Made by a program: the position numbers and the translations under genes. The notes under the pieces were generated by a model. The model was given only the letters and a program-made list of their open reading frames with translations, had not been told where the DNA came from and did no database searches. From contig CAXXMU010000006.1 of NCBI GenBank assembly GCA_963667785.2, forward strand, positions 928,001 through 992,000: 64,000 nucleotides of DNA, written 5' to 3'. Origin of the DNA: Alphaproteobacteria bacterium. GTDB taxonomy: Bacteria; Pseudomonadota; Alphaproteobacteria; UBA828. Positions 1 through 64,000 of the stretch are shown here, piece by piece. Positions within the stretch are counted from its first letter, which is position 1, and each line of letters opens with the position of its first letter.

Positions 1-266
1 TGCTTCTCGCGCATGACGGTCTTCATGGAGCTTCCTGCGGGGTGTCTCGGCGTGAGGTGCGGCGGGGTGCCGTCGACCATGGCAGATGCAACGATAGCAC
101 GGTCACACCTCGCACGCAGACTTGCGAGCGCTATTGGTTTCTTCTATCGTTCAAGTTCGTTGTGACCGTGGCGTATCGCTTCAAGTCTTCGGGGTCGTCT
201 CCTCACTGGCACGGTGACACTTGAGGCAACGCCTACCGAACACACTCAGCAGAGGGATTGAGATTC

Positions 267-497
267 ATGTCATCGACGGAAACCCGCCTCAGGACGCTCA
301 TCAACGACAATCTCGACCTGGATCATGAACCGGATTTCGACGCGCGGTTCAGCGACGTCGGCGTTTCTTCGGTGGATGCGATCGCGTTCTTCAAGCTGGT
401 CAATCAGGAATTCGACCTCGGGTTGGTAGCGGAAGAATGCACGCAGTTCGCAACCCTGCGCGACCTCGTAAGCTTCATCGACGCGCGCGCGGGCTGA
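267..497 (+). CDS. supB: Free-standing acyl carrier protein, SupB-like
   Basis: 76-aa acidic protein; 'FSDVGVSSVDAIAF' phosphopantetheine-Ser motif and 'FATLRDLVSFI' ACP C-terminus; next to a SupA-like PKS. ATG at 267 preferred over TTG at 258. Confidence 0.8.
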   Translation: MSSTETRLRTLINDNLDLDHEPDFDARFSDVGVSSVDAIAFFKLVNQEFDLGLVAEECTQFATLRDLVSFIDARAG

Positions 498-556
498 ACG
501 CCGCGCGTCAAGCGCGAGCATTCGACCGATTACCTCCAGCGTAACGTGAGCGAGAC

Positions 557-591
557 CGGCCGCCTCCAGTTTCGGGGGCGGCCGTCGTTTC
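557..591 (+). terminator. Hairpin, possible intrinsic terminator after the ACP gene
   Basis: cggccgcctcc-agtttc-gggggcggccg followed by tcgtttc. Confidence 0.4.
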
Positions 592-672
592 TCGTACCCG
601 GCCGGCGCGGGCGCATTTGATGCCGGTCCTCTCTCCACGGAGCACTGCCGCCCGCCAATCGCTCAGCGTGCC

Positions 673-1572
673 ATGACGACCGACGCGGTGTACGAGCTCC
701 CCGAGCCTCTATCGGTGCTCGATGTCCGTCTCGACGCCGATACCGTCACCACCCTGCGTCAGCACGGCAATCCGTCCGGCCCGCGAATCGTCGTGAGCCA
801 CGGCAGCGGGCTCGCCGTCGATCTCTATTTCCCGTTCTGGTCGTTGCTCGCGGACGATTTCGACCTGATGGTCTACGACCTCAGGAACCACGGCTGGAAT
901 GACGTCGGCGCCCAAAGGCACCACAACATTCCGACCCTGATTCACGATCACGATCTAATTCTCGAGGCCATCGACCGCGACTATGGCAGCAAGCCGACCA
1001 TCGGCATCTTTCACTCCCTCACCACGCTCGTCGCCCTTCTTTCGTTCAGCAAGCTCTATGCCGCACTGGTTCTGTTCGACCCGCCCCTCACCAAGCCCGG
1101 CGAGAGTCAGATAGAGCTTCACGATGCTGCCGAGCGCGCGGCCGCCATGATTCGGAAGCGAGGGCATCGCTTCAAGAAGCGGGAGGACTATGTCCAACTG
1201 CTCGGCATTTTCCCGACCTTCAAGCGAGCCGTTCCCGGCGTGCACGAGCTCATGGCGCAGACGACGCTTCGGCCATCCGCAAGCGGCGAGGAATTCGAGC
1301 TTCGCTGCCCGCGCGAATACGAAGCGCAGCTCATGGACTATGCGCGGAGCTTCTTCCCGCTGCTGGATCTCGACCTGCTTGCCTGCCCCACGAAAATCAT
1401 CGGCGCGGACCCGACGCTTCCGCACGCGTATCTGCCGACGCTCGATCAGCGGGTGGCCTCGGCCATGGACTACGATTTCATCCCGGAGGCGACGCACTTT
1501 CTTCAACTGGAAAAGCCTGCCGAGTGCGTGGCCGTGACCCGCGAGTTCATCGCGCGGCACGGGCTCTCCTAG
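673..1572 (+). CDS. Alpha/beta-hydrolase of the sup-cluster type (SupD/SupE-like)
   Basis: 'VVSHGSG', 'YDLRNHG', nucleophile elbow 'IFHSL', 'LVLFDPP', catalytic His in 'THFLQLEKP'; convergent with supA. Confidence 0.85.
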   Translation: MTTDAVYELPEPLSVLDVRLDADTVTTLRQHGNPSGPRIVVSHGSGLAVDLYFPFWSLLADDFDLMVYDLRNHGWNDVGAQRHHNIPTLIHDHDLILEAIDRDYGSKPTIGIFHSLTTLVALLSFSKLYAALVLFDPPLTKPGESQIELHDAAERAAAMIRKRGHRFKKREDYVQLLGIFPTFKRAVPGVHELMAQTTLRPSASGEEFELRCPREYEAQLMDYARSFFPLLDLDLLACPTKIIGADPTLPHAYLPTLDQRVASAMDYDFIPEATHFLQLEKPAECVAVTREFIARHGLS

Positions 1573-1615
1573 GGCGGGTTCGAGCGTCGCTCCGGCCGCC
1601 GCACGAGGAGCACGC

Positions 1616-4600
1616 TCAGGCCGGGGCCGCCGCCTGCGTCCCGAGCTTCCTGAGCCAGTGGCGCCGCCGCTGGAAGGGATAGCCTGGCAGCGAGATGCGG
1701 CGCCGCGTCTCGCCCGCAAACAGCCCCGCGAAGGAAACCGGCAGCCCCGCCTCGTAGGCGGCGGCCACCGCGGCCACGAACCCTGTGTCTCCTGATGCCG
1801 ACCGCCCGGACTCGCCGGCAGGCGGCGGGGTCAGGCTTGCGCTCGTCGTCGGCGCATTCGCCGAAGCCGGCCAGGCGCCGGCGAGCGCCGGTCCCAGCGC
1901 CGCTTGCGGGCCGAGCTCGATGACCACGTCTGCGCCCAGCGCCGCCAGGGCGCCCGCGCAACGCTCGAGCGGCGCCCGCTCCCGCGCCTGCCGCTCCCAG
2001 TACGCCGCATCCGGCGCAGTGCCGGGCTCGACCGGCCGGCCTGTCGCACCGCTTATCAGGCCGATCGAGGGCGGCGCGAGCGCGACACCCTCCAGCGCCG
2101 CTTCCGGATCGTCGCCTGCCGCGAGCCGCAGCCCGTCCTCGAGGCCCAGCACGCCGGCGGCCTGCGCCGCCGCGATCTCGCCTGCGCCCTCGCCGGCCAC
2201 CGCGCTCGGCCGGATGCCCACGCTCGACCAGAGCGCCATGAGCGCACACGCCAGCGCGTAAGTCGCGGGCCGCGACCATGCGGGGTCCTCCAGGGCGTTC
2301 GCCGGGCCGGACCGGGCGAACATCGCGTCGAGCAACGAGGCGCCCCGCGCCTCGCCAAGCGCCGCCTCGCAGCGGTCGAGCACCGCCCGCACCACCGGCT
2401 CGCTCTCGTAGAGCGCCTTGCCCATGCCCTGCCACTGGCTGCCCTCGCCGGGATAGACGAACGCGACCTTCCCCACGGTCGCCGTCTTCGCGGCTCCCCC
2501 GGTGCCCGCCACCGCCGTCAGTCGTTCCCGCAATGACGCCGCGTCGCAAAACACCACGCCCGCGCGACAAGCAAGATGGCTCCGCCCCACGCCTGCCGTC
2601 CATGCCATGTCCGAGAGCAGCGGACCGGAGGCGGCAGCGTCCGCCGCCAGATCGCCGGCGTGGTCGTCGAGCCACGCCAGATACCGCCCGGCCAGCGCCC
2701 TGACCGCCTCCTCGGACTTGCCCGAGAGCGGCAGAATACGGGTATCGCGCCCGGCGGACGCATCGTCCTCCGGCGACGGTTCCGCGACGGACTCCGGCAG
2801 GGAGGCCGCGACCGGCCGCGCCGGCCCCGCCGGCAGGTGCCCGTTCTCGCGTGGGCCGGCGGCGCCCTCGGCATCGGCGTATCCCTCCAGCACGACGTGG
2901 GCGTTCACCCCCGAAATCCCGAATGCGCTGACGCCGGCCCTCGGCGGCCGGTCGGGCGCGCGCGGCCAGTCCGCCGCCTCCGTGGTCACCCGCACCGGCA
3001 GCCGCTCCCACTCTATGAGCGGGCTCGGCGTGCGCAGGTGCAGGTGCTGCGGGATCACCCCCCGCGTCATCGCCAGCACCGCCTTGATGAGGCCGGCAAT
3101 GCCGGCGGCCGATTCGAGATGGCCGATGTTGGTCTTCACCGAGCCGATCAGCAGCGGACGATCGGCATCGCGTCCGCGGCCGTAGACCGCCGCCGCCGCC
3201 TGGACCTCGATGGGATCGCCGAAGGCGGAGCCCGCGCCGTGGGCCTCCAGGTAGTCCACCTCAGCCGGCGAAATGGCGGCCTGGGACAGCGCCTGCTCGA
3301 TCACCCGCTCCTGCGCTGGGCCGTTGGGGACCGTCGCGCCTGCGCTCGCCCCGTTCTGGTTGACCGCGGACCCGCGGATCACCGCCCAGATGCGGTCGCC
3401 GTCCGCTTCCGCCTCGGCGAGCCGCTTGAGGACAACCATCCCGCAGCCCTCGCCCCGCACGAAGCCGTCCGCGGCGGCATCGAAGCTCTTGCACACGCCG
3501 TCCCGCGAGAGCAGCCCGAGATCCGCCATCTCCCGGGTGATGGGGGCCGAGAGCACGGCGCTCACCCCGCCGACCAGGGCGAGGTCAGCCTCGCCGAGGC
3601 GCAGGCTCGTGACCGCCTGGTGCACCGCCACCAGCGACGACGCACAGTTCAGCTCGACCGGCATGGTGGGCCCGGCCAGGCCGAAGCGGAAGGCGAGGCG
3701 GCCGACCGCCATGCTCGCGGCGGTGCTCAGGTAGCCGATGCCGTAGTCGCCGCCCTTCATCAGGTCGCGGTACTCGCTGGTGGCGACACCGGCATAGACG
3801 CCGGTGCTGCTGCCCTTGAGCCCATCCGGATCGATTCCTGCGTCCTCGAGCGCCTGCCAGGTGGTCTCAAGCAGCATCCGCTGCTGCGGGTCCATTATCC
3901 GCGCCTCGATCGGTGAGATTCCGAAGAACCGCGCATCGAACTGATCGATCCCGTCGACGAATCCGGCGCGACCGAAGTCGGCATACTGGGCGGGCAGGTG
4001 CTCGACGAAATCCTCCCAGGGGCCGGCCTCGCGGCGCTCGTCCGTCACGGCATCGGCGCCGGCGTCGAGCTGGTTCCAGAAGCTCGGCAGGTCCGGGCCG
4101 CCGGGAAAGCGGCATGCCATGCCCACGATCGCGATGGCGTCCGCCGTGCCCTCGCCGTCGCGCCGCGCTGCCGCCACGGGCGCTGGCGCGGGCTGCGGCG
4201 CCGGCGCATCCGCTCCGACGATGTCGCCGAGCTCGCCCGTCAGGTGAGCGGCGAGCGCGGCTATGTCGGGGTAGTCGAACACCACGGTGTTGGAGGCCGT
4301 GTAGACGCCCCCGAACGCGCGGTTCAGGCGGTTGCGCAGCTCCACCGCCATCAGGGAATCCATGCCGAGGTCGAAGAACCCCACGGCGGGCGCCGGCGTC
4401 GTCGGCAGCCTCAGCACCGCCTTTACCTCGCCCTGCAGGAACGAGGCGAGCACCTCCTCGCGGGTCGCCGCAGGAGCCTCGCGCAGCCGGGCGAGCAGGT
4501 CGTCGGCGGAGGCATCGTCGGTGCCGTCGTCCGCGCCGTCGGACAGCAGGTCCTCCAGCAGCGGCGGGCGGGTTTCGAGGGATTCGCCGAACGCGACCCA

Positions 4601-7600
4601 GTCGCGCGCCACCACGACGCCGGTGGTGGCGTCCTCGCGCACCAGCCGGTCGAAGGCCCGAAGGCCCTGCTGCGGGGTGATCCACTCGATCCCGCCGGTC
4701 ACGGAGCGCCGGGTCATCCGCTCCCGCTGCTCCTCGGCCTCGCCGATCTCCGACCATGCGCCCCAGGCGATGGCCTGGCCCGGAAGCCCCAGCGCCTGCC
4801 GATGGGCGGCGAGCTGGTCGAGGAAGGCGTTGGCGGCTGCGTGGTTGGCCTGGCCCGGATTGCCGAGAACGCCGGCAACGCTGGAGAACAGCACGAACAT
4901 GTCGAGATCGCGGCCGGCGGTCGCCCGGTGCAGATGCCAGGCCCCCAGCATCTTCGGCCATAGCACCGTCTCGAACGTCTCCCAGCTCTGGTTGCCGATC
5001 GTGGCGTCCGACAGCACGCCGACGCTGTGGATGACGCCTGCGAGCGGCGGCAGGTCGGCGTCCATCCGGGCGAGCATCGCGTCGAGCGCGGCTGCGTCGG
5101 TCACGTCGGCGAGCTCCACCTGCACCGCGGCCCCCTGCCCGCGCAGCGCCTCGATCGCCGCCTCGACCTCGGGCTCGGGCGCCCGCCTGCCGTTGAGCAC
5201 GATGGCGCCGGCGCCGCGCTCCGCGAGCCAGCCGGCCACCGCGATGCCGATGCCGCCCAGCCCGCCGGTCACCAGATAGCTCCGGTCCTCGCGCAGCCGG
5301 CCCCTGGCGAGCGGCGAATTGGTGAAGATGATCTTGCCGATGTGGCGCGCGGCCTGCATGCACTTCATCGCGGACCCCGCCTCGGCCACGGGCCACCTGG
5401 CGTGGAGGAGCGGGGTCAGCTCGCCGGCCTCGAGCCGCGCCATCACGCGTCGCAGGATCTCGCCGGCCTTCGCGGGCTCTTCCTCCTTGAGAACGTCGAT
5501 CATGAGGATGGCGTAGGAGACGTCCGGCCGGAGCGCCGCCATCTCGTCCTCGCTCAGGATGTCCACCCTGCCCATTTCCACGAAGCGTCCGGCCTTGGCG
5601 AGGCACGAGAGGCTCGCCTCGATGTAGCCCTCGCCGGTCAGGCTGTTCAGCACCATGTCGACGCCGACGCCGCCCGTGGCCTCGAGGATGTCGCTGCCGA
5701 ACGCCGTCGTGCGGCTGTCGAATACGTGCGCCACGCCGAGCGAGCGCAGATAGTCGCGCTTGCGTGCGCTCGCGGTGGCGAACACCTCCGCGCCCGCCGC
5801 TTGGGCAAGCTGGATCGCCGCCAGCCCCACGCCGCCTGCGCCGGCATGAACCAGCACCCGGTCGCCGGCGTTCAGACCCGAAAGCTCGAACGAGAGCGCC
5901 GCCGAGACGAACGCCGTCGGGATCGTCGCAAGCTCGGTGACCGAGAACCCGGCCGGCGCCGGCACGATCATCTTTTCCAGGGTCACCGTCTCCGAGCCGT
6001 AGTTGCGGAAGGTCATGCCGACGACGCGGTCGCCCACGGCGACGCTCGTGACTCCCTCTCCCACCTCCAGCACCCGGCCGCAGAACTCGCCGCCCATGAA
6101 ATCGTCGACCAGGCCAATGGCGATGAACACGTCGCGGAAGTTGAGGCCGAAGGCCTCGATCGCGGCGCGGACCTCCCCCGGCTCCAGCGGCCGCTCCGGC
6201 ACCGGCACCACCTGAATGGCGTCGAGCGAGCCGCCGGCATCGGGCGCGAGCTCCCATCCCGGCTCCTCCGGCAGCGCCAGCCGGTCCGCGACGGCGGCGG
6301 CGCGGACCAGTCGGGCGCATTGGCGGCGGCCGAAGCGATAGGCGATGTGGGTCTCGTCATCGGGATAGAGCAGTTCGGTCGCGAGGTCGGTCGGCACCCA
6401 CGCATCGGCGGGATCGAGGTCGAGCATCCTCGGCTGCAGCCGGGGCGCTTCCCGCGCCGCCACCTTGCCCAGGCCCCAGAGCGTGGCGCCGGCCAGCTCG
6501 CCGCCGCGCTCCCGCTCCAGCACCTGAGCGCCGCGCGTCACGAACCAGAGGCCCTTCGACGGCGCCAGGTCGCTCTCAGCCAGCGCCTGCGTCAGCGCGA
6601 GCGCGCTTGCCGCCACGTGCTGCGCATCGGCCGCCATCTCGGCCGTGGTCGCCTGCGTGCCGTGGCCGTCCAGCCCGGCGAGATGCACCACGCCGGCAAG
6701 CGGCGGGTCGGCCGGCAGGTCGTCGAGCAGCGCGCGCCAGGAATCGCGATTCTCCGCCTCCACGGATTCGCTTGCGACACCGCTCGCCGCGTCCTCAGCG
6801 GCGCCGCGCGGGGCATCTCCGGCCAGCACCACCCGCTGGTTGTGCGCCGCCAGCTCGCGGGCCAACCCGTCCGCGACACCGCCCCGGTCGGCGGCCAGCA
6901 CCCAGACGCCGGGCGCCTCCGTCACCTCCGCCGGCCCCTGTGCCACGATCACGCCGCGGTCGGGGTTGGCGTCGGGGTCGGACTCGTCGAAGCCCAGGAT
7001 GGCCACGTCGCCGAAGCCGGCGTCGCCGAGGGCCTGCCGCCACACGGCAGGCGTCGCCAGCGCATGGTGCGGGCGGTAGTCGTCGGCGAAGCGCCACCAG
7101 CCGTCGAGCTGGCCGAAGGTCAGGTCCAGCCAGCCCTGGCTGCGCAGGTTCTCCAGCGCCACGAGCTGGCCGGAGGGCGCCAGCAGCGCGAGGCAGTGCG
7201 CCAGCGTCTCGTTCAGGTAGCGCGTGGCGTGCAGCACGTTGGACGCGATCACCAGGTCGTAGCCGTGGGCGTCGAAGCCCTGCTCCAACGGGTCCTTCTC
7301 GATGTCCAGCACCCGGTAGTCGATCGCCGCCTCGGCACCGCCGAAGCGCGATTCCGCCTCGGAGAAGAAGCCGGCGGAGATGTCCGTATAGATGAAGTCG
7401 TAGCCGCCAGCGGGAAGCTCGGGCAGCACCGCGGCGGTCGCCGAGCCGGTGCCGGCGCCCACCTCCAGCACCCGGAGCCGGCGCCCCGCCGGCAGGTCGC
7501 GCAACAGAGTCGCCGTCGCGTCCGCCAGCATCCGGTTCGCCGCGCGGGCCACCGGCGCCTTCAGGTAGAGATCGGCCGCCGTCGGCTCGCCGCTGCTGAA

Positions 7601-10600
7601 GAGCAGCGTGAGCGCATCCGCCTCGCCGCGCAGCACGTCCGCGAGCGCATTGGCGCTGCGCCGAAACAGCCCGATCTCGTTCGAGCCGTGGGCGTATTGC
7701 GCCGCCATCCGGCCCGCGAGGGTTTCCGTGTCGTCCGGCATGCCGTCGGGCAGCGGGTCTTCGGAGCCGACCGCAACGACGAACGCGCCGTCCGGCTCCT
7801 CCGTCAGCACGCCCGTCCTGGCCTGCATCTCGAGCAGCCGGCGGAAAAGGCGTACGTGCTCGTCACCCACCTTCAGCCTTTGCCGCAGGTCCTCGGAGTC
7901 CACCGACGCGCCGGCCTCCCGCTGCCAGCCGAGCCTGTCGAGCGTGGCCAGCGCATAGGCGTGCGACAGTTGCTCCAGGTCCGCCAGCAGGGCGGCCCGA
8001 TCGTCGGCCCCGACGCCCTCGTTCGCCAGATAGGCGGTGAAGAGGTCGGTCTCGGCCGTAACGTCGGATGGCGCGGTGAGGAAGTCGGCCGGCAGCACGC
8101 CGGGTGCCAGCGCGGCATCGCGCCAGACGACCTCGTAGAGAAGCTCGTCGATCCCTTCCACGGCCGCGAGCAGCGCCGCACGCGTCGCGCGCTTCACGGT
8201 GAAGCCGGCCAGCACCCCGATCGGCGCCCCGTCCGGCTCGTAGAGCAGGAGATCTGCGGCCTGGACCTCCGGCACGTCCCCGTTCTCCGCTTCCGCCGCC
8301 GCGCCCTCCGGGCCTTCCTTCATGCGCACGTGGCAGATCAGCCGCTCCGGCAGGCGGGCGGGCAGCCGGAGCCCGTCCCACGCGAAGGGTAGATAGGTGA
8401 TCCCCTCCTCGCCGCCATCGGCGCTGCGCGCCGCTCCGAAGACCTGGAAGCAGCCGTCCAGCAGCAGCGGATGCACGTCGAGCGCGCCGCTCTCCAGATC
8501 CGCCGGCAGCGCGACCTCGGCGATGGCCTCGCCCGGCCGCGCCCAGAGCGCCTCGATCGTGCGGAAGGACGGGCCGAGGTCGATCCCGACCGAGGCCTTG
8601 GCGCGGTAGTAGCCCGAGAGATCCACCGGCGAGAGAGCGGCCTTCAGGCCCTCGACATCGAGCGGGGCCGCGGCCGGCGCCGGGCCGGGCGGGCCGTCCG
8701 GGATGCGGCCCTCCGCGTGCAGTGTCCATCCGTCCTCGCCCTCGCCTCGGCTGAGGATGCGGACGCGACGCGACGCGCCGTCCTCATGGCCGTCGAGCAG
8801 CACCTGCACCCGCCGGCCCGCATCGGCGGCCCCGTCCTCGGCGTCTTCGTCCGGGAAGACCAGCGCGCTCTGCATCTGGAAGTCGTCGACGACCACCGCC
8901 TCGCTGCCCTCGGCGAGGGAGGCCGCCGCGGCCATGGCGCCATAGAGCGCGCCCGGCGCGATCAGCCGGCCGAAGACCCGATGGTCGGCGAGCCACGCCG
9001 GATCGGAGGGGAAGATTTCGGTGTCGAACGCGATCTCGCCGCTGGCGGACTCGTGGCGGCTGCCGAGCAACGGGTGGTCGCTTGCCTGCCGGCGCCGCTT
9101 CGGCATCTCGATCCAGTGCCGCTCGCGCTGGAACGGATAGCCCGGCAGCGCGACGCGGCGGCGCGTCTCGCCCGCGAAGAGCCCCGGAAATTCGAGCGGG
9201 AGCCCGGCTTCGTAGGCGCCCGCGACGGCGTCTGCGAAGCCGCCGCCGGAGCCCGGCGCCGGCGGCTCCTCGTCCTTCGACGGCCGAACGAGGCTCGAGA
9301 GGACCACCGGCGCGGGCCCGGCCGCCTCCGGCCACGCCATGGTCGTCATCGGCCCGAGCACGGCGTGGGGGCCGATCTCGATGACCGCATCCACGCCGAG
9401 CTCCGCCAGCGTCTCGATGCAGCCGCGGAAGGCCACCGTCTCGCGGGCCTGACGCCGCCAGTACGCCGCATCCGGCGCCTCGCCCTCTCCCAGCGGCCGG
9501 CCTGTCAGGTTGCTGACGAAGGTGAGCGACGGCGGCTGGAACGCGATCGTCGAGATCGCGGCTTCCAGATCGCCGAGTGCCGGCTCGATCATGGCGCTGT
9601 GGTAGGCCGGGCTCTTGCGCAGCCGCGCGACGCGCACCTCGTCGGCCTCGAAGCGCGCGAGCAGCGCCTCGATACCCGTCTTGGGCCCGCTCACCACCTG
9701 GTGGGCGCCATTGTCCGCGGCGATGCTGATGTCCGGCCCGTCGGAGGTCGCGTTCTGCTCGTCCAGCACCGGGGCGATGCGCGAAGCGGGCGCGAAGACG
9801 GCAGCCATGGCGCCCTCGCCGGGCAGCGCACCAATGAGGCTTCCCCGCGCCGCGGCGAAGCGCAGGCCCTCCTCCAGACCGAAGACGCCTGCGGTGTGCG
9901 CCGCCGCGATCTCCCCCAGGCTGTGCCCGATCACCACGTCCGGCCGGATGCCGATGCTGGCCCAGAGCGCCGCGAGCGCGCATTCGAGCGCGTAGATCGC
10001 CGGCTGCTTCCACTGCGGATCGTCCAAATCGCCTACAGCGCCGGGCCGGCCGAACATCACATCGAGCAGCGAGGCGCCGGCGCGGTCCTCCGCCAGCAGA
10101 GCGTCGCAGCGGTCGAGCACCGCGCGCACCACCGGCTCGCTGGCATAGAGCGCCGCGCCCATGCCGGGCCACTGGCTGGCCTGGCCGGTGTAGGCGAACG
10201 CGACCCTGGCCGCCGTCTGCGGGGCCGCCGGTTCGTCTCCCTCCTGCAGCGCCGCCAGGCCAACTCGCAGCGAGCCGTCGTCCTGGAACACCACGCCCCT
10301 GCGGTGGCTGAAGTGGCTGCGGCCCGCGGCAGCCGTCCAGGCCATGTCGGCGAGCGCGTCCGCGCCGGCGGCAGGCACGCCCGCCCACTCGTCGAGCCAC
10401 GCGAGATACCGCCCCGCGAGCGCGCGAAGCGCCCCGTCCGACTTGCCGGAGAGGGGCAGGACGCGTGTCAAGCGCGGGGCGGGCGCCGGCTCGGCCGTCG
10501 TCTCGCCGGCCACCGACGCCGGCAGGGAGATCGGGACCGCCTGCGCCGCGCCGACCGCCTCATGACCGTCGGCTGGCCGGGGCGGGGCGCCGTTCGGGGC

Positions 10601-11977
10601 GCCGTATCCCTCCAGCACCACGTGGGCGTTCGTGCCCGACCAGCCGAACCCGCTCACGCCGGCCCTCGGCGGACGGTCGGCGTCGTGCGGCCACGCCGTG
10701 GGGGTCGCCGTCACCTCGAGCGGCAGCCGCTCCCAATCGATTTCCGGTCTCGGGACCCGGAAATGGAGGTGCCTGGGAATCATCCCCCGGTTCATGGCTA
10801 GTACGGTCTTGATCACGCCGGCCACGCCGGCCGCCGCCTCGAGATGGCCGATGTTGGTCTTGACCGAACCGATCAGCAGGGGGCGATCCGCGTCGCGCCC
10901 GCGACCGTACGCCATGCCGGTTGCCTGCGCCTCGATCGGATCGCCCACATCTGTGCCCGTCCCGTGCGCTTCCACGTAGTCGATGTCGGCAGGCTGCAGC
11001 CCGGCCCGCCGCAGAGCCGCCTCGATGACCTTCTCTTGCGCCGGCCCGCTCGGGACCGTCAGGCCCGGGCTTGCCCCGTCCTGGTTCAGCGCCGAGCCGC
11101 GCACGACCGCCCAGATGCGGTCGCCGTCGGCCTCCGCCTCGGCCAGCCGCTTGAGCACCACGATGCCGCACCCCTCGCCGCGCACATAGCCGTTCGCGGC
11201 GGCGTCGAACGTGGCGCAGCGTCCGTCCGGCGACAGCATGCCGGCGTTGGCACGCATCTCCAGCAGTCGGCCCGAGAGGATCGCGTGCACGCCGCCGGCA
11301 AGCGCCAGGTCCGCCTCGCCCCGCTGCAGGCCGGTCACCGCCTGATGGATCGCGACCAGCGAGGACGAGCAGGCGGTGTCCAGCGCGAGCGCCGGGCCTT
11401 CCAGCCCGAGCGCGAAGGCGACCCTGCCGATCGCCGTGTTGAAGGAGGTGCCCGTGACGGAATAGAGGCTGACGGCGGGCTCGACCGGCTGGTCGGTGTC
11501 CAGGATCAGCCCGCGATACTCGTTGTTGCTGATCCCGGCATAGACGCCGGTGCGGCTGCCCTTCAGGCGGTCCGGATCCATCCCTGCGTCTTCGAGCGCG
11601 TGCCAGCAGGTCTCCAGCATCATTCGCTGCTGGGGGTCGAGCAGTTGCGCTTCGACCGGCGAGATGCGGAAGAAGGCGGCGTCAAACAGCTCGAGCTCGT
11701 CGAGATAGGCGCCGAACCGGCACGCCGGGGCCTGCGCGGCATCGGGGAACAGCGCGCCGATTCGCCCGACGCCGGAGCCGGGAACCCCTTCGATCACGCC
11801 GCTCTCGCCCGCCTCCAGCAAGCGCCAGAATGCGGAAATATCGTCCGCGCTGGGGAACCGGCACGCCATGCCGACGATCGCCACGGGCGAACCGGCCTCG
11901 GGGAATCCCGACTCGCGATCCTCGGGCCGGGCGTGCGCGTCGTCAGCGCGTCCGCCGCTCCCGTCTCGTTCCGTCAT
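1616..11977 (-). CDS. supA: Type I PKS, SupA-like (KS-AT-DH-cMT-ER-KR-ACP-KS-AT); likely methyl-branched fatty acid synthase
   Basis: KS1 DTACSSS/EAHGTGT/NIGHLE; AT GHSLG; DH HRVFGRLIAP..DGCFQ; MT VLEVGAGTG; ER HAGAGGVG; KR TGGLGGIG; ACP GMDSL; KS2 ELNCASS; degenerate AT2. The domain order matches the sponge-symbiont sup PKS. Confidence 0.9.
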   Translation of the reverse strand: MTERDGSGGRADDAHARPEDRESGFPEAGSPVAIVGMACRFPSADDISAFWRLLEAGESGVIEGVPGSGVGRIGALFPDAAQAPACRFGAYLDELELFDAAFFRISPVEAQLLDPQQRMMLETCWHALEDAGMDPDRLKGSRTGVYAGISNNEYRGLILDTDQPVEPAVSLYSVTGTSFNTAIGRVAFALGLEGPALALDTACSSSLVAIHQAVTGLQRGEADLALAGGVHAILSGRLLEMRANAGMLSPDGRCATFDAAANGYVRGEGCGIVVLKRLAEAEADGDRIWAVVRGSALNQDGASPGLTVPSGPAQEKVIEAALRRAGLQPADIDYVEAHGTGTDVGDPIEAQATGMAYGRGRDADRPLLIGSVKTNIGHLEAAAGVAGVIKTVLAMNRGMIPRHLHFRVPRPEIDWERLPLEVTATPTAWPHDADRPPRAGVSGFGWSGTNAHVVLEGYGAPNGAPPRPADGHEAVGAAQAVPISLPASVAGETTAEPAPAPRLTRVLPLSGKSDGALRALAGRYLAWLDEWAGVPAAGADALADMAWTAAAGRSHFSHRRGVVFQDDGSLRVGLAALQEGDEPAAPQTAARVAFAYTGQASQWPGMGAALYASEPVVRAVLDRCDALLAEDRAGASLLDVMFGRPGAVGDLDDPQWKQPAIYALECALAALWASIGIRPDVVIGHSLGEIAAAHTAGVFGLEEGLRFAAARGSLIGALPGEGAMAAVFAPASRIAPVLDEQNATSDGPDISIAADNGAHQVVSGPKTGIEALLARFEADEVRVARLRKSPAYHSAMIEPALGDLEAAISTIAFQPPSLTFVSNLTGRPLGEGEAPDAAYWRRQARETVAFRGCIETLAELGVDAVIEIGPHAVLGPMTTMAWPEAAGPAPVVLSSLVRPSKDEEPPAPGSGGGFADAVAGAYEAGLPLEFPGLFAGETRRRVALPGYPFQRERHWIEMPKRRRQASDHPLLGSRHESASGEIAFDTEIFPSDPAWLADHRVFGRLIAPGALYGAMAAAASLAEGSEAVVVDDFQMQSALVFPDEDAEDGAADAGRRVQVLLDGHEDGASRRVRILSRGEGEDGWTLHAEGRIPDGPPGPAPAAAPLDVEGLKAALSPVDLSGYYRAKASVGIDLGPSFRTIEALWARPGEAIAEVALPADLESGALDVHPLLLDGCFQVFGAARSADGGEEGITYLPFAWDGLRLPARLPERLICHVRMKEGPEGAAAEAENGDVPEVQAADLLLYEPDGAPIGVLAGFTVKRATRAALLAAVEGIDELLYEVVWRDAALAPGVLPADFLTAPSDVTAETDLFTAYLANEGVGADDRAALLADLEQLSHAYALATLDRLGWQREAGASVDSEDLRQRLKVGDEHVRLFRRLLEMQARTGVLTEEPDGAFVVAVGSEDPLPDGMPDDTETLAGRMAAQYAHGSNEIGLFRRSANALADVLRGEADALTLLFSSGEPTAADLYLKAPVARAANRMLADATATLLRDLPAGRRLRVLEVGAGTGSATAAVLPELPAGGYDFIYTDISAGFFSEAESRFGGAEAAIDYRVLDIEKDPLEQGFDAHGYDLVIASNVLHATRYLNETLAHCLALLAPSGQLVALENLRSQGWLDLTFGQLDGWWRFADDYRPHHALATPAVWRQALGDAGFGDVAILGFDESDPDANPDRGVIVAQGPAEVTEAPGVWVLAADRGGVADGLARELAAHNQRVVLAGDAPRGAAEDAASGVASESVEAENRDSWRALLDDLPADPPLAGVVHLAGLDGHGTQATTAEMAADAQHVAASALALTQALAESDLAPSKGLWFVTRGAQVLERERGGELAGATLWGLGKVAAREAPRLQPRMLDLDPADAWVPTDLATELLYPDDETHIAYRFGRRQCARLVRAAAVADRLALPEEPGWELAPDAGGSLDAIQVVPVPERPLEPGEVRAAIEAFGLNFRDVFIAIGLVDDFMGGEFCGRVLEVGEGVTSVAVGDRVVGMTFRNYGSETVTLEKMIVPAPAGFSVTELATIPTAFVSAALSFELSGLNAGDRVLVHAGAGGVGLAAIQLAQAAGAEVFATASARKRDYLRSLGVAHVFDSRTTAFGSDILEATGGVGVDMVLNSLTGEGYIEASLSCLAKAGRFVEMGRVDILSEDEMAALRPDVSYAILMIDVLKEEEPAKAGEILRRVMARLEAGELTPLLHARWPVAEAGSAMKCMQAARHIGKIIFTNSPLARGRLREDRSYLVTGGLGGIGIAVAGWLAERGAGAIVLNGRRAPEPEVEAAIEALRGQGAAVQVELADVTDAAALDAMLARMDADLPPLAGVIHSVGVLSDATIGNQSWETFETVLWPKMLGAWHLHRATAGRDLDMFVLFSSVAGVLGNPGQANHAAANAFLDQLAAHRQALGLPGQAIAWGAWSEIGEAEEQRERMTRRSVTGGIEWITPQQGLRAFDRLVREDATTGVVVARDWVAFGESLETRPPLLEDLLSDGADDGTDDASADDLLARLREAPAATREEVLASFLQGEVKAVLRLPTTPAPAVGFFDLGMDSLMAVELRNRLNRAFGGVYTASNTVVFDYPDIAALAAHLTGELGDIVGADAPAPQPAPAPVAAARRDGEGTADAIAIVGMACRFPGGPDLPSFWNQLDAGADAVTDERREAGPWEDFVEHLPAQYADFGRAGFVDGIDQFDARFFGISPIEARIMDPQQRMLLETTWQALEDAGIDPDGLKGSSTGVYAGVATSEYRDLMKGGDYGIGYLSTAASMAVGRLAFRFGLAGPTMPVELNCASSLVAVHQAVTSLRLGEADLALVGGVSAVLSAPITREMADLGLLSRDGVCKSFDAAADGFVRGEGCGMVVLKRLAEAEADGDRIWAVIRGSAVNQNGASAGATVPNGPAQERVIEQALSQAAISPAEVDYLEAHGAGSAFGDPIEVQAAAAVYGRGRDADRPLLIGSVKTNIGHLESAAGIAGLIKAVLAMTRGVIPQHLHLRTPSPLIEWERLPVRVTTEAADWPRAPDRPPRAGVSAFGISGVNAHVVLEGYADAEGAAGPRENGHLPAGPARPVAASLPESVAEPSPEDDASAGRDTRILPLSGKSEEAVRALAGRYLAWLDDHAGDLAADAAASGPLLSDMAWTAGVGRSHLACRAGVVFCDAASLRERLTAVAGTGGAAKTATVGKVAFVYPGEGSQWQGMGKALYESEPVVRAVLDRCEAALGEARGASLLDAMFARSGPANALEDPAWSRPATYALACALMALWSSVGIRPSAVAGEGAGEIAAAQAAGVLGLEDGLRLAAGDDPEAALEGVALAPPSIGLISGATGRPVEPGTAPDAAYWERQARERAPLERCAGALAALGADVVIELGPQAALGPALAGAWPASANAPTTSASLTPPPAGESGRSASGDTGFVAAVAAAYEAGLPVSFAGLFAGETRRRISLPGYPFQRRRHWLRKLGTQAAAPA

Positions 11978-12288
11978 CGCACTGCTCCCGCCATGAGGAG
12001 ATCGGCATGGTCATTCTAACCCGTGCACATGCACGAGCGGCATACACATACAAGAGCCTTCCCGCCAGATGCGGCACGCGGGCGGCACGAGGGGCTCACA
12101 CGTCTCCCTCGGACGCCTGCAAGCCGGGCGATGGTATCAGGCGGAAGGCGCCTCCCGCATCCGGGTCGCGTCGGGCCAGCGCTCCCGCAGGCACGCGCCT
12201 AGCCCGCTCAAAGCCGAGCGCTACAAGGGGGAGCCCGGTTCTTCGACCGGAAGGAATCGCCCGTTTGCAACCTGTTGGACGAGCAGGA

Positions 12289-12300
12289 TGGCGGAGGGAG
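12289..12300 (-). other. Possible tRNA-3'-like att remnant (CTCCCTCCGCCA) upstream of the integrase
   Basis: Resembles a tRNA(Ser-like) acceptor end with CCA, ~150 bp from the integrase start; no partner copy found in the window. Confidence 0.35.
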
Positions 12301-12450
12301 TGTCCGCCGTTAGAACGTTTCGCTCTATCCCGGTATGTCTCCACAACACTCTGAAATAAGGCTTTTCATGAATGTGTCGCGTCTTGCACGGCCTCACGCC
12401 ATCCCGTACAATCCCGTCTAGTATAGGGAGTGGGAAAGAGGGTAATCGCC

Positions 12451-13686
12451 ATGGCGGACGGTCGAAAACCGAAGGGCAAGCACCCTGACAAGGCCCTGAG
12501 CCCGGCCTTCGTGCGCAAGGCCTCGAAGCCCGGACGCTACAACGACGGCAACGGGCTGTTCCTGAAGGTCGACCCCTCGGGCGCCAAGCGCTGGGGACAA
12601 AGGCTTGTCATCCACGGACGGCAGCGCACACTAGGACTTGGCGGGTGTGCGCTTGTGACTTTGGCCGAGGCGCGAGAGGCCGCACTGGCGAATCGCAAGA
12701 TCGCGCGGGCTGGCGGTGACCCGCTGGCGCAGCGTCGCCTCACGACCGATACCCCGACATTCGAGTCTGCAGCCGCGACCGTCATCGAGCTGCACCACCA
12801 CGGATGGCGCAACGAAAAGCACGCCGCCCAGTGGGAGGCCACGCTGCGCACCTACGTCCACCCGCACCTGGGCAAGCGATCCGTCGCAGACATCACGACC
12901 GCCGACGTCATGGCAGTCCTCATGCCGATCTGGAACGAGAAGCCCGAGACCGCCCGGCGCGTGCGCCAGCGCATCTCCACCGTGATGAAGTGGGCCGTGG
13001 CGCAGGGCTACCGGGGCGACAATCCTGCCGGCGACGCGATCGGCGCGGCTCTTCCCAAGCACAACGGCAAGACCAAGCGCCATCATCGAGCCCTGCCGCA
13101 CGGGGAGGTTGCGGCCGCCATCGAGGCGGTACGTGGCTCCAACGCCGGGAGGTCCGTAAAGCTCGCCTTCGAGTTTCTGGTGCTGACGGCCGCGCGCTCG
13201 GGCGAGGTCCGGCTCGCCACCTGGGACGAGATCGACAGGGACGCGAAGACCTGGACCGTACCGGCTTCACGCATGAAAGCCGGGCGCGAACATCGGGTGC
13301 CGCTGTCCGAACGCGCGCTCGCGATCCTCGATGAAGTGCAGGCGCTCTCCGACGGAAGCGGCCTCGTCTTTCCCGGCACCCGAACCGGCAAGCCGCTCTC
13401 GGACATGACGCTATCCAAGCTCATGCGCGACCTAGACCTCGACGCCGTGCCGCACGGCTTCAGATCGAGCTTCCGCGACTGGGCGGCCGAGTGCACTAAC
13501 GCCCCGCGCGACGTGATGGAGGCGGCTCTGGCCCACACGGTGCGTGACAAGGTCGAGGCCGCCTACAACCGCACCGACCTGTTCGAGCGTCGGCGCGCGC
13601 TCATGGATCAATGGGCCTCTTACCTCGACGGCGCCGCCGGCGCCGTCGTGACGATGGTGCGCCGTAAGGGACAGGCAAATGCGTGA
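12451..13686 (+). CDS. P4-like tyrosine integrase with arm-DNA-binding domain
   Basis: 'PGRYNDGNGLFLKV..GAKRW' N-terminus; 'LTAARSGEV', 'HRVPLS', 'PHGFRSSFRDWAAE', 'LAH..VEAAYNR' catalytic motifs. Confidence 0.95.
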   Translation: MADGRKPKGKHPDKALSPAFVRKASKPGRYNDGNGLFLKVDPSGAKRWGQRLVIHGRQRTLGLGGCALVTLAEAREAALANRKIARAGGDPLAQRRLTTDTPTFESAAATVIELHHHGWRNEKHAAQWEATLRTYVHPHLGKRSVADITTADVMAVLMPIWNEKPETARRVRQRISTVMKWAVAQGYRGDNPAGDAIGAALPKHNGKTKRHHRALPHGEVAAAIEAVRGSNAGRSVKLAFEFLVLTAARSGEVRLATWDEIDRDAKTWTVPASRMKAGREHRVPLSERALAILDEVQALSDGSGLVFPGTRTGKPLSDMTLSKLMRDLDLDAVPHGFRSSFRDWAAECTNAPRDVMEAALAHTVRDKVEAAYNRTDLFERRRALMDQWASYLDGAAGAVVTMVRRKGQANA

Positions 13687-14536
13687 ACGGGAGCGGAGAG
13701 CGGCACGGAAGCGACAGGACATGGAGGACGCCTATGCTGAGGCCTGTGGGATCGTCGACCACGTTCTGGCGCACCCGACGCTTCAAGACAGATTAGAGCT
13801 CAGTTTACGGTTCCCTGCTCTCTCTCCAGAGGAACAGCAGAGACAATTCCGCGACTTAGTAGAAGGAAATGCGAGGATCTGTCTGCATGGCCGACCTAAT
13901 GAGGGCATTCGGCCGGAACTCTGGTGCCACGCATTGATCGAGGAAGTTGACCTCCTGGCACATGCGCGACCCGCGCTGGAACGTGCCAAGGAGCTATACC
14001 GCGAAACAGGGACGCAAATGCCCATACGCTTGAGGGAGTGGTGTCCCGGTCCCTCCCCGTCCCGGCGGCGCGGGCCGCGTGGCCAAGCGCAAGGCATGAC
14101 AGCACTGCGCGACCACGTGCTCTCTATGCCAATCTCTGCGGTGAAATATGTTCAAGAACATAACCGTTGGCCCGAGCGTCTATCCCTTGGACGCGCGTTG
14201 TCGAAAGGAGAAGAGCCGACCGGTTACACGATCTGCGGCGCAGTTTGTGAAGTGGTCGCCGCACGCCATGGCGACTACAAAGTGTACCAGCGGGTCACCT
14301 ACCACATGGTTCGCAATGGCTGGAGACGGTACCAACGGAAAGATCGAACAAGTGTCGGGCGGCCAATCCTCCCGCCGCAAGGGCTGGCATCTGTCCTGAA
14401 CCCTCCCGACGGCACCGGTGAGCCCTTCCGGCGCTGGATGGGGGAGAGGACTGCACGCCACATCGCCGGTGAGCTCAATGCACCGACTGCTGACCCGATC
14501 CAAGACGGCTCGGCCCAAGATACCGACGCTGGCTGA
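13679..14536 (+). CDS. Hypothetical island protein
   Basis: 285-aa ORF overlapping the integrase stop; no recognisable motif. Confidence 0.55.
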   Translation: MRERERRAARKRQDMEDAYAEACGIVDHVLAHPTLQDRLELSLRFPALSPEEQQRQFRDLVEGNARICLHGRPNEGIRPELWCHALIEEVDLLAHARPALERAKELYRETGTQMPIRLREWCPGPSPSRRRGPRGQAQGMTALRDHVLSMPISAVKYVQEHNRWPERLSLGRALSKGEEPTGYTICGAVCEVVAARHGDYKVYQRVTYHMVRNGWRRYQRKDRTSVGRPILPPQGLASVLNPPDGTGEPFRRWMGERTARHIAGELNAPTADPIQDGSAQDTDAG

Positions 14537-14652
14537 CTGACAGGCGGGCAGTCTCAGCGAAAGCGCACCTGCAGTTATCTTTGCTTCACATGTGACCGTC
14601 GCAGGTTGCTACGCCTCCCTGTACGGCTTCACGCGCCACTGGAGGAAAGCGG

Positions 14653-14904
14653 ATGTCTGGCGACGATCAGCTCTTGCGGCTGCCCGCCGTGACCCAGCTC
14701 ACTGGTGTTTCTCGCAGCCGAATCTACTTGCTCATGCAATCGGGCGAGTTCCCGCGCTCGCTGAAGATTGGCCCCCGCGCACGCGCCTGGAGCAAGCGAG
14801 AGATTCTCGACTGGATGGCGCAACGCCAGCGAACGCGTCCCGGCGAGATGCCGGCAACACCCTCAACCGGTTCATGCGCCGCACGGGCGCGCTCGCCCTC
14901 TTGA
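14653..14904 (+). CDS. alpA: AlpA-family transcriptional regulator/excisionase
   Basis: 'LLRLPAVTQLTGVSRSRIYLLMQSGEFPRSLKIGPRARAW...ILDW'; GGAGG RBS. Confidence 0.9.
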   Translation: MSGDDQLLRLPAVTQLTGVSRSRIYLLMQSGEFPRSLKIGPRARAWSKREILDWMAQRQRTRPGEMPATPSTGSCAARARSPS

Positions 14905-15386
14905 GCTACAGGAGCGATGTGGACCGGCTCTTGTCCTGCGCTTTCGATCTGCTGCTGCTGGACGCTCTCCAGAGAGTCCCCTTCACCCCTCACGGCATGT
15001 GGACGCTGGACAGGTATCTCAACGGGACGGCGCTTAGACTGCGGAGCAAGCTGGCGTTCCGCATCAACTACGACAGGGCTCGGGCCAAGGCGGGTCGTTG
15101 AGAGGAAGCATTGGACCGATGCGGCGCCGCGCCGTACCGGGCAAGCGAAGGGCCGACGGGATGGATACACGTCAGGTATTTAGCCTGATCCCGATGGTGG
15201 GCAGGAGATGGCCTGAGTAGCCAGGAGATAGATCGTTTGGAGGGTGCCGTGCCGTCTTCTGATCGGGAGTGGCCTGGAGGGATTTCCTGTGCCTATTGTC
15301 CAAGTACCTATTGGGTACCTGGTGGACGAAGGCGAAGAAGAGTTGAGCAGATACAGGACGTGCTCTGTTCCAGAAAACTTCCTCTC

Positions 15387-16457
15387 TCAATCCTCTGTGT
15401 TTTGTGGGACTGGCGGCCGCTCTTGCTGGATCACATCGACACGATCCTTGAGTGCACCAAAATCACTAGTGGCATTCTCCAGCCGTTCTTCGAGGTTCTC
15501 TATTCGCTCTGTAATGCTTTGAGCATTCTCGGTCGCCTGCTGCCGATCCGCCTTCACCTGCTGATGAACCTCATTCGTCGTTGTTACCACCTGACTCACA
15601 AGGGAATAACCTTGAACAATAATCGTAGCAATTGCCGCAACCACCAATATCGCAGTTGCAACACCTATCCAAGTGTAAAGTTTTCTGAATCGGTCGGTAG
15701 TGTCGCGTGATTTTTCGACAGAATCTCTAGCTTCTTCTGCCCCTTTTCGAGCTGTTTCAGCAGCGTTTCTGGTTTCATCCAAGGCTCCATGGAAAGCACT
15801 CTGTACTCCGCCTTGGGCGGTTACTCCGGATTTCAGAAAGTACGCAAGCGGATCGTCAAGGTCTTTTGCGTTGGGAAATGCTTTCAGATTCTCAGGTCTC
15901 CCTACACCCTCCTTATTATGCTGCTTCCAATATTCGCTTTCGGATAGTTTTGTAAATTCCACCCAAATAATCCCATCTCCACCACAAATTTCATAATTGT
16001 TATTTGTGAGGTTATGCAGCGGAATCAGTAGACTTCCCGAAAATCCAGAATCTACTAGTGGACCAGTTCCCAATAACAGACCCTTATGTACATGACGAAT
16101 GTGTAAGTTGAAACGCGCAGCGATATACTCCGGAAGAAACAATTGTTCTGCCATCCACAAATAAGTTATAGAGTTGCGGTGTAGTATAGTGGGTTTATCT
16201 TTCACTATTTCTCTACAACGGGGCTTCAATTGTCCTTCATCAGTGACAATCCAGTCATAAAGCTTGCCTAGAAACCGCATCTCGTATGACGCAGGCTTGA
16301 GAAGATCAGAGTCGAACGTCGCTTTGTCGAGAAGACATCCAATGTCGACATATTTCTTGATGTCAGCAGAATTCAGCAGCGCCGGAGCTATGTCTTGTGA
16401 ATAGGGATCATAGGCGTAGTTTTTGTTTTTCCGCCATTGTTGATGTGTTCTAGTCAT
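15387..16457 (-). CDS. dCTP-deaminase/dUTPase-fold protein with coiled coil, transmembrane helix and second coiled coil
   Basis: 'LLNSADI', 'KPASYEMR', 'LPEYIAARF', 'GPLVDSGFSGSLLIPLHNLT'; TM 'LYTWIGVATAILVVAAIATIIVQGY'; visibly AT-richer than the host genes. Confidence 0.8.
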   Translation of the reverse strand: MTRTHQQWRKNKNYAYDPYSQDIAPALLNSADIKKYVDIGCLLDKATFDSDLLKPASYEMRFLGKLYDWIVTDEGQLKPRCREIVKDKPTILHRNSITYLWMAEQLFLPEYIAARFNLHIRHVHKGLLLGTGPLVDSGFSGSLLIPLHNLTNNNYEICGGDGIIWVEFTKLSESEYWKQHNKEGVGRPENLKAFPNAKDLDDPLAYFLKSGVTAQGGVQSAFHGALDETRNAAETARKGAEEARDSVEKSRDTTDRFRKLYTWIGVATAILVVAAIATIIVQGYSLVSQVVTTTNEVHQQVKADRQQATENAQSITERIENLEERLENATSDFGALKDRVDVIQQERPPVPQNTED

Positions 16458-16490
16458 TCTGTAGTCCTTCCGACGACGATTATGCTAACA

Positions 16491-17555
16491 CTAATTCTGG
16501 TCGCTTTTCTGCGTGAACGGCTCGGTAAACCATCCGGATTGGGGACGGTCGATAATGCGGCTAGGGCCTGATCCTACATAGTTGATTTTCTGTCCCAATT
16601 GAGATTCGAGAAGCGAAACGCATTTGCCTGCTCGAGAGCTGATAGTAGCGGACTCGTGAATCGCATAGTCAAAATAGTCTACGTGATTGAGAAAAATCAT
16701 GTTTGGAGAGTTCGCCCGAAGTGCCCGGAGCACGACCTCGTCATGAAACTCAGCGACTCGGCGGGGTCGCCCAGTAACTGTAGTGAACTCTGTCAGGTTG
16801 ACGTTGGCTCCGCTGCTGCGTGTGATTGACTCCCATGTGGTCTCAAGAGGGAGAGGACCAGAATTTCCGTGCACACGGATGGGAAATGAGCGGATGACCA
16901 GGGCAACGCAGTCGACAAGACGTGGGCTCAGTCCCGCCTCGGACAAAGCTCCTGCCGCAGTTGTGTCGCGGCTAGTTGAATATGGGTAGTGCCCGCCGTG
17001 CAGAATTGATAGCCCGAAGCCTTGGGTGCCTTCAATCATGACACGTTGTCCGTCTTCGAGGGCGACGGCCAGGACGTCGTCTAGGTCAGGACGAACGAAT
17101 TCACGAAGGCACTCAATGGTACCGGCAAACGTGATCGACGATCTCCGCATCGCTCGTTGCGCCACGGCCCCACCCACTCCCTGTCCCGTGGATGCTATTC
17201 CTTCCAGCAAGCCTGCGGCGCGCTCATCTGCTCTCATCGAATCGTCCAGCACGACGGCCGACGGATGAATCAACAAGCGGTCTTTCGTGAGGCCAGTTTC
17301 TTCCATTTCGCGCATGAGAATGGTGGAATCGAGGTAGGCACCCGCAGGAACGATACCGATAACGTCGTCGGTCAGGATTGGTGTGGGAAGATGCTGAAGA
17401 ACAATGCGACGTCCGTCCTCGACCACAGTGTGACCCGAGTTCGGTCCTCCTACGCGAATCGCGTATCGCGGTCGTTGCAGGCGCGCCAGCCAGTGTGCGA
17501 CCTTGCCCTTGCCTTCCGAACCGTATTGGCCACCGACTACTATGGTTACCGGCAT
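16491..17555 (-). CDS. Adenylosuccinate synthetase paralogue, PurZ0/PurZ-like
   Basis: 'GGQYGSEGKGK', 'GGPNSGHT', 'IEGTQG', 'YPYSTSRDTT', 'FPIRV', 'TTVTGRPRRV', 'NHVDY'; 354-aa short (archaeal/phage-type) form. Confidence 0.85.
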   Translation of the reverse strand: MPVTIVVGGQYGSEGKGKVAHWLARLQRPRYAIRVGGPNSGHTVVEDGRRIVLQHLPTPILTDDVIGIVPAGAYLDSTILMREMEETGLTKDRLLIHPSAVVLDDSMRADERAAGLLEGIASTGQGVGGAVAQRAMRRSSITFAGTIECLREFVRPDLDDVLAVALEDGQRVMIEGTQGFGLSILHGGHYPYSTSRDTTAAGALSEAGLSPRLVDCVALVIRSFPIRVHGNSGPLPLETTWESITRSSGANVNLTEFTTVTGRPRRVAEFHDEVVLRALRANSPNMIFLNHVDYFDYAIHESATISSRAGKCVSLLESQLGQKINYVGSGPSRIIDRPQSGWFTEPFTQKSDQN

Positions 17556-19756
17556 GCTAAGCGTTCACCTATTGTGTTTCGCAGGATGGTCTCCAGGTCT
17601 TGAATGGTGCCGTTGTTGTCGAGTGTAGAGTCTGCTAAGCTCCGCATGACTTGCACGTTCTGCTCAACCGGGTGGGTGTCAGCACGACGGAAGGCGTCTT
17701 CCGATGCATCTGCCTCCGAAGTGTATCGTCGGGCACGAAGGGCCAAGGTCGCTTCGACGTGAAGGTGGAGGGCCGTGGTTCCCCATCTTTCGCGCAAGAA
17801 GGCTCTATCCTCAGGGTGTCTCAACCCGTCAACCACAACCCGTGAGTAGTGTTCGACGCACGCGGCCAGCTTGTTTTGGAGTTGTCGTTGTCCGAAGCGG
17901 CTGCGATGAGCTTCCTCGCCGAATTCCTGAAGGGCGTCCCTCGTGACCGGGGTTCCACGTGCGCGAAGCTCTCTCGCAATGATTTCGCTGAATCGGCAAT
18001 ATTTAAATCCCATGCATTCCAATAATCTCGCTGCAGTGGTCTTCCCTGCCGCGATCGGTCCGCTAAGGCCAACCGCGATGGTGGATCGGAGATCAGGCGA
18101 GCGACGGTTGACCGTTGGCACGACCAAGTAGTCCTCCTCTGTGCTTCCGAGTGCTTCCCAGTAGCCTGCGAGCATGAACTGACCAACCAGGGCGGATGTC
18201 GTTGCGTCGAGTTCGTCATGAGAAACCCTGAGTTCGGTGCCAAGGTCAGCGTAACCGAAGCGGCGCAAACCTTCGGTGAGGTGTTTCAGGCTTGTCTTTT
18301 TTCTAGGGATCCCCAAGATGTCCTGGGCAGCTCCTGGGTAACTCTCAATGACGGGGATGCCAAGTTTCCTCAATCGAGTCGCTAAGTCGACGCCACGCCT
18401 AGTTAATCTCTGCATACTGGGAAGCAGCGCTGGATAAACATGAACGCCCCTACTGCGAAGTATGCGTTCTGCTTCTCGAACGATTCCAAACTCGCTGCGG
18501 CCAGGATCGTCGTCAAATTCCGAGATTCGTCCCTCTGGAAGTGAGAGTGGGGAGTCGATTGAAACGAGAAAGGGTTCGGTGTCCAAGGTTCTCTTGATTA
18601 AGTCGGCATCTGATGCGACCACATTCATCGTCAGATGTTGGCCCGTCAACGCCGCCCATCCCGACTTGCGTTTCTCGCTGCCGGTCAAATCAAGCCCGAC
18701 GATGGTGATGTCATCCAACATTGGTGCGTTCTCACGCAGCTCTGAATAAGTGAGTCTCGGACCGACGGTACCAGTGTATGGACTGATGGATATGGCATTG
18801 CCGTCGCTGACGGCTTCAGCATGCGGGAAGTAGATGCTCGATCGGGGGAAGAGGCCGCTGTTTGAAGAGAGCATGACGGTGGGATGTACTACCCGGCGGA
18901 TGACCTCCTCGAAGAGAAATTTCATGCCTTCGATATCGGCATGATTGTAGCGTACCAGTTCGCGTAAGGCGTTCAGGTCGCCTTCCTTGTAGTCGAACCA
19001 TAAGGATACAGCTTCGGCTCCTGTGATTCCGCTGAGTGACCCTTCGCGGGTAAGTCCGATCTCTTGCTCGATTTTCTTCTGCCCTCCGGTCAAGCCGACC
19101 CGCTTGGCCAAGTAGCGAAGGTCGACATGACACAGGCCGGACCAATCCGTCTCGAAGTGCTTGGTGAGAAACGGGAGGTCGAACAAGGACCCGTTGAAGG
19201 TCACCACGATGGGATGCTCGTGTAGATCATGTTCGAGCTGAGCGACCTGGCTGGGGTCGACCAGTACCGTGTAAGTGCCGCCGACGGACCAGCCAACTAG
19301 GGTGACTTGATCGTAGTGAGGGCTCAGGCCCGTGCTCTCGATGTCGAGGAACACAGAGCTTTCGGGGAAGGTGGCGGCGATACGGTAGAACTCACGCTTG
19401 GGCAGTTTTCGCGCGAAGAACTTGATGTCACGAGTGGCGAGAGCCTCCTCGGAAGCCTCCACGGCGGACTGCAGCGCACTGGCGCTCTTGCGGTAGAGGT
19501 CGAGCTGGATCGGTGTGTGGCGGATGAGCTCCATCCAATCGGAGACGCCCTGGGCCCATAGCCTAGCCTCCGCCGCCGCGGAGATTCTCGGAAGGTGCAG
19601 AAATGTGCGACGGAGCAACTTTGCTTCGGGCATGGGCAGGCAGCGACCCGTCGTTGGGACCTCGGCACCGAGAACTTGTAGCACAAAGCGTGCCAGAGCA
19701 ATGTGGTGTGGTTCGGCGCCTAGTACTGTGGTAATTAGGTTAACGAATTCAGACAC
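17546..19756 (-). CDS. Fusion of YprB-like RNase H/DEDD exonuclease, DUF429 domain and P-loop nucleotide kinase
   Basis: 'FLDIESTGL','VTFNGSLFDLPFL','YNHADI'; 'VGLDLTG','IDSPLSLP','IESYPGAA','HDELDA'; 'GLSGPIAAGKTT','VVDGLRHPED','DNNGT'. True start may be ATG 19633. Overlaps the PurZ-like start. Confidence 0.8.
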   Translation of the reverse strand: MSEFVNLITTVLGAEPHHIALARFVLQVLGAEVPTTGRCLPMPEAKLLRRTFLHLPRISAAAEARLWAQGVSDWMELIRHTPIQLDLYRKSASALQSAVEASEEALATRDIKFFARKLPKREFYRIAATFPESSVFLDIESTGLSPHYDQVTLVGWSVGGTYTVLVDPSQVAQLEHDLHEHPIVVTFNGSLFDLPFLTKHFETDWSGLCHVDLRYLAKRVGLTGGQKKIEQEIGLTREGSLSGITGAEAVSLWFDYKEGDLNALRELVRYNHADIEGMKFLFEEVIRRVVHPTVMLSSNSGLFPRSSIYFPHAEAVSDGNAISISPYTGTVGPRLTYSELRENAPMLDDITIVGLDLTGSEKRKSGWAALTGQHLTMNVVASDADLIKRTLDTEPFLVSIDSPLSLPEGRISEFDDDPGRSEFGIVREAERILRSRGVHVYPALLPSMQRLTRRGVDLATRLRKLGIPVIESYPGAAQDILGIPRKKTSLKHLTEGLRRFGYADLGTELRVSHDELDATTSALVGQFMLAGYWEALGSTEEDYLVVPTVNRRSPDLRSTIAVGLSGPIAAGKTTAARLLECMGFKYCRFSEIIARELRARGTPVTRDALQEFGEEAHRSRFGQRQLQNKLAACVEHYSRVVVDGLRHPEDRAFLRERWGTTALHLHVEATLALRARRYTSEADASEDAFRRADTHPVEQNVQVMRSLADSTLDNNGTIQDLETILRNTIGERLACR

Positions 19757-20221
19757 TTATCGTTCAAGCCAGTATCGACTTGGAGCAAGGACTGGCATGA
19801 GGCGGCCAAGGGAGCATGGCCGAGGATGAAATAACTGGAGAGTGTGGAAGAGCCGGAACGCGACCAGGAGGGCTAGAAACGTCTTGACGCTAGGACATCT
19901 GTCCTGTCGAACGGTGCATGATCGGACCGGACGTGAGCGGGAGAACTGGGCTAGGCTGTCATGGAGGTCTGAGCTGGGGATAGGGCGGTAGATGTTGCTA
20001 TTTTGTTCTATTTGAGTGAGAATGGTGTTCGATCGGGTGATTGAAGACCAAGCCCTTGGGGATAGTGGAGATGGGTCTAACAGGGCGGAAGTGATCGCGT
20101 TTCCCGCCACGGGTGCCGGCAGCAATGCCGATTCGCGCCGATCGTCTCGAGAAACGGCGGGCGGGGGTTCTCCGAGGAGAAGTAGAACGGTTCGCTCTAG
20201 AGTCGCAGCAGGTGGAAGCGG

Positions 20222-23161
20222 ATGACAGAGCCGATCCTGAATGAGGTGCTGGAGGCTACCGGCTATCTATCTGACGGTGAGCCGGCACACGGTGTGTACC
20301 TGAGTGGGGAAGCCGATGGGCTACCCAGATTCCGCGATTTTTCGCCCGATGCGCTGTGGCGGAGCGAGTCGGCACTGACCGTCTATTTCAAGTACGAAAG
20401 TGAAGATCCTTCCGAGGAACAGATCGCAGCGTGGCAGCGCGAAATATGGAATCACGGGTTCGCGCCGCTTCTGTGGGTGATTTCGCCCGAGAGCATTGGA
20501 GTCTACAACGGCTTCAGCCGGCCTCGAGAAGCTGGAAACGCGACGGTGCATCTGCTGGACACGTTCGGTCGGATCGAGGAGGAGCTCGACAGGCTCGATG
20601 CACTCGCCGGTCGGCTTGCAATGGAGACGGGTGAGTTCTGGCGCCGGGCGCGGTCTGTGCACCGTAGAACGTGCGTCGACCGGCAGCTCCTGTCGGATTT
20701 GGGCTCACTCGAGGGGGACCTCGAGTCGGAGGACCTAGATCGTCCCGGTGCGCAGGGTCTGATTGGACGTTCGATATTTGCCCAGTATCTGATCGACCGG
20801 GGAATCGTTACGCGCGAATTCTTGGAAAGCGAGTACGGTCACGGGACGCTCTCTGACATACTACGGGATCGCCAAGCTACGAAAGAACTATTCGACTGGC
20901 TTCGCGATACCTTCAACGGCGATATGTTTCCTGCGGAGAGTTCGGGCCTACCGGGAACGCGACATTTGCAGCGGGTCGCAGACTTCCTTGACGCTGTGGA
21001 TCCAGAGTCGGGACAGAGAACATTCTTTCCATATCAGTTCGACGTGATACCGGTCGAGTTGATCAGCTCGATCTACGAACAGTTCGCGAATTCCGATTCG
21101 GAGCCCAACGATGATGAGAGTGAGGAGGATGTCCATTATACGCGACTGTCGCTTGTTTCTCTGGTCTTGGACGAGATCGCCGACGGATTGGGTGGACGTG
21201 AAACAGTCCTTGACCTGAGCTGCGGGTCGGGGGTGTTTCTGGTGGAAGCCCTGCGAAGGCTGGTCGTGCACCGCTGCAACGGGAAAAGGCCAAACCGCAG
21301 GGTGATCCGTTCTGTGTTGTACGATCAAATCTATGGCGTCGACATTAGCGAGGCCGCGGTGCGCGTCGCCGCGTTCAGTCTCTACTTGGCCGCGCTGGAA
21401 CTCGACCCGAATCCGAGACCGCCGAAGGAGCTTAGGTTCAGGCCTCTCATCGGTAGAACTCTGTTTATCGCCGATTCTCGAAACGTAGAAGAAACGCCGG
21501 AGGGCAGGCGGGCTTTGACGGAAGGGGGCGAACGAAGGGCATTCGATGTCATCGTTGGGAACCCGCCGTGGAGCTACCGAGGCAAAAAGGCCCGGGCAGC
21601 TGCAAATTCGACAAGCGAATCGAGAGGCATCCGCGCGCCACGGGGCGTGAGCCTGGACTTCGTCTTGAGGGCCTTGGATTTTGCAACTCCTGATACGCGA
21701 TTGGGCATGGTCTTGAGCGGCGTCCAGTTCTTCAGCCGCAGCGGAACGGGAGCGGCCGTGTTGCGGGGCCTTTTGGAGGAGCTTTCTCCGGTAACATTGG
21801 TGAACCTGTCGTACCAGTCGAGCTGGCTGTTTCCGCGGGGTAGCCTGCCAGCAATGGTCCTCTTGGCGAGGCACCGGCCTTCCACACATGACGCAATAAC
21901 AGCTGTGCAGGTGCCATGGTCGCCGGCGGGAGAGCAAAGCCATACATTTGAGATTGCGCGCGAGGACATCGTAACGCTGCCGATCTCCGATTGGATGCGT
22001 AAGCCGGAGTGCCTGAAGACCGCCTTTTTCGGGCTGGGTCGTGATTTGGCGCTGTTGGACAGGCTGACTGATCGCTATCGGTCACTAGGAGAGCAACTAC
22101 AGGCTCTGGATACCGAGTTGCGCGGCGGCCTCAAGTATGGAGACCGCAGCCGCGATGCGCGCTTTCTTCAGGATCTTCCTGTGCTGACCAAGACGGACGT
22201 GCGGCCATTTGTCGTGTCGGACGGCCTGCATCAATTCGATAGCGATTGGGCAGAGCGTCCGCGGAGCCGTGAAACTTATCGGGCGCCGTTGGTCTTGGTC
22301 CGGGAATTTGTTCAGGCAGGGGGTCGTGCAGTGTGCGCGGTGGCTGAGCGGGATGTTGTGTTCACCGATGCCCTCTTGGGTGCGACGATCCCGCGCGAGA
22401 AAGTTGGGATAGCCTATTTGATCGCGTCAATACTAAGTTCCTCGCTCGCATCGTGGTTCTTCTTGATGACCGGTTCGACCTTCGGGCTGTCGATGCGACG
22501 TTTGCTACTCCGGGACATCGAACACCTCCCAATTCCGTCTCTGGACAGGGCGTGTCGGTCGACGGCTGGGCAGCGGCTGATCGAACTTGGTCGACGGCGC
22601 AGAACGGATCGGCTGGCCGGTCGGGACTGGCGAGAGATTGATGAGGCGGTATTTGATCTCTACGAACTGGACGAGGCGGATCGCATCGTCGCTCGTGATG
22701 GGCTGGTCCGGGCGGGATGGCAGTGGAAATCTGGCAGGGTTGCATCGGCAAGGGCGGCCGAAATGGATGCGGACATGCTTATCTATGCCCAAACGTTCCT
22801 GTCAGCGGTCGATGCTTGGCTTGCCGAGGGAAAGCGACGCCGCATGAGGGGCGAATTATTTGATCTTTCCGCGAGCGCGCCGTACCGCGTGGTTCGCTTT
22901 ATCCTGGAAGATGAGATCGGTCCATCGACGACGGGCCTGGTAAGGACGGAAGGCAGACTGCGGGATGTGCTCGACCGGATCGGAGAACGGTTGAATGTGC
23001 GCATCGGAGAGGCCTTGGTGGGTCAACGCGCGTTGCGGGTGTATGGCCCGAACGAGGTTGTAATCATTAAGCCGGCTGCTCGCCGACACTGGATGGGCGT
23101 GTCGGCGCTGGATGATGCCGATGCCGTAGTCAGCGACAGCCTTTCAGGACTTGCGGGGTGA
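20222..23161 (+). CDS. Large N6-adenine DNA methyltransferase (Eco57I/type IIG-like)
   Basis: 'IPVELISSIYEQF', motif I 'DLSCGSGVFL', 'YGVDIS', motif IV 'IVGNPPW', C-terminal TRD-like region. Confidence 0.9.
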   Translation: MTEPILNEVLEATGYLSDGEPAHGVYLSGEADGLPRFRDFSPDALWRSESALTVYFKYESEDPSEEQIAAWQREIWNHGFAPLLWVISPESIGVYNGFSRPREAGNATVHLLDTFGRIEEELDRLDALAGRLAMETGEFWRRARSVHRRTCVDRQLLSDLGSLEGDLESEDLDRPGAQGLIGRSIFAQYLIDRGIVTREFLESEYGHGTLSDILRDRQATKELFDWLRDTFNGDMFPAESSGLPGTRHLQRVADFLDAVDPESGQRTFFPYQFDVIPVELISSIYEQFANSDSEPNDDESEEDVHYTRLSLVSLVLDEIADGLGGRETVLDLSCGSGVFLVEALRRLVVHRCNGKRPNRRVIRSVLYDQIYGVDISEAAVRVAAFSLYLAALELDPNPRPPKELRFRPLIGRTLFIADSRNVEETPEGRRALTEGGERRAFDVIVGNPPWSYRGKKARAAANSTSESRGIRAPRGVSLDFVLRALDFATPDTRLGMVLSGVQFFSRSGTGAAVLRGLLEELSPVTLVNLSYQSSWLFPRGSLPAMVLLARHRPSTHDAITAVQVPWSPAGEQSHTFEIAREDIVTLPISDWMRKPECLKTAFFGLGRDLALLDRLTDRYRSLGEQLQALDTELRGGLKYGDRSRDARFLQDLPVLTKTDVRPFVVSDGLHQFDSDWAERPRSRETYRAPLVLVREFVQAGGRAVCAVAERDVVFTDALLGATIPREKVGIAYLIASILSSSLASWFFLMTGSTFGLSMRRLLLRDIEHLPIPSLDRACRSTAGQRLIELGRRRRTDRLAGRDWREIDEAVFDLYELDEADRIVARDGLVRAGWQWKSGRVASARAAEMDADMLIYAQTFLSAVDAWLAEGKRRRMRGELFDLSASAPYRVVRFILEDEIGPSTTGLVRTEGRLRDVLDRIGERLNVRIGEALVGQRALRVYGPNEVVIIKPAARRHWMGVSALDDADAVVSDSLSGLAG

Positions 23162-23829
23162 GGCTGCCGATCGACGTTCCGGTTGTAGCCGGCCGGCCAT
23201 TTGTCACGCTCGCGCGCGAGATTGTGGCAGGGATTTTACGGATCGTTGAGGACGGTTGGGCTCGGACGCTAGCGTCGTCAGACGTGGGGGCAGACAACGG
23301 GGAAGTGGAGATCACCGAACGGCTGCGGGAAGGGATGCGAGAAGCGGCCAACGCGCGGAAGATCGAGATCAGACTGGTCGTGCTTCCGGGCACCGAGTCA
23401 CGGTCGCGCCCAGGCATCTTGAGGCCGGACGGGAGAACGGACATTCCGCTGTTGGTGATCGAAATCTTCTTGCGTTACGGAGAGCACGATCCGCACGCGG
23501 TGATTGAATGCAAGCGAGTGGCTGGTTCAAGGGCGGATCTGTGTCGTGCATATGTCGTAGAGGGCATCGACAGATTTCGATCTGGAAAATATAGCGGGAA
23601 TCACGCGACCGGATTCATGATTGGCTATCTGGTGGCTGGAGATGCTAACTCAGCAGTGTTGGGCATAAACCGGTACCTAGAGGGCAAGTCGCGAGTCGCA
23701 GATAGTCTGGATCGCTCAAGTCTGGTTGCGGCCTCCTGGGCGTGGCAAAGCGTTCATCTACGTAGCGGAGGATTGTCGATCGAGCTGCATCATGCATTTC
23801 TAGCGTTCGCCGCTTTGGCCCGTGGATAA
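23158..23829 (+). CDS. Putative PD-(D/E)xK nuclease coupled to the MTase
   Basis: GTGA overlap with the MTase; 'E-ITE...GRTDI...VIECKRV' pattern. Confidence 0.65.
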   Translation: MRLPIDVPVVAGRPFVTLAREIVAGILRIVEDGWARTLASSDVGADNGEVEITERLREGMREAANARKIEIRLVVLPGTESRSRPGILRPDGRTDIPLLVIEIFLRYGEHDPHAVIECKRVAGSRADLCRAYVVEGIDRFRSGKYSGNHATGFMIGYLVAGDANSAVLGINRYLEGKSRVADSLDRSSLVAASWAWQSVHLRSGGLSIELHHAFLAFAALARG

Positions 23830-23931
23830 GGGACTAGAGCCCGACAGTATCTCTGGAGAGTTACGAGCTTAGTATGGTGACGAGCGTCGATGGTTGCACG
23901 GTGATTACCCATTACGATCCCACGATCCTCG

Positions 23932-24090
23932 CTACTCTGCTGCTTCGAGATCGTCGTCGATGCTATCGCCGATGCGCGCGGCGGAGGCCTTGACGGTGTC
24001 TCGGGCGAGATGGGTGTAGCGTGCCCTCGTCTGGACTTGCGTGTGGCCCAGCAGCTTCCCGATCATCGACAACCCCTCGCCAAGCGCTAC
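23932..24090 (-). pseudogene. C-terminal remnant of a tyrosine integrase
   Basis: Translates VALGEGLSMIGKLLGHTQVQTRARYTHLARDTVKASAARIGDSI..., paralogous to the C-terminus of the integrase at 24223-25368. Confidence 0.8.
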
Positions 24091-24222
24091 CCCCCGCTCG
24101 CCCAAATCCATGACCGTCCACGAAAACGGGGCAACTCCATCAGGGCTTGGCAGCCCTTGCCGACTTGGGAGTTCAGCGTATGGCGGCGGCGCGTCGTAGA
24201 GGGATTCTCCCCCCTTCCGGCC

Positions 24223-25368
24223 TCACCCTGCGACCTCGGCGATACGGTTGGCGATGCGGTTGGCAGCCGACTTGACGGGATCATTTGCGAGGTGGGCATA
24301 GCGGGCGGTGGTCTGCACCTGGGTATGGCCAAGCAGCTTGCCGATCATGGGCAGGCCTTCGCCGACCAGGAGACCACCGCTGGCAAAGGAGTGGCGCAAA
24401 TCGTGGATACGGAGGTCGGCCAGCCCCGCCCGCGCTCGGATGCGCCGCCAAGGGTGTTGAAGGTCGGTCAGATGACTGTCCTCCTTGCGGCCGGCGATGA
24501 CCCACGGATTGTCACCCCGTCTCTCGATGCCACGCAGCACGGCGATGGCCGGGTCGCCGAGATGAACGACCTTGGCGCCCGTTTTCGTTTCCGGCAGCTT
24601 GAGTTCCCCGACCTCCAGATCGACATGCTCCCAGCGCAGCTTCTGAATCTCCGAAAGCCGGCAGCCGGTCAGCATGAGGAGCCGGATCGCTGCGATCGCC
24701 GCGGGAGTTTCTGAGCGCTCTTGTTCGATCTCCCGAAGGGCGGATCCAAGACGTTGATACTCGTCGTCAGATAGAAAGCGCTCTCGTTTCTCTTCCTTGA
24801 AGCGCTTCACATGGCGACAGGGGTTGGACCCATCGGGGCGGAGCTCCCAGAGCTCGGCCAAGTTGAACATCTTGGACAATACTCCGAGCGTGCGGTTTGC
24901 CTGGTAGGGCGTCTCGCGCAGGTCGTGATGGAGTGCGGCGATATTGCTCCGCTGGACGTCCGGGACACGCAGCTTGCCGATGCGCGGGTTGATGAAGAGT
25001 TCCACCGATCGGCGGTACTCCGCGGCCGTGCTCTGCTTGCAGTGGTTGGGGACATATTCCTTGAGGAAGCGTTCGCCCAACGTCCGCATGGTCGGTGCGT
25101 TGGATCTGCGTCCCTTGGGGTTCTTGCCGGCTCTCGCATCGGTGATGATCTCGGCGGCGCGGACGCGGGCATAGGCTGCGGAGACAGCGTGAGCCGGGCC
25201 GATGGTCATCTTGATGATCCGACCCTGGTAGCGGGTCTTGACGATGAACACCTTTCGACCGGAGGGATGGACGCGCACACCGAATCCCTTGAGGTCGTCG
25301 TCCCATACGACGCGCTCGCGCTCGTGGGGCTTGAGAGCATCGACGGTTCGCTTGGTGATCTTCGGCAT
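24223..25368 (-). CDS. Tyrosine integrase next to the tRNA-Met fragment
   Basis: 'MPKITKRTVDAL..WDDDLKGFGVRV', 'LTGCRLSEI', 'TKTG', 'RIHDLRHSFAS', 'LGHTQVQTTARY'. Confidence 0.93.
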   Translation of the reverse strand: MPKITKRTVDALKPHERERVVWDDDLKGFGVRVHPSGRKVFIVKTRYQGRIIKMTIGPAHAVSAAYARVRAAEIITDARAGKNPKGRRSNAPTMRTLGERFLKEYVPNHCKQSTAAEYRRSVELFINPRIGKLRVPDVQRSNIAALHHDLRETPYQANRTLGVLSKMFNLAELWELRPDGSNPCRHVKRFKEEKRERFLSDDEYQRLGSALREIEQERSETPAAIAAIRLLMLTGCRLSEIQKLRWEHVDLEVGELKLPETKTGAKVVHLGDPAIAVLRGIERRGDNPWVIAGRKEDSHLTDLQHPWRRIRARAGLADLRIHDLRHSFASGGLLVGEGLPMIGKLLGHTQVQTTARYAHLANDPVKSAANRIANRIAEVAG

Positions 25369-25533
25369 TCCGGTCTTCCCTTGGCCCGAAATCGCAGGTA
25401 CTCTATAGGTACCTGGGAAACCCAACTCGGACGCAAGCATAGCTGCGTGCGGACAACGAGGGAAGAGAAATAATATAGGGAAATCAACGTACTGATAAGT
25501 CTGTGCATCAGGTGACAACGAAGTCATGCCAAA

Positions 25534-25578
25534 CTCATAACCTGAAGGTCGAAGGTTCAAGTCCTGCCCCCGCAACCA
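25534..25578 (+). tRNA. 3' half of tRNA-Met(CAT), initiator-like; att fragment, not a complete tRNA
   Basis: CTCATAA anticodon loop, GGTTCAAGTCC T-arm, CCCCGCAACCA end; the upstream sequence does not form D or acceptor arms. Confidence 0.85.
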
Positions 25579-27216
25579 CCGAGACCGACATCTCCGGCAT
25601 GGGGATGTCGGTCTTCGTGTTTTCGCGCCCGTTTCCAGCCCATTCGAGGATCGCACCAAGATCGCCGTGCAGCACGGCGTCCATCTCGGCCCATTTCTCG
25701 CTCGGGGTGAGCACGATGCGCTCGATCAGGCCGCGGATGGCCGCCGCCGCCGCGTCGCGGTCCTCCGGATGGTCCAGCGCTTCGGCAAGCCGCGCCACCT
25801 TGCGCCGGTAGACGTCCGCGATGTTGGGGTGGATGTCCGGGAGGTCGGCGGGCGCCGCTGACAGTCTCTCGTTCAGCTCGTCCTGGCGCGCCTCCAGCTC
25901 GCGCAGCCGGTCCACCATACCCCGGACGTAGCCGCCGTCCTCGATGACGGCGATCATGGCGGCGATCTTCGTCTCGACCTGGGCCAACTCCTTCCGGTCG
26001 CTCGCGCCCGAGGCGCGGCGCTCCCGGTTGATCCGGTTGGTCTCCTCGGCCCAGGCCCGCATCGCCTCGGCGGCGGCCTCCGGCGCCATCAACCGGTCCT
26101 TCGGCCCGGACAGCACGCGCTCTTCGATCACGGAGCGGCGGATGCCGCGGCCGTTCGAGCATGTGCCGGTCATGATGTGGTTGGAGCAGCCGTAGCGGTC
26201 CTGGCCGCGCATGGAATAGGGGCCGCCGCAGACGCCGCATTCGAGCAGGCCCGAGAGCAGGTGGCGCGGCCGGTGGGCGCCGTTCAGCCGGTAGGCCCGC
26301 ACGCTTTGCGTGGCCTCGATGACGGTGGCGTATTGCACCGTGATCTCGCCCTGGCGGTCCTTCACCGCCTTCCAGAGATCGTCGTCGACGATGCGGAGTT
26401 CGGGCACATCCGCGACGATCCACTCCTCCGGCGGGTTGATCCGCGAGACCCGCTTGCCGGTCTCCGGGTTCTTGACGTAGCGCAGCCGGTTCCACACCAG
26501 CCGGCCGATATAGAGCTCGTTGTTGATGAGCCCCGCGCCCCGCTTCGCGTGGCCCCGGATGGTGGTATCCATCCAGAGCTTGCCCGAGGGGCCGGGGACG
26601 CCTTCCCCGTTCAGCCGCCGCGCGATCGCGCGCGGGCTGGCGCCGTCGGCAAACTCCCGGAACACCCGGCGCACGATCTCGGCCTCGGCTTCGTTGACCG
26701 TGCGCCCGCCGCGGACCGGATCGCCCGCGCCGTCGAACGACTTCACCACGTCGTAGCCGTAGCAGAGACCGCCGCCCGACTTGCGGCCTCGACCCGGCCG
26801 CGAAGCCCCCGGTGCGTCTTCGCCGCGAGGTCCTTCAGGAACAGCGCGTTCATCGTGCCCTTGAGCCCGACATGGAGCTCGCTGATCTCGCCCTCGGCCA
26901 GCGTCACCACCGTCACCCCGGCGAAGCGCAGGTGCTTGTAGAGCGTCGCCACGTCCGCCTGGTCGCGGCTCACCCGGTCGAGGGCCTCGGCGAGCAGGAT
27001 CTCGAACATCCCCCGCCGCGCGTCCTCCAGCAGCGCCTGGATGCCGGGACGCAGGATCATGCTGTCGCCCGAGATGGCGGAGTCCTTGTAGGCACCCGCG
27101 ATCTTCCAGCCCTCGCGCCCCGCGCGCTCGCGGCAGACCCGGAACTGGTCCTCGATCGACGCCGCCCGCTGCTGGTCCGAGGAGTAGCGGGCGTAGAGCG
27201 CGCAGCGCAGGGTCAT
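25535..27216 (-). pseudogene. Large serine recombinase, frameshifted near 26785
   Basis: 'ALYARYSSDQQ..SIEDQ', 'EALDRVSRD', Zn ribbon 'LSGLLECGVCGG..YGC..C'. The frame breaks at GRVEA/(G)KSGGGLCYGY by a 1-bp loss, either real or a sequencing error. Confidence 0.88.
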
Positions 27217-27229
27217 GGCTTCCGGTCTC

Positions 27230-27394
27230 CTACTTCTCGCCGGCATCCTTCTCCGGCACGTTGTCGTTGGCGGCGTCGAGCCTCTCCAGCTCCTCGCGCG
27301 CGATGCGCCGGCCGATGAGCCGGGCCAGCGTCAGCACGGCGGTATCGACCCGTGTTTCCGCCTCGCCATTGTCGTTGGCCGCCACGCCGCGCAT
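27230..27394 (-). CDS. Small hypothetical protein upstream of the recombinase
   Basis: 'VLTLARLIGRRIARE' peptide directly before the recombinase start. Confidence 0.55.
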   Translation of the reverse strand: MRGVAANDNGEAETRVDTAVLTLARLIGRRIAREELERLDAANDNVPEKDAGEK

Positions 27395-27609
27395 GACGGC
27401 AATCCCCCGATCCTCGCTCTCCGGCATCCCCTCGCGCCTCCCGCAACACTACGCTCCCGGGAGTCCATTTGGCTGCGCGATTCGGCCATGTCAAACCGGA
27501 CATGTAGGGGATTTCCTGCATGGAATCATACACTTGAGTAGCACAGCGGGCGCTAGTGGGCTCATGCGGCGCCTGGAGCATGATCGAAAAGATTCTCCGG
27601 CCACGCGAC

Positions 27610-28011
27610 TCATGACCCTTCCCGATCGAAGAGCGGAATATCCATGGCGCGGGCGACATCGTTCATCCGCCGGTCGTAGCTCGCGAGTTCCACGTACTGG
27701 CCCTGATCGGCCAGATACGCGCACGACGCCAGATGCAGGGCGTCGAGAGTCCGCAGCGGCGCCGGACCCGGAAAGGCATCCAGCGCCCGGGCCAGAACCT
27801 GCGGGCTCAGCTCCAGCAGCGCGATCCGTCCGACAAGCCCGCGCGCTGATTCGCCGTGCGAGTCTGCAAGCCTGCGCGCGTGCAGCGCCGTCCATATCTC
27901 GTATTCGAGGAGCCGGCTGGACACCAGCGTCCCCTCCCAGAAAGAAGCCGGGGGCCGGCGGTCCTCGGTCAGCAGCCAGGCCAGCGCGACGGAGGTGTCG
28001 AGATAGATCAC
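27610..28011 (-). CDS. vapC: PIN-domain (VapC) toxin
   Basis: 'IYLDTS', 'LEYE', 'LRTLDALHLAS', 'SYDRRM'; GTGA overlap with the antitoxin. Confidence 0.9.
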   Translation of the reverse strand: MIYLDTSVALAWLLTEDRRPPASFWEGTLVSSRLLEYEIWTALHARRLADSHGESARGLVGRIALLELSPQVLARALDAFPGPAPLRTLDALHLASCAYLADQGQYVELASYDRRMNDVARAMDIPLFDREGS

Positions 28012-28301
28012 CGGTCGCACCGGCTCTCGTCGAGCTCGGTCAGAACCTCGTCCAGAGTGGCGACCGGGGCGGGCCTGGGCGGCGGTCCCGATCCTGCCAG
28101 CGCCGGCGGCGCGAGCACGCCCGACCGCACCGCCTCGGCAAGGAACGCATCGGCGAGGACGGGGCTGCGGCTCTCCCGCAGCGGGCCGAGCTCCGCCACA
28201 ACGCGGTCGCGGTCCGTCACCAGGATGGTCTCGCCCGATGCCGCGAGCCGGACGTACTCGCTTAGCCGGTTGTTCAGCGCCTTGATCCCGACCGATCTCA
28301 T
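28008..28301 (-). CDS. Phd/YefM-family antitoxin
   Basis: 'MRSVGIKALNNRLSEYVRLAASGETILVTDRDRVVAEL'. Confidence 0.88.
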   Translation of the reverse strand: MRSVGIKALNNRLSEYVRLAASGETILVTDRDRVVAELGPLRESRSPVLADAFLAEAVRSGVLAPPALAGSGPPPRPAPVATLDEVLTELDESRCDR

Positions 28302-28500
28302 GCGCCGAAGGTAGCCACCACGCCCTACCTCGTCAACTGGCGTTGAAGTCCCGCGCGCAGCCAAACGCAGGTCGTAGCCACAGGTGTTGATCGGCATGTA
28401 TCGTTGATGCCCATCTGCTCTCTAAATTCAGCGAGTTAGCATGCTGGTGGGCGTTCAACAGCCTTGCTGAACAATACCCGGCAAACCCAGGCGATTCGGA

Positions 28501-31101
28501 TCAAGAACCAAGTCGTTGTTCAAGGTGCTGGGCGAACGTTCCATTATCGGTTTCAGGGGGAACTTTTGCCAACAAGTTATCGAGATCGCCCGGACCGTAT
28601 GCGGTCAGCTCGTACCTGTCGATGCCGCACCACCTTGCAATCGTCTCGTCGAGTTCGTCGGTGTGCTTCGCTAAAGTCGTCAGCATCATCTCGGCGCCGC
28701 GCTCCGCGTGGGCGTCTCGTGTCTCCGACATTGAAATCAAATCCAGATAAGTCCAAGCGACCATAGAGTGCACGCCGCGCATTCCGGGCTTGATGAGCTC
28801 GGTGCGCATCAGCTTCCGCTCTTTAAATTCAGGCTTTTTCAGAGTAAATCTGCCTTTTCCTGCGGTTCTGTCCTGCACGAAAGACCAAATGACATCGGGA
28901 ATTGTCCCGTTGTCCTGGCCTCCATCGGAAAAAAACAAGTGGTGAATATAGGTTGCCACGTTGGAGAGGTAGCAGGCCATCGGAGAGAGGCGGCGGATCA
29001 CAGTCCCTCTCGCCTCCGTGATATCGATCGACTTGTCGGGCTGGGGTTCCGAGGGCAGTTCTCCATCGTCCGACGGGACTAGTTCCGCAACCTTAACGCC
29101 CTTCCAGACGCCTTCGGGTTCGACCTCTCGTATCTCGAACAGGCGAGGCTGGCCGTGCGTGTCGATTACCCTGAGGAGATCCTTTGCACTGCAGCGCCGC
29201 CAGACCGGCATTGACTCTGAATAGCGGACTTGTGCGGTCAAGGTTCCTGTCTCCGTGGCCTCCGGGCTAATGTCCACCTCCACGGATCGGACGTCGAACC
29301 TTCGGTAGACCGGGACGAAGCTGTCCGTATTGCCCCCCGTTTCGAGCCTCCAAGCCGTTCCTGAGCGAACCGCGCGTCTGTAGTCTTCCTCGCTCTCATA
29401 GGTTCCAACGACGGCGGAAATCTCGGTCTCCCTATTGTCGAACCGAAGGTTTCCGGGGTTTAGGTCGGCGAAATACATTCCCTGCTTGTGGATGCCGTCG
29501 ATCATCCGCGTAAGTTGGCGCAGGCGCAGGGCGCCCATGAGAAGGCGTTTCGGTGCCGGAAGGTTCCGCATTTCGACAAGTTTCTCAAGAAACGTTTCGC
29601 TTTTCTGAGCGGTTTCGCTCTTCGAAACATCATCAGCCCAGATCGGACTCGAACCGAGCCTGCCGGGGACCCTAGTGCCAACCACCAAGCGTGCAAGATC
29701 GTCCTGAATCCCGGAGAACAACTTCATGCGATTGACCGAACCGTCTTCCCCGCGGGACTGCTCGTAGTAGGAATCGCGCTTTCTGGACAGCATGCAGCGG
29801 AAAAGGACGGCGATGATCCCGTCCGACGGGAACTGGCCGTGCACATGGTCCCGGACTTGGTCGAACAACGGTGCCATATCTGCGGAAGTGGATGTCGCGC
29901 CCGATGCTGCCCTGTATCGATCGACGAGGACCTCCACGCTAGCCACGCCGGCGTCGCCGGATCGATCGAAGGGTCGCAGATGGTCGTAGAATCCCTCGGG
30001 TGACTTGCCAACGGTCAGCAAGTCGAACAACAAGGCACCAAGGCCGAAGACATCCGTGCGCAGCGATGGCTTCTTGTAGAACATGACCTGAGTTCTGTCG
30101 TCTTCGAACTCCTTCTTCCGTGCGGCCTTGAGGGTAATTTGGGAGCCTCCGCCGTTCAGGTGCTCCACTCCTATGACCTCATATCCCTTCTGTTCCCCAT
30201 CCTTCGAGAATACGGCAACATCGTTGCCTTCCATCAGCGTGTCGCGGAACTTCATGTCGGCGGTATGGAGAACGAGGCGTTGTCCTCCGTCGGGCACTTC
30301 CACCTTAACCTCGCACACGTCGAAAAAATCCTTCTGCTCGGGGGAGCGATAGTGGCGCGTCCCCGGAGGCAAGGCAGACTCGTAACCCGACGCGTGTCCA
30401 GAAGGCAGCACCTCGAGGAATCCGAAGTCACCGAGCGCGACTTCGACATCGTCACCCTTGCTTCGCAACATGACGTTTGCCGGCTTGATGTCGTGATGAA
30501 ACAGCTTCGCTGCGTGCAAGGCACGAAGGCCCGTGGCGACTTGGCTGACAATTTCGACAATGTGGCCTTCTCGCTCGGCAATGGTGAGATTCCTGAGCAC
30601 CTCGTAGCCCGGAGGCCCTGGCTTGTCGATCGTGCGCCCTTCTACAAGCCGACCGGCCGGAGCGCCTGCCTCCAAAACGTCCTTTAGCGTGCATTCGTAG
30701 TAGGGCATCACCAAGGCTTGATCCGACACCGAGACTCCGAGCTGGGCAAATTTGTCCTTCAGAGATTCGTAAGATTCACTCGAACAGAAATTCTCGGTCC
30801 AAGCAGTAGAGAGGACGAGATTCGACTCCAGTCCTTCGAGTTTGTGGCGACTCAACTCATCGCGGACTCGGACACCAGCGCGCATTTCATAACCGTTCCT
30901 GGCCCCCGAAATGTCTTCCTTCTTCACGGGATAGAACAGCTTGACGGCGCATCTCTGGTTCGCCGGATCTCTCGCCTCGAACACTGAGCCGTAGGACCCG
31001 TCTCCCAGTTTACGAGGGACTCCGTTGCTATCGACGACGAAGCGATACAGCAGTCGCTGGGCTGTATCTTCTTCTGTGGCCTGGGCCTCGAAGCTATACA
31101 T
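28501..31101 (-). CDS. Hanks-type Ser/Thr kinase with large inserts and a second degenerate kinase-like region
   Basis: 'LGDGSYGSV','AVK','HHDIKPANV','DFG','GTRHYRSPEQ','DVFGLG'; second 'MYFADLNPGNL'. Confidence 0.85.
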   Translation of the reverse strand: MYSFEAQATEEDTAQRLLYRFVVDSNGVPRKLGDGSYGSVFEARDPANQRCAVKLFYPVKKEDISGARNGYEMRAGVRVRDELSRHKLEGLESNLVLSTAWTENFCSSESYESLKDKFAQLGVSVSDQALVMPYYECTLKDVLEAGAPAGRLVEGRTIDKPGPPGYEVLRNLTIAEREGHIVEIVSQVATGLRALHAAKLFHHDIKPANVMLRSKGDDVEVALGDFGFLEVLPSGHASGYESALPPGTRHYRSPEQKDFFDVCEVKVEVPDGGQRLVLHTADMKFRDTLMEGNDVAVFSKDGEQKGYEVIGVEHLNGGGSQITLKAARKKEFEDDRTQVMFYKKPSLRTDVFGLGALLFDLLTVGKSPEGFYDHLRPFDRSGDAGVASVEVLVDRYRAASGATSTSADMAPLFDQVRDHVHGQFPSDGIIAVLFRCMLSRKRDSYYEQSRGEDGSVNRMKLFSGIQDDLARLVVGTRVPGRLGSSPIWADDVSKSETAQKSETFLEKLVEMRNLPAPKRLLMGALRLRQLTRMIDGIHKQGMYFADLNPGNLRFDNRETEISAVVGTYESEEDYRRAVRSGTAWRLETGGNTDSFVPVYRRFDVRSVEVDISPEATETGTLTAQVRYSESMPVWRRCSAKDLLRVIDTHGQPRLFEIREVEPEGVWKGVKVAELVPSDDGELPSEPQPDKSIDITEARGTVIRRLSPMACYLSNVATYIHHLFFSDGGQDNGTIPDVIWSFVQDRTAGKGRFTLKKPEFKERKLMRTELIKPGMRGVHSMVAWTYLDLISMSETRDAHAERGAEMMLTTLAKHTDELDETIARWCGIDRYELTAYGPGDLDNLLAKVPPETDNGTFAQHLEQRLGS

Positions 31102-31909
31102 GGTCGTCTCCTTCCGTACGTTCACGCAGCAGCAAAAAGTGCTGCGGGAACACACCCGGTCGCCGGTCCGTTCCCGTCAATCGCCATGCCGCGTCGTACA
31201 CGTTCCGGTCCACCGTCACTAGAATCGGGTTTGTCGATGCTTCCCCGTTCTCCGACCCCACCGGAGTCGGAGTCCCGAGCGGAATGCGTTTGAAGGACCA
31301 TTTGATGTCGCCTTTCTTGGACGCGGTTTGCCGGTTGCGGCCAAATGAGATCATGTCGTTCAGACCAACGCCCTTCAGCTTCGTTCGGTCTTCACGGTCA
31401 AAGTGGACCCTCTGTCTGCTCCGTCGGGGACCTAGCATTGTGAAATCGACATATTCGACGTCGCCGAACACAATCACCTTTACCCAGGGAGCAATCTCCA
31501 ATTCGGTTTCGCCTTGGCCACCACCCTGCTCGTCGAAGACCAAGTGCGGGTAAAGACGGTACCGCACCGGAGCAAGGTCCAGCCTCACTTCACGTCGTTC
31601 GCCAGGCTCCGTTCCTGAGCGCGCGGCGAGCGCCTCGTCGGATGTCGCGATGACCGTCCCGTTTCGCGGGTCTTCGAGGGTGAGTTGCGGAAGCGAGGGG
31701 AATGTTGAGGGTGCCACCGACGTGCCTGGGGCCGAGTCTGCATCACCGGCCGCGACCTGGATGTAGATCGGGAAGTTCTCGATACGCAAGATGGTCGGGC
31801 TGTTGATATTGACGCTGCCCACAAGACTGCCGACAAGACTCGGATGGATCTGGAACAGACCATTGAGGGCAGTACTCAATAACCAGTTCATCAATTCATT
31901 GCCATTCAT
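31094..31909 (-). CDS. Hypothetical protein co-operonic with the kinase
   Basis: 271-aa ORF with AGAGG RBS; its stop overlaps the kinase start. Confidence 0.6.
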   Translation of the reverse strand: MNGNELMNWLLSTALNGLFQIHPSLVGSLVGSVNINSPTILRIENFPIYIQVAAGDADSAPGTSVAPSTFPSLPQLTLEDPRNGTVIATSDEALAARSGTEPGERREVRLDLAPVRYRLYPHLVFDEQGGGQGETELEIAPWVKVIVFGDVEYVDFTMLGPRRSRQRVHFDREDRTKLKGVGLNDMISFGRNRQTASKKGDIKWSFKRIPLGTPTPVGSENGEASTNPILVTVDRNVYDAAWRLTGTDRRPGVFPQHFLLLRERTEGDDHV

Positions 31910-32358
31910 CTTGTGTCAGTCCTCTGAGCGTGTTCAATGTTGTGCATCGGGTTAACCCTAACTCATTTGATTCCTCACTCAACAGGAGAGCCGCGATTGT
32001 ACCCAGCCCATCATCGATGGGTATACATGCCCGCAGGATCAGCCCTCTCCTTGATATCTGCTCTACCCCAATGAAACGCGAGCGCGTCGAACTCTAGGCG
32101 CAGCGAAATTCGCTCCCTGCATTCTCAGTCGGCCGGATCTTGGTCGCCAGCCGGACAAGCCGTCGATCCTCCGCCGCCGCCGGTCCGGCGCATTCTACGA
32201 CAACAGCCGTCCGCCGTGGCGCCGCGTCTGCGCCCTTCGCCATCGAGAGGGGAGTGCCGGCCGTGAGCGGGGCGGCGGTCGGGCGTCCGGGGGCCCTCGG
32301 CTGGAGGAAGAGGAGAGCGAGAGAACGGGCGAGCCGTTCAGAGAGAGGGAGGGAATCC

Positions 32359-32700
32359 ATGAGCGCCGTCATCAATCTCAGGCGCGAGCCGAAGCTGCGC
32401 GAGGCGTTCGAATATGCGCAGGTCGTGAACAACACCGTGCTGATCGACCGCCGCACGCGGTGGGGCAATCCGTTTCGCGTCCCGGACGGGCTCTCGTATG
32501 CCGAGGCGGTCGCCCGCTACCGCGTCCATCTCTGGCAGCGCATCCAGGCGGGCGAGGTGACGCTGCAAGACCTTGCCGCGCTGGACGGCTGCTGGCTGGC
32601 GTGCCGGTGCGCCGGCGACGGCCATTCCTGCCACGGCGAGGTGCTCGAACGGGCGGCCGCCTGGGCGGCGAAGGTGCTGGCGGAGCGATCCCATGCGTGA
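32359..32700 (+). CDS. DUF4326-family protein
   Basis: 'IDRRTRWGNPF', 'LACRC....CHGEVL'. Confidence 0.8.
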   Translation: MSAVINLRREPKLREAFEYAQVVNNTVLIDRRTRWGNPFRVPDGLSYAEAVARYRVHLWQRIQAGEVTLQDLAALDGCWLACRCAGDGHSCHGEVLERAAAWAAKVLAERSHA

Positions 32701-32856
32701 CGCGCCGTCGTGCCTCCCCTTCAACGCCGTGCCAGCCGAACCGGCGATGGGATCGGTGCAGGTGGAGAGAAATAGCCCGCTACGTGATCTTCCATTGTGC
32801 CACGCGTGCTCGGGCCAGCAACCCTGCGGGTCCTCCGGTCGCTGCGCTCCCTGCGG

Positions 32857-32983
32857 CCTGACCCAGGAAGCTCTAGGTGGGCGGACCGTGAAAGTTGCCG
32901 ACCGTGAAGATCGCGGAGCGATCTTCCGCACCAAGATCGGCAACTTTCCGCACCAGCTCCGCCCTAGAGCTTCCAGGGCCAGG
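32857..32983. promoter_or_regulatory. Long multi-segment hairpin (candidate ssDNA promoter or ssi)
   Basis: Nested pairs ggaagctctag/ctagagcttcc, gggcgga/tccgccc, aaagttgccga/tcggcaacttt, gaagatcgc/gcgatcttc. Confidence 0.6.
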
Positions 32984-33072
32984 TGCTCGCCCTGTGCGCG
33001 CGTGACCCAACGGAACATCACTTCGGGGCGCAACGCTCCGATCGCTGCAACCCGATCATCAAGGAGATCGTC

Positions 33073-33889
33073 ATGACCTTCGACATCGACACCATCGAGA
33101 GCGCCGAGCAGTCCGTCACCGCGACCGTCTGCGAGAACGCGGCGCTGTTCGGCGCGGCGCCCGAGCGCGGCGAGTTCGACAGCCGCGAAATCTGGGACGC
33201 GGACGACGCTACCGACGCGGTGAGCGAGGCCTTCCGCATCCTGGCCGAGGGCGTCGCACCGGACGGGTTCCAGCTCGCCGACGAGCGCGAGAGCCTGCTG
33301 TGGGGCTTCGTCAACTGCCTCGACGCCCAGCCGCCTCGACCGCTCCGTCGACCGGCTCAGCCCGGAGCTGCGCGACCTGCAGAAGGCCCAGGACGGCACC
33401 GAGATCAAGTCGCGCGAGCTGGAGCTCGTCACCGACCGCGCCCGCAACCTCGGCGACCGCCGCGACGCCTTCGAGCGGATGCGCGACGCCGTGGCCGAGC
33501 AGTATCGCGAGGAGACCGGCGACACCTGGCGCCCGCGCCACGGCAGCCACGCCAGCCAGACCGGCAAGCTGACCTCGGCGGCCATCGACGCCCGTGACTT
33601 CATCCGCGCCCGCAAGGACCGCGCGACCATGGCGCACCTGCCGCAGGGCACCCTCGTCGCCATCGCCGGCGGCAAGGACGTCGCCGACCCAGCCGCGGTG
33701 ATCCGCATGCTCGACAAGACCCGCGCCAAGCATGGCGACATGGTGCTCGTCCACGGCGGCGGCCCCAGCGTCGAGAAGATCGCCGCGCGCTGGGCCGAGC
33801 GCAACGGCATCGACCAGGTCGTCTGCAAGCCGGACTGGGACCGCCACGGCCGCGCCGCCCCGTTCCGCCGCAACGACGAGCTGCTGACC
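33073..33889 (+). pseudogene. DUF2493/SLOG-like protein, frameshifted near 33335 and truncated
   Basis: 'LLWGFVN', 'TWRPRHGS', 'VAIAGG', 'MVLVHGG', 'PDWDRHGRAAPFRRND'; AAGGAG RBS. Confidence 0.75.
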
Positions 33890-34273
33890 ATGCGCGCCGT
33901 CAAAGGTCGCGACACCAAACCCGAGATGACGGTGCGGCGGCTCCTGCACCGTATGGGCTATCGGTACAGGCTGCACCGGAAGGACTTGCCGGGTAAGCCG
34001 GACATCGTGTTCGGCCCGCGTCGCAAGGTCATCTTCGTTCACGGATGTTTCTGGCACGGGCACTCCTGCAAGCGCGGGAGCCGTTTGCCGAAAACCAACG
34101 CCGAGTACTGGCGGGCGAAAATCGCTCGCAACGTCGAACGCCACACTGACCAGCTCGACGAATTGACTGCGACCGGATGGACGGGACTCACGTTGTGGGA
34201 GTGCGAGCTTGCCGACGTGGATGCGGTCGCCCGCCACCTGCGCGCTTTCCTCGACGAGACCGTCAGCCCGTAG
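33890..34273 (+). CDS. vsr: Vsr very-short-patch repair endonuclease, in frame with the DUF2493 remnant
   Basis: 'MRAVKGRDTKPE', 'LPGKPDIVF', 'IFVHGCFWHGH', 'WECE'. Confidence 0.9.
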   Translation: MRAVKGRDTKPEMTVRRLLHRMGYRYRLHRKDLPGKPDIVFGPRRKVIFVHGCFWHGHSCKRGSRLPKTNAEYWRAKIARNVERHTDQLDELTATGWTGLTLWECELADVDAVARHLRAFLDETVSP

Positions 34274-34659
34274 TTCGTTGAGCGAGATCTACCGCCGACC
34301 CTTTCCGCAATCGGGCCGTCGTTCGCTGGCGTTCCTTGGGTGCCTCGCTCCGCTCACCGCCGCCCGCACGACCGACACCGCTCTTGCCGGGGCCATTGCC
34401 GACCTGGCCATCAGGACCGCCGGCACTGGACTCCGCACTACGCCGCGCACCGGCGCCCGCACGGGTGCGGGCCGTTCCGCCGATGCCGCCGGCAGCACGC
34501 TCGGCACAACCGCCCGCGTCTCCAACGGCGCCACCGACGCCGCCAGTGTCGAGGCCGCGTGCTCCCGTTCCCGCATTGTCTTGTTACCTCGCGCTTCCTA
34601 CACTGCCGCCCGGAAGCCGCGCGGCGGTTCGGGACCTGTTCCCGCAAGTGCGCGGCGGG

Positions 34660-35000
34660 CGCTGCCGCTCAAGCGCCGCTCGGGCTAAATGCCCGGCCTG
34701 CAACGGTTTGCAGTGCGCGGTCGCTTGGTTGGCCAGGAAGCGGGTTGACGACGCCCTGCGGCGTTTTCTTCACACACCCGACTCACCGCTGGTGAAAGGG
34801 GCGCATTCGTATCCTGAGGGGGGCCTCCCGGTGCCTCACGGCGCCAAACGGAGCCTGCTGGATGATGGGAACCCGTAGTGCGCATTGTGTTACGCCCAAG
34901 TCTCTGGAATCATTGCCTGTGTTTCTTCCGTGTTCGCTATGTATGCTCCAGAGCACCGCGCGCATTGCGCGCGCAATGCGAGCGCAATGCGCGCGGAGAC
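34660..35000. other. Candidate oriT (MOBF-type nic)
   Basis: GTGCGCATTGTGTTA at 34878-34892 resembles the R388 nic (TGCGTATTGTCT); several short inverted repeats; directly before the RHH gene. Confidence 0.55.
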
Positions 35001-35132
35001 GGAAAAAAACACGGTGTTGCTGCCCGCGGGCGGGTAGGGCAATGGACCAGGAAATGGCCCATGGCCATCCGAAACCGGCCGGCATTTCGCTCGCAGAAGA
35101 GTCGGTAGAGGGCGCGAACAGGGGAGGTAACG

Positions 35133-35477
35133 ATGGCGATCAGGAGCTTCCAGCGCTCGATTCGGTTCACGAAGAACGAATGGGATGCCGTGGTCGAGGC
35201 CGCCGAGAAGGCCGGAATCACGCCCGGCTCGTTCGTTCGCAAGGCCGCCGCGCGTGCCGCGGCCGACGATCTTTATCTTTACGGTGGCGGATTGACGCCC
35301 GAACTGGCCGACCTGATCCAGCGGACCCACCGGGGTGTCCACCTGCTCACGTACCTGAAGCGGGAGGAACTCGCCGGATCGGAGAGGGGAGCGCTCTTCG
35401 ACAGGGCCGCCGAAGACGCCCGCGCCACCCAGATCAAGGCGCTTGGCTCACCGGACACCAGTAGCAATTCACCATAG
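35133..35477 (+). CDS. Ribbon-helix-helix relaxosome accessory protein (MobC/TrwA-like)
   Basis: 'QRSIRFTKNEWDAVVEAAEKAGITPGSFVR'; GGAGG RBS. Confidence 0.75.
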   Translation: MAIRSFQRSIRFTKNEWDAVVEAAEKAGITPGSFVRKAAARAAADDLYLYGGGLTPELADLIQRTHRGVHLLTYLKREELAGSERGALFDRAAEDARATQIKALGSPDTSSNSP

Positions 35478-35512
35478 TCCCTGGCCTCGAAGAGCATCCG
35501 GGAGCGACAGTC

Positions 35513-36208
35513 ATGGAGACGGCCTTGCCCGACACGATCGATTACCTGCGGCGCCTCAACAGGAAGGAGCGCTTCCACTTGTTGCGCGAGGCGCTGGGTA
35601 AAATGACCTTCCGTCTGGACGAGGGCTTCCGCACCCGGCTCCAATCCTGCCTGAGCGGTTCTCCACGCGGCGCAGTGTCGGTTTCGCCTGACGCGTTCGT
35701 GGCAATGGATTACCATCTCGACTGGATCGGAATGGCGCTCCGTCTTGCCACCGACGAACCGGAACACGCCCGTCCCGACCGGTTCCCGCTCCACGATATT
35801 GCCAATGACGGGCTGGTATCGGGAACGCAGCAGGACGTGGACCTGCTCGTGGCGTTCCCGGATGGCGCGACGACGCACCTGGTCATGATCGAGGCCAAGG
35901 GCGATACGGACTGGCGCAACGACCAACTGGACAAGAAGGCTGGGAGACTGGACCGGATATTCTCTGAAGAACGTCCCTGGATGGAGTCGATCGCGCCCCA
36001 CTTCATCTTGATATCTCGGAAACGTCCGATGTCCCTCACGAAGAAAGGATGGCCTTTGTGGATGATGCCGAACGGCGAGCCCCTGTGGCTTCGTCTTTCG
36101 CTGCCTGAAGACCTCATCAAGGTCACCCGGCGCAATCCCGACCGGGACAGAAGACCCAAGAGCTACAGAAACCTGTCCGTCGACAGGATCGAACGGCGGA
36201 CCGGATAG
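35513..36208 (+). CDS. Putative PD-(D/E)xK nuclease
   Basis: 'QDVDLLVAF...LVMIEAKG..W...QL'. Confidence 0.65.
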   Translation: METALPDTIDYLRRLNRKERFHLLREALGKMTFRLDEGFRTRLQSCLSGSPRGAVSVSPDAFVAMDYHLDWIGMALRLATDEPEHARPDRFPLHDIANDGLVSGTQQDVDLLVAFPDGATTHLVMIEAKGDTDWRNDQLDKKAGRLDRIFSEERPWMESIAPHFILISRKRPMSLTKKGWPLWMMPNGEPLWLRLSLPEDLIKVTRRNPDRDRRPKSYRNLSVDRIERRTG

Positions 36209-36333
36209 GGGTATCGTGCGGCGCATCGCAAGGCGGCGAAGCCGGATTCCATGAGACGGAGCGGGAGCCCGATGAATCTTTCGCGCCCGGACGTAGCGCG
36301 CATCCAAGGGGTTCCCAGCATGGGTTGGCCGGC

Positions 36334-37149
36334 ATGAAGAACCATTCCGAACAGGACGTGTCGGCTCACCGCACCGGCTTGTCGGGTTTTTTCGAAGGCC
36401 TCGCGATCAAGACGAATCTGGCGGCGAGCTCCCACACCAACGATTTGCAGCTTTTCTTCGCCGGTCTTCGCCCGGCTGTCCGTATAGCCCAGCGCGCGCA
36501 GACAGAGCTTGACCGGCGGGCCGCGACCCGCTTCTCGCTGTTCGATTTCTTCCACGAACGGGAAACGGATCTGTCGCGCGTATTCGGGAGTCTTCTCGAT
36601 CCAGCCGGGACGCACGGTCAGGTCGATACATTTGTTCGCCTGTTCCTCGACGAGGTCCGGGAGGTTCTCGACGGCGAAGTGCGTGAGCGTTTGCCGGCCG
36701 GGAATCTGCGTGACAGCCGGGTTGATCTCGAACACCACACGGATACGGGGCGAAGCATCGACATCGTCGTCAGGGTGCGCGGCGATACCTGGGTCGGGAT
36801 CGAGAACAAGCCGTGGGCTGGAGAACAGCCTGATCAGGTCAGCGACTACCTGAAGTACCTGCGGACCAGAGCCGGCCCGGAGACCGATCCAGACGCGTGG
36901 CTTGTCTATCTGAGCGGTGACGGCAAGCGGCCCGAGACCCTGCCAGACGACCCGAAGGATCGGATGCGGTGCCCGACCCTGCCCTACAGAGGCGCCGAGC
37001 GCGGTTCTCCATCGCTGGAGAATTGGGTGGAGAAATGCCGCACGGAATGCGAAGCGGAACGGGTTCGGTGGTTCCTGACGGATCTGCTCGAGTACATACG
37101 GAAGTGGTTCGAGCCCGCCGAGCCCACCGGGACGGGGGATCGATCGTGA
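36334..37149 (+). CDS. PD-(D/E)xK_4-type nuclease
   Basis: 'E..LSR....LLDP.GTHGQ', 'SIDI', 'IENK..AGEQPDQV.DY', 'LVYLS'. Confidence 0.8.
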   Translation: MKNHSEQDVSAHRTGLSGFFEGLAIKTNLAASSHTNDLQLFFAGLRPAVRIAQRAQTELDRRAATRFSLFDFFHERETDLSRVFGSLLDPAGTHGQVDTFVRLFLDEVREVLDGEVRERLPAGNLRDSRVDLEHHTDTGRSIDIVVRVRGDTWVGIENKPWAGEQPDQVSDYLKYLRTRAGPETDPDAWLVYLSGDGKRPETLPDDPKDRMRCPTLPYRGAERGSPSLENWVEKCRTECEAERVRWFLTDLLEYIRKWFEPAEPTGTGDRS

Positions 37150-37709
37150 CTGAAGACGTCATTCTTGACGTGACAGCGGAATTCATACGGAGCAGCAAGA
37201 CGAACCTGAAGCTCGCCCTGCAGGTCGAAAGAGCGATGCCCCATGTGAGGGAACACCTCATCAAGGCCGCGCTGGAAGCCATCGAAGAATGCTTTCCGCG
37301 AACGGAGTGGACCATCGATCGCTCGAAAATGCAGGACGCGATGGCGAAACGAGCCAGCCTGATGCTCAGACGCGAGGGCTGGACAACGAATCAGAGCGAC
37401 GCCGCCATATGGCTGGGCACAAGTCAACCGTGCTGGAGGGACGTGTGGATCGGCCTCTATTTTGACGGACGATCTTCGCGGAAGGTACGGCACATCGAGC
37501 AGACCGTGGCACCTCTGACCAACAGAGGGTTTTGGTTCGAGGTCTCGGACGGTCAACCGGGCGTTTGGAAGAGCCTCGATGCAGAATTGCGAGACTGGAG
37601 CGGCGAGCGATTCCTCACAAGACTTCTCGAAGACGGACCCGGCCGTATCGCTTCGGAGATTTCCGCCGAACTGAAGATTATCGACGAATTCGTCGGATCG
37701 CTGGATTGA
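37146..37709 (+). CDS. Hypothetical protein coupled to the nuclease
   Basis: GTGA overlap with the upstream stop; ~187 aa. Confidence 0.55.
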   Translation: MTEDVILDVTAEFIRSSKTNLKLALQVERAMPHVREHLIKAALEAIEECFPRTEWTIDRSKMQDAMAKRASLMLRREGWTTNQSDAAIWLGTSQPCWRDVWIGLYFDGRSSRKVRHIEQTVAPLTNRGFWFEVSDGQPGVWKSLDAELRDWSGERFLTRLLEDGPGRIASEISAELKIIDEFVGSLD

Positions 37710-37723
37710 TTTTCCTGCCTCGG

Positions 37724-40700
37724 TCATGCGCGGAAATCGAGCATCGCCGTTCGTCTGTCCCCGTGTTGCGTCACATCTCCATCTCGATGCCGCGCGATCC
37801 CCGGGACTTGTCCATCTCCGCAGTGCGTTCTTTGTTCTTGCGCTGGCGCCTTCTGTCGCCCGGGCTCGCGGGCCTTGTCTTGCGCCTCGTCCCGGGTTTC
37901 GGCAGGCCGCTCTAGCATGGCCTCCAGCCCGCGTCCGCGTTCCTTCTCGCGTCCGCGCAGCTTCTCTTCGGCGAGCGCCTTCTCCGCCGCGCCGATCCCT
38001 TCGAGCGCCGAGACCCGCTCGCCGGTCGCGGCCTCCAGGGTCTCCCGCAGTTCCCTCGCATCGTCGGTGACCAGCTCGGCATTGTGCCGCGCGCGGCTGA
38101 TCTCGACGTAGAAGCTCTTCTGCGTCGACAGTTTCGGGTGTTTCGCCTCCATCACCGCGATCACGTTGTCGACGGTGCGCCCCTGGAATGCATGCACGGT
38201 CGAGGCCCAGGTATGGTCGAGATGGCGCAGTTGCGGGTCGTTCTTTCCGAGCTCCAGCATCCGCCCGCCGCCGAGCCGGAAGGCGACGCGGTTTCCCCAC
38301 ACCGCCGCGACCTCCGCCGTGTCGCTGTTGACCAGCCCGAGGCCGGTATCGTTGCGGGTCCAGCGGATGCGGTCGCCGGCGCGAAGTTCCATGCTCTCCG
38401 TCCGGTAGACCTCGACCGCGCCGCGCTTCGCGCCGACCACGCGCAGCCGCCAGGGGATGGATTGTCCCTCCGGACCTTCCAGCGTCACCGTGCCGTTGCG
38501 ATGATCGATCCCGGAGACGCGCCGTTCGTCGCCTTTCTCGACACCGAGACTCTTGTAGTCCCGATGGAAGGCGACGACATCGCCGGGCGAATAGTTCCCC
38601 GCAACCATCTTCTCCGCACTGGTATAGCCGTGGGAGACCAGCCGCTCGGCCTCGAAGGCGGGGCCGCGGATGACGCCGTCGCGGGCGAGGCGCTCGCGGA
38701 TGTGGCCATTGATCTCGGTGCGCAGCGCATGGCTCGGCGCCATCAGCCCGGTGTTCTCCCGTTCTTGTGGGGAGAGCTTCAGCCAGCGCGCGGCGGCCGC
38801 GCCGGCGAGATTGTCGGGGTTGACCTCGGCGATACGGTCGCCGAGCTTGCCGAAGGCCTTGCCGATCTCGCCGGCAAGGCTCGCGCGCACCGCCTCTTTC
38901 AGTTCGGCGTCTTTCTGACGCAGGATCTCGTCCATCACCGCCGTTTTCATGCCGGCGGCCTGGAGCTGGGCGAAGGGCTTCCCGGCATCGACCGCGTCGA
39001 GCTGCTTCCGGTCGCCCACCAGCACCACGCGGGGAATGCGGATGGCGACGGCGATGCGGAGCAGATCCCGAGCCTGCACCGTCGAGGCAAGCGAGCCCTC
39101 GTCGACCACCAGCACGGTCTTGCGGAACGCGGCGCCCATTTCCCTGGCGCCCTTCCGGGTCAGCCGTCCTTCGGCGATGCCCGCGTTGCGGGCGAGAAAC
39201 CGTTGCAGGGTTTCGGTCTCGATCCCGGCTTCCGATGCAAGCGTGCGCGCCGCCGAAGCCGAGGGGGCGACGCCGATCGTGCGGTATCCGCTCTTCGCCG
39301 CGAGTTGTCGCGCACGGTCGAGCATGGTGGTCTTGCCGGTGCCGGCGTAGCCCTGCACGCCGACCACCCGGTCCTTCGAGGACAGGATTGTCTTCACCGC
39401 TTCCTTCTGGCCGACGGTGAGGCGGCCGTTGTGAAGCAGCGGCCCGGCGATCCAGCTCCGCATGACGGGACGCGCGGCGCCCCGGCCGCGTTCCATCAGC
39501 GCGACCGTCTCCTTCTCGTCAGCGACGGCCTTGTCTGTGGTGAGGGATTCGCCCAAAGCCGGCAGGCCGCATGCCTGCAGCGTCCCTTCCTTCTCCAGTC
39601 GCGCGACAGCGGCCTCGGCTTCTCCGATGGCCACCGATCCCGGCTTCCACGCCAGCGCGGCGGCGAGCAGGTCGGTCTTCGCGAACACCGCTTCGCGTTC
39701 GGAGAGGTGCGCCACCGCCCAGGCCATGGCCGCGTCTGCCGGGGATTGCGGCGGCGAGTCGAAGAGGTCCGCCTGGCGAACCGTCGCGGCATCGGGTTCA
39801 GCCCCCCGTCCGGCCGCATTGCTGTTGCGCGCACCTCGGCTCCGATCCGCCGCGTCGGCCGTCAGCGCTCGGGCGTCGAACCCGAGCCCGTCCGCCTGGC
39901 GCTGCCACATCTCCCGCAGTTCGGCACGGTCGACTTCGCGCTTCGCCGCCCGGGTCATCAGCGCCGCGCGCTGGGCGGCGCGCTGGTTCTCCGCCGGCGT
40001 CCCCAGGCCGCGTCCGTCCATCGCCGCCTCGATCCCGGCCCGGCGGGTGGAGAAGGCATCGACCACGTCGCGCGAAACGCCCGCGATCTCGAACCGCCCG
40101 TCGGCATGGGTCTTCTCGATGCTGTAACCGAGCGAGGTCAGTTCCCGCGCGAGCTCGCTCCGGTAGAGGGCGCCGATCAGCATCTTCGAGGAATACAGCT
40201 TCTCGTTGGCCATGGTGCGCCACTTGCCGTCTTCCCCCTGCACCATGTTGGCGATCACCGCGTGGGTGTGGAGCTGAGGATCGAGATTGCGCGAGGTCTC
40301 GTGGGTGAAGGTGGCGATCACCGCCTTCTGCTCCCCGGCACGGATCATCCGCCCGCCGTCTGGGTCCTTCATCCGGGTCTCGACGGCGCGCTCCTCGACC
40401 CAGGCGAGGGTCCGCTCCACCGCGCGCCCGTGAGCCTCGGCCACGCGGACGTCGCCGCCGACCAGCGCGGCCAGCGAGACGGATTTGGGGGCCGAAAGGG
40501 TCAGGTCGCGGCCCGGACGGTGGACGATTTCGCCGTCCTTGCCGGGGCAGCCGAGCTGCGGCCCGTCCGGCACCCGGCCCTCCAGGATCGCGGTGAAGGT
40601 GTCCGGATCGACCGGGCCGGAAAGGCCCAGCGCGTCTGCGCCCTTGCCGGCCCAGGCGCTGGCGGCGCGATGATCGGGATCGTCCTTGGCGTAATAGCCG

Positions 40701-40762
40701 TCTCGTTCATAGTAGGTGACGCCCTGGGACGGCGCGGCGATGGCCCCGATCGAGGCGACCAT
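37724..40762 (-). CDS. MOBF (TrwC/TraI-like) relaxase-helicase
   Basis: 'YYERDGYY', 'DLTLSAPKSVS', 'HETSRNLDPQLHTH', Walker A 'GYAGTGKT', 'VVDE', 'TVHAFQG'. Confidence 0.95.
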   Translation of the reverse strand: MVASIGAIAAPSQGVTYYERDGYYAKDDPDHRAASAWAGKGADALGLSGPVDPDTFTAILEGRVPDGPQLGCPGKDGEIVHRPGRDLTLSAPKSVSLAALVGGDVRVAEAHGRAVERTLAWVEERAVETRMKDPDGGRMIRAGEQKAVIATFTHETSRNLDPQLHTHAVIANMVQGEDGKWRTMANEKLYSSKMLIGALYRSELARELTSLGYSIEKTHADGRFEIAGVSRDVVDAFSTRRAGIEAAMDGRGLGTPAENQRAAQRAALMTRAAKREVDRAELREMWQRQADGLGFDARALTADAADRSRGARNSNAAGRGAEPDAATVRQADLFDSPPQSPADAAMAWAVAHLSEREAVFAKTDLLAAALAWKPGSVAIGEAEAAVARLEKEGTLQACGLPALGESLTTDKAVADEKETVALMERGRGAARPVMRSWIAGPLLHNGRLTVGQKEAVKTILSSKDRVVGVQGYAGTGKTTMLDRARQLAAKSGYRTIGVAPSASAARTLASEAGIETETLQRFLARNAGIAEGRLTRKGAREMGAAFRKTVLVVDEGSLASTVQARDLLRIAVAIRIPRVVLVGDRKQLDAVDAGKPFAQLQAAGMKTAVMDEILRQKDAELKEAVRASLAGEIGKAFGKLGDRIAEVNPDNLAGAAAARWLKLSPQERENTGLMAPSHALRTEINGHIRERLARDGVIRGPAFEAERLVSHGYTSAEKMVAGNYSPGDVVAFHRDYKSLGVEKGDERRVSGIDHRNGTVTLEGPEGQSIPWRLRVVGAKRGAVEVYRTESMELRAGDRIRWTRNDTGLGLVNSDTAEVAAVWGNRVAFRLGGGRMLELGKNDPQLRHLDHTWASTVHAFQGRTVDNVIAVMEAKHPKLSTQKSFYVEISRARHNAELVTDDARELRETLEAATGERVSALEGIGAAEKALAEEKLRGREKERGRGLEAMLERPAETRDEAQDKAREPGRQKAPAQEQRTHCGDGQVPGIARHRDGDVTQHGDRRTAMLDFRA

Positions 40763-41556
40763 CAGAAGAACTGCTCGCCCAGCTCGCGCTCGGGCACGAC
40801 CGACTTGTCTTCGGCCGGCTGGTCCGCCTTCGCAGTGTCCTGGCGGCTTCCGGGATCGGCGGGGGCCGGGTTCGCGGGGACCGCGGCTTCATCGGCCGGT
40901 TCCGCGCTCGCCGACGGGGGAAGGGCCGGCGTCCGCGCCGGCGGCAGCGAGTCCCGCAGCGTGGCGGACGGCAGGGTCCCGTCGCCGACTCCAGCCAGCC
41001 GCTCGACCTCGTCCGTTGACACCAGCAGGACCCCGAGCCTGCCGCTCCGGCGCGCGAGCGCCGCGATCAACTCGTTATCGCTCCAATCGTCCGGCTGTCG
41101 CATCCGGCCCGCGTATCCGGGCCGGACCCGCGGCGCCGGCTCGACAAACGCGCCCCGCCCGCTCTCAAGCTGCCGCAGGCGCAGCGCCATCCGCGCCACC
41201 AGCCATGTGCCGAACAGGGCAAGGCCGATGCACGCGCCCAGCAGCGCGCGGTCCGCCGCAAGGGAGAACATCTGCCGGCGGGCCAGCCACGCCTCATGCA
41301 TGACATAGGCAAAACGGTAGCGCTCGACACTGATGGTTTCGCCGGCCGCCGTGCGGTACTCGACCAGCCCGTAATCGTCGAACCCGACGCCCAGCATGGC
41401 TTCGACCAGCGTGAACTTCCAGGCGGCGTACCAGTCGTGCCCGGTCGTGCCGAGCGCCAGCGCGATGCCGGCGACCAGCACCGCCATGACGGCGGCGCAG
41501 ATCCCCGCCACCACGAGCGGCAGGAGCCATTTGTCGGTGTCAGGCATGACGGACAT
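40762..41556 (-). CDS. Two-TM protein resembling a coupling-protein (TraD) N-terminus without the ATPase
   Basis: Two hydrophobic helices, position immediately upstream of the relaxase (TGATG overlap), no Walker A. Confidence 0.5.
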   Translation of the reverse strand: MSVMPDTDKWLLPLVVAGICAAVMAVLVAGIALALGTTGHDWYAAWKFTLVEAMLGVGFDDYGLVEYRTAAGETISVERYRFAYVMHEAWLARRQMFSLAADRALLGACIGLALFGTWLVARMALRLRQLESGRGAFVEPAPRVRPGYAGRMRQPDDWSDNELIAALARRSGRLGVLLVSTDEVERLAGVGDGTLPSATLRDSLPPARTPALPPSASAEPADEAAVPANPAPADPGSRQDTAKADQPAEDKSVVPERELGEQFF

Positions 41557-41580
41557 CCCCGCGTCCGGGGACGTCCGGGT

Positions 41581-42336
41581 TCACGGCGATGTCCGCCGCG
41601 CGGCCTCGTCCCCGGCGCGGACGCCTCCGTTCCCACATACCCGGCGGTCGGTGGCCCACGCCTCCACATCGTTCCCCCGGTACCGCACGCAGCCGCCAAG
41701 TTTGCAATACCAGGGACCCTCCCCGGTGGTCCGGTAGCGGGCCAGCGTGCTCGGCGACAGCCCCAGCAGTGCCGCCGCTTCGCGGGTGTCCATAAAATGC
41801 TGGTCCTCGCAGAGGCCGACCGGCTGTTCGGGCCCGGCGTCGCGATCTTCGCACCGGGCAGGCAGATCCGGAGACGGCAGCGGGGCGCCGGTCAGGATCG
41901 CCGGCATCGCGCCGGCGCGGGCGCGAATCTCACGCCACTCGGCAGGGCTCGCGTGCGACTTCATCGACGCGCGCACCGCTTCCACCGTCGCCAGCTTCGG
42001 CGACACGCCCGCCAGCAGCTGCGCGACAAAGGACGGGTTGCCCGTCGCTTCCTGTCCGAGCAGCGAACGCTTGACCCCCGTCACCTGAAGAAAGGCATCG
42101 ACTTCCCCGAGGAAGGCGGGGCCGGCCGGCGGCTCTCCCATGAAGGCGAGCGCCCGGTCCACCGTCCTGAGGCACGGACGGCGTCCGTCGCGCAGCGAGG
42201 CGACGAAGTCGCGGTCGCGGTACACGGCGGCGCCGAACGCCCCGGCGCTCATCCCCTTCCGGGCGCACCAGACCTCGATCGCCCGCAGAAACCGGGCCTC
42301 GAGGACGCCGCCGGGATCTGAGTTCGGTATGCCCAT
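41581..42336 (-). CDS. DNA-binding protein: two tandem Cro-like HTH units plus an excisionase-type HTH
   Basis: Internal repeat 'FL..(I/V)......G.....G.......FV..L..G..P.L.TV..'; C-terminal 'MDTREAAALLGLSPSTLARYR..GEGP.Y.KLG..VRY'. Confidence 0.75.
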   Translation of the reverse strand: MGIPNSDPGGVLEARFLRAIEVWCARKGMSAGAFGAAVYRDRDFVASLRDGRRPCLRTVDRALAFMGEPPAGPAFLGEVDAFLQVTGVKRSLLGQEATGNPSFVAQLLAGVSPKLATVEAVRASMKSHASPAEWREIRARAGAMPAILTGAPLPSPDLPARCEDRDAGPEQPVGLCEDQHFMDTREAAALLGLSPSTLARYRTTGEGPWYCKLGGCVRYRGNDVEAWATDRRVCGNGGVRAGDEAARRTSP

Positions 42337-42521
42337 CCGGCATAGATAGGGGCGGCAGGAGAATCGCAAAACCGCTTCCGGTATGGCAAATCCTGCGAAT
42401 CATACGTCAGGCCCCGCCAGGCACCGCATGCCCCCTCAGAGCGGTGAAAAAAGTTTTGCCCAGTGCCTATGCGCCCCGAATGCTCCGGGCTGGAATGGGC
42501 TGAGAGGAACCGTACGGATTT

Positions 42522-42554
42522 GCCTCAATGAGGCCGGGGCGCGCACCCAGGATG
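42522..42554 (-). repeat. Solitary CRISPR-repeat-like unit
   Basis: gcctcaatgaggccggggcg matches the array repeat gcttcaatgaggccggggcg at 19/20 nt. Confidence 0.75.
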
Positions 42555-42944
42555 TCGCCACTGATGCGGCAGGTCTGAAGACCATAGAGGGCGATGCCCG
42601 TCGTTCGGGCAATCGGCGTTCAGGCGATCGCGAACATGCGGAAGCGTCGATGTGGCGAAACCGGCACTCAGCTGGCTGACGCCGTGCGTGCCGCGAGGTC
42701 GAAGGGGGCGCTGCGGTGCCGCCGGGATTGACGCGGTTCACGCAGCCGTGCAGGAAATGGTCGATGTATGGAGACGGCGAGGCCATCGGCATATCTGGAC
42801 CGAAGCACGTGTTGCGAGAACGGTGGCGGCGCCCGACGAGCAACAGATTCCGCTGGTGCGCTTGGTGACGACCGGGAGGCTGGATCGACGAGCGATCATC
42901 TGATCGCTATGGCAGTATCTCCAGCTAGGGAGGCGAACCAAACG

Positions 42945-45900
42945 ATGACGGGGAGCAGGCCATTGGGTCCAGGCGATACGGGGCCAGGCAACGCAGCGGG
43001 GCTCGACGTATTTGCCCTCCGTGACAGCGTCGTCAACGAGTACAAGCGTTTCGCGACCTCCTTCACGACAATCCACGCACCAGACATCCGCGAACAGATC
43101 GAGGCAATCTACGCGGAGGATCGCTACTGGCCCGAGCCGCTCATTCAGATCAACCCGAGCTACAAACGTTCCACGGATGTCGGCACCTTGGTCGCGAATG
43201 GGATACTCCACCCAGGATGCGCAGATATTTTTGGCGAGAGCGGTCAGCCGCTGTCCCTCTACAAGCACCAGGAGCAGGCCATCGCGCTCGCGGCAGAGGG
43301 CGAGAGCTTTGTGGTGACCTCCGGCACGGGATCCGGGAAGTCGCTGTGCTTCTTTATCCCCATTGTCAGTTACGTGCTGGCTGCGCGCCGCACCGGTGGG
43401 CGGCGGCGCACGCATGCCATTGTCGTTTACCCGATGAATGCGCTCGCGAACTCCCAGATGGACGAGCTTGCAAAGTTCACCGACCAAGTGCCCGGAGACC
43501 AGTCGATCACGTTCGCCCGCTATACGGGACAAGAGGACGACCTGGAGCGAAAGCAGATCGCAGACCATCCTCCCGACATCCTTCTCACCAACTTCATGAT
43601 GCTGGAGCTCCTCATGACACGACAGGAGGAGCTCGACCGGCAGGTGATAGGAAACTGCGCCGGTCTACAGTTCCTCGTCCTGGACGAGCTGCACACCTAC
43701 CGCGGCCGTCAAGGCGCAGATGTAGCGTTGTTGGTGCGCCGCGTCCGTGAACGGCTGCGGCCTGAGAACCTGCTGTGCATCGGCACCTCTGCAACCATGG
43801 CGAGCGAGGGTTCTCACCAGGATAAGAGCCGAGTGGTTGCGGGCGTCGCTTCGAAACTCTTCGGGAGCGAGATCACAGAGAGCAACGTCATCGCGGAAAC
43901 CCTTGAGCGCATCACCGATCCGACGGCCACGGCAGATTCCGTAAAGCCGTCCCTCGGAGGCGCTATCGATGCCGGCGCACCGCTACACATGTCTGACGCG
44001 GCACTCCGAGAGCATCCGCTCGCTGTTTGGGTGGAAACGCGTCTAGGTGTCTCGTTTTCCGAGGCTGACCAGCGCTGGATTCGGGCCAGGCCCAGAACAG
44101 TGACCGAGGCAGTCGCAGCGCTCTCGGAGGAGTCAGGGCGAGCCGCCGCTGACTGTCGTAGCGTGCTGCGGGCTTTCCTTCTGGCTTCGAGCGACCCCGA
44201 GAAGGTACGGACCTCGAACCCCGATGACGGCGAGAAGAGCTTCTTTGCGTTCAAGCTCCACCAGTTTATCTCGGGTGCTGGCCACGCGTATGCGACGATC
44301 GAGCCGCCCGGAACGCGCAAAGTGACGGTCGATGGTCAACAGTTCCTGCCCGGCCACGCGGACAAGCGACTTTATGCCGTACATTTCTGTCGCGAATGTG
44401 GTCACGAGTATCATCCGGTGCGGTTGGTGCAGCAGGAGGAGGGGGCGGTCTTCCTCGCGCGCGACATTGACGATGCGCCACCGAGCGGGCCAAACGAGAC
44501 GGACGAAGATCCGTTGGAGACACGGACCGAGGGAGTGTTTGGTTTCTTGACGCTGGAGCCACGGAACGATCCCACGTTCACCTTCGCCGACCAAGACGAT
44601 GACTACCCTGAGACCTGGCTTGAGCTTGATGCAAACAACCGCACACGGCTCAAGAAGTACTACCGCGGTGCGCGCGCTCGTAGCTTCGTAGTCTCGCCCG
44701 ATGGACGTGTCGGTACAGGAACGAAAGTGTGGTTCCAGCCCGGAAAATTCCGGCTCTGCCTCCGTTGCGGGAACACCCAGGGCGGGGCCGCGCGCGATCG
44801 CACGCGTCTCGCCTCGCTGTCAGCCGAGGGGCGCAGTTCGGCAACCACCGTACTGGTCGGTAGTACGCTGCGCTGGATGCACGGCGCCGACTCAGTGCTG
44901 GCCCCCTACACTCGAAAGCTATTGGGCTTCACAGACAACCGACAGGACGCTGCGCTCCAAGCCGGTCATTTCAACGACTTTCTTTTTGTCAGCTTGGTGC
45001 GCGCGGGCTTTCTCGGCGCACTACGGGATGCGGGTTCGAACGGGCTCCGTAGCGACGAATTGGGAATTGCTCAGCAGCGAATGCTTGGATTTGACCGATC
45101 AGACCCGGAGATTCGCGCCGAATGGCTGCTTGAGCCGACGTTGCGCGGCTTTAATCTACAGGAGGCCGAGGGCACGCTTCGACAGGTGCTAGCTTATCGC
45201 ATTTGGTTCGATCAGCGACGTGGATGGCGATACACGAATCCGAACCTTGAGCAACTCGGCATGGTCCAAGTGGAGTACTTGGGTCTCGAGGAGCTCTCCA
45301 GGGACGACGACCTGTTTGCCGACTCGCCCCCTCTACTGAAGCATGCTGACCGCACTGTGCGGAAAGCGGTCTACCGCGAATTGCTTGACCACATGCGGAA
45401 GTGGATGGCGATCCGCAGCCAGGTTCTCGAAACTGCCGTTCTCGAACAGTTGGTCGCGAAGTCCCACAGTCGGCTTCGACCTCCCTGGGGACTCGGCATA
45501 GACGAGAAGCCGAGAGCCGCTCGCTGGTTGATGACTATCGCACCCACTCGTAAGGTGAACACGCTCCGTGACATGGACTTGATTGTGCGCGGCGGCTCAC
45601 GAAGCGGTCTCGGGCGAACGTTACGCTCAACAAGCCTTTGGGGTGGCGACGCAGCCATCCGCGACCTGAAGTCAGAGGATTTCGACAAGCTAGTCGAGGA
45701 TCTTCTCCGTGCAGGCGCGACACACGGCCTTCTATCGGAAGAGAACACGCCGTTTGATCGGTCGGGGTGGCGGCTCAACGATGCATGCATTCTGTTTCGA
45801 CTTGGCGATACAGCAGAGAACGGCGACGGTGCCGGGCAGAACGCATTTTTTTGCGACCTCTACGAGAATCTCGCACGGATGCTTCGCGCACCCATGCACC

Positions 45901-48287
45901 CGCTTTTCGGGTTCGAGGCGCGCGAGCACACCGCCCAGGTAAATCCCGACAACAGGGAAATCCGGGAGAAGCGCTTTCGCTTCGGCGATCGCGAGCGCGA
46001 AGAGCTAGCTACGGACGAGAAGCGACTCCGAGAGGTCGGCGAAGCAAATCGGTTTCTACCCGTTCTCTTTTGCTCGCCGACGATGGAGCTCGGCGTCGAC
46101 ATCGCGGCATTGAACGCCGTTCACATGCGGAACGTGCCACCTACGCCGGCAAACTATGCCCAACGCGGCGGCCGCGCGGGTCGAAGCGGGCAGGCTGCGC
46201 TGGTCATTACCTATGCGTCCTCTCAAAGCCCGCACGACCAATACTTCTTCCGCGATCCCAAAGCGATGGTCTACGGTGAAGTACGTGCCCCGATCTTGGA
46301 GCTCGCGAACCAGGACCTGATCGACAGCCATCTTCACGCAGTCTGGCTCTCGTGTGTTGACGAACGACTCGACCCGTGTATCGCGGAGCTGCTCGTACTT
46401 GGTGATTCTAGTCGTCCAATCGAGCCGGGTATCGGGGCAGCATTGCAAGACAAGCGCGTCGTGGTCTCGGCAGGCGAACGGGTTCGGCGCGTCCTCGATC
46501 TCGTCGCAGACGATCTCACACCTGAATCTGCGCCTTGGTACACGGGTCGAGACGCCTATTCAGATAAGGTCGTGGCGGATGCCGCGGAGCGCTTCGACGA
46601 AGCGTTCAATCGCTGGCGAGACCTTTTCGCCGCCGCCGAGATGCAGCGAGACGCCGCGCGGAGGATCATGGACGACTATGCGGTGGCCTACCAAGACAAG
46701 CGGGCAGCGCAGACTCGGCACGCGCAGGCTGTCGACCAGATCAACTTGCTCCAGCGTGGGACAAGCGCGCTCTCAAGCGACTTCTACACGTATCGCTACC
46801 TAGCTACAGAGGGCTTTCTACCTGGGTACAACTTCCCGAGATTGCCCCTCCTCGCGTACATTCCCGCAAGTCGGGATGGTCGTAGACAGCAGACGTACCT
46901 TCAGCGTCCGCGCTTCCTTGCGCTTGCCGAATTTGGCCCGCGCAGCCTCGTCTATCACGAAGGGCGTGCGTACCGGGTCGTACGAGCGCTGCTCTCCCTT
47001 GGTCATCGGGAGTCGGCGACACCCGATGCACAACTCCCCACTAAGGCCGTACGAACTTGCACGAACTGCGGTGCGGGACATTTCAGCGACGAGCTTTCGA
47101 TGTGCCATGTATGCGGAACATCCCTCGGCAACGCCGACGTTGTGGGCAACACATATCGAATTGAGAACGTTGCAACATATCCGGCCGAACATATCACCGC
47201 GAACGACGAAGAACGTCAGCGCCAAGGCTTCGACTTGCAGACCACGTTTGAATGGGCGATCCGCGACCAAGAGATTGACGTACGGCAGGCATCGGCGTCT
47301 GACGCGGAGGGCGAAATTGTTCGCATGGCGTACGGCGCGGGGGCGACGATCACCCGTCTTAATAAGGGTCTGCGCCGTAGAGCCAACAAGAAGATTCTCG
47401 GTTTCCGAATCGATCCGGTATCGGGGTACTGGGCCAAGGGCGTTGACGAGGACGCGGATGAGCACGCGCTCGACCCCACGGCCTCCCCTCGGCAATGGAT
47501 CGTCCCCTGTGTCCAGGATCGCAAGAATGCGCTCCTCTTCCGACCCAGCGGGAATTCGCTCTCACAGGTCACGCTGTCCACTGTGCAGCACGCGATCCTG
47601 CGTGGCATCGAGGCAGTGTTCCAACTAGAGGAAGGCGAAATACTCGCCGAACCGATGCCGACGCGTGATGTTCGGAACGGTTTCCTGCTTTACGAGGCCA
47701 CCGAAGGCGGCGCAGGCGTTCTGACACGGATCATCAGCCAAGAGATGAGCCTTGCCACCGTGGCGGAAAGGGCACTGGAGATCATGCATCTCTCTGTTGG
47801 TGGTGGTTATCTGCCCGATTCTCCATCGGGTCTCTCAGATCAACCGGAGACAACTTGCGTCGCGGCCTGCTATCGCTGCCTTATGTCTTACTACAATCAG
47901 CCCGACCACGAGAGTCTAGATCGCCGAGACGAGGACGCTCGCGCGATGCTGCTCCGTCTAGCCCGTGCCCGCACAACGACGCTCGACAGGCGGTCGTCAC
48001 AGCCAACCACCTGTGTGGATCGGGAAGGCTCGCGTGACGGGCGGTGGGATGCCGAGGCGTCGCAGCACGGAATTCCCGCACCTGATCCGGAGCCTCTACT
48101 GGCTGGCGAGCGTGCCGTGCGCTGCGTCTGGCGCAAACACTATGTTGCGGCGATTATCGACGAGGCCGATTGTCTGGCCACGCAGTCGATGGAAGACCTT
48201 GGCTTCGAGGTGATACGGTTTGGCGATCCCGCAAGCTGGAATACTGCCTTCGCACGTCTGGCTTCCGCTCTTGGGCGCGAGTCATGA
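42945..48287 (+). CDS. Large SF2 helicase with C-terminal DUF1998 (DrmA/DrmB- or DruE-like)
   Basis: 'SGTGSGKS','YPMNALANSQ','LDELHTY','SATM','TMELGVDI','QRGGRAGR', Zn motifs, 'YEATEGGAG..CVAACYRCL'. Confidence 0.9.
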   Translation: MTGSRPLGPGDTGPGNAAGLDVFALRDSVVNEYKRFATSFTTIHAPDIREQIEAIYAEDRYWPEPLIQINPSYKRSTDVGTLVANGILHPGCADIFGESGQPLSLYKHQEQAIALAAEGESFVVTSGTGSGKSLCFFIPIVSYVLAARRTGGRRRTHAIVVYPMNALANSQMDELAKFTDQVPGDQSITFARYTGQEDDLERKQIADHPPDILLTNFMMLELLMTRQEELDRQVIGNCAGLQFLVLDELHTYRGRQGADVALLVRRVRERLRPENLLCIGTSATMASEGSHQDKSRVVAGVASKLFGSEITESNVIAETLERITDPTATADSVKPSLGGAIDAGAPLHMSDAALREHPLAVWVETRLGVSFSEADQRWIRARPRTVTEAVAALSEESGRAAADCRSVLRAFLLASSDPEKVRTSNPDDGEKSFFAFKLHQFISGAGHAYATIEPPGTRKVTVDGQQFLPGHADKRLYAVHFCRECGHEYHPVRLVQQEEGAVFLARDIDDAPPSGPNETDEDPLETRTEGVFGFLTLEPRNDPTFTFADQDDDYPETWLELDANNRTRLKKYYRGARARSFVVSPDGRVGTGTKVWFQPGKFRLCLRCGNTQGGAARDRTRLASLSAEGRSSATTVLVGSTLRWMHGADSVLAPYTRKLLGFTDNRQDAALQAGHFNDFLFVSLVRAGFLGALRDAGSNGLRSDELGIAQQRMLGFDRSDPEIRAEWLLEPTLRGFNLQEAEGTLRQVLAYRIWFDQRRGWRYTNPNLEQLGMVQVEYLGLEELSRDDDLFADSPPLLKHADRTVRKAVYRELLDHMRKWMAIRSQVLETAVLEQLVAKSHSRLRPPWGLGIDEKPRAARWLMTIAPTRKVNTLRDMDLIVRGGSRSGLGRTLRSTSLWGGDAAIRDLKSEDFDKLVEDLLRAGATHGLLSEENTPFDRSGWRLNDACILFRLGDTAENGDGAGQNAFFCDLYENLARMLRAPMHPLFGFEAREHTAQVNPDNREIREKRFRFGDREREELATDEKRLREVGEANRFLPVLFCSPTMELGVDIAALNAVHMRNVPPTPANYAQRGGRAGRSGQAALVITYASSQSPHDQYFFRDPKAMVYGEVRAPILELANQDLIDSHLHAVWLSCVDERLDPCIAELLVLGDSSRPIEPGIGAALQDKRVVVSAGERVRRVLDLVADDLTPESAPWYTGRDAYSDKVVADAAERFDEAFNRWRDLFAAAEMQRDAARRIMDDYAVAYQDKRAAQTRHAQAVDQINLLQRGTSALSSDFYTYRYLATEGFLPGYNFPRLPLLAYIPASRDGRRQQTYLQRPRFLALAEFGPRSLVYHEGRAYRVVRALLSLGHRESATPDAQLPTKAVRTCTNCGAGHFSDELSMCHVCGTSLGNADVVGNTYRIENVATYPAEHITANDEERQRQGFDLQTTFEWAIRDQEIDVRQASASDAEGEIVRMAYGAGATITRLNKGLRRRANKKILGFRIDPVSGYWAKGVDEDADEHALDPTASPRQWIVPCVQDRKNALLFRPSGNSLSQVTLSTVQHAILRGIEAVFQLEEGEILAEPMPTRDVRNGFLLYEATEGGAGVLTRIISQEMSLATVAERALEIMHLSVGGGYLPDSPSGLSDQPETTCVAACYRCLMSYYNQPDHESLDRRDEDARAMLLRLARARTTTLDRRSSQPTTCVDREGSRDGRWDAEASQHGIPAPDPEPLLAGERAVRCVWRKHYVAAIIDEADCLATQSMEDLGFEVIRFGDPASWNTAFARLASALGRES

Positions 48288-51070
48288 ACGAACTCGTCTA
48301 TGCACCCGGAAGCCTCGTCAGCGCTCGCGGACGGGAGTGGGTTGTTCTCAGCGGAAGCTCGGCGGAGACGCTCAGGGTTCGTCCTGTCACCGGATCCGAT
48401 GAAGATCGGACGTTAATCCACCTTCCGCTCGAGATCGAGCCGGTTCGTGAGGCTCGGTTCCCCTTGCCCAGCGCGCACCTGGTCGGCGGGCACGACTCCG
48501 CCTTGCTGCTTCGCGACGCGTTGCTACTCTCCCTAAGACGGGGTGCCGGACCCTTTCGGAGCATCGGCCAGATTTCGGTAGAACCGCGTGGATACCAAAT
48601 CGTGCCGCTTCTCATGGCGCTCAAACTCGACCCGGTACGTTTACTCATCGCGGACGACGTTGGAGTGGGGAAAACGATCGAGGCGTTGCTTATCGCTCGC
48701 GAGTTGCTCGACCGCGGCGACATCGATCGAACCGTCGTGCTCTGTCCGCCGCATCTCGTGGACCAATGGATCACCGAACTGGAGGTTCACTTCCATATCC
48801 GCGCAGTAGCCGTCACCGCCCGAACCGCGCGGCGCTTGGAACAGAGCGTACCGCCAGGACTAAGCATCTTTGCGGTGCATCCACACACCGTCGTCAGCCT
48901 CGACTACGTGAAGGCTCCCGAGAGACGAGACAACTTTCTCCAAGCGTGTCCAGATTTTGTGATTGTCGACGAGGCACACACGTGTGCCTCGTCGAGCCAG
49001 CGCCGGCATCAGCGGCACGAGCTGCTTCAAGGCTTAGCCAGCAGCGCCGCACGACACCTTGTTCTGCTAACGGCAACTCCCCATAGCGGCGACGATGCTG
49101 CCTTCTACCGTCTTCTCGCCTTGCTCGCCCCCGAATTCGAGCGCCTGGCAGAGGTCAGAGGTACGGAGCGCGATCGTCTACGTGAACGCCTCGCTAACCA
49201 TTTCGTCCAGAGACGACGCCCCGACATTGCGGAGTGGCATGAGGGCGACATCTTCCCGCGTCGCGAAACGAAAGAGCTCACCTACAGGTTGAGTGGAGCT
49301 TGGGAGGCCTTTTTCAACTCAGTCCTCGACTATTGCGCCGAAGTTGTCGAAACGGGCACCGGTGACGAGCAGAGGCAGCGCCTCAACTTTTGGGGAACGC
49401 TAGCTCTCTTACGTTGCACCGGGTCGAGCCCCGTTGCTGCCGTGTTGGCCCTGCGCACCCGTGCTGGCGAAGACTTAGGGGTCGAAACGCGCGAAGACCT
49501 TCTTGATCGCATTTTCGATGGCGATGTGGATTCACTCCTAACCGACGATGTGGAACCACCCTTAGGTGGTGAAGTTCCAGCGCTGGGACGACTGATAGAG
49601 CAGGCGGAGAGACTCGCGGGCCAAAGCGGTGATCCAAAACTGATAGCGGCGTCAGAGCATGTCTCCGAGTTGGTCGAGGCGGGATTTAACGTAGTGGTAT
49701 TTTGTCGATTTATCTCCACCGCCCACTACGTGGCCCGACACTTCCGCGAAAACATGACGGAAATTGTCGTCGGTGCTGTGACCGGTGAGATGTCGCCTGA
49801 AGAGCGGGAAGAGCGCGTGGCGTCACTCGGTGCAACACAAGGTACCAAGGTCTTGGTCGCGACAGACTGTCTTTCGGAGGGAATCAATCTACAGGAGCAC
49901 TTCGACGCTGTCGTTCACTATGATCTCTCGTGGAATCCAACGCGTCATGAGCAGCGGGAGGGGCGCGTCGATCGCTTCGGTCAGCCGAGCAACACAGTGC
50001 GCGCCACACTCCTTTATGGCATCGACAACCCGGTTGACGGTGCGGTACTTCAGGTCATCCTGCGTAAGGCGGCCCGCATTCGGGAGGAACTCGGCGTCCC
50101 GGTGCCCGTGCCGGACGAGAGTCACTCGCTCACGCAGGCTCTGCTCAAGGCCGTGCTCTTGCGTCGGCGGGGCCGCTCCGACGCCATCGCTGGCCGACAG
50201 CTTGAGTTGTTCGAGAGCAGCTGGGAGGACGCGAAGGCAAAGGCGAAGAGAAGCCGGACCATGTTCGCCCAGCGACGGATCAAGCCCGACGAGGTGCTGC
50301 CCGAGTGGCACAAGAGCCTCGCCGCAGTCGGTGGCCGAGACGACGTGGAGCGCTTCACGAACCGCGCTCTCGTCCGGCTCGGTTCAGGGCTTGAACCGTT
50401 CGGGCGGGGATTCAAGGTCCCGACGGCGGCACTGCCCGCTGACGTTCGCGAGCGTCTGGAGGCGGAAGACATAGCGGGCACGATTGCCATCGACTTCGCG
50501 TATCCCCCGGCGCGCGGATGCCGTCCTCTCCAGCGCAACCATCCCCTCATCGCGGTCCTCGCCGACGCGCTTCTAGGGAGGACCCTTTCGGTTGACGACA
50601 CCGACGCCTCCACCGGCGATCCCTCGGTCCTGGGGCGCGTTGGCTGCTGGATCTCGGAAGGAGTGCGTGGCCGGACGACGGTCGCGCTATTGCGGCTGCG
50701 GCACCAGCTCTTGTCACGCGCGCGGCACCGGGACACAACACTGATGGTCGAGGAGGCAGCGGCGTTAGCCTGGGTCGTCCCACGAACAAACGGACCGATC
50801 TCAGGGTCCGAAGCACTTTCACTGCTCCGACTTCCTCCTGTAGATGATCCCCCGCCGCATGTGCGGAAACGTGAGATCGCAAGAGCCCTCGACATGATCG
50901 AGGAGCGCACAGCGGATCTGGAGAATTTCGCGACGGCGCGAGCAGGAGCCTTGCTCGATGATCATTTGCGTATGCGCGAAGCTAGCAGAGCGGGCGGTAG
51001 CACGTCCGTCCAGGCCCTTCCGCGTCCCGATGTGATCGGCGTATACGTGCTCCTGCCCAGGCTGAGCTGA
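48284..51070 (+). CDS. SNF2-family helicase (DrmD-like)
   Basis: 'LIADDVGVGKTIE','VDEAH','LTATPH','SEGINLQ','WNPTRHEQREGRVDR'; ATGA overlap. Confidence 0.9.
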   Translation: MNELVYAPGSLVSARGREWVVLSGSSAETLRVRPVTGSDEDRTLIHLPLEIEPVREARFPLPSAHLVGGHDSALLLRDALLLSLRRGAGPFRSIGQISVEPRGYQIVPLLMALKLDPVRLLIADDVGVGKTIEALLIARELLDRGDIDRTVVLCPPHLVDQWITELEVHFHIRAVAVTARTARRLEQSVPPGLSIFAVHPHTVVSLDYVKAPERRDNFLQACPDFVIVDEAHTCASSSQRRHQRHELLQGLASSAARHLVLLTATPHSGDDAAFYRLLALLAPEFERLAEVRGTERDRLRERLANHFVQRRRPDIAEWHEGDIFPRRETKELTYRLSGAWEAFFNSVLDYCAEVVETGTGDEQRQRLNFWGTLALLRCTGSSPVAAVLALRTRAGEDLGVETREDLLDRIFDGDVDSLLTDDVEPPLGGEVPALGRLIEQAERLAGQSGDPKLIAASEHVSELVEAGFNVVVFCRFISTAHYVARHFRENMTEIVVGAVTGEMSPEEREERVASLGATQGTKVLVATDCLSEGINLQEHFDAVVHYDLSWNPTRHEQREGRVDRFGQPSNTVRATLLYGIDNPVDGAVLQVILRKAARIREELGVPVPVPDESHSLTQALLKAVLLRRRGRSDAIAGRQLELFESSWEDAKAKAKRSRTMFAQRRIKPDEVLPEWHKSLAAVGGRDDVERFTNRALVRLGSGLEPFGRGFKVPTAALPADVRERLEAEDIAGTIAIDFAYPPARGCRPLQRNHPLIAVLADALLGRTLSVDDTDASTGDPSVLGRVGCWISEGVRGRTTVALLRLRHQLLSRARHRDTTLMVEEAAALAWVVPRTNGPISGSEALSLLRLPPVDDPPPHVRKREIARALDMIEERTADLENFATARAGALLDDHLRMREASRAGGSTSVQALPRPDVIGVYVLLPRLS

Positions 51071-51072
51071 GC

Positions 51073-54000
51073 ATGGCGCCTCGTCGAGGGAGCCCCGGCG
51101 AGGCTAGGATCGCCTTCGACGCCGTTTCGATCGTTGGCGGTCTGCTCGGGGCTGAATGGTTTGCGAAGGTGGCCCAGCTCCAAGCCGCCGCCCAAGAGCC
51201 AGCCGACTACGGCGTTCCAATGGGGCTTCACATCCGCGACGAGATTGCTCGGAGCTGGCGCATTGCCCAGGCGCGCTTTCGTGAGTTGGAGGCAGGTCGC
51301 GCCTCGGGGGGTGACGCCACCGCGCTTGCCGAGAGATTCGTTGAGGCGTTTCTCAGAGACGCACTATGTTTCACATCCTTAGTGCGGGCTGAGCCGAAGA
51401 TGATCGGCGATCAGGTTTATCCGGTCCGATTCTTCGCTCTCGAAGATCGAGTCCCCGTTGTAGTTGCCCCAGCGGGAGTGGGTCTTGACACCCCTCTGCC
51501 CGAGCTCGGGGATGAGTGGCGCCGGCGGAGCGCTTTTGGCCTCCTGCAGGAGACTCTGAACGCCTCTGGTGCCGCGCTTTGGGGTCTCGCGGTCGACGGA
51601 TTGTCCATACGGGTCGCGCGAGACAACGCGAGCCTCACGCGGCCGGCGTGGATCAATGCGGACCTCGACCAGATCTTTAGGGAGGACCTGTATCCCGACT
51701 TCGCCGCGCTTTGGCTGCTCGCCCATGAGTCACGATTCGGCCGGGCTGAGGATCCGCCGGAGATGTGCCCATTGGAGGTGTGGCGCGAAACCGGCCGGCA
51801 AGAGGGGACTCGAGCGCGAGACAAGCTGAGCGATGGCTTCCGGCAGACACTTGAAATTCTGGGACAGGGGTTCCTGTCCCACACCGCGAACACCAAGCTT
51901 CGTTCCGCGCTGCACGCGGGAGAGCTCACGAAGGAGCATTATTTCGGGCAACTTCTGCGGCTAGTCTACCGACTTGTCTTTCTGCTTACGGTCGAAGAGC
52001 GGAATTTGTTGCACCCGAGCGATGCATCCGCTTCCGCCCGTGATCTCTATACCAACGGATACGGTATACGTCGCCTTCGGGATCGGGCGATCCACGGAAG
52101 TGCCCACGACCGGCAAGGCGATCTCTGGCAGGCGGTCAAAATCGTCTTTCAGAGCGTCGCGGTTGGGGAGCCAAGACTTGGGCTGCCCGCCCTCGCTGGC
52201 CTGTTCGCGGTGGAAGAGTGCCCGGACCTCGATGCAGCGCAACTTGAAAACCGGGCGCTCCTCGGCGCTCTTTTCCATCTGGCGTGGCTGCGCGAGTCCT
52301 CGGGGCTCGCTCGCGTGAACTGGCGCGATATGGGTCCGGATGAGCTCGGCTACGTCTATGAGGGCCTGCTGGAGCTGGTTCCGCAAATCGGCGAGGACGG
52401 ACGTTCCTTCTTCTTCGCCAGCACAGAAGAAAGCAAGGGGCATGCACGGAAAGTAACCGGAAGCTACTACACCCCGGACGAACTCGTTCAGCGTCTCCTC
52501 GCGAGCGCCCTCGATCCCGTGGTAGAACAAACGGTCCAGGCACATCCCGACCGACCCGTTGACGCCCTTCTCGAGCTATCGATTGTTGATCCCGCCTGTG
52601 GGTCAGGACACTTCCTGCTCGCTGCGGCGCGTCGGCTAGCCGATCGCATCGCGCGCATCCGGGTGGGGGGTACGCCTACGCCCAACGACTACCAGCACGC
52701 TCTGCGCGACGTCGTTCGCCGTTGCGTTTACGGTGTCGATCAAAACCCGTTAGCCGTTGAGCTTTGCAAGGTGAGCCTTTGGATGGAATCGATTGATCCG
52801 GGCCTGCCGCTCACGTTTCTGGAGAGCCACATCCGGTGTGGCAATTCGCTGATTGGGACGAACCGCGCGCTAATGGACGAACATGTGCCTGACTCCGCAT
52901 GGGTCGTCCTAGAGGGGGACGACAAGGAGGTTACCAGATCACTTAAGCGGCTCAACAGGAAGGAGGCAGCCGGTGAACGGCGCCTTCCATTCGAAGCCCG
53001 AAACGAGATAGCCGCTCTGCGCGCCGACGTGCTGGCGATTGAACAAGCCCCTGACGTGGATGTCGCTGACTTGGCTGAGAAAACTCGAGAGTGGAAGGCG
53101 CTCTTGGCTTCGCAGGCCTACGAACACCAAAAACTCGTGGCGGACGCGTGGTGTGCTGCTTTCCTCTGGCCCAAGAATGAACCAGGCCCAGTCGTCGAAG
53201 CCGCGCCAACCACCGCCACGTGGCTCGCGCTTCGCAACAAGGATGCACCCCCTTCTTCTATACTTGTTGAGACAACGCAGCACATCGCCGAGGAGTACGG
53301 CCTTTTCCACTGGGAGCTGGCATTTCCGCACATCTTTGCGCGTGGAGGTTTCGACGTCGTGCTCGGCAACCCACCTTGGGAACGAGTTAAACTCCAGGAG
53401 CGAGAGTTCTTCGATAAGCGCGAGCCCGTCATAGCAAATGCGCGAAACGCTGCCGAGCGAAAGAAGCTCATCGCCGCGCTTCCGACCATGAATCCGGTTC
53501 TCTGGAAGGAGTGGAGCCGCGCAACACGCGTCGCACAAGGACAAAGCCATTTCATGCGACAATCCGGCCGCTACCCGCTCTGCGGAAAGGGCGACGTCAA
53601 CACTTACGCACTGTTTGCTGAGCACAATTGGAAGGTGCTGGCGCCTCGCGGTTGCGCAGGCTTCATCGTACCCGGCGGGATTGTCACCGACGATACGACG
53701 AAGGAGTATTTTCAGGCACTTCTTGACGGCAGTGCCCTTGCTAGCGTCCATCACTTCGAAAACGAGAGCCTCGTTTTCAAGGGCTTACATCACGCATATC
53801 GGTTCGTACTACTGACAGTTAGGGAATCCGATCAAGCCGACCTCGTTTTCTATGCAAGGCGCGCAGTCGATCTCGATGACAGCCGGCGGCACTTCTCGCT
53901 GACTCCTGCTGACTTTGCGACGCTGAACCCGAACACGCGCACCTGTCCCACGTTCAGATCACGCCGGGATGCAGAAATCAACTTGGCAATATACCGCCGA

Positions 54001-55017
54001 GCGGGCGTAATGTGGCGGGAGGGAGATCCGGACGGGAACCCATGGGGTGTGAGATTTCTGAGCCTATTTCATATGGCCAATGATTCCGGTTTGTTTCGTA
54101 CTACCGGCGAGTTGGTCTCGGGTGGTTGGAATCTGAACGCAGGCCGTTTCGAGAAAGACGAAAAGATTATGTTGCCCCTGTACGAGGGGAAGATGGTGCA
54201 CCTATACGATCATCGTTTCGGTACGTATGAAGGGCAGAGCAAGGCTCAGGCGAACCAAGGCAAGCTTCCCGAACTCGATCACGTTGCCCATGCCGATCCA
54301 AAGCGGGTAACGCTGCCGAGGTATTGGGTTGCGGACGACGAAGTGGCGGCGAGACTGGACAATACATGGGATAGGGATTGGCTGCTTGGTTGGAGGGACG
54401 TTACCGGTGCAGGGGTGTTAAGAACTGTCATCGCTTGTATCATCCCCAGAGCCGCTGTGAACCACAAGTTTCCGTTATTGATCCCGTCTTCTGATCCGCA
54501 ACTTGTTGCGAATCTTAGCGCAAACCTGTCCAGCATGCCATTTGACTACTGTGCCCGGCAGAAGGTCGGTGGATTAAGCCTGACCTACTTCACAATGCGA
54601 CAACTTCCAACAATCCATCCGCTGACTTACGGGAGGCCTGCGCCCTGGGAAACCTCGATCAGCATTCGGGACTGGTTCCTTCCCAGAATCCTCGAACTCA
54701 CCTTTACCACGTGGAATCTGAAGGCGTTCGCCGAAGATTGTGGCGATGACAGCCCGCCCTTCATCTGGGACCCTGAGCGCCGCAACCAAATCCGGTGCGA
54801 GATTGATGCAGCATTCTTCCATCTGTACGGAATTTCGCGGGATGATACTGCCTACATTCTCGACACCTTTTCAGTTCTTAAGCAGTCGGAGGAAAGGGTG
54901 CACGAAGAGTACCGAACGAAGCGCGTGGTGCTTGAGATTTATGACGCAATTGCGGCCGCTGCAAAGGAGGGTATGTCCTACGACTCTCCGCTCGGGCCGG
55001 CGAGGAGGATGACGTGA
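51073..55017 (+). CDS. Large N6-adenine DNA methyltransferase (DrmMI/Eco57I-like)
   Basis: 'GSYYTP','DPACGSGHFL','YGVD.NP.AVEL','FHWELAFP','VLGNPPW'. Confidence 0.92.
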   Translation: MAPRRGSPGEARIAFDAVSIVGGLLGAEWFAKVAQLQAAAQEPADYGVPMGLHIRDEIARSWRIAQARFRELEAGRASGGDATALAERFVEAFLRDALCFTSLVRAEPKMIGDQVYPVRFFALEDRVPVVVAPAGVGLDTPLPELGDEWRRRSAFGLLQETLNASGAALWGLAVDGLSIRVARDNASLTRPAWINADLDQIFREDLYPDFAALWLLAHESRFGRAEDPPEMCPLEVWRETGRQEGTRARDKLSDGFRQTLEILGQGFLSHTANTKLRSALHAGELTKEHYFGQLLRLVYRLVFLLTVEERNLLHPSDASASARDLYTNGYGIRRLRDRAIHGSAHDRQGDLWQAVKIVFQSVAVGEPRLGLPALAGLFAVEECPDLDAAQLENRALLGALFHLAWLRESSGLARVNWRDMGPDELGYVYEGLLELVPQIGEDGRSFFFASTEESKGHARKVTGSYYTPDELVQRLLASALDPVVEQTVQAHPDRPVDALLELSIVDPACGSGHFLLAAARRLADRIARIRVGGTPTPNDYQHALRDVVRRCVYGVDQNPLAVELCKVSLWMESIDPGLPLTFLESHIRCGNSLIGTNRALMDEHVPDSAWVVLEGDDKEVTRSLKRLNRKEAAGERRLPFEARNEIAALRADVLAIEQAPDVDVADLAEKTREWKALLASQAYEHQKLVADAWCAAFLWPKNEPGPVVEAAPTTATWLALRNKDAPPSSILVETTQHIAEEYGLFHWELAFPHIFARGGFDVVLGNPPWERVKLQEREFFDKREPVIANARNAAERKKLIAALPTMNPVLWKEWSRATRVAQGQSHFMRQSGRYPLCGKGDVNTYALFAEHNWKVLAPRGCAGFIVPGGIVTDDTTKEYFQALLDGSALASVHHFENESLVFKGLHHAYRFVLLTVRESDQADLVFYARRAVDLDDSRRHFSLTPADFATLNPNTRTCPTFRSRRDAEINLAIYRRAGVMWREGDPDGNPWGVRFLSLFHMANDSGLFRTTGELVSGGWNLNAGRFEKDEKIMLPLYEGKMVHLYDHRFGTYEGQSKAQANQGKLPELDHVAHADPKRVTLPRYWVADDEVAARLDNTWDRDWLLGWRDVTGAGVLRTVIACIIPRAAVNHKFPLLIPSSDPQLVANLSANLSSMPFDYCARQKVGGLSLTYFTMRQLPTIHPLTYGRPAPWETSISIRDWFLPRILELTFTTWNLKAFAEDCGDDSPPFIWDPERRNQIRCEIDAAFFHLYGISRDDTAYILDTFSVLKQSEERVHEEYRTKRVVLEIYDAIAAAAKEGMSYDSPLGPARRMT

Positions 55018-56258
55018 GGCGATTCCAGCTTCGTGAGATCCGCGTCGACAACTACCGATGCTTCAAAGAGTTGAAGCTTTCACTAGAGGACGATACCACC
55101 GTACTCTTCGCGGAGAACGGCGGCGGAAAAACCGCATTGTTGACGGCTGTCGCAATGGGTCTCGCCGCATTCCAGAGGGGTTCGCCGAAGAAGCTAAAGC
55201 TCGAAGCAGGGCGCGATCCCAGAATGCTCACTCTCGACGAAAAGGGGCGACGCGAAGCAGTAGGTGAGTGCAAGGTCGCGTGGACTGCCGACGTGGGAGA
55301 AACAGAATCCGTGTCTTGGTCAACGACGACTCGGCCCGCGTCCGGACGCACTACGAACCAACACCAAGCAATCCTCGAGGCTCTGGAACGATTACGGGTT
55401 CCGAGAGATCGGTGGCCATTATTCGCTTGGTACGGCGTCGATCGACTCGGACGTCGCCGCAACGGACGGCGCAGGGTTGACCGTACCAAGGACCGGTGGG
55501 AGGCCTACGCCTCCGCGCTCGATCCGAACCTCGATGAGGCCCCATTGCTCCAATGGCTCCAGGACGAGATTCTCGGAGACGTGGTCCGGAGGCGGCAGGA
55601 CGAACCGGAGCGGTTCTTCCATGCGTCTGTGATGAACGCAACGGTCCTAGCGACGCCCGGCGTAACGAACGCTTGGTACGACCCGGTTGAACAGGGTCCG
55701 ATGGTGCGCTTCGAGAACGGACAGGTGGCGCCGTGGTCCGAACTGTCAGACGGATACCATGTGTTCATTGCCCTGGTTGCCGACATCGCCCGCCGCGCGG
55801 TCATGCTCAATGAGATCGACGGGGCTGAAGCGCCTGCAAGAGTGGAGGGCGTCGTACTCATTGACGAACTCGATCTCCACCTACACCCGCGATGGCAGCG
55901 CATTGCGCTTCCGCACCTTCGCAAAGCATTCCCGAGACTGCAGTTTGTCATCACCACACACTCGCCGCAGATATTGAGCAGCGCCGAGAATCGCCAAGTT
56001 CGCCGGCTCTTGGACGGAAAGCTTCAGGAAGACCACGTGCTCGTGGAGGGTAGGGATACTAACGCAATCCTTCGAGAGTACATGCTCACCGAAGACCGTG
56101 ACGAAGAAGGAACCCGGGCTCTGCGGGAACTCCACAATTGCATCGACCAAGGTCGTCGCAGAGAGGCCGAAGAGCTGTACCAGGTACTACTTGAGCGCTG
56201 GGGCGACCTCGATCCCACGTTAATTCGAACGAAGGCACTCATGGACCCGGAGGAGTAA
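55014..56258 (+). CDS. ABC/AAA ATPase, PtuA-like
   Basis: 'NYRCF','AENGGGKT','LSDG','VLIDELDLHLHPRWQR','ITTHSPQ'. Confidence 0.88.
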   Translation: MRRFQLREIRVDNYRCFKELKLSLEDDTTVLFAENGGGKTALLTAVAMGLAAFQRGSPKKLKLEAGRDPRMLTLDEKGRREAVGECKVAWTADVGETESVSWSTTTRPASGRTTNQHQAILEALERLRVPRDRWPLFAWYGVDRLGRRRNGRRRVDRTKDRWEAYASALDPNLDEAPLLQWLQDEILGDVVRRRQDEPERFFHASVMNATVLATPGVTNAWYDPVEQGPMVRFENGQVAPWSELSDGYHVFIALVADIARRAVMLNEIDGAEAPARVEGVVLIDELDLHLHPRWQRIALPHLRKAFPRLQFVITTHSPQILSSAENRQVRRLLDGKLQEDHVLVEGRDTNAILREYMLTEDRDEEGTRALRELHNCIDQGRRREAEELYQVLLERWGDLDPTLIRTKALMDPEE

Positions 56259-56259
56259 A

Positions 56260-57003
56260 GTGCGTGGCATACGGAAGCCTCGGCGTCCGAGCGATGCCTA
56301 TCCGAATGGTCAAGCGCAAGTAAGCCTCCGTCAAGCAGAGAACGCCTATCTAGCAGCACTTCCGACGGCACCCGATCCTGTGTCCTTTGCGCGCTCAGAA
56401 TTCGATCAGCTGGATAAGCCAAAGCTTCGGGCAGTGATGTATCGGGAACAGCGATCTCTTTGCATATTTTGCGAACGGCGAGTCTCGGAGGGCCATCCAA
56501 CGCCTCGGATCGATCACTGGTACCCGCTGAGCTGCAATCCCAATCTTGCGCTCCAATGGACCAACTTACATCTATCCTGCTCCTCGCTTGAGACCTGCGA
56601 CTCTGCCAAGGACAACCACCCTTTCGCAGCCATGCCTTTGCCCGTGAATTTTCGTTACGAAGACTTCGTTGGCTTCACGAGCGGCGGAGAAATTTACGTT
56701 CGCTCGGATGTCCCATTGCCGAATGCTACTCGCCAAGCGTTGAAGCTCGCAATTGAAGATTTTCCTGCTGGCCCTCAACTTCAGCGGAGCATCATCAACC
56801 TGAACCATCCGGCCTTGGTCGCGGCGCGGGCAGCACAGGTTGATGCCGAGCGCACACGCCTTCAGAAGGCTTTCAGGAATACAACTGCAACAAGGGTGCA
56901 GCGCAATCAGCGGGCCACTCAGCTACTCGGCCAGCATCCGCGTCCCGCGTTCGTGAGCATCCGTGTCGCTTGGCTTCGAAAGACACTGGGACGAGGTCGG
57001 TGA
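56260..57003 (+). CDS. HNH endonuclease, PtuB-like
   Basis: 'EQRSLCIFCE','IDHWYP','WTNLHLSC','CDSAK'; directly follows the ATPase. Confidence 0.85.
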   Translation: MRGIRKPRRPSDAYPNGQAQVSLRQAENAYLAALPTAPDPVSFARSEFDQLDKPKLRAVMYREQRSLCIFCERRVSEGHPTPRIDHWYPLSCNPNLALQWTNLHLSCSSLETCDSAKDNHPFAAMPLPVNFRYEDFVGFTSGGEIYVRSDVPLPNATRQALKLAIEDFPAGPQLQRSIINLNHPALVAARAAQVDAERTRLQKAFRNTTATRVQRNQRATQLLGQHPRPAFVSIRVAWLRKTLGRGR

Positions 57004-57767
57004 TGCTCGCGGCGGTTACGATCACCCGTCTGGAGAAGGCTGCAACCGACAATGGTTTCGACCTCAATCTTGAACATACGGACGACTGGCTCTCTTTCGG
57101 TAGTAGTCAGACCTCGATGCGGATTTGGCTAACAGCCTTGGGAGATTCGGGAGTTGTTGGAGCCACGTCACGGGCGGACGTGCTCGACAGTCTATCGGGC
57201 TTTGGCGTGATGTTCACCAAGTTACTCCCGACCGGCGCAGCCGGCGCGCGGCGCGCCAATGACGTTGCCACGCTCCATCAATTCCTGCGTCGTGCGTTCC
57301 AGCTTTCGCGTACACTGCCGGACGCTCTGTTGCAGGAGTTTGAGGGTGAAATTTCGAACCTGTGCCGCACGACGGAAGCCGAGCGCTTGGTTATCCGGCG
57401 AGTCGGCCAAGACATCTTCCGCCGCGGCTTGTTCGAATTCTGGGACGGTCGGTGTGCGATCAGCAGCCTCGCCGTTCCCGAACTCCTCCGCGCGAGCCAC
57501 ATCAAGCCTTGGGCCGACTGCGATACGGACGCGGAGCGTCTCGATGTCTTCAACGGTTTGTTGCTGGCACCCCATTTCGATGCGGCATTTGATTCCGGTT
57601 TCATGACAATCGCAGAGGACGGAACGGTGTTGCTCTCCGATACTCTCCATTCTGGCACCCGGTCGGTTCTGGGTCTTGATGGATCGCTGAAGCTCCGCGG
57701 ACTGCACCGCGCTCACGAGCGTTACCTGCCATGGCATCGATCCAAGATATTCCAAAAAAATGACTAG
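57000..57767 (+). CDS. HNH endonuclease
   Basis: 'RVGQDIFR','CAIS','LRASHIKPW','NGLLL..HFDAAFDSG'. Confidence 0.9.
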   Translation: MMLAAVTITRLEKAATDNGFDLNLEHTDDWLSFGSSQTSMRIWLTALGDSGVVGATSRADVLDSLSGFGVMFTKLLPTGAAGARRANDVATLHQFLRRAFQLSRTLPDALLQEFEGEISNLCRTTEAERLVIRRVGQDIFRRGLFEFWDGRCAISSLAVPELLRASHIKPWADCDTDAERLDVFNGLLLAPHFDAAFDSGFMTIAEDGTVLLSDTLHSGTRSVLGLDGSLKLRGLHRAHERYLPWHRSKIFQKND

Positions 57768-57863
57768 AGTACGATTCCTTCTGAAAAACCAGAGGCTTAC
57801 GCCGGATCAAACAGGGATCTCGATCAAATGTCGGTCTCGGTGGTTGCGAGCCCCCGCAACCAA

Positions 57864-57902
57864 AGAAGCCCCTGAAAACATTGATGTTTTCGGGGGCTCT
57901 TC
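57864..57902 (+). terminator. Hairpin downstream of the displaced tRNA 3' end
   Basis: agcccctgaaaacat-tg-atgttttcgggggct followed by ctt. Confidence 0.65.
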
Positions 57903-58455
57903 GATTCCAGATATTGGCTGCATTTCGCGCGATCAACACATAGTCAACACCGATGCGCGGGCGCAGACTCGTGGCCGGCCCGTGTTGAGCGTTCGAGGGC
58001 GCGAGGCCGGCGCCGTTGCTTCGCATGGCTGGGCCGCCACCGATCGCCGGGACGCGATCCAGTGCAAAGGCTGTCATTCGCCGGGGTATCGGCGGGCGCC
58101 TTCGATTCCCGCGAGGCTGCCGGCGGTTTGGGCCGGGGTGGACGAGCACCCTCACAGTGCAGTGGGGGCAGGGTGTGAGGTGCATGCGCCGGGCCTCGTC
58201 GGTTTGCGGGGTCCGCGGTCCGCCGGGGTTTGGCGCGCGGGGCGACGCGGTTCGGTATAGAGGTAACGGGTCGGCAGGCGCGAGACCACCGGCAGGACTC
58301 AGCGCGGCGCGCGAGACGGGCAACGAGTCGAACGCCGGAGGCAACGGGCGGTCTGCGACCTAGTGGGCGGTCCGAGCCATCGTCCACGCGGCTCGATTTG
58401 CTGTACGCAGTGGCATGTATTTGGATAGTCGCCAGCCTGACGAAACGGAGAAGCC

Positions 58456-59097
58456 ATGGACCTGGATGTCGAACGCCTCCTCGGCGCCGTGGAGCGCAGG
58501 GTGTCGTCCCTGGAGCGCGACGGACAGGCCGCGCGCGCGGTCACCCTCGCCCGCAGCTACGCGACGACGGTGGAGGACCTCTGGGATGCCGTGACGAGCG
58601 CGGAACGAATCCCGCGCTGGTTCCTGCCGGTCAGCGGCCGCCTGGAACCCGGCGGTCGCTACCAACTGGAGGGAAACGCAGGCGGCATGATCGTGCACTG
58701 CGAGCCTCCGTCGCATCTCGGGCTGACGTGGGAGTTCGGCGGTGACGTGAGCTGGGTGGAGGCGCGTCTGTGCGACGACGGTACCGGTCGCTCGCGCCTG
58801 GCGATTGCGCATACCGCGCTGGTGTCCGACCACTGGCACACGTTCGGTCCCGGTGCCGTCGGCGTCGGTTGGGAGATGGGCTTGCTGGGGATGGAGTTGC
58901 ACCTTACGCGGCCGGACGAACCCAGGCTGGACGCGGCGACGTTCCACACGACCCGTGACGGAAGGGCGCTCATCGTCGGCAGCAGCGCGGCGTGGGGCCG
59001 GGCGGCCGAGGCAGCGGGAACGGACCCCGACGTTGCGCGCGCAGCGGCGCAGCGTACGGCGGCCTTCTACACGGGCGACGCGGTCGCGCCGGATTGA
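58456..59097 (+). CDS. SRPBCC/AHSA1-family protein
   Basis: 'LARSY..VEDLWDAVT..ERIPRWF','GGRYQL','CEPP..L.LTW','GWE'. Confidence 0.88.
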   Translation: MDLDVERLLGAVERRVSSLERDGQAARAVTLARSYATTVEDLWDAVTSAERIPRWFLPVSGRLEPGGRYQLEGNAGGMIVHCEPPSHLGLTWEFGGDVSWVEARLCDDGTGRSRLAIAHTALVSDHWHTFGPGAVGVGWEMGLLGMELHLTRPDEPRLDAATFHTTRDGRALIVGSSAAWGRAAEAAGTDPDVARAAAQRTAAFYTGDAVAPD

Positions 59098-59281
59098 TGC
59101 ACGCCTTCGACGTGCGCCGCGACGCGAGTGTTGCGCTGGAGTGGAGTTCCGGCGGCTCGATGAGCGACCGGGGGAGCGGCCGCTTCCGAGGCGTATCTGT
59201 AGAGACCACCCTGAGTTTGAGGAGTCTGTCGATGATCCGTGAGCGTATCGCCGGGATCGCTGTTGCGGGAGTCACCAACAG

Positions 59282-60241
59282 TTGACCGATCAGTCACGTT
59301 CCGATGTGGAGGGCCGCCGGGAAACGCTCGAGTTCGCCCTGCCCGAGCCCTCCGCAACCCTTGATCTCGCGATGGACGACGGCGCGCCGATACGCGTCGT
59401 GCGCCACGGCAACCCCTGCGGACCGCGCGTGGTGCTGAGCCACGGCAACGGCTTCGCCAGCGATTCCTACTTCCCATTCTGGCGGCTGATGCTGGAGCGG
59501 TTCGACCTCGCCCTCTTCGATATCCGCAACTGCGGGCGCAACCCGTTCCACGCAGCCCAGCCGCATGACTACCCGCGCTTCGCGCGCGACAACGCGGCGG
59601 TGCATGGCGCCATCGCGAAGGAATGGGGCGGGAAGACCACGATCGGTGTTTTCCACTCCATGTCGGCGATCGCGGCGCTGCTCGCGGTTGTCGACGGCGT
59701 CTGGCACTGGGATGCGCTGGTGCTGTTCGACCCGCCGGTGGTCCCGCCGGAAGGCAATCCGCTGCGCGGCCCGCTAATGACCGAGGGCGAGGTGCTGCGC
59801 GATGCTGCCCTGATCCGCCAGAACCGGTTCCCGGACCCCGGCGGACTGGCCGACGTGTTTCGTCACCTGCACCGCTTCCGCCGCCTGCGGAAAGGGGTGG
59901 CGGAACTCAACGCGCGCTCGGTGCTGCGCTTCGATCCCGCGAGCGGAGACTGGCTGCTCTGCTGTCCCGGCCCGGTCGAGGCCGGTCTCTACGTCGAGGT
60001 CGCCGGGCTGCCGATTTGGCGGGCGCCGGCCCCGCCGGCGCGCCCGCTCCTGATCGTCGGCTCCGACCCCGAGCCTGAGGACGCGCCGAAGACCGCGCCC
60101 TGCTGCAGGCTGTTCTGCGAGACTTTCGGCATCGATTACGCCTTCGTGCCCGAGACAAGCCATCTCCTGCAGCTTGAGGAGCCGGAACGCTGCTTCGCTC
60201 TGTTCAGCGGCTTCCTCGCCGATAACGGGATTGGCGCATGA
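59282..60241 (+). CDS. Alpha/beta-hydrolase, paralogue of the sup-type hydrolase at 673-1572
   Basis: Shared motifs 'HGNP.GPR','SHG.G','YFPFW','FHS','LFDPP','HLLQLE.P'. Confidence 0.85.
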   Translation: MTDQSRSDVEGRRETLEFALPEPSATLDLAMDDGAPIRVVRHGNPCGPRVVLSHGNGFASDSYFPFWRLMLERFDLALFDIRNCGRNPFHAAQPHDYPRFARDNAAVHGAIAKEWGGKTTIGVFHSMSAIAALLAVVDGVWHWDALVLFDPPVVPPEGNPLRGPLMTEGEVLRDAALIRQNRFPDPGGLADVFRHLHRFRRLRKGVAELNARSVLRFDPASGDWLLCCPGPVEAGLYVEVAGLPIWRAPAPPARPLLIVGSDPEPEDAPKTAPCCRLFCETFGIDYAFVPETSHLLQLEEPERCFALFSGFLADNGIGA

Positions 60242-60562
60242 CAGAGCGGCGCCGCGTCCGGCTCCTGGCCTGGTGATGCCTCAACCACCACCGGCACGAA
60301 CCGGCCGGTGGGACCGGCGCGCTCAGGCTCGCGAAGCAGACGCCGCCATCTGAAAATCTGGTTGGCGTTGAAGTTCTAGCACTGCGCTACCATCGGCACA
60401 GAGACCCCGGGCTCCTGGGTCTCCGCCACTATCTGACGCTTCAGCGCATCGCTCCACCGTCGCCGGCGGCGGCGACGGACCTGACCAACGCTCGCAGCGC
60501 CCGGATTCTCCTCACCAACTGACATCAGCTAAGTGTCCACCTAAATCGAAGTGGACACTTAC
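60242..60562 (-). mobile_element. IS66-family left end with broken tnpA
   Basis: End GTAAGTGTCCAC at 60562; translation 'RRRRRWSDALKRQIVAET.EPGVSV..VA..*..NANQIFRWRR...FVPVVV' with an internal stop. Confidence 0.8.
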
Positions 60563-60647
60563 GAAGCATCCACTACACGGACGCTCAGCCTGACAAAGCT
60601 CGTGCCGCCAGAACAGGCGGCCTACACCGGATGGATACGTTGAAGCT

Positions 60648-62943
60648 GCTTCAATGAGGCCGGGGCGACGAAGCCCCGGAATTGTCCACGTCGCCACTCG
60701 CTAGGACGCGGGAAAACTTGCTTCAATGAGGCCGGGCCGACGAAGCCCCGGAATTTTCCGCGTCGCCAGTACGAAATCCGCACTATCCGCCTGCTTCAAT
60801 GAGGCCGGGGCGACGAAGCCCCGGAATTCTCGCCGAAGCGACAATCGCCGATGCGCAGGCGGCGCTTCAATGAGGCCGGGGCGACGAAGCCCCGGAATTC
60901 ACGTCTACGCCATCCTGGAGTCGTGCGGCTTCCGCGTGCTTCAATGAGGCCGGGGCGACGAAGCCCCGGAATTCACGATGCAAGCCGCCTTGAACTCCGC
61001 CGGCACGCGGCTTCAATGAGGCCGGGGCGACGAAGCCCCGGAATTCAGGAAGTGAATGCGGCACTCGCGGAAACCGGCGAGCTTCAATGAGGCCGGGGCG
61101 ACGAAGCCCCGGAATTCTCCCCATGTCGCCGAGACGGCCGCGCCGTTCTCGAGGCTTCAATGAGGCCGGGGCGACGAAGCCCCGGAATTGTCGCAACAAC
61201 AGGAGGGCGTCGCAATGGCGTTCAATCGCTTCAATGAGGCCGGGGCGACGAAGCCCCGGAATTGTCGCAGGGTGAGCGATGCGCCCTGGAGGCCGTGGCG
61301 GCTTCAATGAGGCCGGGGCGACGAAGCCCCGGAATTGGCGCCTTCCTCGGCTGCGTCATCATGTGGGGCCTGAAGCTTCAATGAGGCCGGGGCGACGAAG
61401 CCCCGGAATTGCACGGCATGGAGCAGCACGACTACGCCATCCGCAGGCTTCAATGAGGCCGGGGCGACGAAGCCCCGGAATTGCCCACCTGGCCGCGTTT
61501 GGTCGCAAGCATACCGCGCTTCAATGAGGCCGGGGCGACGAAGCCCCGGAATTCCCGCCGGTCAGGCGGGCCGTCTTTTACCGCCTCCGTGCTTCAATGA
61601 GGCCGGGGCGACGAAGCCCCGGAATTCCTGCTCAAGAAGGGCGAGAAAGTCGGCCTGCACAAGCTTCAATGAGGCCGGGGCGACGAAGCCCCGGAATTGG
61701 CGATCGGCGACCCGCCATGGCTGCTGACGGATGGCTCGCTTCAATGAGGCCGGGGCGACGAAGCCCCGGAATTGTGGCGGCGTAGTACGGCCTCGCGTGC
61801 AGCAAAGCCTGGCTTCAATGAGGCCGGGGCGACGAAGCCCCGGAATTGATGACACGACCGACAACGCCTGGAAGTTCTGGGTGCTTCAATGAGGCCGGGG
61901 CGACGAAGCCCCGGAATTCGGGTCGATGCGCCAGGTATGGCCGTGGCGCTCGCCGCTTCAATGAGGCCGGGGCGACGAAGCCCCGGAATTTCGCTCAGGT
62001 TCCCGGCGGTATCGACCGCGCGGGCGCTGCTTCAATGAGGCCGGGGCGACGAAGCCCCGGAATTTGCACCCGCAAGAGCGCGTCGCCCTCGAGGCCGACC
62101 AGGCTTCAATGAGGCCGGGGCGACGAAGCCCCGGAATTGTCGCTCAAGGCGCAGTTGCACCCGCTTTATGCGCTGCTTCAATGAGGCCGGGGCGACGAAG
62201 CCCCGGAATTATTCTTCGCCTGTATCGCGTGCGGATGCCCGGATGCAGGGCTTCAATGAGGCCGGGGCGACGAAGCCCCGGAATTGCCGTCATGAGCGTC
62301 GAATTCAGCGCCGATGGATCGTTGCTTCAATGAGGCCGGGGCGACGAAGCCCCGGAATTTACGCCTCTATCATGCCGACATAGCCGACGATGATATCGCT
62401 TCAATGAGGCCGGGGCGACGAAGCCCCGGAATTAGATCGTACGGGAGCTTCGGGTTGCCGGGGTGCCTGGCTTCAATGAGGCCGGGGCGACGAAGCCCCG
62501 GAATTTGCGGCACGCGCGGCTACGTCGGTCGCCGCGAGGGTTAGCTTCAATGAGGCCGGGGCGACGAAGCCCCGGAATTTCGTGCCGATGATTAGGGTGT
62601 GCATTGCGCTATGCGCTTCAATGAGGCCGGGGCGACGAAGCCCCGGAATTCGCGGCCAGCGGCGCGGGCAACGTCACCTACATGTCCTAGCTTCAATGAG
62701 GCCGGGGCGACGAAGCCCCGGAATTCAGGATGTTGTTGGTGTGGTTCGTGGCTGCTTTCGTGCTTCAATGAGGCCGGGGCGACGAAGCCCCGGAATTAAG
62801 CGCCGCCGAGCCGAGCCGCCCGTCGCGAGGCCGCTTCAATGAGGCCGGGGCGACGAAGCCCCGGAATTGTGGTATGACCGCTCGCGTGAGAATCTCGTGC
62901 AGAGCGGGCTTCAATGAGGCCGGGGCGACGAAGCCCCGGAATT
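60648..62943 (-). CRISPR. CRISPR array, 32 repeats and 31 spacers, type I-G (I-U)-like
   Basis: 36-bp repeat AATTCCGGGGCTTCGTCGCCCCGGCCTCATTGAAGC (- strand), ~73-bp period; leader on the cas2 side. Confidence 0.97.
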
Positions 62944-63188
62944 AGCATACGTTGCAACCTCCTGTGACTTGGGCCGGAATTCGCGCGATTTCGAGCGGCT
63001 CGAACCTAACCACCTCAAGTGGGCACTCGGATCCCGAGTCGATGCCTTCACGATGTCAAAGAGCCTAACGGAATCAGCGTTCAACTGCGAATCGAGCGAC
63101 CCCTGGCCGTCCCTCGCTGCCGCACCGCTCGAAACCGCGCGGCGGCGGAGAGAGCCGACCCTCGGCACTTTGCGACCAGCGGTCGACA
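62944..63188 (-). promoter_or_regulatory. CRISPR leader
   Basis: Non-coding stretch between the cas2 stop and the first repeat. Confidence 0.7.
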
Positions 63189-63482
63189 TCATATCACGAC
63201 CGCCTGCCGCTCTATGGCGGTGAAGGTCTTGCCGATGCTCTCGACGACGAGCGCAGTCCGGTCCACTGGTCCGACGTCGATCAGCAGGACGTGATCCTCC
63301 CCCGTCTTGACGAGCTCGCGGAGCCGCGTTTCCAGCTCGGCACGGCGTCGGCGCGACAGCCGGCATTGGAAGACGGAGAGCTGAAGCCACTCTCCGAAGC
63401 CGTTCATGGTCTTGAAGACGCGACGCCAGCGCCGGGCGTCGGCGATGTCGTAGGTGACGATATAGGTCCGTTCATCCTTCAT
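63189..63482 (-). CDS. cas2: CRISPR-associated endoribonuclease Cas2
   Basis: 'YIVTYDIAD.RRWRRV...GFGEWLQLSVFQC'. Confidence 0.95.
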   Translation of the reverse strand: MKDERTYIVTYDIADARRWRRVFKTMNGFGEWLQLSVFQCRLSRRRRAELETRLRELVKTGEDHVLLIDVGPVDRTALVVESIGKTFTAIERQAVVI

Positions 63483-63490
63483 CGCGCGCC

Positions 63491-64000
63491 TCACCGTGGA
63501 AGATAGTGGGGGTAAGCCGGCAGTTCGCCCAGCAGATGTCGGCTCAGCAGTCGCGCTTGCGTGACCAGTAGCCGACGCATGCTCAGTCGATAGCCGAACA
63601 GCGGGTGCGTGGCCTCCTGCGAGAGCCGGCGCTCGAAGGCGGTGACGAATCGGCGGCGGCCGGCCGCGCTGAGGGCGGTGCCGGTGGCGCCGGAGACGAA
63701 ATCAGCCGCCGAAACCTCGCCGGTATTGACCACCGTGAGCACCACCGAATCGGCGATCACCGGCCTGAAGGGCTCCATCAAGTCGAGTGCAAGCGCCGGC
63801 CTGCCGTGACGCGGCGTGTGAAACAGGCCGCGGTAGGGGTCAAGCCCGACCGAGGCGAGCGCAACGGTCAGATGTCGGGTCAGCATCGCGTAGGCGAGCG
63901 ACAGCATTGCGTTCACCGGGTCGGTCGGCGGTCGGCGGTTGCGCGCCTCGAAGCGGAACGGCGCCATATCCCCGGCCTCGTCCTTGTCCGCCGCTGGCGG
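63491..64000 (-). CDS. cas1: Cas1, C-terminal part; runs off the window end
   Basis: 'RNRRPPTDPVNAMLSLAY','GLDPY.G..H','ALALDLMEPFRP.IADS'. Confidence 0.95.
   Translation of the reverse strand, partial: PPAADKDEAGDMAPFRFEARNRRPPTDPVNAMLSLAYAMLTRHLTVALASVGLDPYRGLFHTPRHGRPALALDLMEPFRPVIADSVVLTVVNTGEVSAADFVSGATGTALSAAGRRRFVTAFERRLSQEATHPLFGYRLSMRRLLVTQARLLSRHLLGELPAYPHYLPR

Follow-up and report, generated by a model that had tools for sequence, protein, structure and literature searches.

A chromosomal cassette of a nuclease-kinase fusion, a PurZ-like synthetase and a membrane-tethered dUTPase-fold protein as a possible deoxypurine-conversion pathway

A 64,000-nucleotide stretch of an alphaproteobacterial genome (the window) carries a three-gene cassette, unnamed among the models of PADLOC v2.0.0. 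Our best explanation, with a probability of about 0.4, is a self-contained pathway for deoxypurine conversion that parallels the phage Z-cluster in bacteria and would drain and convert dG and dA nucleotides, probably in defence. In favour of this reading, all the modules are predicted deoxynucleotide enzymes with conserved catalytic-type residues. A self-contained pathway had been proposed in the initial annotation; the proposal fits the evidence, and it is strengthened by an optional fourth gene (D, a dNK-family kinase) that lay outside the view of that annotation. The cassette may be a new anti-phage route through the pool of DNA building blocks.

The three genes lie on the minus strand: A at 17546..19756 (736 aa from a GTG start), B at 16491..17555 (354 aa) and C at 15387..16457 (356 aa). 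The reading frames of A and B share 10 bp (17546-17555), and 33 bp (16458-16490) separate B from C. The GC content in 1-kb windows was 0.49-0.59 over 15001-20000, as compared with 0.69-0.76 over 1001-12000; the three genes themselves lie at 0.49-0.58, against about 0.72. On one side the cassette is flanked by a P4-type tyrosine integrase (12430..13686, plus strand; Pfam Phage_int_M, Arm-DNA-bind_3 and Phage_integrase), which sits at the GC step bounding the low-GC region, and on the other by a type IIG restriction-modification enzyme divergent from A (20222..23161, plus strand; Pfam Eco57I/N6_Mtase; PADLOC REase_MTase_IIG, E 3.6e-45). The same element also carries a TrwC relaxase and DISARM/Dpd-like and Septu genes, its defence-type genes being the type IIG enzyme, a PD-T4-6/mad6-like kinase, DruE-, DpdE/DrmD- and DrmMI-like genes and PtuA. 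Pfam found no phage structural or polymerase family among 20 neighbouring ORFs, 8 of which matched no family at all. The cassette is a recent acquisition in a neighbourhood of defence genes, and the earlier description of three co-directional, tightly coupled, low-GC genes in an integrase island beside a restriction-modification pair, with phage structural genes and polymerase missing nearby, was accurate.

Homologues of A are about 695 aa long and cover query residues 42-736, so M42 (coordinate 19633) is the likely true start, with a product of about 695 aa. The region that follows (residues 42-134; 19355..19633, minus strand, as for all domains below) is helical in the model and matches no family; its putative HhH-like character is read solely from an 'HLPxI' motif in the consensus. 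Next comes a DEDD-type 3'-5' exonuclease domain (residues 135-284; 18905..19354; RNase_H_2 PF13482, E 1.2e-27), in which D138, E140, D193, H272 and D274 were invariant in 16/16 sequences, and which gave weak profile matches to diDNase (E 6e-4 and 4e-3) and NanoRNase C (E 0.1-0.2). The middle of the protein (residues ~347-550; 18107..18718) is a DUF429 domain of RNase-H-like fold, as judged from PF04250 matches on homologues, an ESM-Atlas value of 0.97 to DUF429 clusters and the source name of a homologue ('DUF429 domain-containing protein'); for the window's own A, Pfam reported no PF04250 at E≤0.01. Residues D356, D401, D514 and D517 of this region are invariant, and it weakly matched PADLOC PDC-S44 (E 8e-6). 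A Dyadobacter plasmid encodes, next to a diadenylate cyclase, a stand-alone DUF429 protein that is 51% identical to this middle domain. The C-terminal part (residues 560-733; 17558..18079) is a P-loop nucleoside-monophosphate-type kinase (Pfam CoaE/AAA_18 over 560-730) with invariant G571, K572, T573, D643, R646, R674 and R677; its best Foldseek match was a Sulfolobus adenylate-kinase-related protein (3lw7, TMt 0.83), and in the PADLOC dCTPase model it matched the kinase-like portion (E 1.8e-8).

Judged by its signature residues, B is PurZ-like. The protein is a short archaeal-type adenylosuccinate-synthetase homologue (Pfam Adenylsucc_synt, E 4e-43), and at the position of the catalytic Asp13 of PurA (S23 in S-2L PurZ) its family has Ser in 63, Gly in 8, a gap in 2 and Asp in none of 73 sequences. 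The window's B has Ser13, while the PurA of the same genome has Asp there. According to two papers, Asp13 is replaced by Ser in 147/147 phage PurZ sequences (PMC12884076) and this Ser confers guanine specificity (PMC8342488). An 'NSG' insertion is common to B and PurZ0, the 'TGRxRR'-type motif of the aspartate site is retained, and V241, R240, R280 and R146 are invariant. T273 of S-2L is a PurZ-specific Thr that contacts the substrate and is replaced by Gly in PurA; the B family has Thr (69/73) or Ser (4/73) at this position and the genome's own PurA has Gly. The donor-base position is occupied by Asp in 72/73 sequences, as in PurA, in place of the Gln or Asn of the ATP-using PurZ enzymes (Q308 in S-2L, N297 in phiVC8), suggesting that the phosphate donor of B is GTP, which PurZ0 is said (Tong et al., 2023) to use.

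All five B proteins tested scored below the 300-bit cut-off of the curated PurZ model NF038379 (218 bits for the window's B, 224-240 for four others), which S-2L PurZ (350), Vibrio phage H1 PurZ (397) and Archimedes PurZ0 (325) passed, and no phage PurZ or PurZ0 was more than 36% identical to B. B was rejected as a housekeeping adenylosuccinate synthetase: the window's protein reached 253 bits against the archaeal-type PurA model NF003295 (cut-off 368; B proteins range from 242 to 270) and 181 bits against the bacterial model TIGR00184 (cut-off 396), Asp13 is missing, and a canonical PurA (565 bits) is encoded elsewhere in the genome, on contig C2. The nearest solved relative is Pyrococcus horikoshii PurA (172 bits), and a tree yielded no placement of B relative to archaeal PurA.

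C is predicted to be a dUTPase-type enzyme. Its DCD/dUTPase-fold domain (residues 28-175; 15933..16376), delimited by alignment and profile-to-PDB alignments, is followed by a coiled coil, a single predicted transmembrane helix (residues 263-285; 15603..15671; Kyte-Doolittle 19-residue mean 2.6) and a second coiled coil. The window's C fell just short of the DCD family PF22769 (26.6 bits, cut-off 27), while six homologues of a divergent subtype reached 49-58 bits. The modelled structure adopts the DCD/dUTPase fold (Foldseek E 2.5e-10, TMt 0.75-0.81), and the closest solved relatives are monofunctional archaeal dUTPases (8y1w and 9ln0, from Thermococcus and Pyrococcus; profile E 2e-17). In addition to the fold, C has the motif-II Arg (R115) and motif-III Asp (D136) of the dUTPase/DCD superfamily, both invariant. 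Assignment as a dCTP deaminase was rejected, since the catalytic Glu of the 'TLEL' strand, which follows 'DPGF.G', is replaced by Pro146, invariant in 19/19 sequences; in the profile-to-PDB alignments, the 'TLEL' of the Mycobacterium tuberculosis and Bacillus halodurans deaminases and the 'TLML' of the archaeal dUTPases align to 'LIPL' in C, with P146 at the deaminase Glu site. The C profile also aligned to the Dut-like gp55 of phage Archimedes (hhalign probability 85%). At least one transmembrane helix was predicted in 64/67 C homologues, and B-C fusions, found in nine protein clusters, retain it.

The initial annotation had called A an exonuclease-DUF429-kinase fusion, B a PurZ0-like synthetase and C a membrane-anchored dUTPase-fold protein, and all three calls stand. 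It had further proposed that C senses the product of B and then damages the membrane, which the data do not favour. In such a signalling system, B and the kinases would make a base-modified deoxynucleotide messenger, the C pocket would bind it and the membrane helix would kill the cell; we regard this as quite unlikely. The near-universal anchor of C is in its favour, as are the diadenylate cyclase beside the stand-alone DUF429 protein, the swappable third gene (an unrelated 708-aa AAA ATPase takes the place of C at three loci, L023, L027 and L033, in the manner of CBASS-type effectors) and the Kongming precedent, in which dITP is reportedly read by a non-canonical NTP pyrophosphatase. However, the nine fusions join the would-be signal maker directly to its would-be receptor, the catalytic-type Asp136 and Arg115 are invariant in a protein closest to active archaeal dUTPases, and a single helix per chain forms pores poorly. 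A pathway is also the better fit for the optional dNK gene and for the pairing of PurZ0 with DutZ: according to PMC12884076, PurZ0 is accompanied in all 98 phages that have it by DutZ, an enzyme of dUTPase fold that converts dNTP to dNMP.

The cassette is widespread, patchy and horizontally moving, and comprises three or four genes. A relative of A was encoded in 351 of 413 pattern matches from 185,579 species genomes, spread over many phyla; within the source order, only 1/49 genomes had one. Loci were fetched for the best 80 of the 351 matches. A and B were adjacent in 77/80 of them, and A, B and C occurred together in 60/80 by tblastn, with six more (among ten scanned loci scored as lacking C) carrying a divergent DCD-fold gene in its place. 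Downstream sequence of 3.6 kb or more was available for 69 loci, which were arranged as ABCD (32), ABCx (21), ABxC (5), ADCB (1) and other (10), so that about 59/69 loci with room held A, B and C together. Since other genomes show this gene order too, the layout is more than chance, and the trio is co-conserved, a check that the initial annotation had itself set. Gene D follows C in 39/80 loci and was a dNK kinase in 3/3 cases tested (PF01712, 78-96 bits, gathering cut-off 27); tblastn at E≤1e-3 detected no D in the window. The 143 immediate neighbours (79 loci, one fetched contig having nothing past gene A) were heterogeneous and included housekeeping genes, with restriction-modification methylases, helicases, RmrA and dGTPase each occurring 2-4 times, and hence do not demonstrate defence-island enrichment. 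Across the 80 loci the cassette showed no link to PurB, to a DNA polymerase or to an HD-type dATPase. The cassette is absent from phages, as A had no match among 50,697 phage records or in IMG/VR, and no full-length A was present among 72,556 plasmids.

This distribution largely refutes an origin as a Z-genome prophage remnant, which we consider extremely improbable: although B resembles PurZ0 and adjoins a dUTPase-fold gene as in PurZ0 phages, its identity to phage enzymes is low, A is unmatched in phage collections, the A-B-C(-D) order is constant across many phyla amid unrelated flanks, and the 20 scanned ORFs hold no structural gene family. A non-immune role appears unlikely, though less remote. 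The cassette would then be a salvage or DNA-modification module that recycles DNA breakdown products or adds 2-aminoadenine to the DNA of its carrier, cell or mobile element, for instance to escape restriction after transfer. The integrase and TrwC relaxase of the element, the ordinary genes that often neighbour the cassette in other genomes and the shielding of phage DNA from restriction by Z, as described in the literature, are consistent with this, whereas the rarity and patchiness within the order, the lack of full-length plasmid copies, the missing linked polymerase or dATP-excluding HD enzyme and the defence genes crowding the window's element are not. Expression of a Z-cluster is moreover toxic in Escherichia coli, whose polymerases incorporate Z in DNA, according to PMC8342488.

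A deoxypurine-conversion pathway can be assembled from what was observed, namely the order and co-conservation of the genes, the identities of their domains, the signature and catalytic-type residues and the B-C fusions. What sets it off, what each step consumes and yields, why C is tethered to the membrane and even a role in defence are inferred. A would bind DNA and, with its DEDD exonuclease and RNase-H-like DUF429 domains, break it down to dNMPs. C, as a trimeric dUTPase-type pyrophosphatase tethered to the inner side of the membrane, would cut dGTP, dATP or both back to monophosphates, the task that DutZ, MazZ and DatZ perform alongside PurZ0 and PurZ. B would condense dGMP with aspartate, GTP being the probable donor, to give N6-succino-2-amino-dAMP. 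The remaining steps to dZTP could fall to host PurB, the A kinase (phosphorylating a possibly modified dNMP), host Ndk and, in cassettes that have it, D, which the window lacks. Once switched on, the pathway would drain the dG and dA pools and replace them with a 2-aminoadenine-type nucleotide, so that phage DNA synthesis would stall or be corrupted; the cell would be poisoned as well, and the outcome would therefore be abortive or bacteriostatic.

Several points speak against the pathway. Its substrates are assigned from a few residues, B scores below the curated PurZ cut-off and has a PurA-type Asp at the donor-base position, and neither PurB, a polymerase nor an HD-type dATPase is linked. 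A purely metabolic role leaves unexplained both the membrane anchor of C and the AAA ATPase that replaces it. Z-substituted DNA resists many restriction enzymes (PMC12944874), which would work against the host's own restriction-modification systems. In a related alternative, which we judge very unlikely, the active product would not be dZTP but an antiviral analogue, either the bulky succinyl intermediate or a di- or triphosphate made from it by the A or D kinase, inhibiting phage polymerase or purine enzymes in the style of viperin products. That the cassette encodes one or two kinases but no lyase, and that B preserves its aspartate site, would suit it, yet cleavage of the adduct by host PurB is to be expected, since PurB does this for phages (PMC8342488 and 10.1101/2025.10.22.683976). 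In its fullest form, the pathway would turn phage Z-base chemistry against phages: an inducible, membrane-tethered factory would break down DNA, strip both dGTP and dATP and make 2-aminoadenine nucleotides from dGMP, leaving replicating phage DNA starved or mis-built, and its bacterial, ultimately archaeal-like, PurZ-type lineage would be the source pool of phage PurZ0 and PurZ, or the reverse; this version is speculative and rather doubtful.

Searches for a known system agreed with the earlier expectation that the cassette has no name. PADLOC-DB v2.0.0 gave no family for B, coiled-coil noise for C (JetC and LmuB, E>7e-4) and weak partial matches for A, namely the dCTPase kinase part and PDC-S44 noted above and DEDDh (E 0.004). 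Membership of Kongming was rejected because Pfam and NCBIfam found no adenosine deaminase (KomA), HAM1-type (KomB) or SIR2 (KomC) family in A, B or C. PurZ and PurZ0 are encoded in phage genomes alongside a Z-adapted polymerase and dATP/dGTP hydrolases, a setting that the cassette does not share: the linked gene A had no match in the phage and IMG/VR collections, and no polymerase or HD hydrolase was conserved in the 80 loci.

The closest likeness is to the phage Z-clusters, which combine PurZ0 with DutZ (and DmtZ, DUF5664) in actinophages and PurZ with MazZ and DatZ in S-2L and phiVC8-type phages. In both, a short PurA homologue with Ser for Asp13 and the PurZ-type Thr lies beside a dUTPase-fold protein, and both follow the logic of dNTP to dNMP to succinyl adduct, with host enzymes expected to finish. 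The cassette differs in being bacterial and chromosomal, in the low PurZ score and PurA-type donor-base Asp of B, in a dUTPase-fold partner of the DCD/archaeal type that is tethered to the membrane, and in adding the nuclease-nuclease-kinase fusion and often the dNK kinase, while DpoZ, PrimPol, the HD dATPase and MazG are lacking.

The anti-phage dCTP deaminase (a kinase-like domain plus a deaminase) and dGTPase resemble the cassette as single operons in defence islands that act on the dNTP pool, and the A kinase resembles the former through its PADLOC match and a weak one to NCBIfam antiphage_deaminase (E 0.006). The cassette, in contrast, has no cytidine-deaminase domain, its C lacks the DCD deaminase Glu, its target would be purines and it adds a synthetase step. 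Kongming (KomABC, dITP signalling) is described as involving nucleotide kinases, an NTP-pyrophosphatase-fold protein and a base-modified deoxynucleotide, as proposed for the cassette, which however lacks the adenosine deaminase and SIR2 effector and encodes its own kinases instead of using those of the phage; the B-C fusions also speak against a messenger-receptor pair. No Kom match was obtained in PADLOC or NCBIfam, and Kongming post-dates PADLOC v2 (2023). A preprint (bioRxiv 10.64898/2026.01.15.699771) mentions, in one sentence, an adenylosuccinate-synthetase operon 'for synthesis of modified bases' that is linked to PUA-like anti-phage modules in a predicted anti-phage context; that text gives no gene composition, so the comparison extends to this sentence, and PUA, calcineurin and HAD families were missing from the 25 Pfam families most often seen in the 143 neighbours.

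Finally, the nearest solved relatives of B, C and the A kinase are all archaeal, namely a short PurA, a DCD-type dUTPase and an adenylate-kinase-related kinase. B departs from archaeal PurA in having Ser or Gly for Asp13 and in scoring 242-270 bits against the required 368, C departs from archaeal dUTPase by its extra coiled coil and transmembrane helix, and the A kinase departs from its archaeal relative by its fusion to two nuclease-type domains.

Gene B (16491-17555, minus strand), the middle gene of the three-gene operon, encodes a short PurA/PurZ-like synthetase that the initial annotation had called PurZ0-like. At the residue level this call was upheld: across the B family the position of PurA Asp13 was occupied by Ser in 63/73 sequences, by Gly in 8/73 and by Asp in 0/73, and the PurZ-specific Thr was present in 69/73. 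According to the accessible text of PMC12884076, Asp13 is retained in 99% of PurA and replaced by Ser in 147/147 phage PurZ, and an available section of PMC8342488 states that Ser at this position underlies guanine specificity. Judged by its residues, B bears the PurZ guanine-specificity signature. At the model level, however, the call failed, since B scored 218 against a cut-off of 300 in the curated PurZ model, which S-2L PurZ, Vibrio phage H1 PurZ and Archimedes phage PurZ0 passed. B was also below the archaeal PurA cut-off (253 vs 368), and four further B proteins likewise fell under both. Among solved structures, the closest relative of B was PurA from Pyrococcus horikoshii (172 bits) and the next was the PurZ0 of Archimedes phage (149 bits); identity of B to any phage PurZ or PurZ0 did not exceed 36%. 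A housekeeping purA was ruled out because a canonical PurA is encoded elsewhere in the genome and B lacks Asp13. In a quick tree of B, phage PurZ and PurZ0 and the PurA of the same genome, computed without archaeal PurA and leaving out two loci (L025 and L075) with B sequences of <300 aa, the phage sequences formed long branches nested in the B family, with no starred support; the B gene tree was discordant with taxonomy.

The donor-base position of B carried the PurA-type Asp in 72/73 sequences, and the retention of this residue suggests GTP as the donor. The paper on PurZ0 reportedly gives GTP for that enzyme, opposite to another published wording. This wording, in section 24 of PMC12884076, names 'ATP and GTP, respectively' as the preference of PurZ0 and PurZ, the reverse of the ATP/dATP donor assigned to PurZ in excerpts of PMC8342488 and 10.1101/2025.10.22.683976.

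The product of gene C (15387-16457, minus strand) had been described as a membrane-anchored dUTPase-fold protein, which the fold match and a predicted TM helix bear out. Its N-domain has the DCD/dUTPase fold, with monofunctional archaeal dUTPases as nearest solved relatives by profile (E 2e-17). Beyond this domain, a single predicted TM helix (residues 263-285) lies between two predicted coiled coils; of 67 C homologues, 64 had one or more TM helices predicted. The dUTPase-type residues Asp136 and Arg115 were invariant, as was a Pro at the catalytic Glu site of deaminases ('TLEL'), and a dCTP deaminase was ruled out because this Glu is missing. Archimedes phage gp53 did not match the C profile. 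Complex prediction for B and residues 1-215 of C (its N-domain) returned 0.00 for both scores and was counted neither way.

The exonuclease-DUF429-kinase composition assigned to gene A (17546-19756, minus strand) also held. The exonuclease is of the DEDD type (PF13482, E 1.2e-27), with weak profile similarity to the dinucleotide-degrading diDNase and NanoRNase C; the middle domain is DUF429 (PF04250 on homologues; Atlas score 0.97); and the P-loop kinase found its top structural match in an adenylate-kinase-related protein from Sulfolobus (TMt 0.83). Aligned homologues showed no variation (16/16) at the acidic positions of the two nuclease-type domains or at the Walker and lid positions of the kinase. 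The N-terminus is helical with an 'HLPxI' motif, which may be HhH-like as a motif reading with no family match. The true start of gene A is probably 19633 rather than the GTG at 19756, because homologues are ~695 aa long and begin at Met42 of the window protein. On Dyadobacter plasmid NZ_CP099631.1 (locus 4450-6612), a DUF429 protein standing alone, with 51% identity to the middle domain of A, is encoded directly after an annotated 493-aa diadenylate cyclase; this pair hints that DUF429 proteins partner nucleotide-signal enzymes. The closest solved relatives of B, C and the A kinase were all archaeal (Pyrococcus PurA, Thermococcus/Pyrococcus dUTPase and the Sulfolobus protein, respectively), echoing the archaeal origin proposed for PurZ.

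The trio, proposed in the initial annotation as one system, proved to be co-conserved. The listed homologues of A made up >120 clusters (53-91% identity). In one-genome-per-species contigs we confirmed 351 A matches, in Pseudomonadota, Thermodesulfobacteriota, Acidobacteriota, Bacteroidota, Cyanobacteriota, Planctomycetota, Verrucomicrobiota, Binatota and others. In 77 of the 80 best loci B came directly after A, and two of the remaining three are contig ends; tblastn detected C in 60 of the 80. Ten 'no C' loci were scanned: six held a divergent DCD-fold, TM-bearing gene in C's position, two a 708-aa AAA ATPase and one an IS1595 transposase, and in one a familyless gene stood there with C one gene beyond. 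In three Acidobacteriota loci (L023:10122-12248, L033:10163-12292 and L027:9998-11842), C's position was taken by a protein of ~708 aa whose C-terminal domain is a classic AAA domain (PF00004); a hidden DCD domain in this protein was ruled out (hhalign probability 0.1%). Gene D, encoding a dNK-family kinase of ~200 aa, lay immediately 3' of C in 39/80 loci (L002:11253-11870, L007:11079-11693 and 37 further loci); it was not found in the window, whose operon is thus the three-gene form. Candidate cultured carriers of the four-gene form are Nitrosomonas, Nostoc, Thalassolituus and Lacibacter (L022, L038, L067 and L026). Gene orders in the 69 loci with room downstream were ABCD in 32, ABCx in 21, ABxC in 5, ADCB in 1 and other in 10 (AB[AAA]x 2, ABDx 2, ABxx 2, Axxx 2, AxCx 1 and AxBx 1). 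A search for longer B relatives returned nine clusters of B-C fusions (636-716 aa) that keep the TM helix.

Every module resembles a deoxynucleotide enzyme with intact catalytic-type residues. Because of this composition, the PurZ signature of B, and a partner that shares the fold used by PurZ0 phages and is sometimes one polypeptide with B, we read the cassette as a pathway and not as a messenger-receptor pair, and give a deoxypurine-conversion pathway used against phages a probability of roughly 0.4. A would digest DNA to dNMPs, C would strip dGTP and dATP to dNMPs, and B would turn dGMP into a succinyl adduct; the host enzymes PurB and Ndk, together with the A kinase and gene D, would provide onward conversion and phosphorylation. 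A dUTPase-fold partner for the dNTP to dNMP step accompanies all 98 PurZ0 phages, as given in the passages available from PMC12884076. The initial annotation had the B product act as a messenger and C as its receptor. The membrane tether of C, which lies outside what a pathway explains, and the replacement of C by an AAA ATPase in rare loci both speak for such signalling, yet the occasional fusion of B and C in one polypeptide argues against it, and we consider it improbable. With these fusions and the dUTPase-type residues of C, the sensor role was not borne out and the pathway is preferred; the observation of the trio was confirmed, and its interpretation was partly supported. If inducible, the cassette could deplete and corrupt the purine dNTPs and thereby halt phage replication, which is conceivable because, in the consulted part of PMC8342488, the phage Z-cluster is toxic when expressed in E. 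coli and dZTP, the triphosphate of 2-aminoadenine, is accepted by host polymerases.

The genomic setting agreed with that described initially, with tight coupling (a 10-bp A/B overlap and 33-bp B/C spacing), low GC (0.49-0.59 in the operon stretch vs 0.69-0.76 left of the island) and an integrase island. A P4-type tyrosine integrase (12430-13686) lies left of the operon; on the other side, a type IIG restriction-modification enzyme (20222-23161) is encoded divergently. The low-GC region extends to position ~58 kb and contains a large serine recombinase in two minus-strand ORFs with a 7-bp overlap (resolvase domain, 26743-27246; recombinase/Zn-ribbon, 25535-26749), a split that may be a frameshift or pseudogene, and an 884-aa protein kinase (28501-31155, minus) similar to two PADLOC models, mad6 and PD-T4-6. 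A second defence block (42768-57767) comprises a DruE-like helicase of 1839 aa, a DpdE/DrmD-like SNF2 helicase (PADLOC DpdE, E 3.5e-179), a DrmMI-like methylase, and PtuA (E 3.4e-92), which with an HNH protein forms a Septu-like pair. A TrwC relaxase/helicase (37724-40762, minus) marks the element as conjugative or mobilisable, and the gene content points to an integrative, probably mobilisable element with a heavy load of defence genes. No convincing att-type direct repeats were found across 11800-60500, and promoter and terminator sites in 14500-20400 were no more numerous than in shuffled sequence. Directly left of the integrase, the high-GC host part holds a 3453-aa ORF (1616-11977, minus).

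The operon is a recent acquisition, since gene A was confined to this genome among 49 species genomes of the order and absent from 20 others of its genus. Gene A had no match in 50,697 phage records or in IMG/VR and no full-length counterpart among 72,556 plasmids, and the lack of a phage or IMG/VR relative ruled out a prophage remnant. Genes flanking the cassette in other genomes were variable, with RM, helicase, RmrA and dGTPase genes scattered among them in scans that are family tallies, their counts carrying no enrichment statistic. Based on these neighbours, the window's island, the patchy distribution and the lack of a housekeeping need, this context makes the cassette a putative defence system. 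Two other families were seen nearby. A ~240-aa family with an invariant 'YxGDxxDxxK...FxDPDNGxE' lay beside or inside the cassette in 8/80 loci (L074:9842-10669(-), L073, L078, L080, L023:4991-5719(-), L027, L033 and L061); it matched no Pfam family or named Atlas cluster, and an RlmJ relationship was ruled out (hhalign 0.25%). An RlmJ/RsmJ-family (PF04378) methyltransferase gene was at or near the cassette in 5/80 loci (L014:5993-6838, L016:11840-12682, L064, L075 and L077).

Until now PurZ-type enzymes have been considered particular to phages, with remote origins in archaea. The B family represents a third lineage with PurZ signature residues, present in hundreds of bacterial species, mostly paired, like PurZ0 in phages, with a dUTPase-fold protein, and at home in a cellular, horizontally moving cassette missing from phage collections. 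If Z-type nucleotides are made, non-canonical DNA bases would be produced by cells besides viruses, and purine conversion would join dCTP deamination, dGTP hydrolysis and dITP signalling in nucleotide-based immunity. With their predicted activities, B (a PurZ homologue of the GTP type), C (a dNTPase tethered to the membrane) and A (a fusion of nuclease and kinase) are candidate enzymes for making modified dNTPs, and the small, clonable operon opens bacterial 2-aminoadenine synthesis to direct test.

PADLOC v2 contained no model for B or C, and we found no publication that describes the cassette or assigns a PurA- or PurZ-like gene to a defence system, although the lineage or operon may be depicted in PMC12884076 (Fig. 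S8) and 10.64898/2026.01.15.699771 (Fig. 1/S1). The earlier statement that no system of this composition is described holds apart from one sentence, in the accessible portion of 10.64898/2026.01.15.699771, which mentions an operon with an adenylosuccinate synthetase, located near PUA-like modules and described as 'for synthesis of modified bases'. In chemistry the cassette is closest to phage Z-clusters; its host, its partner proteins and a B protein under the PurZ model cut-off set it apart from them. In biological logic it is closest to dNTP-depletion defences and to Kongming, as far as the latter's available description extends, with no defining protein in common with either. Taken together, these comparisons present the cassette as an undescribed form of known chemistry in a new biological setting, with a putative function.

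Follow-up and report, generated by a model that had tools for sequence, protein, structure and literature searches.

A PurZ-like adenylosuccinate synthetase paralogue in a conserved accessory gene cassette of an alphaproteobacterial genomic island

Asp13 is the essential catalytic base of PurA and is kept in 99% of canonical sequences; 100% of 147 phage PurZ-group sequences carry Ser at this site (PMC12884076). Enzymes of this group, among them PurZ and PurZ0, serve some phages in the synthesis of 2-aminoadenine (Z) for phage DNA. PurZ is represented by phiVC8 and S-2L (NF038379; 6FM1, 7ODX) and PurZ0 by Gordonia phage Archimedes (7VF6), Ghobes and Arthrobacter phage Wayne. All PurZ0 phage genomes surveyed (98/98) carry a Dut-like gene, dutZ, which supplies dGMP and dAMP (PMC12884076). 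At the Asp333 site of PurA, phiVC8 has Asn (Asn297) and S-2L has Gln (Q308); both are tied to adenine-nucleotide use, and Arg303 of PurA touches the ribose 2'-OH (PMC8342488). Among prokaryotic PurA homologues, 52 of 298 fall outside the canonical clade, with their placement given in Supplementary Fig. S8 of PMC12884076.

Altered nucleotides are also used against phages. Prokaryotic viperins, for example, provide defence by making antiviral nucleotides. The cassette described here is an accessory island gene set which may work on deoxynucleotides in a manner similar to the anti-phage dCTP deaminase and dGTPase and to base-modified nucleotide signalling. It has no core enzyme in common with any of these systems, and the zinc deaminase of the anti-phage dCTP deaminase system is unrelated to the dUTPase-fold protein of the cassette.

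The window analysed is the whole stretch of 64,000 nucleotides from an alphaproteobacterial genome. The gene under study, PurX, is located as follows.

16491..17555, minus strand: PurX, a PurZ-like short adenylosuccinate-synthetase paralogue (ATG-initiated ORF of 354 aa in a six-frame ORF list)

PurX matches Pfam PF00709 with an E value of 4e-43 (148.1 bits, cut-off 27); judged by this score it is a genuine adenylosuccinate-synthetase homologue, and a chance motif is excluded. It falls below the cut-offs of all PurA equivalog models, including the NCBIfam archaeal-type PurA model NF003295 (253.1 bits, cut-off 368), TIGR00184 (180.7 bits, cut-off 395.55) and NF002223 (148.4 bits, cut-off 402). 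It is also below the curated cut-off of the NCBIfam PurZ model NF038379 (218.3 bits, cut-off 300). The best PDB match is P. horikoshii PurA, aligned over the full length (172.5 bits); PurZ0 7VF6 (149.2 bits), E. coli PurA (about 127 bits) and PurZ (112 and 102 bits) follow. The original prediction that PurX is a paralogue is confirmed by the presence of a canonical, full-length purA elsewhere in the genome (G000:C2:93046-94302, 565.4 bits). As this gene is present and PurX scores under every PurA equivalog cut-off, PurX is not the housekeeping enzyme of the genome.

Residues were mapped by alignment with E. coli K-12 PurA (L288), for which literature numbering leaves out the initiator Met. The strings on which the prediction was based (GGQYGSEGKG, SFPIRV, TTVTGRPRR and LNHVD) are all present in the minus-strand translation. 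Ser13 of PurX aligns with Asp13 of E. coli and Ile226 with Thr271 (FPIRV vs YSTRV), in agreement with the two substitutions proposed. The predicted retention of Arg at the R303 position and of Asp in the guanine-specificity motif is borne out by the same alignment: Gly262-Arg263 correspond to Gly302-Arg303, and Asp293 (NHVD) corresponds to Asp333 (TKLD) and is also the motif Asp of Ghobes and Wayne. A two-residue insertion in PurX results in RV-HGNSG, and the surrounding sequence reads FPIRVHGNSG in PurX vs FPIRVAGNSG in 7VF6.

A search of 185,579 species genomes returned 506 stretches with PurX relatives; all locus counts over 80 given here refer to the best 80 of these. The 80 loci yielded 75 usable relatives; L016, L020, L024, L065 and L070 were left out due to an internal stop, the absence of the motif or identity to another row. 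Ser13, Ile226, Asn290, His291 and Asp293 are present in 75/75 relatives, as are the Gly, Ser and Gly of the G-x-SG insertion that follows Val228 (E. coli Val273). Lys16, Asn39, His42, Thr123, Gln178 and Arg265 are likewise found in 75/75, and Arg266 in 74/75; owing to the conservation of these seven residues, PurX has probably retained catalysis. The E. coli counterparts Lys16, Asn38, His41, Thr129, Gln224 and Arg305 have catalytic or binding roles. Conservation is much lower at Arg263, which is found in just 29/75 relatives and is otherwise Lys (21), Thr (8), Asn (5), Ser (4), Ala (2) or another residue. Since Gly-Arg is retained at the Arg303 site in the subclade of the window, the substrate could still be GMP or even IMP. 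The Asp-to-Ser and Thr-to-Ile changes had been read together as a PurZ-type signature. Both are indeed common to phage PurZ0 and PurZ in the alignment, but no account of the role of Thr271-to-Ile was found in the literature texts examined.

PurX and PurZ0 share a short PurA scaffold, Ser13, Ile at the Thr271 position within FPIRV or YPIRV, the RV-x-GNSG insertion, Asp in the nucleotide-base motif and a gene close by that probably belongs to the dUTPase superfamily. Ile271 together with the x-G-N-S-G insertion is treated as a PurZ0 feature on the basis of the alignment with Ghobes, Wayne and 7VF6, not of a published definition. Identity to PurZ0 is only 34-36%, however, and PurX belongs to a separate bacterial clade. 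PurZ0 has Asn-Lys at 302-303 where PurX has Gly-Arg. PurZ0 is found in phages, while PurX and its relatives reside on chromosomes or plasmids, next to genes for nuclease, kinase and membrane proteins and without DpoZ, DmtZ or DUF5664.

PurZ has Ser13 and Ile271 in common with PurX and falls in the same Ser-type clade. It differs at the Asp333 position, where it has Asn or Gln, in its use of ATP or dATP (PMC8342488) and in its GSTGKG motif (GSEGKG in PurX); its DatZ and MazZ neighbours are absent at PurX. The archaeal-type short PurA (P. horikoshii 2D7U/5K7X; NF003295) resembles PurX in length class, in deletions relative to long PurA and in its GTP-type Asp. In contrast to PurX, it keeps Asp13 and Thr271 and lacks the GNSG insertion, and true members reach 520-562 bits in NF003295. 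PurZ0 reportedly uses GTP, according to work by Tong and colleagues in 2023. The prediction of PurZ0-like GTP use by PurX holds in that its Asp motif is that of PurA and PurZ0, unlike the Asn or Gln of PurZ, with the qualification that it depends on this reported GTP use by PurZ0.

A maximum likelihood tree of 95 rows was built with IQ-TREE (support given as ultrafast bootstrap/SH-aLRT). PurX, phage PurZ and PurZ0 are all contained in a Ser-type clade of 85 rows (100/100), which is separate from long and short Asp-type PurA alike (100/100). Two Asp-type short PurAs which pass NF003295 are its sister. PurX is placed inside a cassette clade of 46 rows (97/94) and outside the other main Ser-type branch (98/81), which consists of PurZ and PurZ0 and includes Ghobes and Wayne. 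Rows L140 and L146 were left out as they lack the P-loop motif, and 63 rows, including L212, were removed because their identity to a retained row exceeded 62%. Two caveats apply: the Ser-type rows were gathered by motif patterns, one of which contains Ser itself, and there are only two Asp-type short PurA anchors. In this tree PurX is a member of a separate bacterial lineage within the Ser-type clade and is neither PurZ0 nor PurZ. The phylogeny suggested as a check on the prediction consequently supports the placement outside canonical PurA and with PurZ and PurZ0 in the wider sense, but the lineage is sister to the phage enzymes and does not fall in either phage clade.

It is very unlikely that PurX is an ordinary second adenylosuccinate synthetase, using IMP, Asp and GTP for purine salvage on a mobile element. 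Such a role would be consistent with the public annotation 'adenylosuccinate synthetase', with the retention of all phosphate-, aspartate- and GTP-binding residues and with the Arg303 kept in the subclade of the window. It is difficult to reconcile with Ser for Asp13 in 75/75 relatives when 99% of canonical PurA have Asp (PMC12884076), with scores under every PurA equivalog cut-off or with a clade separated at 100/100. In addition, PurX is partnered by nucleases, kinases and a dUTPase-fold protein instead of genes for purine synthesis.

PurX lies on a low-GC island, with a drop in GC content from about 0.73 to values of 0.53-0.59 between 14 and 24 kb of the window. The following genes make up the context of this island.

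12430..13686, plus strand: P4-type tyrosine integrase (Phage_int_M, Arm-DNA-bind_3, Phage_integrase)
14653..14904, plus strand: AlpA-family regulator or excisionase-like gene (PF05930, E 9.8e-18)
20222..23161, plus strand: type IIG restriction-modification enzyme, 979 aa (PADLOC REase_MTase_IIG 152.2 bits; Pfam Eco57I, N6_Mtase)
28501..31155, minus strand: Ser/Thr protein kinase resembling defence kinases, 884 aa (PADLOC mad6 68.8 bits, PD-T4-6 60.2 bits; Pfam Pkinase)

Approximately 480 nt of non-coding DNA separate the AlpA gene from the DCD-like gene described below. No convincing att-like direct repeat bounding the island and no tRNA gene in the window were found, and neither promoters nor terminators were more frequent in 14900-20300 than expected from shuffled sequence. 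The non-phage setting proposed for PurX is supported by the integrase/AlpA island and by the absence of phage structural genes among the ORFs scanned with Pfam or PADLOC. The whole window was searched by tblastn with MazZ and DatZ of S-2L, DatZ of phiVC8, DpoZ of Wayne and the Dut-like proteins of Ghobes and Wayne. Nothing better than E 0.008 was obtained, as expected from the claimed absence of DatZ, MazZ and DpoZ from the neighbourhood; the E 0.008 match is the dUTPase core motif of the DCD-like gene. A Z-genome programme had been considered unlikely at this locus. This remains reasonable for full genome replacement, but Z-nucleotide synthesis is not excluded, because PurX has a conserved dUTPase-fold neighbour, a loose parallel to dutZ that had been overlooked.

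An integrase and AlpA close by could also point to a true phage PurZ0 left after decay of a Z-genome prophage, and close relatives of PurX occur on a few IMG/VR contigs whose gene maps look phage-like (L084, L089-L092). This origin can be regarded as extremely improbable. The window has no DatZ, MazZ, DpoZ or Dut-like homologue; the best match to PurX among 50,697 phage records has 35.8% identity; the cassette recurs in chromosomes of many phyla; and PurX is outside the PurZ0 clade.

PurX is the middle gene of a cassette, between a nuclease-kinase gene and a DCD-like gene, often with a deoxynucleoside kinase (dNK) gene after them. These conserved neighbours were missed in the original prediction. 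The two partner genes in the window and their predicted domains are as follows.

17546..19756, minus strand: nuclease-kinase gene, 736 aa, with exonuclease-like, DUF429 and P-loop kinase parts (ORF; Pfam RNase_H_2 97.4 bits, CoaE 28.4 bits)
18905..19354, minus strand: RNase_H_2 domain (PolB-exonuclease-like, DEDD-type), residues 135-284 (PF13482, E 1.2e-27)
18155..18697, minus strand: DUF429 domain (RNase H-like fold), about residues 354-534 (PF04250, 22.1 bits vs cut-off 23)
17594..18076, minus strand: P-loop nucleotide-kinase-like domain, about residues 561-721 (CoaE 33.9 bits, AAA_18 28.2 bits, domain scanned alone)
15387..16457, minus strand: DCD-like gene, 356 aa, with a divergent dCTP-deaminase/dUTPase fold, a linker, a TM-like segment and a coiled-coil tail (Pfam, TIGR02274)
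15615..15671, minus strand: predicted membrane anchor of the DCD-like protein, residues 263-281 (Kyte-Doolittle 19-aa window, mean 2.60)

The stop of the upstream nuclease-kinase gene overlaps the start of PurX by 10 nt, and a homologue of this gene adjoins PurX in 74/80 loci. An alignment of 31 homologues shows no variation at the DxE, NGxxFD and YNxxD positions, the acidic residues of DUF429 or P-loop G563, G566 and K572. The PF04250 match spans 1-206 of 214 profile positions, and the DUF429 region also has a weak match to PADLOC PDC-S44. In Bacillota-type cassettes the RNase_H_2 domain is replaced by a non-homologous HhH and PolX-type PHP exonuclease module; in one of these (L029) the module matches PHP at 57 bits, HHH_8 at 37.6 bits and the PolX model NF006375 at 269.5 bits over profile positions 335-569. 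The kinase domain matches the PADLOC dCTPase model over positions 150-322, its kinase-like part (31.7 bits). It also matches the kinase part of a kinase-PurZ-like fusion (L098) by hhalign (98.8% probability, E 6e-17), and the kinase family is directly fused to PurZ-like proteins in other lineages. An Agrobacterium rubi plasmid, for instance, encodes such a fusion, annotated as a 537-aa 'adenylosuccinate synthetase'.

The dUTPase-fold domain of the DCD-like protein covers about residues 28-175 (nt 15933-16376). In the window it scores 26.6 bits against Pfam DCD (PF22769), just under the cut-off of 27, and cassette relatives score 36.2-55.4 bits; it also matches TIGR02274 at 36.5 bits. In the nearest ESM Atlas clusters, PF22769 is found in 54-62% of members. 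The DCD-like gene was detected in 69/80 loci by tblastn and in 4 more by Pfam DCD, and 373 clusters match the protein at E<=1e-30 in a library of 50%-identity representatives. A hydrophobic window comparable to the predicted anchor is present in 35/35 aligned homologues and 130/132 full-length representatives. Neither the anchor nor the external coiled coil has a part to play in a purely metabolic model.

The catalytic Glu of dCTP deaminase, part of a T-L-E motif after a D-P-G-F motif, corresponds to an invariant Pro (LIPLHN) in the DCD-like alignment; the motif-3 Asp is nearly invariant and many polar residues are invariant. The DCD-like profile matches the Dut-like protein gp55 of Ghobes only weakly by hhalign (53 columns, probability 42%) and does not match the other Ghobes Dut-like protein. 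As judged by these profiles, the DCD-like protein and the phage Dut-like proteins share a superfamily and no more. Because of this weak similarity, the DutZ analogy for the DCD-like protein is a loose one.

The layout of the DCD-like protein allows a signalling role, in which the ligase and kinases would make a base-modified nucleotide (e.g. a phosphorylated succino-2-aminoadenine deoxynucleotide) upon DNA breakdown during infection, and the dUTPase-fold domain, as a sensor and not an enzyme, would bind this nucleotide, whereupon the protein would disrupt the membrane and abort infection. A nucleotide-binding domain joined to a membrane segment is a common effector layout in abortive-infection systems, and the single membrane segment and coiled-coil tail are near-universal in the family (35/35 and 130/132). 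The invariant Pro, identified from the alignment, is in keeping with such a sensor, and base-modified nucleotide signalling has been reported (bioRxiv 10.1101/2024.12.20.629578). However, the conserved motif-3 Asp and polar residues fit an enzyme equally well, and a single membrane helix is a weak pore former. The DCD-like gene is also never swapped for another typical effector in the loci examined, where divergent copies are still DCD-like. A signalling role is rated as unlikely.

The best 80 loci span at least 16 phyla. The nuclease-kinase and DCD-like genes are both present in 64/80 loci and are colinear within 400 nt in 57/80. A dNK gene follows in 46/80, mostly right after the DCD-like gene and on the same strand; the window has no dNK gene, and tblastn of 23 ORF4 proteins found no dNK remnant in the non-coding DNA between the DCD-like and AlpA genes. 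In the phylum of the host, only 1 of 400 other sampled genomes has the cassette. On conjugative rhizobial plasmids it lies beside AbiEii and toxin-antitoxin genes. Culturable non-pathogens with the cassette include Nitrosomonas halophila Nm1, Nostoc linckia z4, Lacibacter sp. MH-610 and Sinorhizobium medicae, where it is on a plasmid. The cassette is conserved, mobile, accessory and patchily distributed. In PADLOC-DB 2.0, PurX matches 0 families and the DCD-like protein gives coiled-coil noise only, and the dNK gene scores 20.5-39.7 bits against the VakA model.

Flanking genes were surveyed at 36 of the 80 loci, those in which the cassette was contiguous and had 4 kb or more of sequence to either side; 4 near-duplicates were removed, and the two nearest ORFs of at least 150 aa were taken per side (125 ORFs, 32 loci). 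These ORFs include type I R subunits (3), RmrA (2) and mad2 (2), with no background rate compared, and also housekeeping genes for tRNA synthetases, Pol I, Pol III alpha subunit and topoisomerase. Recognised defence genes are found beside only a minority of cassette loci. A nucleoside-antibiotic gene cluster was ruled out, as genes for biosynthesis or export were not seen next to the cassette. No description of a PurA-like gene in a defence cassette was found in the literature, with the exception of one sentence in a preprint (10.64898/2026.01.15.699771).

This 2026 preprint links an adenylosuccinate synthetase operon 'for synthesis of modified bases' to PUA-like defence modules. This would suit a marking function, with exonuclease resection followed by the insertion of a modified purine deoxynucleotide into incoming DNA or that of the cell itself, where other systems would read it as an epigenetic-like mark. 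The fixed presence in the cassette of two DNA-directed nuclease-type domains, or of HhH and PolX-PHP, is compatible with marking, as are the genes for RlmJ-family methyltransferases (5/125 flanking ORFs) and the type IIG gene which adjoins the cassette here. Marking is nevertheless quite doubtful: the cassette contains no polymerase, transglycosylase or ligase, no conserved reader protein lies beside it, and the preprint operon cannot be equated with the present cassette.

The explanation we favour, tentatively and at somewhat less than even confidence, is that PurX acts as a GTP-dependent (d)GMP:aspartate ligase, the core of a mobile accessory cassette of 3-4 genes which reroutes deoxyguanylate, probably against phages; this function is untested. 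PurX would be an active ligase of the PurZ/PurZ0 kind and not a PurA of purine biosynthesis. It would join aspartate to a guanine nucleotide, probably dGMP, most likely using GTP, with N6-succino-2-amino-(deoxy)adenylate as the product. The other parts of the cassette could all feed or drain this step. For example, the membrane-anchored dUTPase-fold protein may convert dNTP to dNMP, like DutZ beside phage PurZ0. The cassette would thereby draw deoxyguanosine nucleotides from the dGTP pool, and host PurB and kinases could then produce 2-aminoadenine (Z) nucleotides. What the sequence data establish is the homology, the signature and catalytic residues, the paralogy, the placement in the tree, the conserved gene order and the patchy occurrence. 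Which substrate PurX uses, what its partner proteins do and whether the cassette acts against viruses are inferred in the absence of biochemical or phenotypic data.

Several observations bear on individual parts of this explanation. The coupling of the components is favoured by the kinase/PurZ-like fusions and by the exonuclease module swap in Bacillota. Points for an anti-phage reading are the integrase island with a IIG enzyme, the PD-T4-6/mad6-like kinase, the toxin-antitoxin neighbours on plasmids and a kinase that resembles the dCTPase model. The lack of a dNK gene in the window and of a PADLOC model for PurX or the DCD-like protein counts against the explanation.

A more speculative possibility, which is rather unlikely as it stands, is that bacteria have turned phage Z chemistry on phages. 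Deoxyguanosine nucleotides would be freed by the exonuclease, dNK and dUTPase-fold partners, and the cassette would convert them into succino-2-aminoadenine and 2-aminoadenine deoxynucleotides. The result would be dGTP starvation, together with either Z-poisoned phage DNA or an alarm nucleotide which triggers the membrane protein. PurZ, PurZ0 and PurX would derive from one Ser-type ancestor; in that event, defence islands and phages may have traded the Z-genome pathway, in place of a direct passage from archaeal PurA to phage.

Relatives of PurX whose public names were examined are called 'adenylosuccinate synthetase', in two cases with 'purine nucleotide biosynthetic process'. Since the catalytic Asp is gone and the gene context is not one of purine synthesis, metabolic reconstructions from these names would be misled. 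A large bacterial lineage sister to PurZ and PurZ0 complicates the published scheme, in which archaeal PurA gave rise to PurZ0 and this in turn to PurZ, and cellular enzymes now offer a way to test where Z-genome chemistry came from. The combination of DNA exonucleases, two kinds of kinase and a membrane-anchored dUTPase-fold protein suggests an uncharacterised deoxynucleotide pathway with accessory hallmarks, which is possibly antiviral. If PurX is dGMP-specific and GTP-driven, the family would provide a diverse set of catalysts for the synthesis of 2-aminoadenine nucleotides.

Judged from its sequence, PurX, the PurZ-like protein of the window, represents a sister lineage of the phage enzymes PurZ and PurZ0 that is bacterial, resides in a cassette and has fixed partners. 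Its gene appears in the ORF list of the window as follows:

16491-17555, minus strand: PurX, 354 aa, ATG start

The motifs quoted in the original prediction (GGQYGSEGKG, SFPIRV, TTVTGRPRR and LNHVD) are all found in the translation. Homology to adenylosuccinate synthetase is genuine (PF00709, E 4e-43, Pfam); no curated NCBIfam model is reached. The reference structure 7VF6 is PurZ0 of Gordonia phage Archimedes (PMC12884076).

Scores of PurX against family models and solved structures
NF003295 (archaeal-type short PurA): 253.1 bits, cut-off 368
NF038379 (PurZ): 218.3 bits, cut-off 300
TIGR00184 (purA): 180.7 bits, cut-off 395.55
Pyrococcus horikoshii PurA structure: 172.5 bits, highest of the solved structures given
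7VF6 (PurZ0): 149.2 bits
E. coli PurA structure: about 127 bits
phiVC8 PurZ structure: 111.8 bits
S-2L PurZ structure: 101.6 bits

Residues were mapped in an alignment of PurX with E. coli K-12 PurA, the host PurA, two short PurAs with Asp at the PurA Asp13 site (Asp-type), cassette relatives, PurZ0 of Ghobes and Wayne, and PurZ of phiVC8 and S-2L. PurX had been predicted to replace two PurA residues and to retain two others, and the alignment with E. coli K-12 PurA bears this out: Ser13 lies at the Asp13 position, Ile226 at Thr271, Gly262-Arg263 at Gly302-Arg303 and Asp293 at Asp333 of the guanine-specificity motif TKLD, where phiVC8 has Asn and S-2L Gln. PurX also has a two-residue insertion after Val273 in PurA numbering (RV-HGNSG); PurZ0 likewise has RV-AGNSG. 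Among the best 80 genome loci retained, 75 relatives are usable for residue counts, and all 75 have Ser13, Ile226, Gly230, Ser232, Gly233, Asn290, His291 and Asp293, as well as Lys16, Asn39, His42, Thr123, Gln178 and Arg265; Arg266 is kept in 74. Position 263 varies (Arg 29, Lys 21, Thr 8, Asn 5, Ser 4, Ala 2) and position 262 is mostly Lys, Arg or Asn rather than Gly, as in PurZ and PurZ0. Retention of Gly-Arg is thus a trait of the window's own subclade. In PurA, Arg303 touches the ribose O2' and aspartate (PMC8342488).

PurX was described as a paralogue of PurA, and a canonical purA is indeed present elsewhere in the host genome G000 (14 contigs), at C2:93046-94302 (565.4 bits). Asp-type short PurAs were sought in metagenome contigs by means of an Asp-containing P-loop motif (at least 120 stretches); NF003295 is passed by two complete proteins, L169 (339 aa, 561.8 bits) and L233 (336 aa, 520.5 bits), and by the partial ORF L212 (543.4 bits). 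A 95-row tree was built in IQ-TREE under LG+C20+F+G4 with long PurA as outgroup (support as ultrafast bootstrap/SH-aLRT). Long PurA (8 rows) is split from the short clade at 100/100, the two Asp-type short PurAs pair at 99/91, and proteins with Ser at the Asp13 site (Ser-type) form a clade of 85 rows (100/100, branch 0.54). One Ser-type branch (98/81) contains PurZ, PurZ0 and 27 IMG/VR rows. The other (93/69) contains four groups: the cassette clade with the window (46 rows, 97/94); L121 with three kinase-fused forms; the IMG/VR rows L090-L092; and L096. The phylogeny proposed as a check therefore places PurX within the Ser-type clade and not with canonical PurA. The predicted likeness to PurZ and PurZ0 stands insofar as all share this clade, but PurX lies outside both phage groups; this placement makes it a member of a third, bacterial lineage. 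Ser-type rows were collected by motif patterns, one of which includes the Ser itself; just two Asp-type short PurAs are sampled and the rooting depends on the outgroup.

The original prediction, made from sequence alone, overlooked the gene context. A scan of 185,579 species genomes gave 512 pattern matches, 506 of which encode a relative; the best 80 of these 506 were retained and span at least 16 named phyla. By tblastn, 74 of these best 80 loci have a homologue of the upstream 736-aa protein and 69 a homologue of the downstream 356-aa dCTP deaminase (DCD)-like protein; both neighbours occur in 64, and in 57 they are colinear, sharing one strand and lying within 400 nt. At the corresponding position, four of the 11 loci without a downstream match have a DCD-like gene that has diverged further (Pfam DCD 36.2-55.4 bits). 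Three Acidobacteriota loci, in which neither tblastn nor Pfam finds a DCD-like gene, have a 614-709-aa ORF after PurX instead (L016:7935-9779, L023:8097-10226, L049:8059-10185); the two scanned, from L016 and L023, have a C-terminal AAA domain, and that of L023 also matches PADLOC IetA (62.7 bits). In a Binatia MAG, the PurX gene is separated from the DCD-like gene by an IS66-family transposase (L018:8612-9784), so this copy is probably disrupted. Behind the DCD-like gene, 46 of the best 80 loci have a fourth gene, which codes for about 200 aa. Its product is a deoxynucleoside kinase (dNK; PF01712, 70.4 bits), which accounts for 23 of 125 surveyed flank ORFs. The window has no dNK gene, nor can a trace of one be detected in the roughly 480 nt that separate the DCD-like gene from AlpA.

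The upstream protein has an RNase_H_2 (DEDD-type) exonuclease domain (97.4 bits, Pfam), a DUF429 domain covering the full profile just below threshold (22.1 bits, cut-off 23) and a P-loop kinase domain with CoaE and AAA_18 Pfam matches. In PADLOC, the kinase domain resembles the kinase-like portion of the model for anti-phage dCTPase (31.7 bits). Across 31 aligned homologues, DxE, NGxxFD, YNxxD, the DUF429 acidic residues and P-loop G563/G566/K572 are invariant, which speaks for activity of each of the three parts. Bacillota-type cassettes have HhH and a PolX-type PHP exonuclease in place of the DEDD domain; this non-homologous swap points to a required DNA-end activity. The kinase family is also found fused N-terminally to a Ser-type PurZ-like ligase on IMG/VR contigs, with a plasmid-borne candidate listed last:

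L095:5470-7053, kinase-PurZ-like fusion
L098:5452-7041 (same coordinates in L106), kinase-PurZ-like fusion
L161:5416-7026, kinase-PurZ-like fusion
L290:5449-7062, Agrobacterium rubi plasmid pW2_73_2, 537-aa protein annotated 'adenylosuccinate synthetase', like these fusions in length and position

These proteins are 527-537 aa long. The upstream-kinase profile matches the kinase part of L098 with an hhalign probability of 98.8% (E 6e-17), and L095, L106 and L161 cluster in the tree, on the main branch that includes the cassette clade. The last domain encoded by the window's upstream gene is the kinase, and there is a 10-nt overlap between the stop of that gene and the start of PurX, so the domain order matches that of the fusions.

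Residues 1-175 of the downstream protein probably have a dCTP-deaminase/dUTPase fold (TIGR02274, 36.5 bits; Pfam DCD, 26.6 bits, just under the cut-off of 27). Its ESM Atlas neighbours are 'hypothetical protein' clusters carrying PF22769, and a search of 1.84 billion representatives assigns 373 clusters to the family (E<=1e-30). In 35 homologues GTGPLVDPGF and then LIPLHNLT are conserved, and Arg115, Asn117, His148, Asn149, Glu167 and Lys170 are invariant. An invariant Pro occupies the presumed position of the Dcd catalytic Glu; the dUTPase-type Asp is retained. A hydrophobic 19-aa segment, the predicted membrane anchor (median start residue 264), is present in 35/35 homologues and 130/132 full-length representatives, followed by a variable coiled-coil tail.

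The cassette has a sparse, patchy distribution; of 400 other genomes sampled within the phylum of the host, one has the DCD-like partner. Relatives are present on nine plasmid records, of which seven are conjugative, and a Sinorhizobium medicae plasmid has a two-gene form adjoining AbiEii and toxin-antitoxin genes. In the window, the GC of the stretch around the cassette is 0.53-0.59 versus about 0.73 in the flanks, and the neighbours include a P4-type integrase, AlpA and the following:

20222-23161, plus strand: type IIG restriction-modification enzyme, 979 aa, PADLOC 152.2 bits
28501-31155, minus strand: Ser/Thr protein kinase, 884 aa, similar to PADLOC mad6 and PD-T4-6

The start of a 223-aa ORF without family match (23158-23829, plus strand) overlaps the stop of the type IIG gene. 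A 271-aa ORF, also without family match (31094-31909, minus strand), adjoins the 884-aa kinase; together they may form another defence element of this island. The serine-recombinase-like ORF at 25535-26749 (minus strand) has matches limited to Recombinase and zinc-ribbon domains; as no resolvase catalytic domain is detected, it may be truncated or its start mis-set. The high-GC flank (about 0.73) contains a single 3453-aa ORF (1616-11977, minus strand). Further low-GC stretches at 42000-58000 (0.57-0.64 versus about 0.70-0.73) suggest further acquired DNA. A flank survey of 32 loci (two nearest ORFs of at least 150 aa on each side, 125 ORFs) found type I restriction subunits (3), RmrA (2), mad2 (2), methyltransferases, including five RlmJ/RsmJ-family members (PF04378, best E 1.1e-81), and also housekeeping genes. 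With no background rate compared, the association with defence islands is suggestive only.

Among 50,697 phage records, the best PurX match has 35.8% identity and all 208 matching records fall below 60%; most are annotated as PurA-like or as 2-aminooxy adenylosuccinate synthetase of PurZ/PurZ0 phages. Five IMG/VR contigs (L084, L089, L090, L091 and L092) have phage-like maps with many short co-directional ORFs, and their PurX-like genes lie close to or inside the cassette clade. Neither a nuclease-kinase nor a DCD-like neighbour is found beside these genes, and the three scanned of the small ORFs just downstream (119-191 aa) have no Pfam match. A literature search found no published description of the cassette. 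The 2011 note to phiVC8_p27 (PurZ; JF712866.1, L166) reads 'similar to Solibacter usitatus [YP_827486]', so its depositors were already aware of a bacterial (Acidobacteria) relative. In its available portion, PMC12884076 counts phage proteins and four archaeal sequences as PurZ relatives, without mention of a bacterial lineage. Its section 24 states that PurZ0 and PurZ prefer 'ATP and GTP, respectively'; this order seems inverted, as the introduction of the paper gives ATP as the substrate of PurZ and PMC8342488 disagrees with it as well. One sentence of a 2026 preprint links PUA-like defence modules to an operon that encodes adenylosuccinate synthetase 'for synthesis of modified bases' (10.64898/2026.01.15.699771), which may or may not be the PurX cassette.

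All functional claims for PurX and its partners are inferred from sequence and context. The invariance of the phosphate, aspartate and GTP-site residues supports ligase activity of PurX. As likely substrate, Ser13, Ile226 and the PurZ0-type insertion favour a guanine over a hypoxanthine nucleotide, and Asp293 favours GTP as the putative phosphate donor. A deoxynucleotide substrate is suggested by the DNA exonucleases, by the dNK gene and by the parallel with PurZ0 phages. According to PMC12884076, a Dut-like dutZ, whose product yields dAMP and dGMP, is present in 98/98 PurZ0 phage genomes. GMP remains a possible substrate in the window's subclade, where Arg303 is retained.

In the reading that employs most parts, the cassette would gather deoxyguanosine nucleotides as dGMP, PurX would commit dGMP to N6-succino-2-amino-dAMP, and host PurB and kinases would then produce dZTP, the triphosphate of 2-aminoadenine (Z); the last step is reported for phage infection (PMC8342488). 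This pathway leaves the predicted membrane anchor of the DCD-like protein unexplained, and that anchor keeps a signal-and-effector model for the cassette alive. PMC8342488 also reports toxicity of the Z-cluster in E. coli and states that Klenow polymerase is unable to distinguish A from Z. Under the dGMP-commitment reading, dGTP would be depleted or replicating DNA poisoned, and an accessory antiviral role would fit.

What the first reader, a model, noticed from the sequence alone, without database searches (positions are those of the whole stretch)
42462..42556. Solitary host-type CRISPR repeat inside the mobile element (Racr or crRNA-like regulator candidate)
Seen: 18 kb from the array, in the intergenic control region, the - strand reads CATCCTGGGTGCGCGCCCCGGCCTCATTGAGGC. 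It matches the repeat's 3' 20 nt at 19/20, keeps a weakened hairpin and has an ATTGAGGC handle (array: ATTGAAGC). About 24 nt downstream lies another hairpin (gccccgaatgctccgggc, 42473-42490) that might be a second, very degenerate repeat. Known: mobile-element solitary repeats act as RNA anti-CRISPRs (Racr), and repeat-short spacer units (CreA/CreR) guide Cascade to repress promoters. Inference: the element inhibits or co-opts the host I-G-like machinery, possibly to regulate its own transfer or defence operons.
Basis: partly seen in the sequence, partly recalled or inferred. Interest (0 to 1): 0.72.

Follow-up and report, generated by a model that had tools for sequence, protein, structure and literature searches.

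The report
Orphan CRISPR repeat beside a mobilisation module
A single, worn copy of a type I-G CRISPR repeat really does sit next to the transfer genes of a mobile element, but it looks more like an inherited relic than a working anti-CRISPR or guide RNA.

Summary
Window 42522-42555 (- strand) is one full-length but degenerate type I-G CRISPR repeat: 19 of 20 to the array repeat's 3' end, and 28.1 bits (E 2.6e-5) with a model built from seven related arrays. It is the only such hit outside the 32-repeat array.

It lies 70 nt outside a conserved mobilisation module (HTH_17 protein, membrane protein, TrwC relaxase). Repeat plus about 70 nt plus T-run recur as one homologous unit in a metagenome sister element (L088), and in worn form in L055. 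The other 9 of 11 sister loci lack it.

The proposed second repeat (42473-42490) is not a repeat. No target for the 'spacer' was found, although the same search found a genuine guide-target pair in a relative. The copy breaks two otherwise invariant positions, its hairpin is weak (-5.6 against -15.5 kcal/mol), and it falls below published SRU thresholds. It differs from L088 about as much as 4-fold codon sites do.

The host has lost Cas7g, and Csb2 is cut by an IS.

Best reading (0.5): an inherited, decaying orphan repeat with no present role here. A Racr-like decoy active in other hosts remains possible (about 0.2).

The parts
42522..42555 (-). Solitary, degenerate type I-G CRISPR repeat (34 nt; handle ATTGAGGC at 42529-42522)
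   Evidence: sequence; 19/20 to the repeat's 3' end, unique outside the array; 28.1 bits, E 2.6e-5; hairpin -5.6 kcal/mol.
42489..42521 (-). 33 nt after the handle ('pseudo-spacer' or trailer); 26/33 identical in L088
   Evidence: homology with L088. (no target found).
42473..42490 (-). Small hairpin GCCCGGAGCATTCGGGGC; not a repeat. The TTCGGGG motif recurs before the T-run in L053, L055, L056 and L088.
   Evidence: fold. (no model hit). (sister sequences).
42447..42452 (-). T-run TTTTTT. blastn homology of 6 of the 6 genome-collection sisters (L050-L053, L055, L056) that align this far stops exactly here. In L055 it follows a canonical terminator hairpin.
   Evidence: The terminator scan found none in the window itself.
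42337..42446 (-). Conserved leader of the mobilisation operon. Together with the T-run (42337-42452) it is 98/116 identical to L088. Candidate promoter/oriT region: inference only.
41581..42336 (-). P0001, a protein with a C-terminal excisionase-type HTH_17 domain; first gene of the mobilisation module
   Evidence: GC3 0.84.. PF12728, 42.4 bits.
40762..41556 (-). P0002, predicted membrane protein, no family
37724..40762 (-). TrwC-type relaxase/helicase
   Evidence: PF08751, 287 bits.
60648..62943 (-). Type I-G CRISPR array: 32 repeats of 36 nt, 31 spacers of 35-39 nt
42768..48287 (+). DruE-like helicase, first gene of the divergent defence cargo (with DpdE/DrmD-like and DrmMI-like genes, then Septu PtuAB and an HNH gene up to 57767)
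42621..42646 (-). 26-mer identical to an internal piece of a multi-copy DDE_Tnp_1_4 transposase ORF in other genomes; flanks unrelated; unexplained

Best explanation
The site is an orphan type I-G CRISPR repeat that travels with the mobilisation module (HTH_17 protein, membrane protein, TrwC relaxase) of an alphaproteobacterial integrative mobilisable or conjugative element.

It sits at the point where the conserved module meets exchangeable cargo, 70 nt beyond the T-run that bounds the module.

The common ancestor of this element and of sister L088 already carried a canonical repeat of the GCATCC...GCGCGC-loop type at this spot. How it got there is unresolved: either as a solitary repeat unit or through recombination with an array.

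Since then the copies have worn down at about the neutral rate:
- the window copy has three substitutions and a 2-nt loss;
- L088 has both stem arms shortened;
- L055 has lost the hairpin.

In the present host it most likely does nothing. The interference module of the neighbouring I-G system is gone, no target exists for the sequence after the handle, and there is no sign of its own promoter.

Shown: the repeat is real, it is linked to the module, it is homologous to the L088 unit, it is degenerate, and the host lacks Cas7g. Inferred: neutral decay and lack of present function.
For: Real and single.

Inherited with the module:
- Homology between window and L088 starts within a few bases of the repeat's 5' end and runs through trailer, T-run, leader and P0001.
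- The L088 repeat scores 31.3 bits, E 4.6e-6.
- L055 has a worn copy at the same place, 53 nt before its T-run (14.1 bits, E 0.2 over 79 kb).

Patchy distribution: of 11 sister loci with upstream sequence, only L088 (clear) and L055 (marginal) have it. In the tree each carrier has a close non-carrier: window/L050, L088/L087, L055/L053+L056.

Neutral-like divergence, window against L088:
- 4-fold sites 101/125 identical (0.81);
- repeat 28/34;
- trailer 26/33;
- hairpin to T-run 25/36.

Degenerate:
- a stem G and a handle A that are invariant (stem) or nearly so (handle) in seven arrays are changed;
- two of seven pairs are broken;
- hairpin -5.6 against -15.5 kcal/mol.

No partner machinery. 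The Cas7g model matches 5 of 5 array-bearing relatives but not this 98%-complete genome. Csb2 matches only model positions 310-490 of 492, next to an IS1595 transposase.

No target, no promoter-like site, and no spacer of 432 from six arrays matches the element or its sisters.
Against: - The rate comparison rests on one pair, and L088 is itself a dead remnant: P0001 has an in-frame stop and the module is cut off. It therefore says little about constraint in intact elements.
- The 3' 14-20 nt, including the handle, are the best kept part in all three MGE copies. That could reflect selection.
- The junction with the repeat is kept in relatives about 95-98% identical from two other studies (contigs in X3 and X5).
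- If oriT lies upstream of the relaxase operon, the position is the start of the leading region, where anti-defence functions cluster (PMC11541004, passages read). This is inference.
- The host of L055 has a 97-repeat I-G array and the window's host has a near-perfect 32-repeat array, whereas the hosts of two repeat-less sisters have none. That fits a host-matched function.
- Expression was not testable.
Confidence: 0.5

Rival explanations
1. Racr-like RNA decoy. Transcribed toward the T-run, the repeat mimics pre-crRNA, is bound by the Cas6 domain of Csb2 and by Cas7g, and ties them up in dead-end complexes in recipients with an intact I-G system. That would protect the incoming element.
For: - Solitary, intergenic and on a mobile element.
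- Subtype matches the host array.
- The handle and 3' stem arm are the best kept parts.
- L088 keeps a perfect 6-bp hairpin (-12.1 kcal/mol).
- The sisters have a terminator-like hairpin plus T-run downstream.
- Carriers sit in hosts with I-G arrays and two non-carriers in hosts without.
- Possible leading-region position (inference).
- Racrs are established for other subtypes (PMC10651486, abstract and passages).
Against: - Below SRUFinder's thresholds: best blastn-short hits are 34.2 bits (own repeat, 17 nt) and 40.1 bits (G010, 20 nt), against the 41.1 required. Coverage is 47-56%, against 90%.
- Invariant stem and handle positions are mutated, and the repeat-type hairpin takes only 27% of the ensemble.
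- No promoter-like site, and no sequence conserved with L088 upstream of the repeat.
- L055, in the host with the largest array, has lost the hairpin.
- 9 of 11 sisters lack it.
- No I-G spacer of 432 targets this element family.
- 'I-G' does not occur in the main text of the Racr paper.
Confidence: 0.2
2. DNA-level recombination site or scar. The repeat is where the element exchanges cargo or recombines with CRISPR arrays, so it marks a crossover point rather than encoding an RNA.
For: - Homology between window and L088 begins at the repeat's 5' edge, and the DNA upstream is unrelated in the two.
- L088 has a second, hairpin-collapsed repeat (22.9 bits, E 8e-4) exactly where module homology ends after P0001. 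It is joined through a CCCCGG microhomology. The DNA beyond it matches what lies upstream in its sister L087.
- Cargo next to the T-run differs in nearly every sister.
- Integration into arrays has been proposed for solitary repeats (PMC10651486, introduction passage).
Against: - No second copy in direct orientation near the element in the window or anywhere in G446 within 3 mismatches.
- The window copy is not joined to the array.
- No recombinase is known to use such a site.
- The pattern rests on two or three loci.
Confidence: 0.15
3. crRNA-like regulator (CreA/CreR or crlRNA type). The handle plus about 31 nt guides Cascade to a partly matching promoter and represses it.
For: - An 8-nt handle is followed by about 31 nt and then a hairpin.
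- I-G systems of this genus do use such RNAs. G016 has a mini-array (L096 15958-16051) whose 37-nt guide matches positions 1-11 (except 6) of a TTC-flanked site upstream of cas3g.
- Phage copies of such RNAs are reported (bioRxiv 10.1101/2024.10.29.618823; search listing and start of abstract only).
Against: - Only one repeat; the downstream hairpin is not repeat-like.
- Nowhere in the genome is there an exact match to the first 12 nt, or 13/14, 14/16, 17/20, 19/24 or 26/37.
- No seed match with every sixth base free in the window, in L088, or in 168 kb of related I-G loci and sister elements.
- The differences between window and L088 do not fall on every sixth position (read from the alignment).
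- The host has no Cascade.
Confidence: 0.05
4. Displaced terminal repeat. It was the last repeat of the neighbouring array and was split off by insertion of the 18-kb defence segment.
For: - Same strand as the array, 18 kb downstream of its trailer end.
- The array has no degenerate last repeat.
- A multi-copy 390-bp element abuts the array end, which shows rearrangement there.
Against: - The unit is attached to the mobilisation module in L088 with no array upstream, and in G446 the array is on another chromosome.
- Terminal repeats of the G446 and G015 arrays decay at their 3' ends; here the 3' end is the conserved part.
- No integrase or transposase lies in 42556-60647.
Confidence: 0.05
5. 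Chance resemblance in GC-rich DNA.
For: Chance look-alikes do occur. A 29-nt 90% match in G011 lies inside a riboflavin-synthase-like ORF, and a 14-mer in G446 lies in coding DNA.
Against: E 2.6e-5 over the window. Unique in the genome at 2 or fewer mismatches. A homologous copy sits at the same position in L088.
Confidence: 0.01

Closest known systems
Solitary repeat units / RNA anti-CRISPRs (Racr), Camara-Wilpert et al. 2023 (PMC10651486; abstract, passages and SRUFinder methods read)
   Same: A single CRISPR repeat copy in an intergenic region of a mobile element, not next to cas genes, of the same subtype as the host array.
   Different: It is under the published identity, coverage and bit-score cut-offs. 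The hairpin is weakened and the handle mutated. No promoter-like site was found. It sits on a chromosomal mobilisable element rather than a phage or plasmid. The subtype is I-G, which is not mentioned in that paper's main text. The host lacks the effector proteins a Racr would sequester.
CreA/CreR-type crRNA-like regulatory mini-arrays (crlRNAs). The concept is recalled, apart from the listing and a reference-list entry. A live example was found here in G016 (L096 15958-16051).
   Same: An 8-nt I-G handle followed by a spacer-length stretch. Handle variants carry an extra G (ATTGAGGC here, ATTGGAGC in G016).
   Different: The G016 unit has two repeat-derived ends, lies inside the cas locus, and has a TTC-flanked seed match upstream of cas3g. 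The window unit has one repeat, lies beside relaxase genes, and has no detectable target.
Orphan or degenerate CRISPR repeats left by array decay or recombination (general knowledge, recalled)
   Same: A single copy with point changes and small deletions, divergence close to neutral, and no cas partner for interference.
   Different: It is not at an array end. Its 3' half, not its 5' half, is the conserved part. It is inherited with a mobile element's transfer module across different hosts.

Membership tests
Type I-G CRISPR repeat (Rfam CRISPR-DR16; I-G features from PMC9638904) | 36-nt unit with a 7-bp stem, then 4 nt, then an 8-nt 5' handle | tested here: inconclusive
   All parts are present in order over 34 nt, but 2 of 7 pairs are non-standard and the loop is 2 nt shorter. 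The array repeat fits exactly. The I-G cleavage geometry was read.
Type I-G CRISPR repeat (Rfam CRISPR-DR16; I-G features from PMC9638904) | Reaches the Rfam gathering score | tested here: not met
   16.3 bits against 35. The clade-specific model R1 gives 28.1 bits, E 2.6e-5. Array repeats score 35-41 bits with Rfam and 55.9 bits with R1.
Solitary repeat unit / Racr | Intergenic, with no other full or partial repeat within 100 bp | tested here: met
   It lies in the intergenic gap 42337-42767. No second model hit better than E 3.5 within the gap.
Solitary repeat unit / Racr | At least 90% identity over at least 90% of a known repeat, and blastn-short bit score of at least 41.1 (SRUFinder) | tested here: not met
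   Best hits are 17 nt, 34.2 bits (own repeat) and 20 nt, 40.1 bits (G010). Coverage is 47-56%. The thresholds were read. Only four repeats were used as queries, not the 17,823-repeat database.
Solitary repeat unit / Racr | Carried by a mobile element whose host has the matching CRISPR-Cas subtype | tested here: inconclusive
   It is linked to a TrwC mobilisation module. The host has an I-G array, Cas3g, Cas4g/Cas1g and Cas2, but no Cas7g and only a truncated Csb2.
Solitary repeat unit / Racr | Repeat-like secondary structure | tested here: not met
   The repeat-type hairpin is -5.6 kcal/mol and 27% of the ensemble, against -15.5 and 97%. In 43-nt and 121-nt contexts the minimum-energy fold does not contain it.
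Solitary repeat unit / Racr | Own promoter; expressed as a small RNA; inhibits interference | not testable with these tools
   No sigma-70-like site (this scan does not cover other promoter types). Only assembled contigs of one metatranscriptome were available, and they did not cover 42414-43120, which is not evidence either way.
CreA/CreR-type crRNA-like regulator | Two repeat-derived ends flanking a pseudo-spacer | tested here: not met
   One hit only. Compare G016, with hits of 16.1 and 40.1 bits 37 nt apart.
CreA/CreR-type crRNA-like regulator | PAM-flanked partial (seed) match of the pseudo-spacer to a promoter | tested here: not met
   None in the genome, window, L088 or 168 kb of related loci. 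Positive control: the G016 target with a TTC PAM was found by the same scan.
Terminal repeat of the adjacent array | Contiguous with the array at spacer distance; decay toward the trailer (3') side | tested here: not met
   It is 18.1 kb away. The 3' half is conserved and the 5' half diverged, the reverse of the G446 and G015 terminal repeats.

The most novel reading that the evidence does not exclude
The unit is the first RNA anti-CRISPR for type I-G and the first on a chromosomal mobilisable or conjugative element. It would sit as the very first feature of the leading region next to oriT, so that a repeat mimic is made as soon as the element enters a recipient. The worn copies seen here would be lineages released from selection: a host without Cascade, or a dead element.
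Probability: 0.15. Interest if true: 0.65.

Novelty: new member of a known kind. Interest (0 to 1): 0.3.

Why it matters
Solitary CRISPR repeats on phages and plasmids are known to act as RNA anti-CRISPRs. Whether chromosomal mobilisable elements use the same trick, and whether it exists for type I-G, is open.

This case shows that such a repeat can be inherited with a relaxase module across hosts. It also shows that it wears out at about the neutral rate, is lost by cargo turnover, and can persist beside an I-G system that has already lost its effector.

It is a useful caution. A good sequence match to a repeat on a mobile element is not enough to call a Racr or a guide RNA.

Tried and rejected
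Second degenerate repeat at 42473-42490. Rejected: no model hit at E<=10.

Decayed mini-array upstream. The candidates were a handle-like GCCACATCGACGC at 42644-42661, the 26-mer, and a hairpin at 42590-42612. Scores were 9.1 bits (E 3.5) and Rfam DR28 19.2 bits (E 0.85), and the spacings do not fit a 72-nt period. Not supported.

Look-alikes judged to be chance:
- G011 (L070/L075), inside a riboflavin-synthase-like ORF by my reading of the translation; no family search was run.
- G446:C2:2213147, in coding DNA.
- G009 and L087 'CCCTCATTCGAGC', beside what reads as a reverse-strand gene start.

Self-targeting. No spacer of the own array matches elsewhere in the genome beyond 14-26-nt chance hits.

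Spacers against the element. Of 432 spacers from six arrays (own 31, G446 96, G010 17, G016 163, G003 18, G015 107), none matches window 1-60600 or 15 other loci. The longest match is 20 nt, inside the PKS gene.

Searches for relatives:
- Plasmid collection, 1020-nt query, distant mode: no match.
- DruE-like gene with its upstream region, in 401 genomes of the class: only the helicase core matches, no upstream homology.
- 29 distant P0001-homologue loci other than the window's own (L013-L041): 0 carry the motif at 4 or fewer mismatches.
- Att-like second copy: none in the window, none in G446 at 3 or fewer mismatches.
- The trailer (42453-42521) has no significant match in 498 kb of held loci or in the genome.

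Sequencing runs. All four runs laid were assembled contigs. The RNA run X20 covers 41270-42352 and nothing at 42414-43120. This shows neither expression nor silence. The differences of the X3 and X5 contigs inside the repeat could not be read, because only 40 of 320 differences were listed.

The csx17/Cas8g model TIGR04113 matched nowhere, including 5 genomes with working-looking loci. It says nothing about Cas8g.

Supplementary files of PMC10651486, which hold its candidate list by subtype, were not open to me, so I cannot say whether I-G solitary repeats are listed there.

Slips:
- wrong strand format. I did the job with a script instead.
- wrong coordinates gave a useless alignment A1. Redone as A2.
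- bad search term. Corrected and resent.

Full report
WHAT IS THERE

The window is G000:C6:928001-992000, in a genome of about 70% G+C.

It holds a CRISPR array of 32 repeats of 36 nt at 60648-62943. Read on the - strand, the repeat is AATTCCGGGGCTTCGTCGCCCCGGCCTCATTGAAGC (Rfam CRISPR-DR16).

Beyond the array lie cas2 (63189-63494), cas4g/cas1g, a Cas3-extension gene and cas3g, all on the - strand.

The repeat has the published type I-G layout: a 7-bp stem, then 4 nt, then an 8-nt handle (PMC9638904, passages).

The finding's sequence is present as quoted at 42522-42555 on the - strand.

IS IT MORE THAN CHANCE?

Yes.

- The 3' 20 nt match the repeat at 19/20. This is the only hit with 2 or fewer mismatches outside the array in 4.09 Mb. 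The three hits with 3 mismatches elsewhere show the chance level.
- None of 100 shuffles of the window gave any match.
- I built a covariance model from seven I-G repeats of seven genomes, leaving this copy out. Over window 1-60640, both strands, filters off, it scores the site at 28.1 bits, E 2.6e-5, over its full length. The next hit is 11.5 bits, E 0.78.
- Rfam's own model gives 16.3 bits, under its threshold of 35.

The copy is degenerate.

- A stem G and a handle A are changed. The stem G is invariant in all seven arrays and the handle A in six of them.
- The loop is 2 nt shorter, and two of seven pairs are non-standard.
- The repeat-type hairpin is worth -5.6 kcal/mol (27% of the ensemble), against -15.5 (97%) for the array repeat.
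- In longer contexts the minimum-energy fold does not contain the hairpin, and the mutated handle can pair with itself.

The 3' half that matches is common to all seven arrays, so it is not specific to this host. The 5' half is slightly nearer the G010 type.

The proposed second repeat at 42473-42490 is a small hairpin but gives no model hit.

SURROUNDINGS

GC3 shows the real genes on the - strand to be 41581-42369 (start most likely ATG 42336) and 40762-41556.

- The first, P0001, has a C-terminal excisionase-type HTH_17 domain.
- The second has no family.
- Next comes a TrwC relaxase at 37724-40762.

Divergently, from 42768, lies a defence cargo:
- a DruE-like helicase;
- a DpdE/DrmD-like SNF2 protein;
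- a DrmMI-like methylase;
- Septu PtuA/PtuB;
- an HNH protein.

Integrases lie at 12430-13686 and 24223-25659, and a recombinase at 25535-26749. No type IV secretion genes were recognised in the window.

The repeat therefore lies in a 431-nt gap between a mobilisation operon and defence cargo.

THE HOST SYSTEM IS BROKEN

- Csb2 matches only model positions 310-490 of 492, which is the Cas6 domain. It abuts an IS1595 transposase gene.
- The Cas7g model finds nothing in this 98%-complete genome.
- The same model matches 5 of 5 relatives that carry arrays, next to those arrays.
- The Cas8g model matched nowhere and is uninformative.
- The array repeats are near-perfect, so the loss is probably recent.

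SISTER ELEMENTS

P0001 relatives of 74-89% identity were found in 8 genome-collection loci and 2 metagenome loci. Weaker ones were found in the genus.

In the 6 genome-collection loci that align this far (L050-L053, L055, L056), blastn homology to the window (80-90%) stops exactly at the T-run at 42452. A loose end at the same place appears in a sponge metagenome run.

Upstream of that point the sisters carry unrelated DNA, with two exceptions.

L088. It has a homologous unit: repeat (31.3 bits, E 4.6e-6), about 70 nt of trailer, T-run, leader and P0001. Homology to the window starts within a few bases of the repeat's 5' end. Its repeat is of the G010 type. Both stem arms are shortened by one base, which leaves a perfect 6-bp hairpin.

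L055. It has a hairpin-less copy with an extra T in the handle, 53 nt before its T-run (14.1 bits, E 0.2 over 79 kb). I accept it only because of its position.

On a tree of the shared 830 nt, each carrier has a close non-carrier: window/L050, L088/L087, L055/L053+L056. The unit is therefore old in this family and is often lost when cargo is replaced.

Contigs from two other studies, 95-98% identical to the window, bridge the module, the gap and the DruE-like start. The arrangement is therefore not an assembly artefact.

The host of L055 has a 97-repeat I-G array on another chromosome. The hosts of L050 and of L053/L056 have none.

IS IT UNDER SELECTION?

Identity between window and L088:

| Region | Identical |
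|---|---|
| 4-fold codon sites in P0001 | 101/125 (0.81) |
| Repeat | 28/34 |
| Trailer | 26/33 |
| Hairpin to T-run | 25/36 |
| Leader | 98/116 |

The unit therefore differs about as much as silent sites do.

There is a caveat. L088 is a dead copy, with a stop inside P0001 and the module cut off after it. The comparison cannot exclude constraint in intact elements.

IS IT A GUIDE RNA?

No match to the 33 nt after the handle was found:
- in the genome (first 12 exact, 13/14, 14/16, 17/20, 19/24, 26/37);
- as a seed with every sixth base free in the window or in L088;
- in 168 kb of I-G loci of relatives and sister elements.

The method works. The model found a mini-array in the G016 cas locus, made of a hairpin-less repeat, 37 nt, and a full repeat at L096 15958-16051. 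The same scan found its partial target, flanked by TTC, upstream of cas3g.

IS IT AN ANTI-CRISPR RNA?

It has the right general look. But it fails the published SRU thresholds (34.2 and 40.1 bits against 41.1; coverage 47-56%). It has a weak hairpin. It has no promoter-like site. There is no conserved sequence upstream of it.

None of 432 spacers from six I-G arrays targets this element family.

In favour are these points:
- the handle and 3' arm are the best kept parts in all three copies;
- carriers tend to be in hosts with arrays;
- if oriT lies upstream of the relaxase operon, the site is at the start of the leading region, where anti-defence genes cluster (PMC11541004, passages). The oriT position is my inference.

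IS IT A RECOMBINATION MARK?

Homology boundaries coincide with repeat sequence twice:
- at the 5' edge of the unit, in window against L088;
- at a second, collapsed repeat in L088 (22.9 bits, E 8e-4).

That second repeat is joined to the module through a CCCCGG microhomology. It is followed by DNA that lies upstream in L087.

But no partner copy exists in the window or in G446.

IS IT THE ARRAY'S OLD LAST REPEAT?

Unlikely. The unit is tied to the mobilisation module where no array is near (L088, G446). Terminal repeats in this clade decay at the 3' end, the reverse of what is seen here.

VERDICT

A real, single, degenerate I-G repeat, inherited with a relaxase module and sitting at its cargo junction.

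| Reading | Confidence |
|---|---|
| Relic with no role in this host | 0.5 |
| Racr-like decoy in other hosts | 0.2 |
| Recombination site or scar | 0.15 |
| Guide-like regulator | 0.05 |
| Displaced terminal repeat | 0.05 |
| Chance | 0.01 |

The kind of thing (a solitary repeat on a mobile element) is known. The I-G subtype and the carrier, a chromosomal mobilisable element, make it a new member of that kind. Interest 0.3.

Noticed in passing
G000:C6:997164-998791 (just beyond the window; L001 7164-8791): The host I-G interference module is gone. Csb2 matches only model positions 310-490 of 492 (the Cas6 domain) and abuts an IS1595-type transposase gene. No Cas7g is found in the genome, although the model matches 5 of 5 array-bearing relatives.
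   Followed up: yes
window 42621-42646 (- strand): A 26-mer is 100% identical to an internal piece of a multi-copy DDE_Tnp_1_4 transposase ORF in at least 4 other genomes (G017, G035, G012, G028), with near-identical copies in more. Its flanks are unrelated and no such IS is in this genome. A 6-bp hairpin follows at 42590-42612. Whether it is a spacer fragment or an antisense piece is unexplained.
   Followed up: partly
L096 15839-16051 (G016:C1:1871839-1872051): A crRNA-like regulatory mini-array in a congener's I-G locus: a hairpin-less repeat with an intact handle, a 37-nt guide, and a full repeat with handle ATTGGAGC. The guide matches positions 1-11 (except 6) of a TTC-flanked site between the mini-array and cas3g, which looks like autorepression of the interference operon.
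   Followed up: partly
window 60247-60639: A roughly 390-bp element directly abutting the trailer end of the array is multi-copy across the genus (up to about 8 copies in one genome, 75-86% identical). It has an internal hairpin and no ORF was checked. It may have cut off the array's end.
   Followed up: no
window 58351-60542: The AHSA1-like and hydrolase genes next to the array have a second copy, 93-96% identical, at G000:C1:419967-422459.
   Followed up: no
window 42768-57767: Defence cargo beside the repeat: a DruE-like 1839-aa helicase with an MZB domain, a DpdE/DrmD-like SNF2 protein (596 bits to DpdE), a DrmMI-like methylase, Septu PtuA/PtuB and an HNH protein. The first three form a mixed Druantia/DISARM/Dpd-like set.
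   Followed up: partly
window 15387-23161: A further probable defence cluster near a second integrase: a dCTP-deaminase-like protein, an adenylosuccinate-synthetase-like protein, an RNase_H_2 + CoaE-like kinase fusion, and an Eco57I-type methylase.
   Followed up: no
L088 3793-3814: A hairpin-collapsed I-G repeat (GCGTCC-CC-GGCCTCATTGAAGC) lies exactly where the mobilisation module is cut off after a P0001 pseudogene. It is joined through a CCCCGG microhomology. The DNA beyond it matches a region upstream in sister L087.
   Followed up: partly
L071 about 214-285 (G011:C6, about 481510-481585): A two-repeat I-G mini-array with handle ATTGACGC in a congener. Its context was not examined.
   Followed up: no
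window 3134-3208: An Rfam 'ASpks' hit (55.5 bits) lies inside a 3453-aa polyketide-synthase-like ORF. It is probably a conserved coding motif rather than an sRNA.
   Followed up: no
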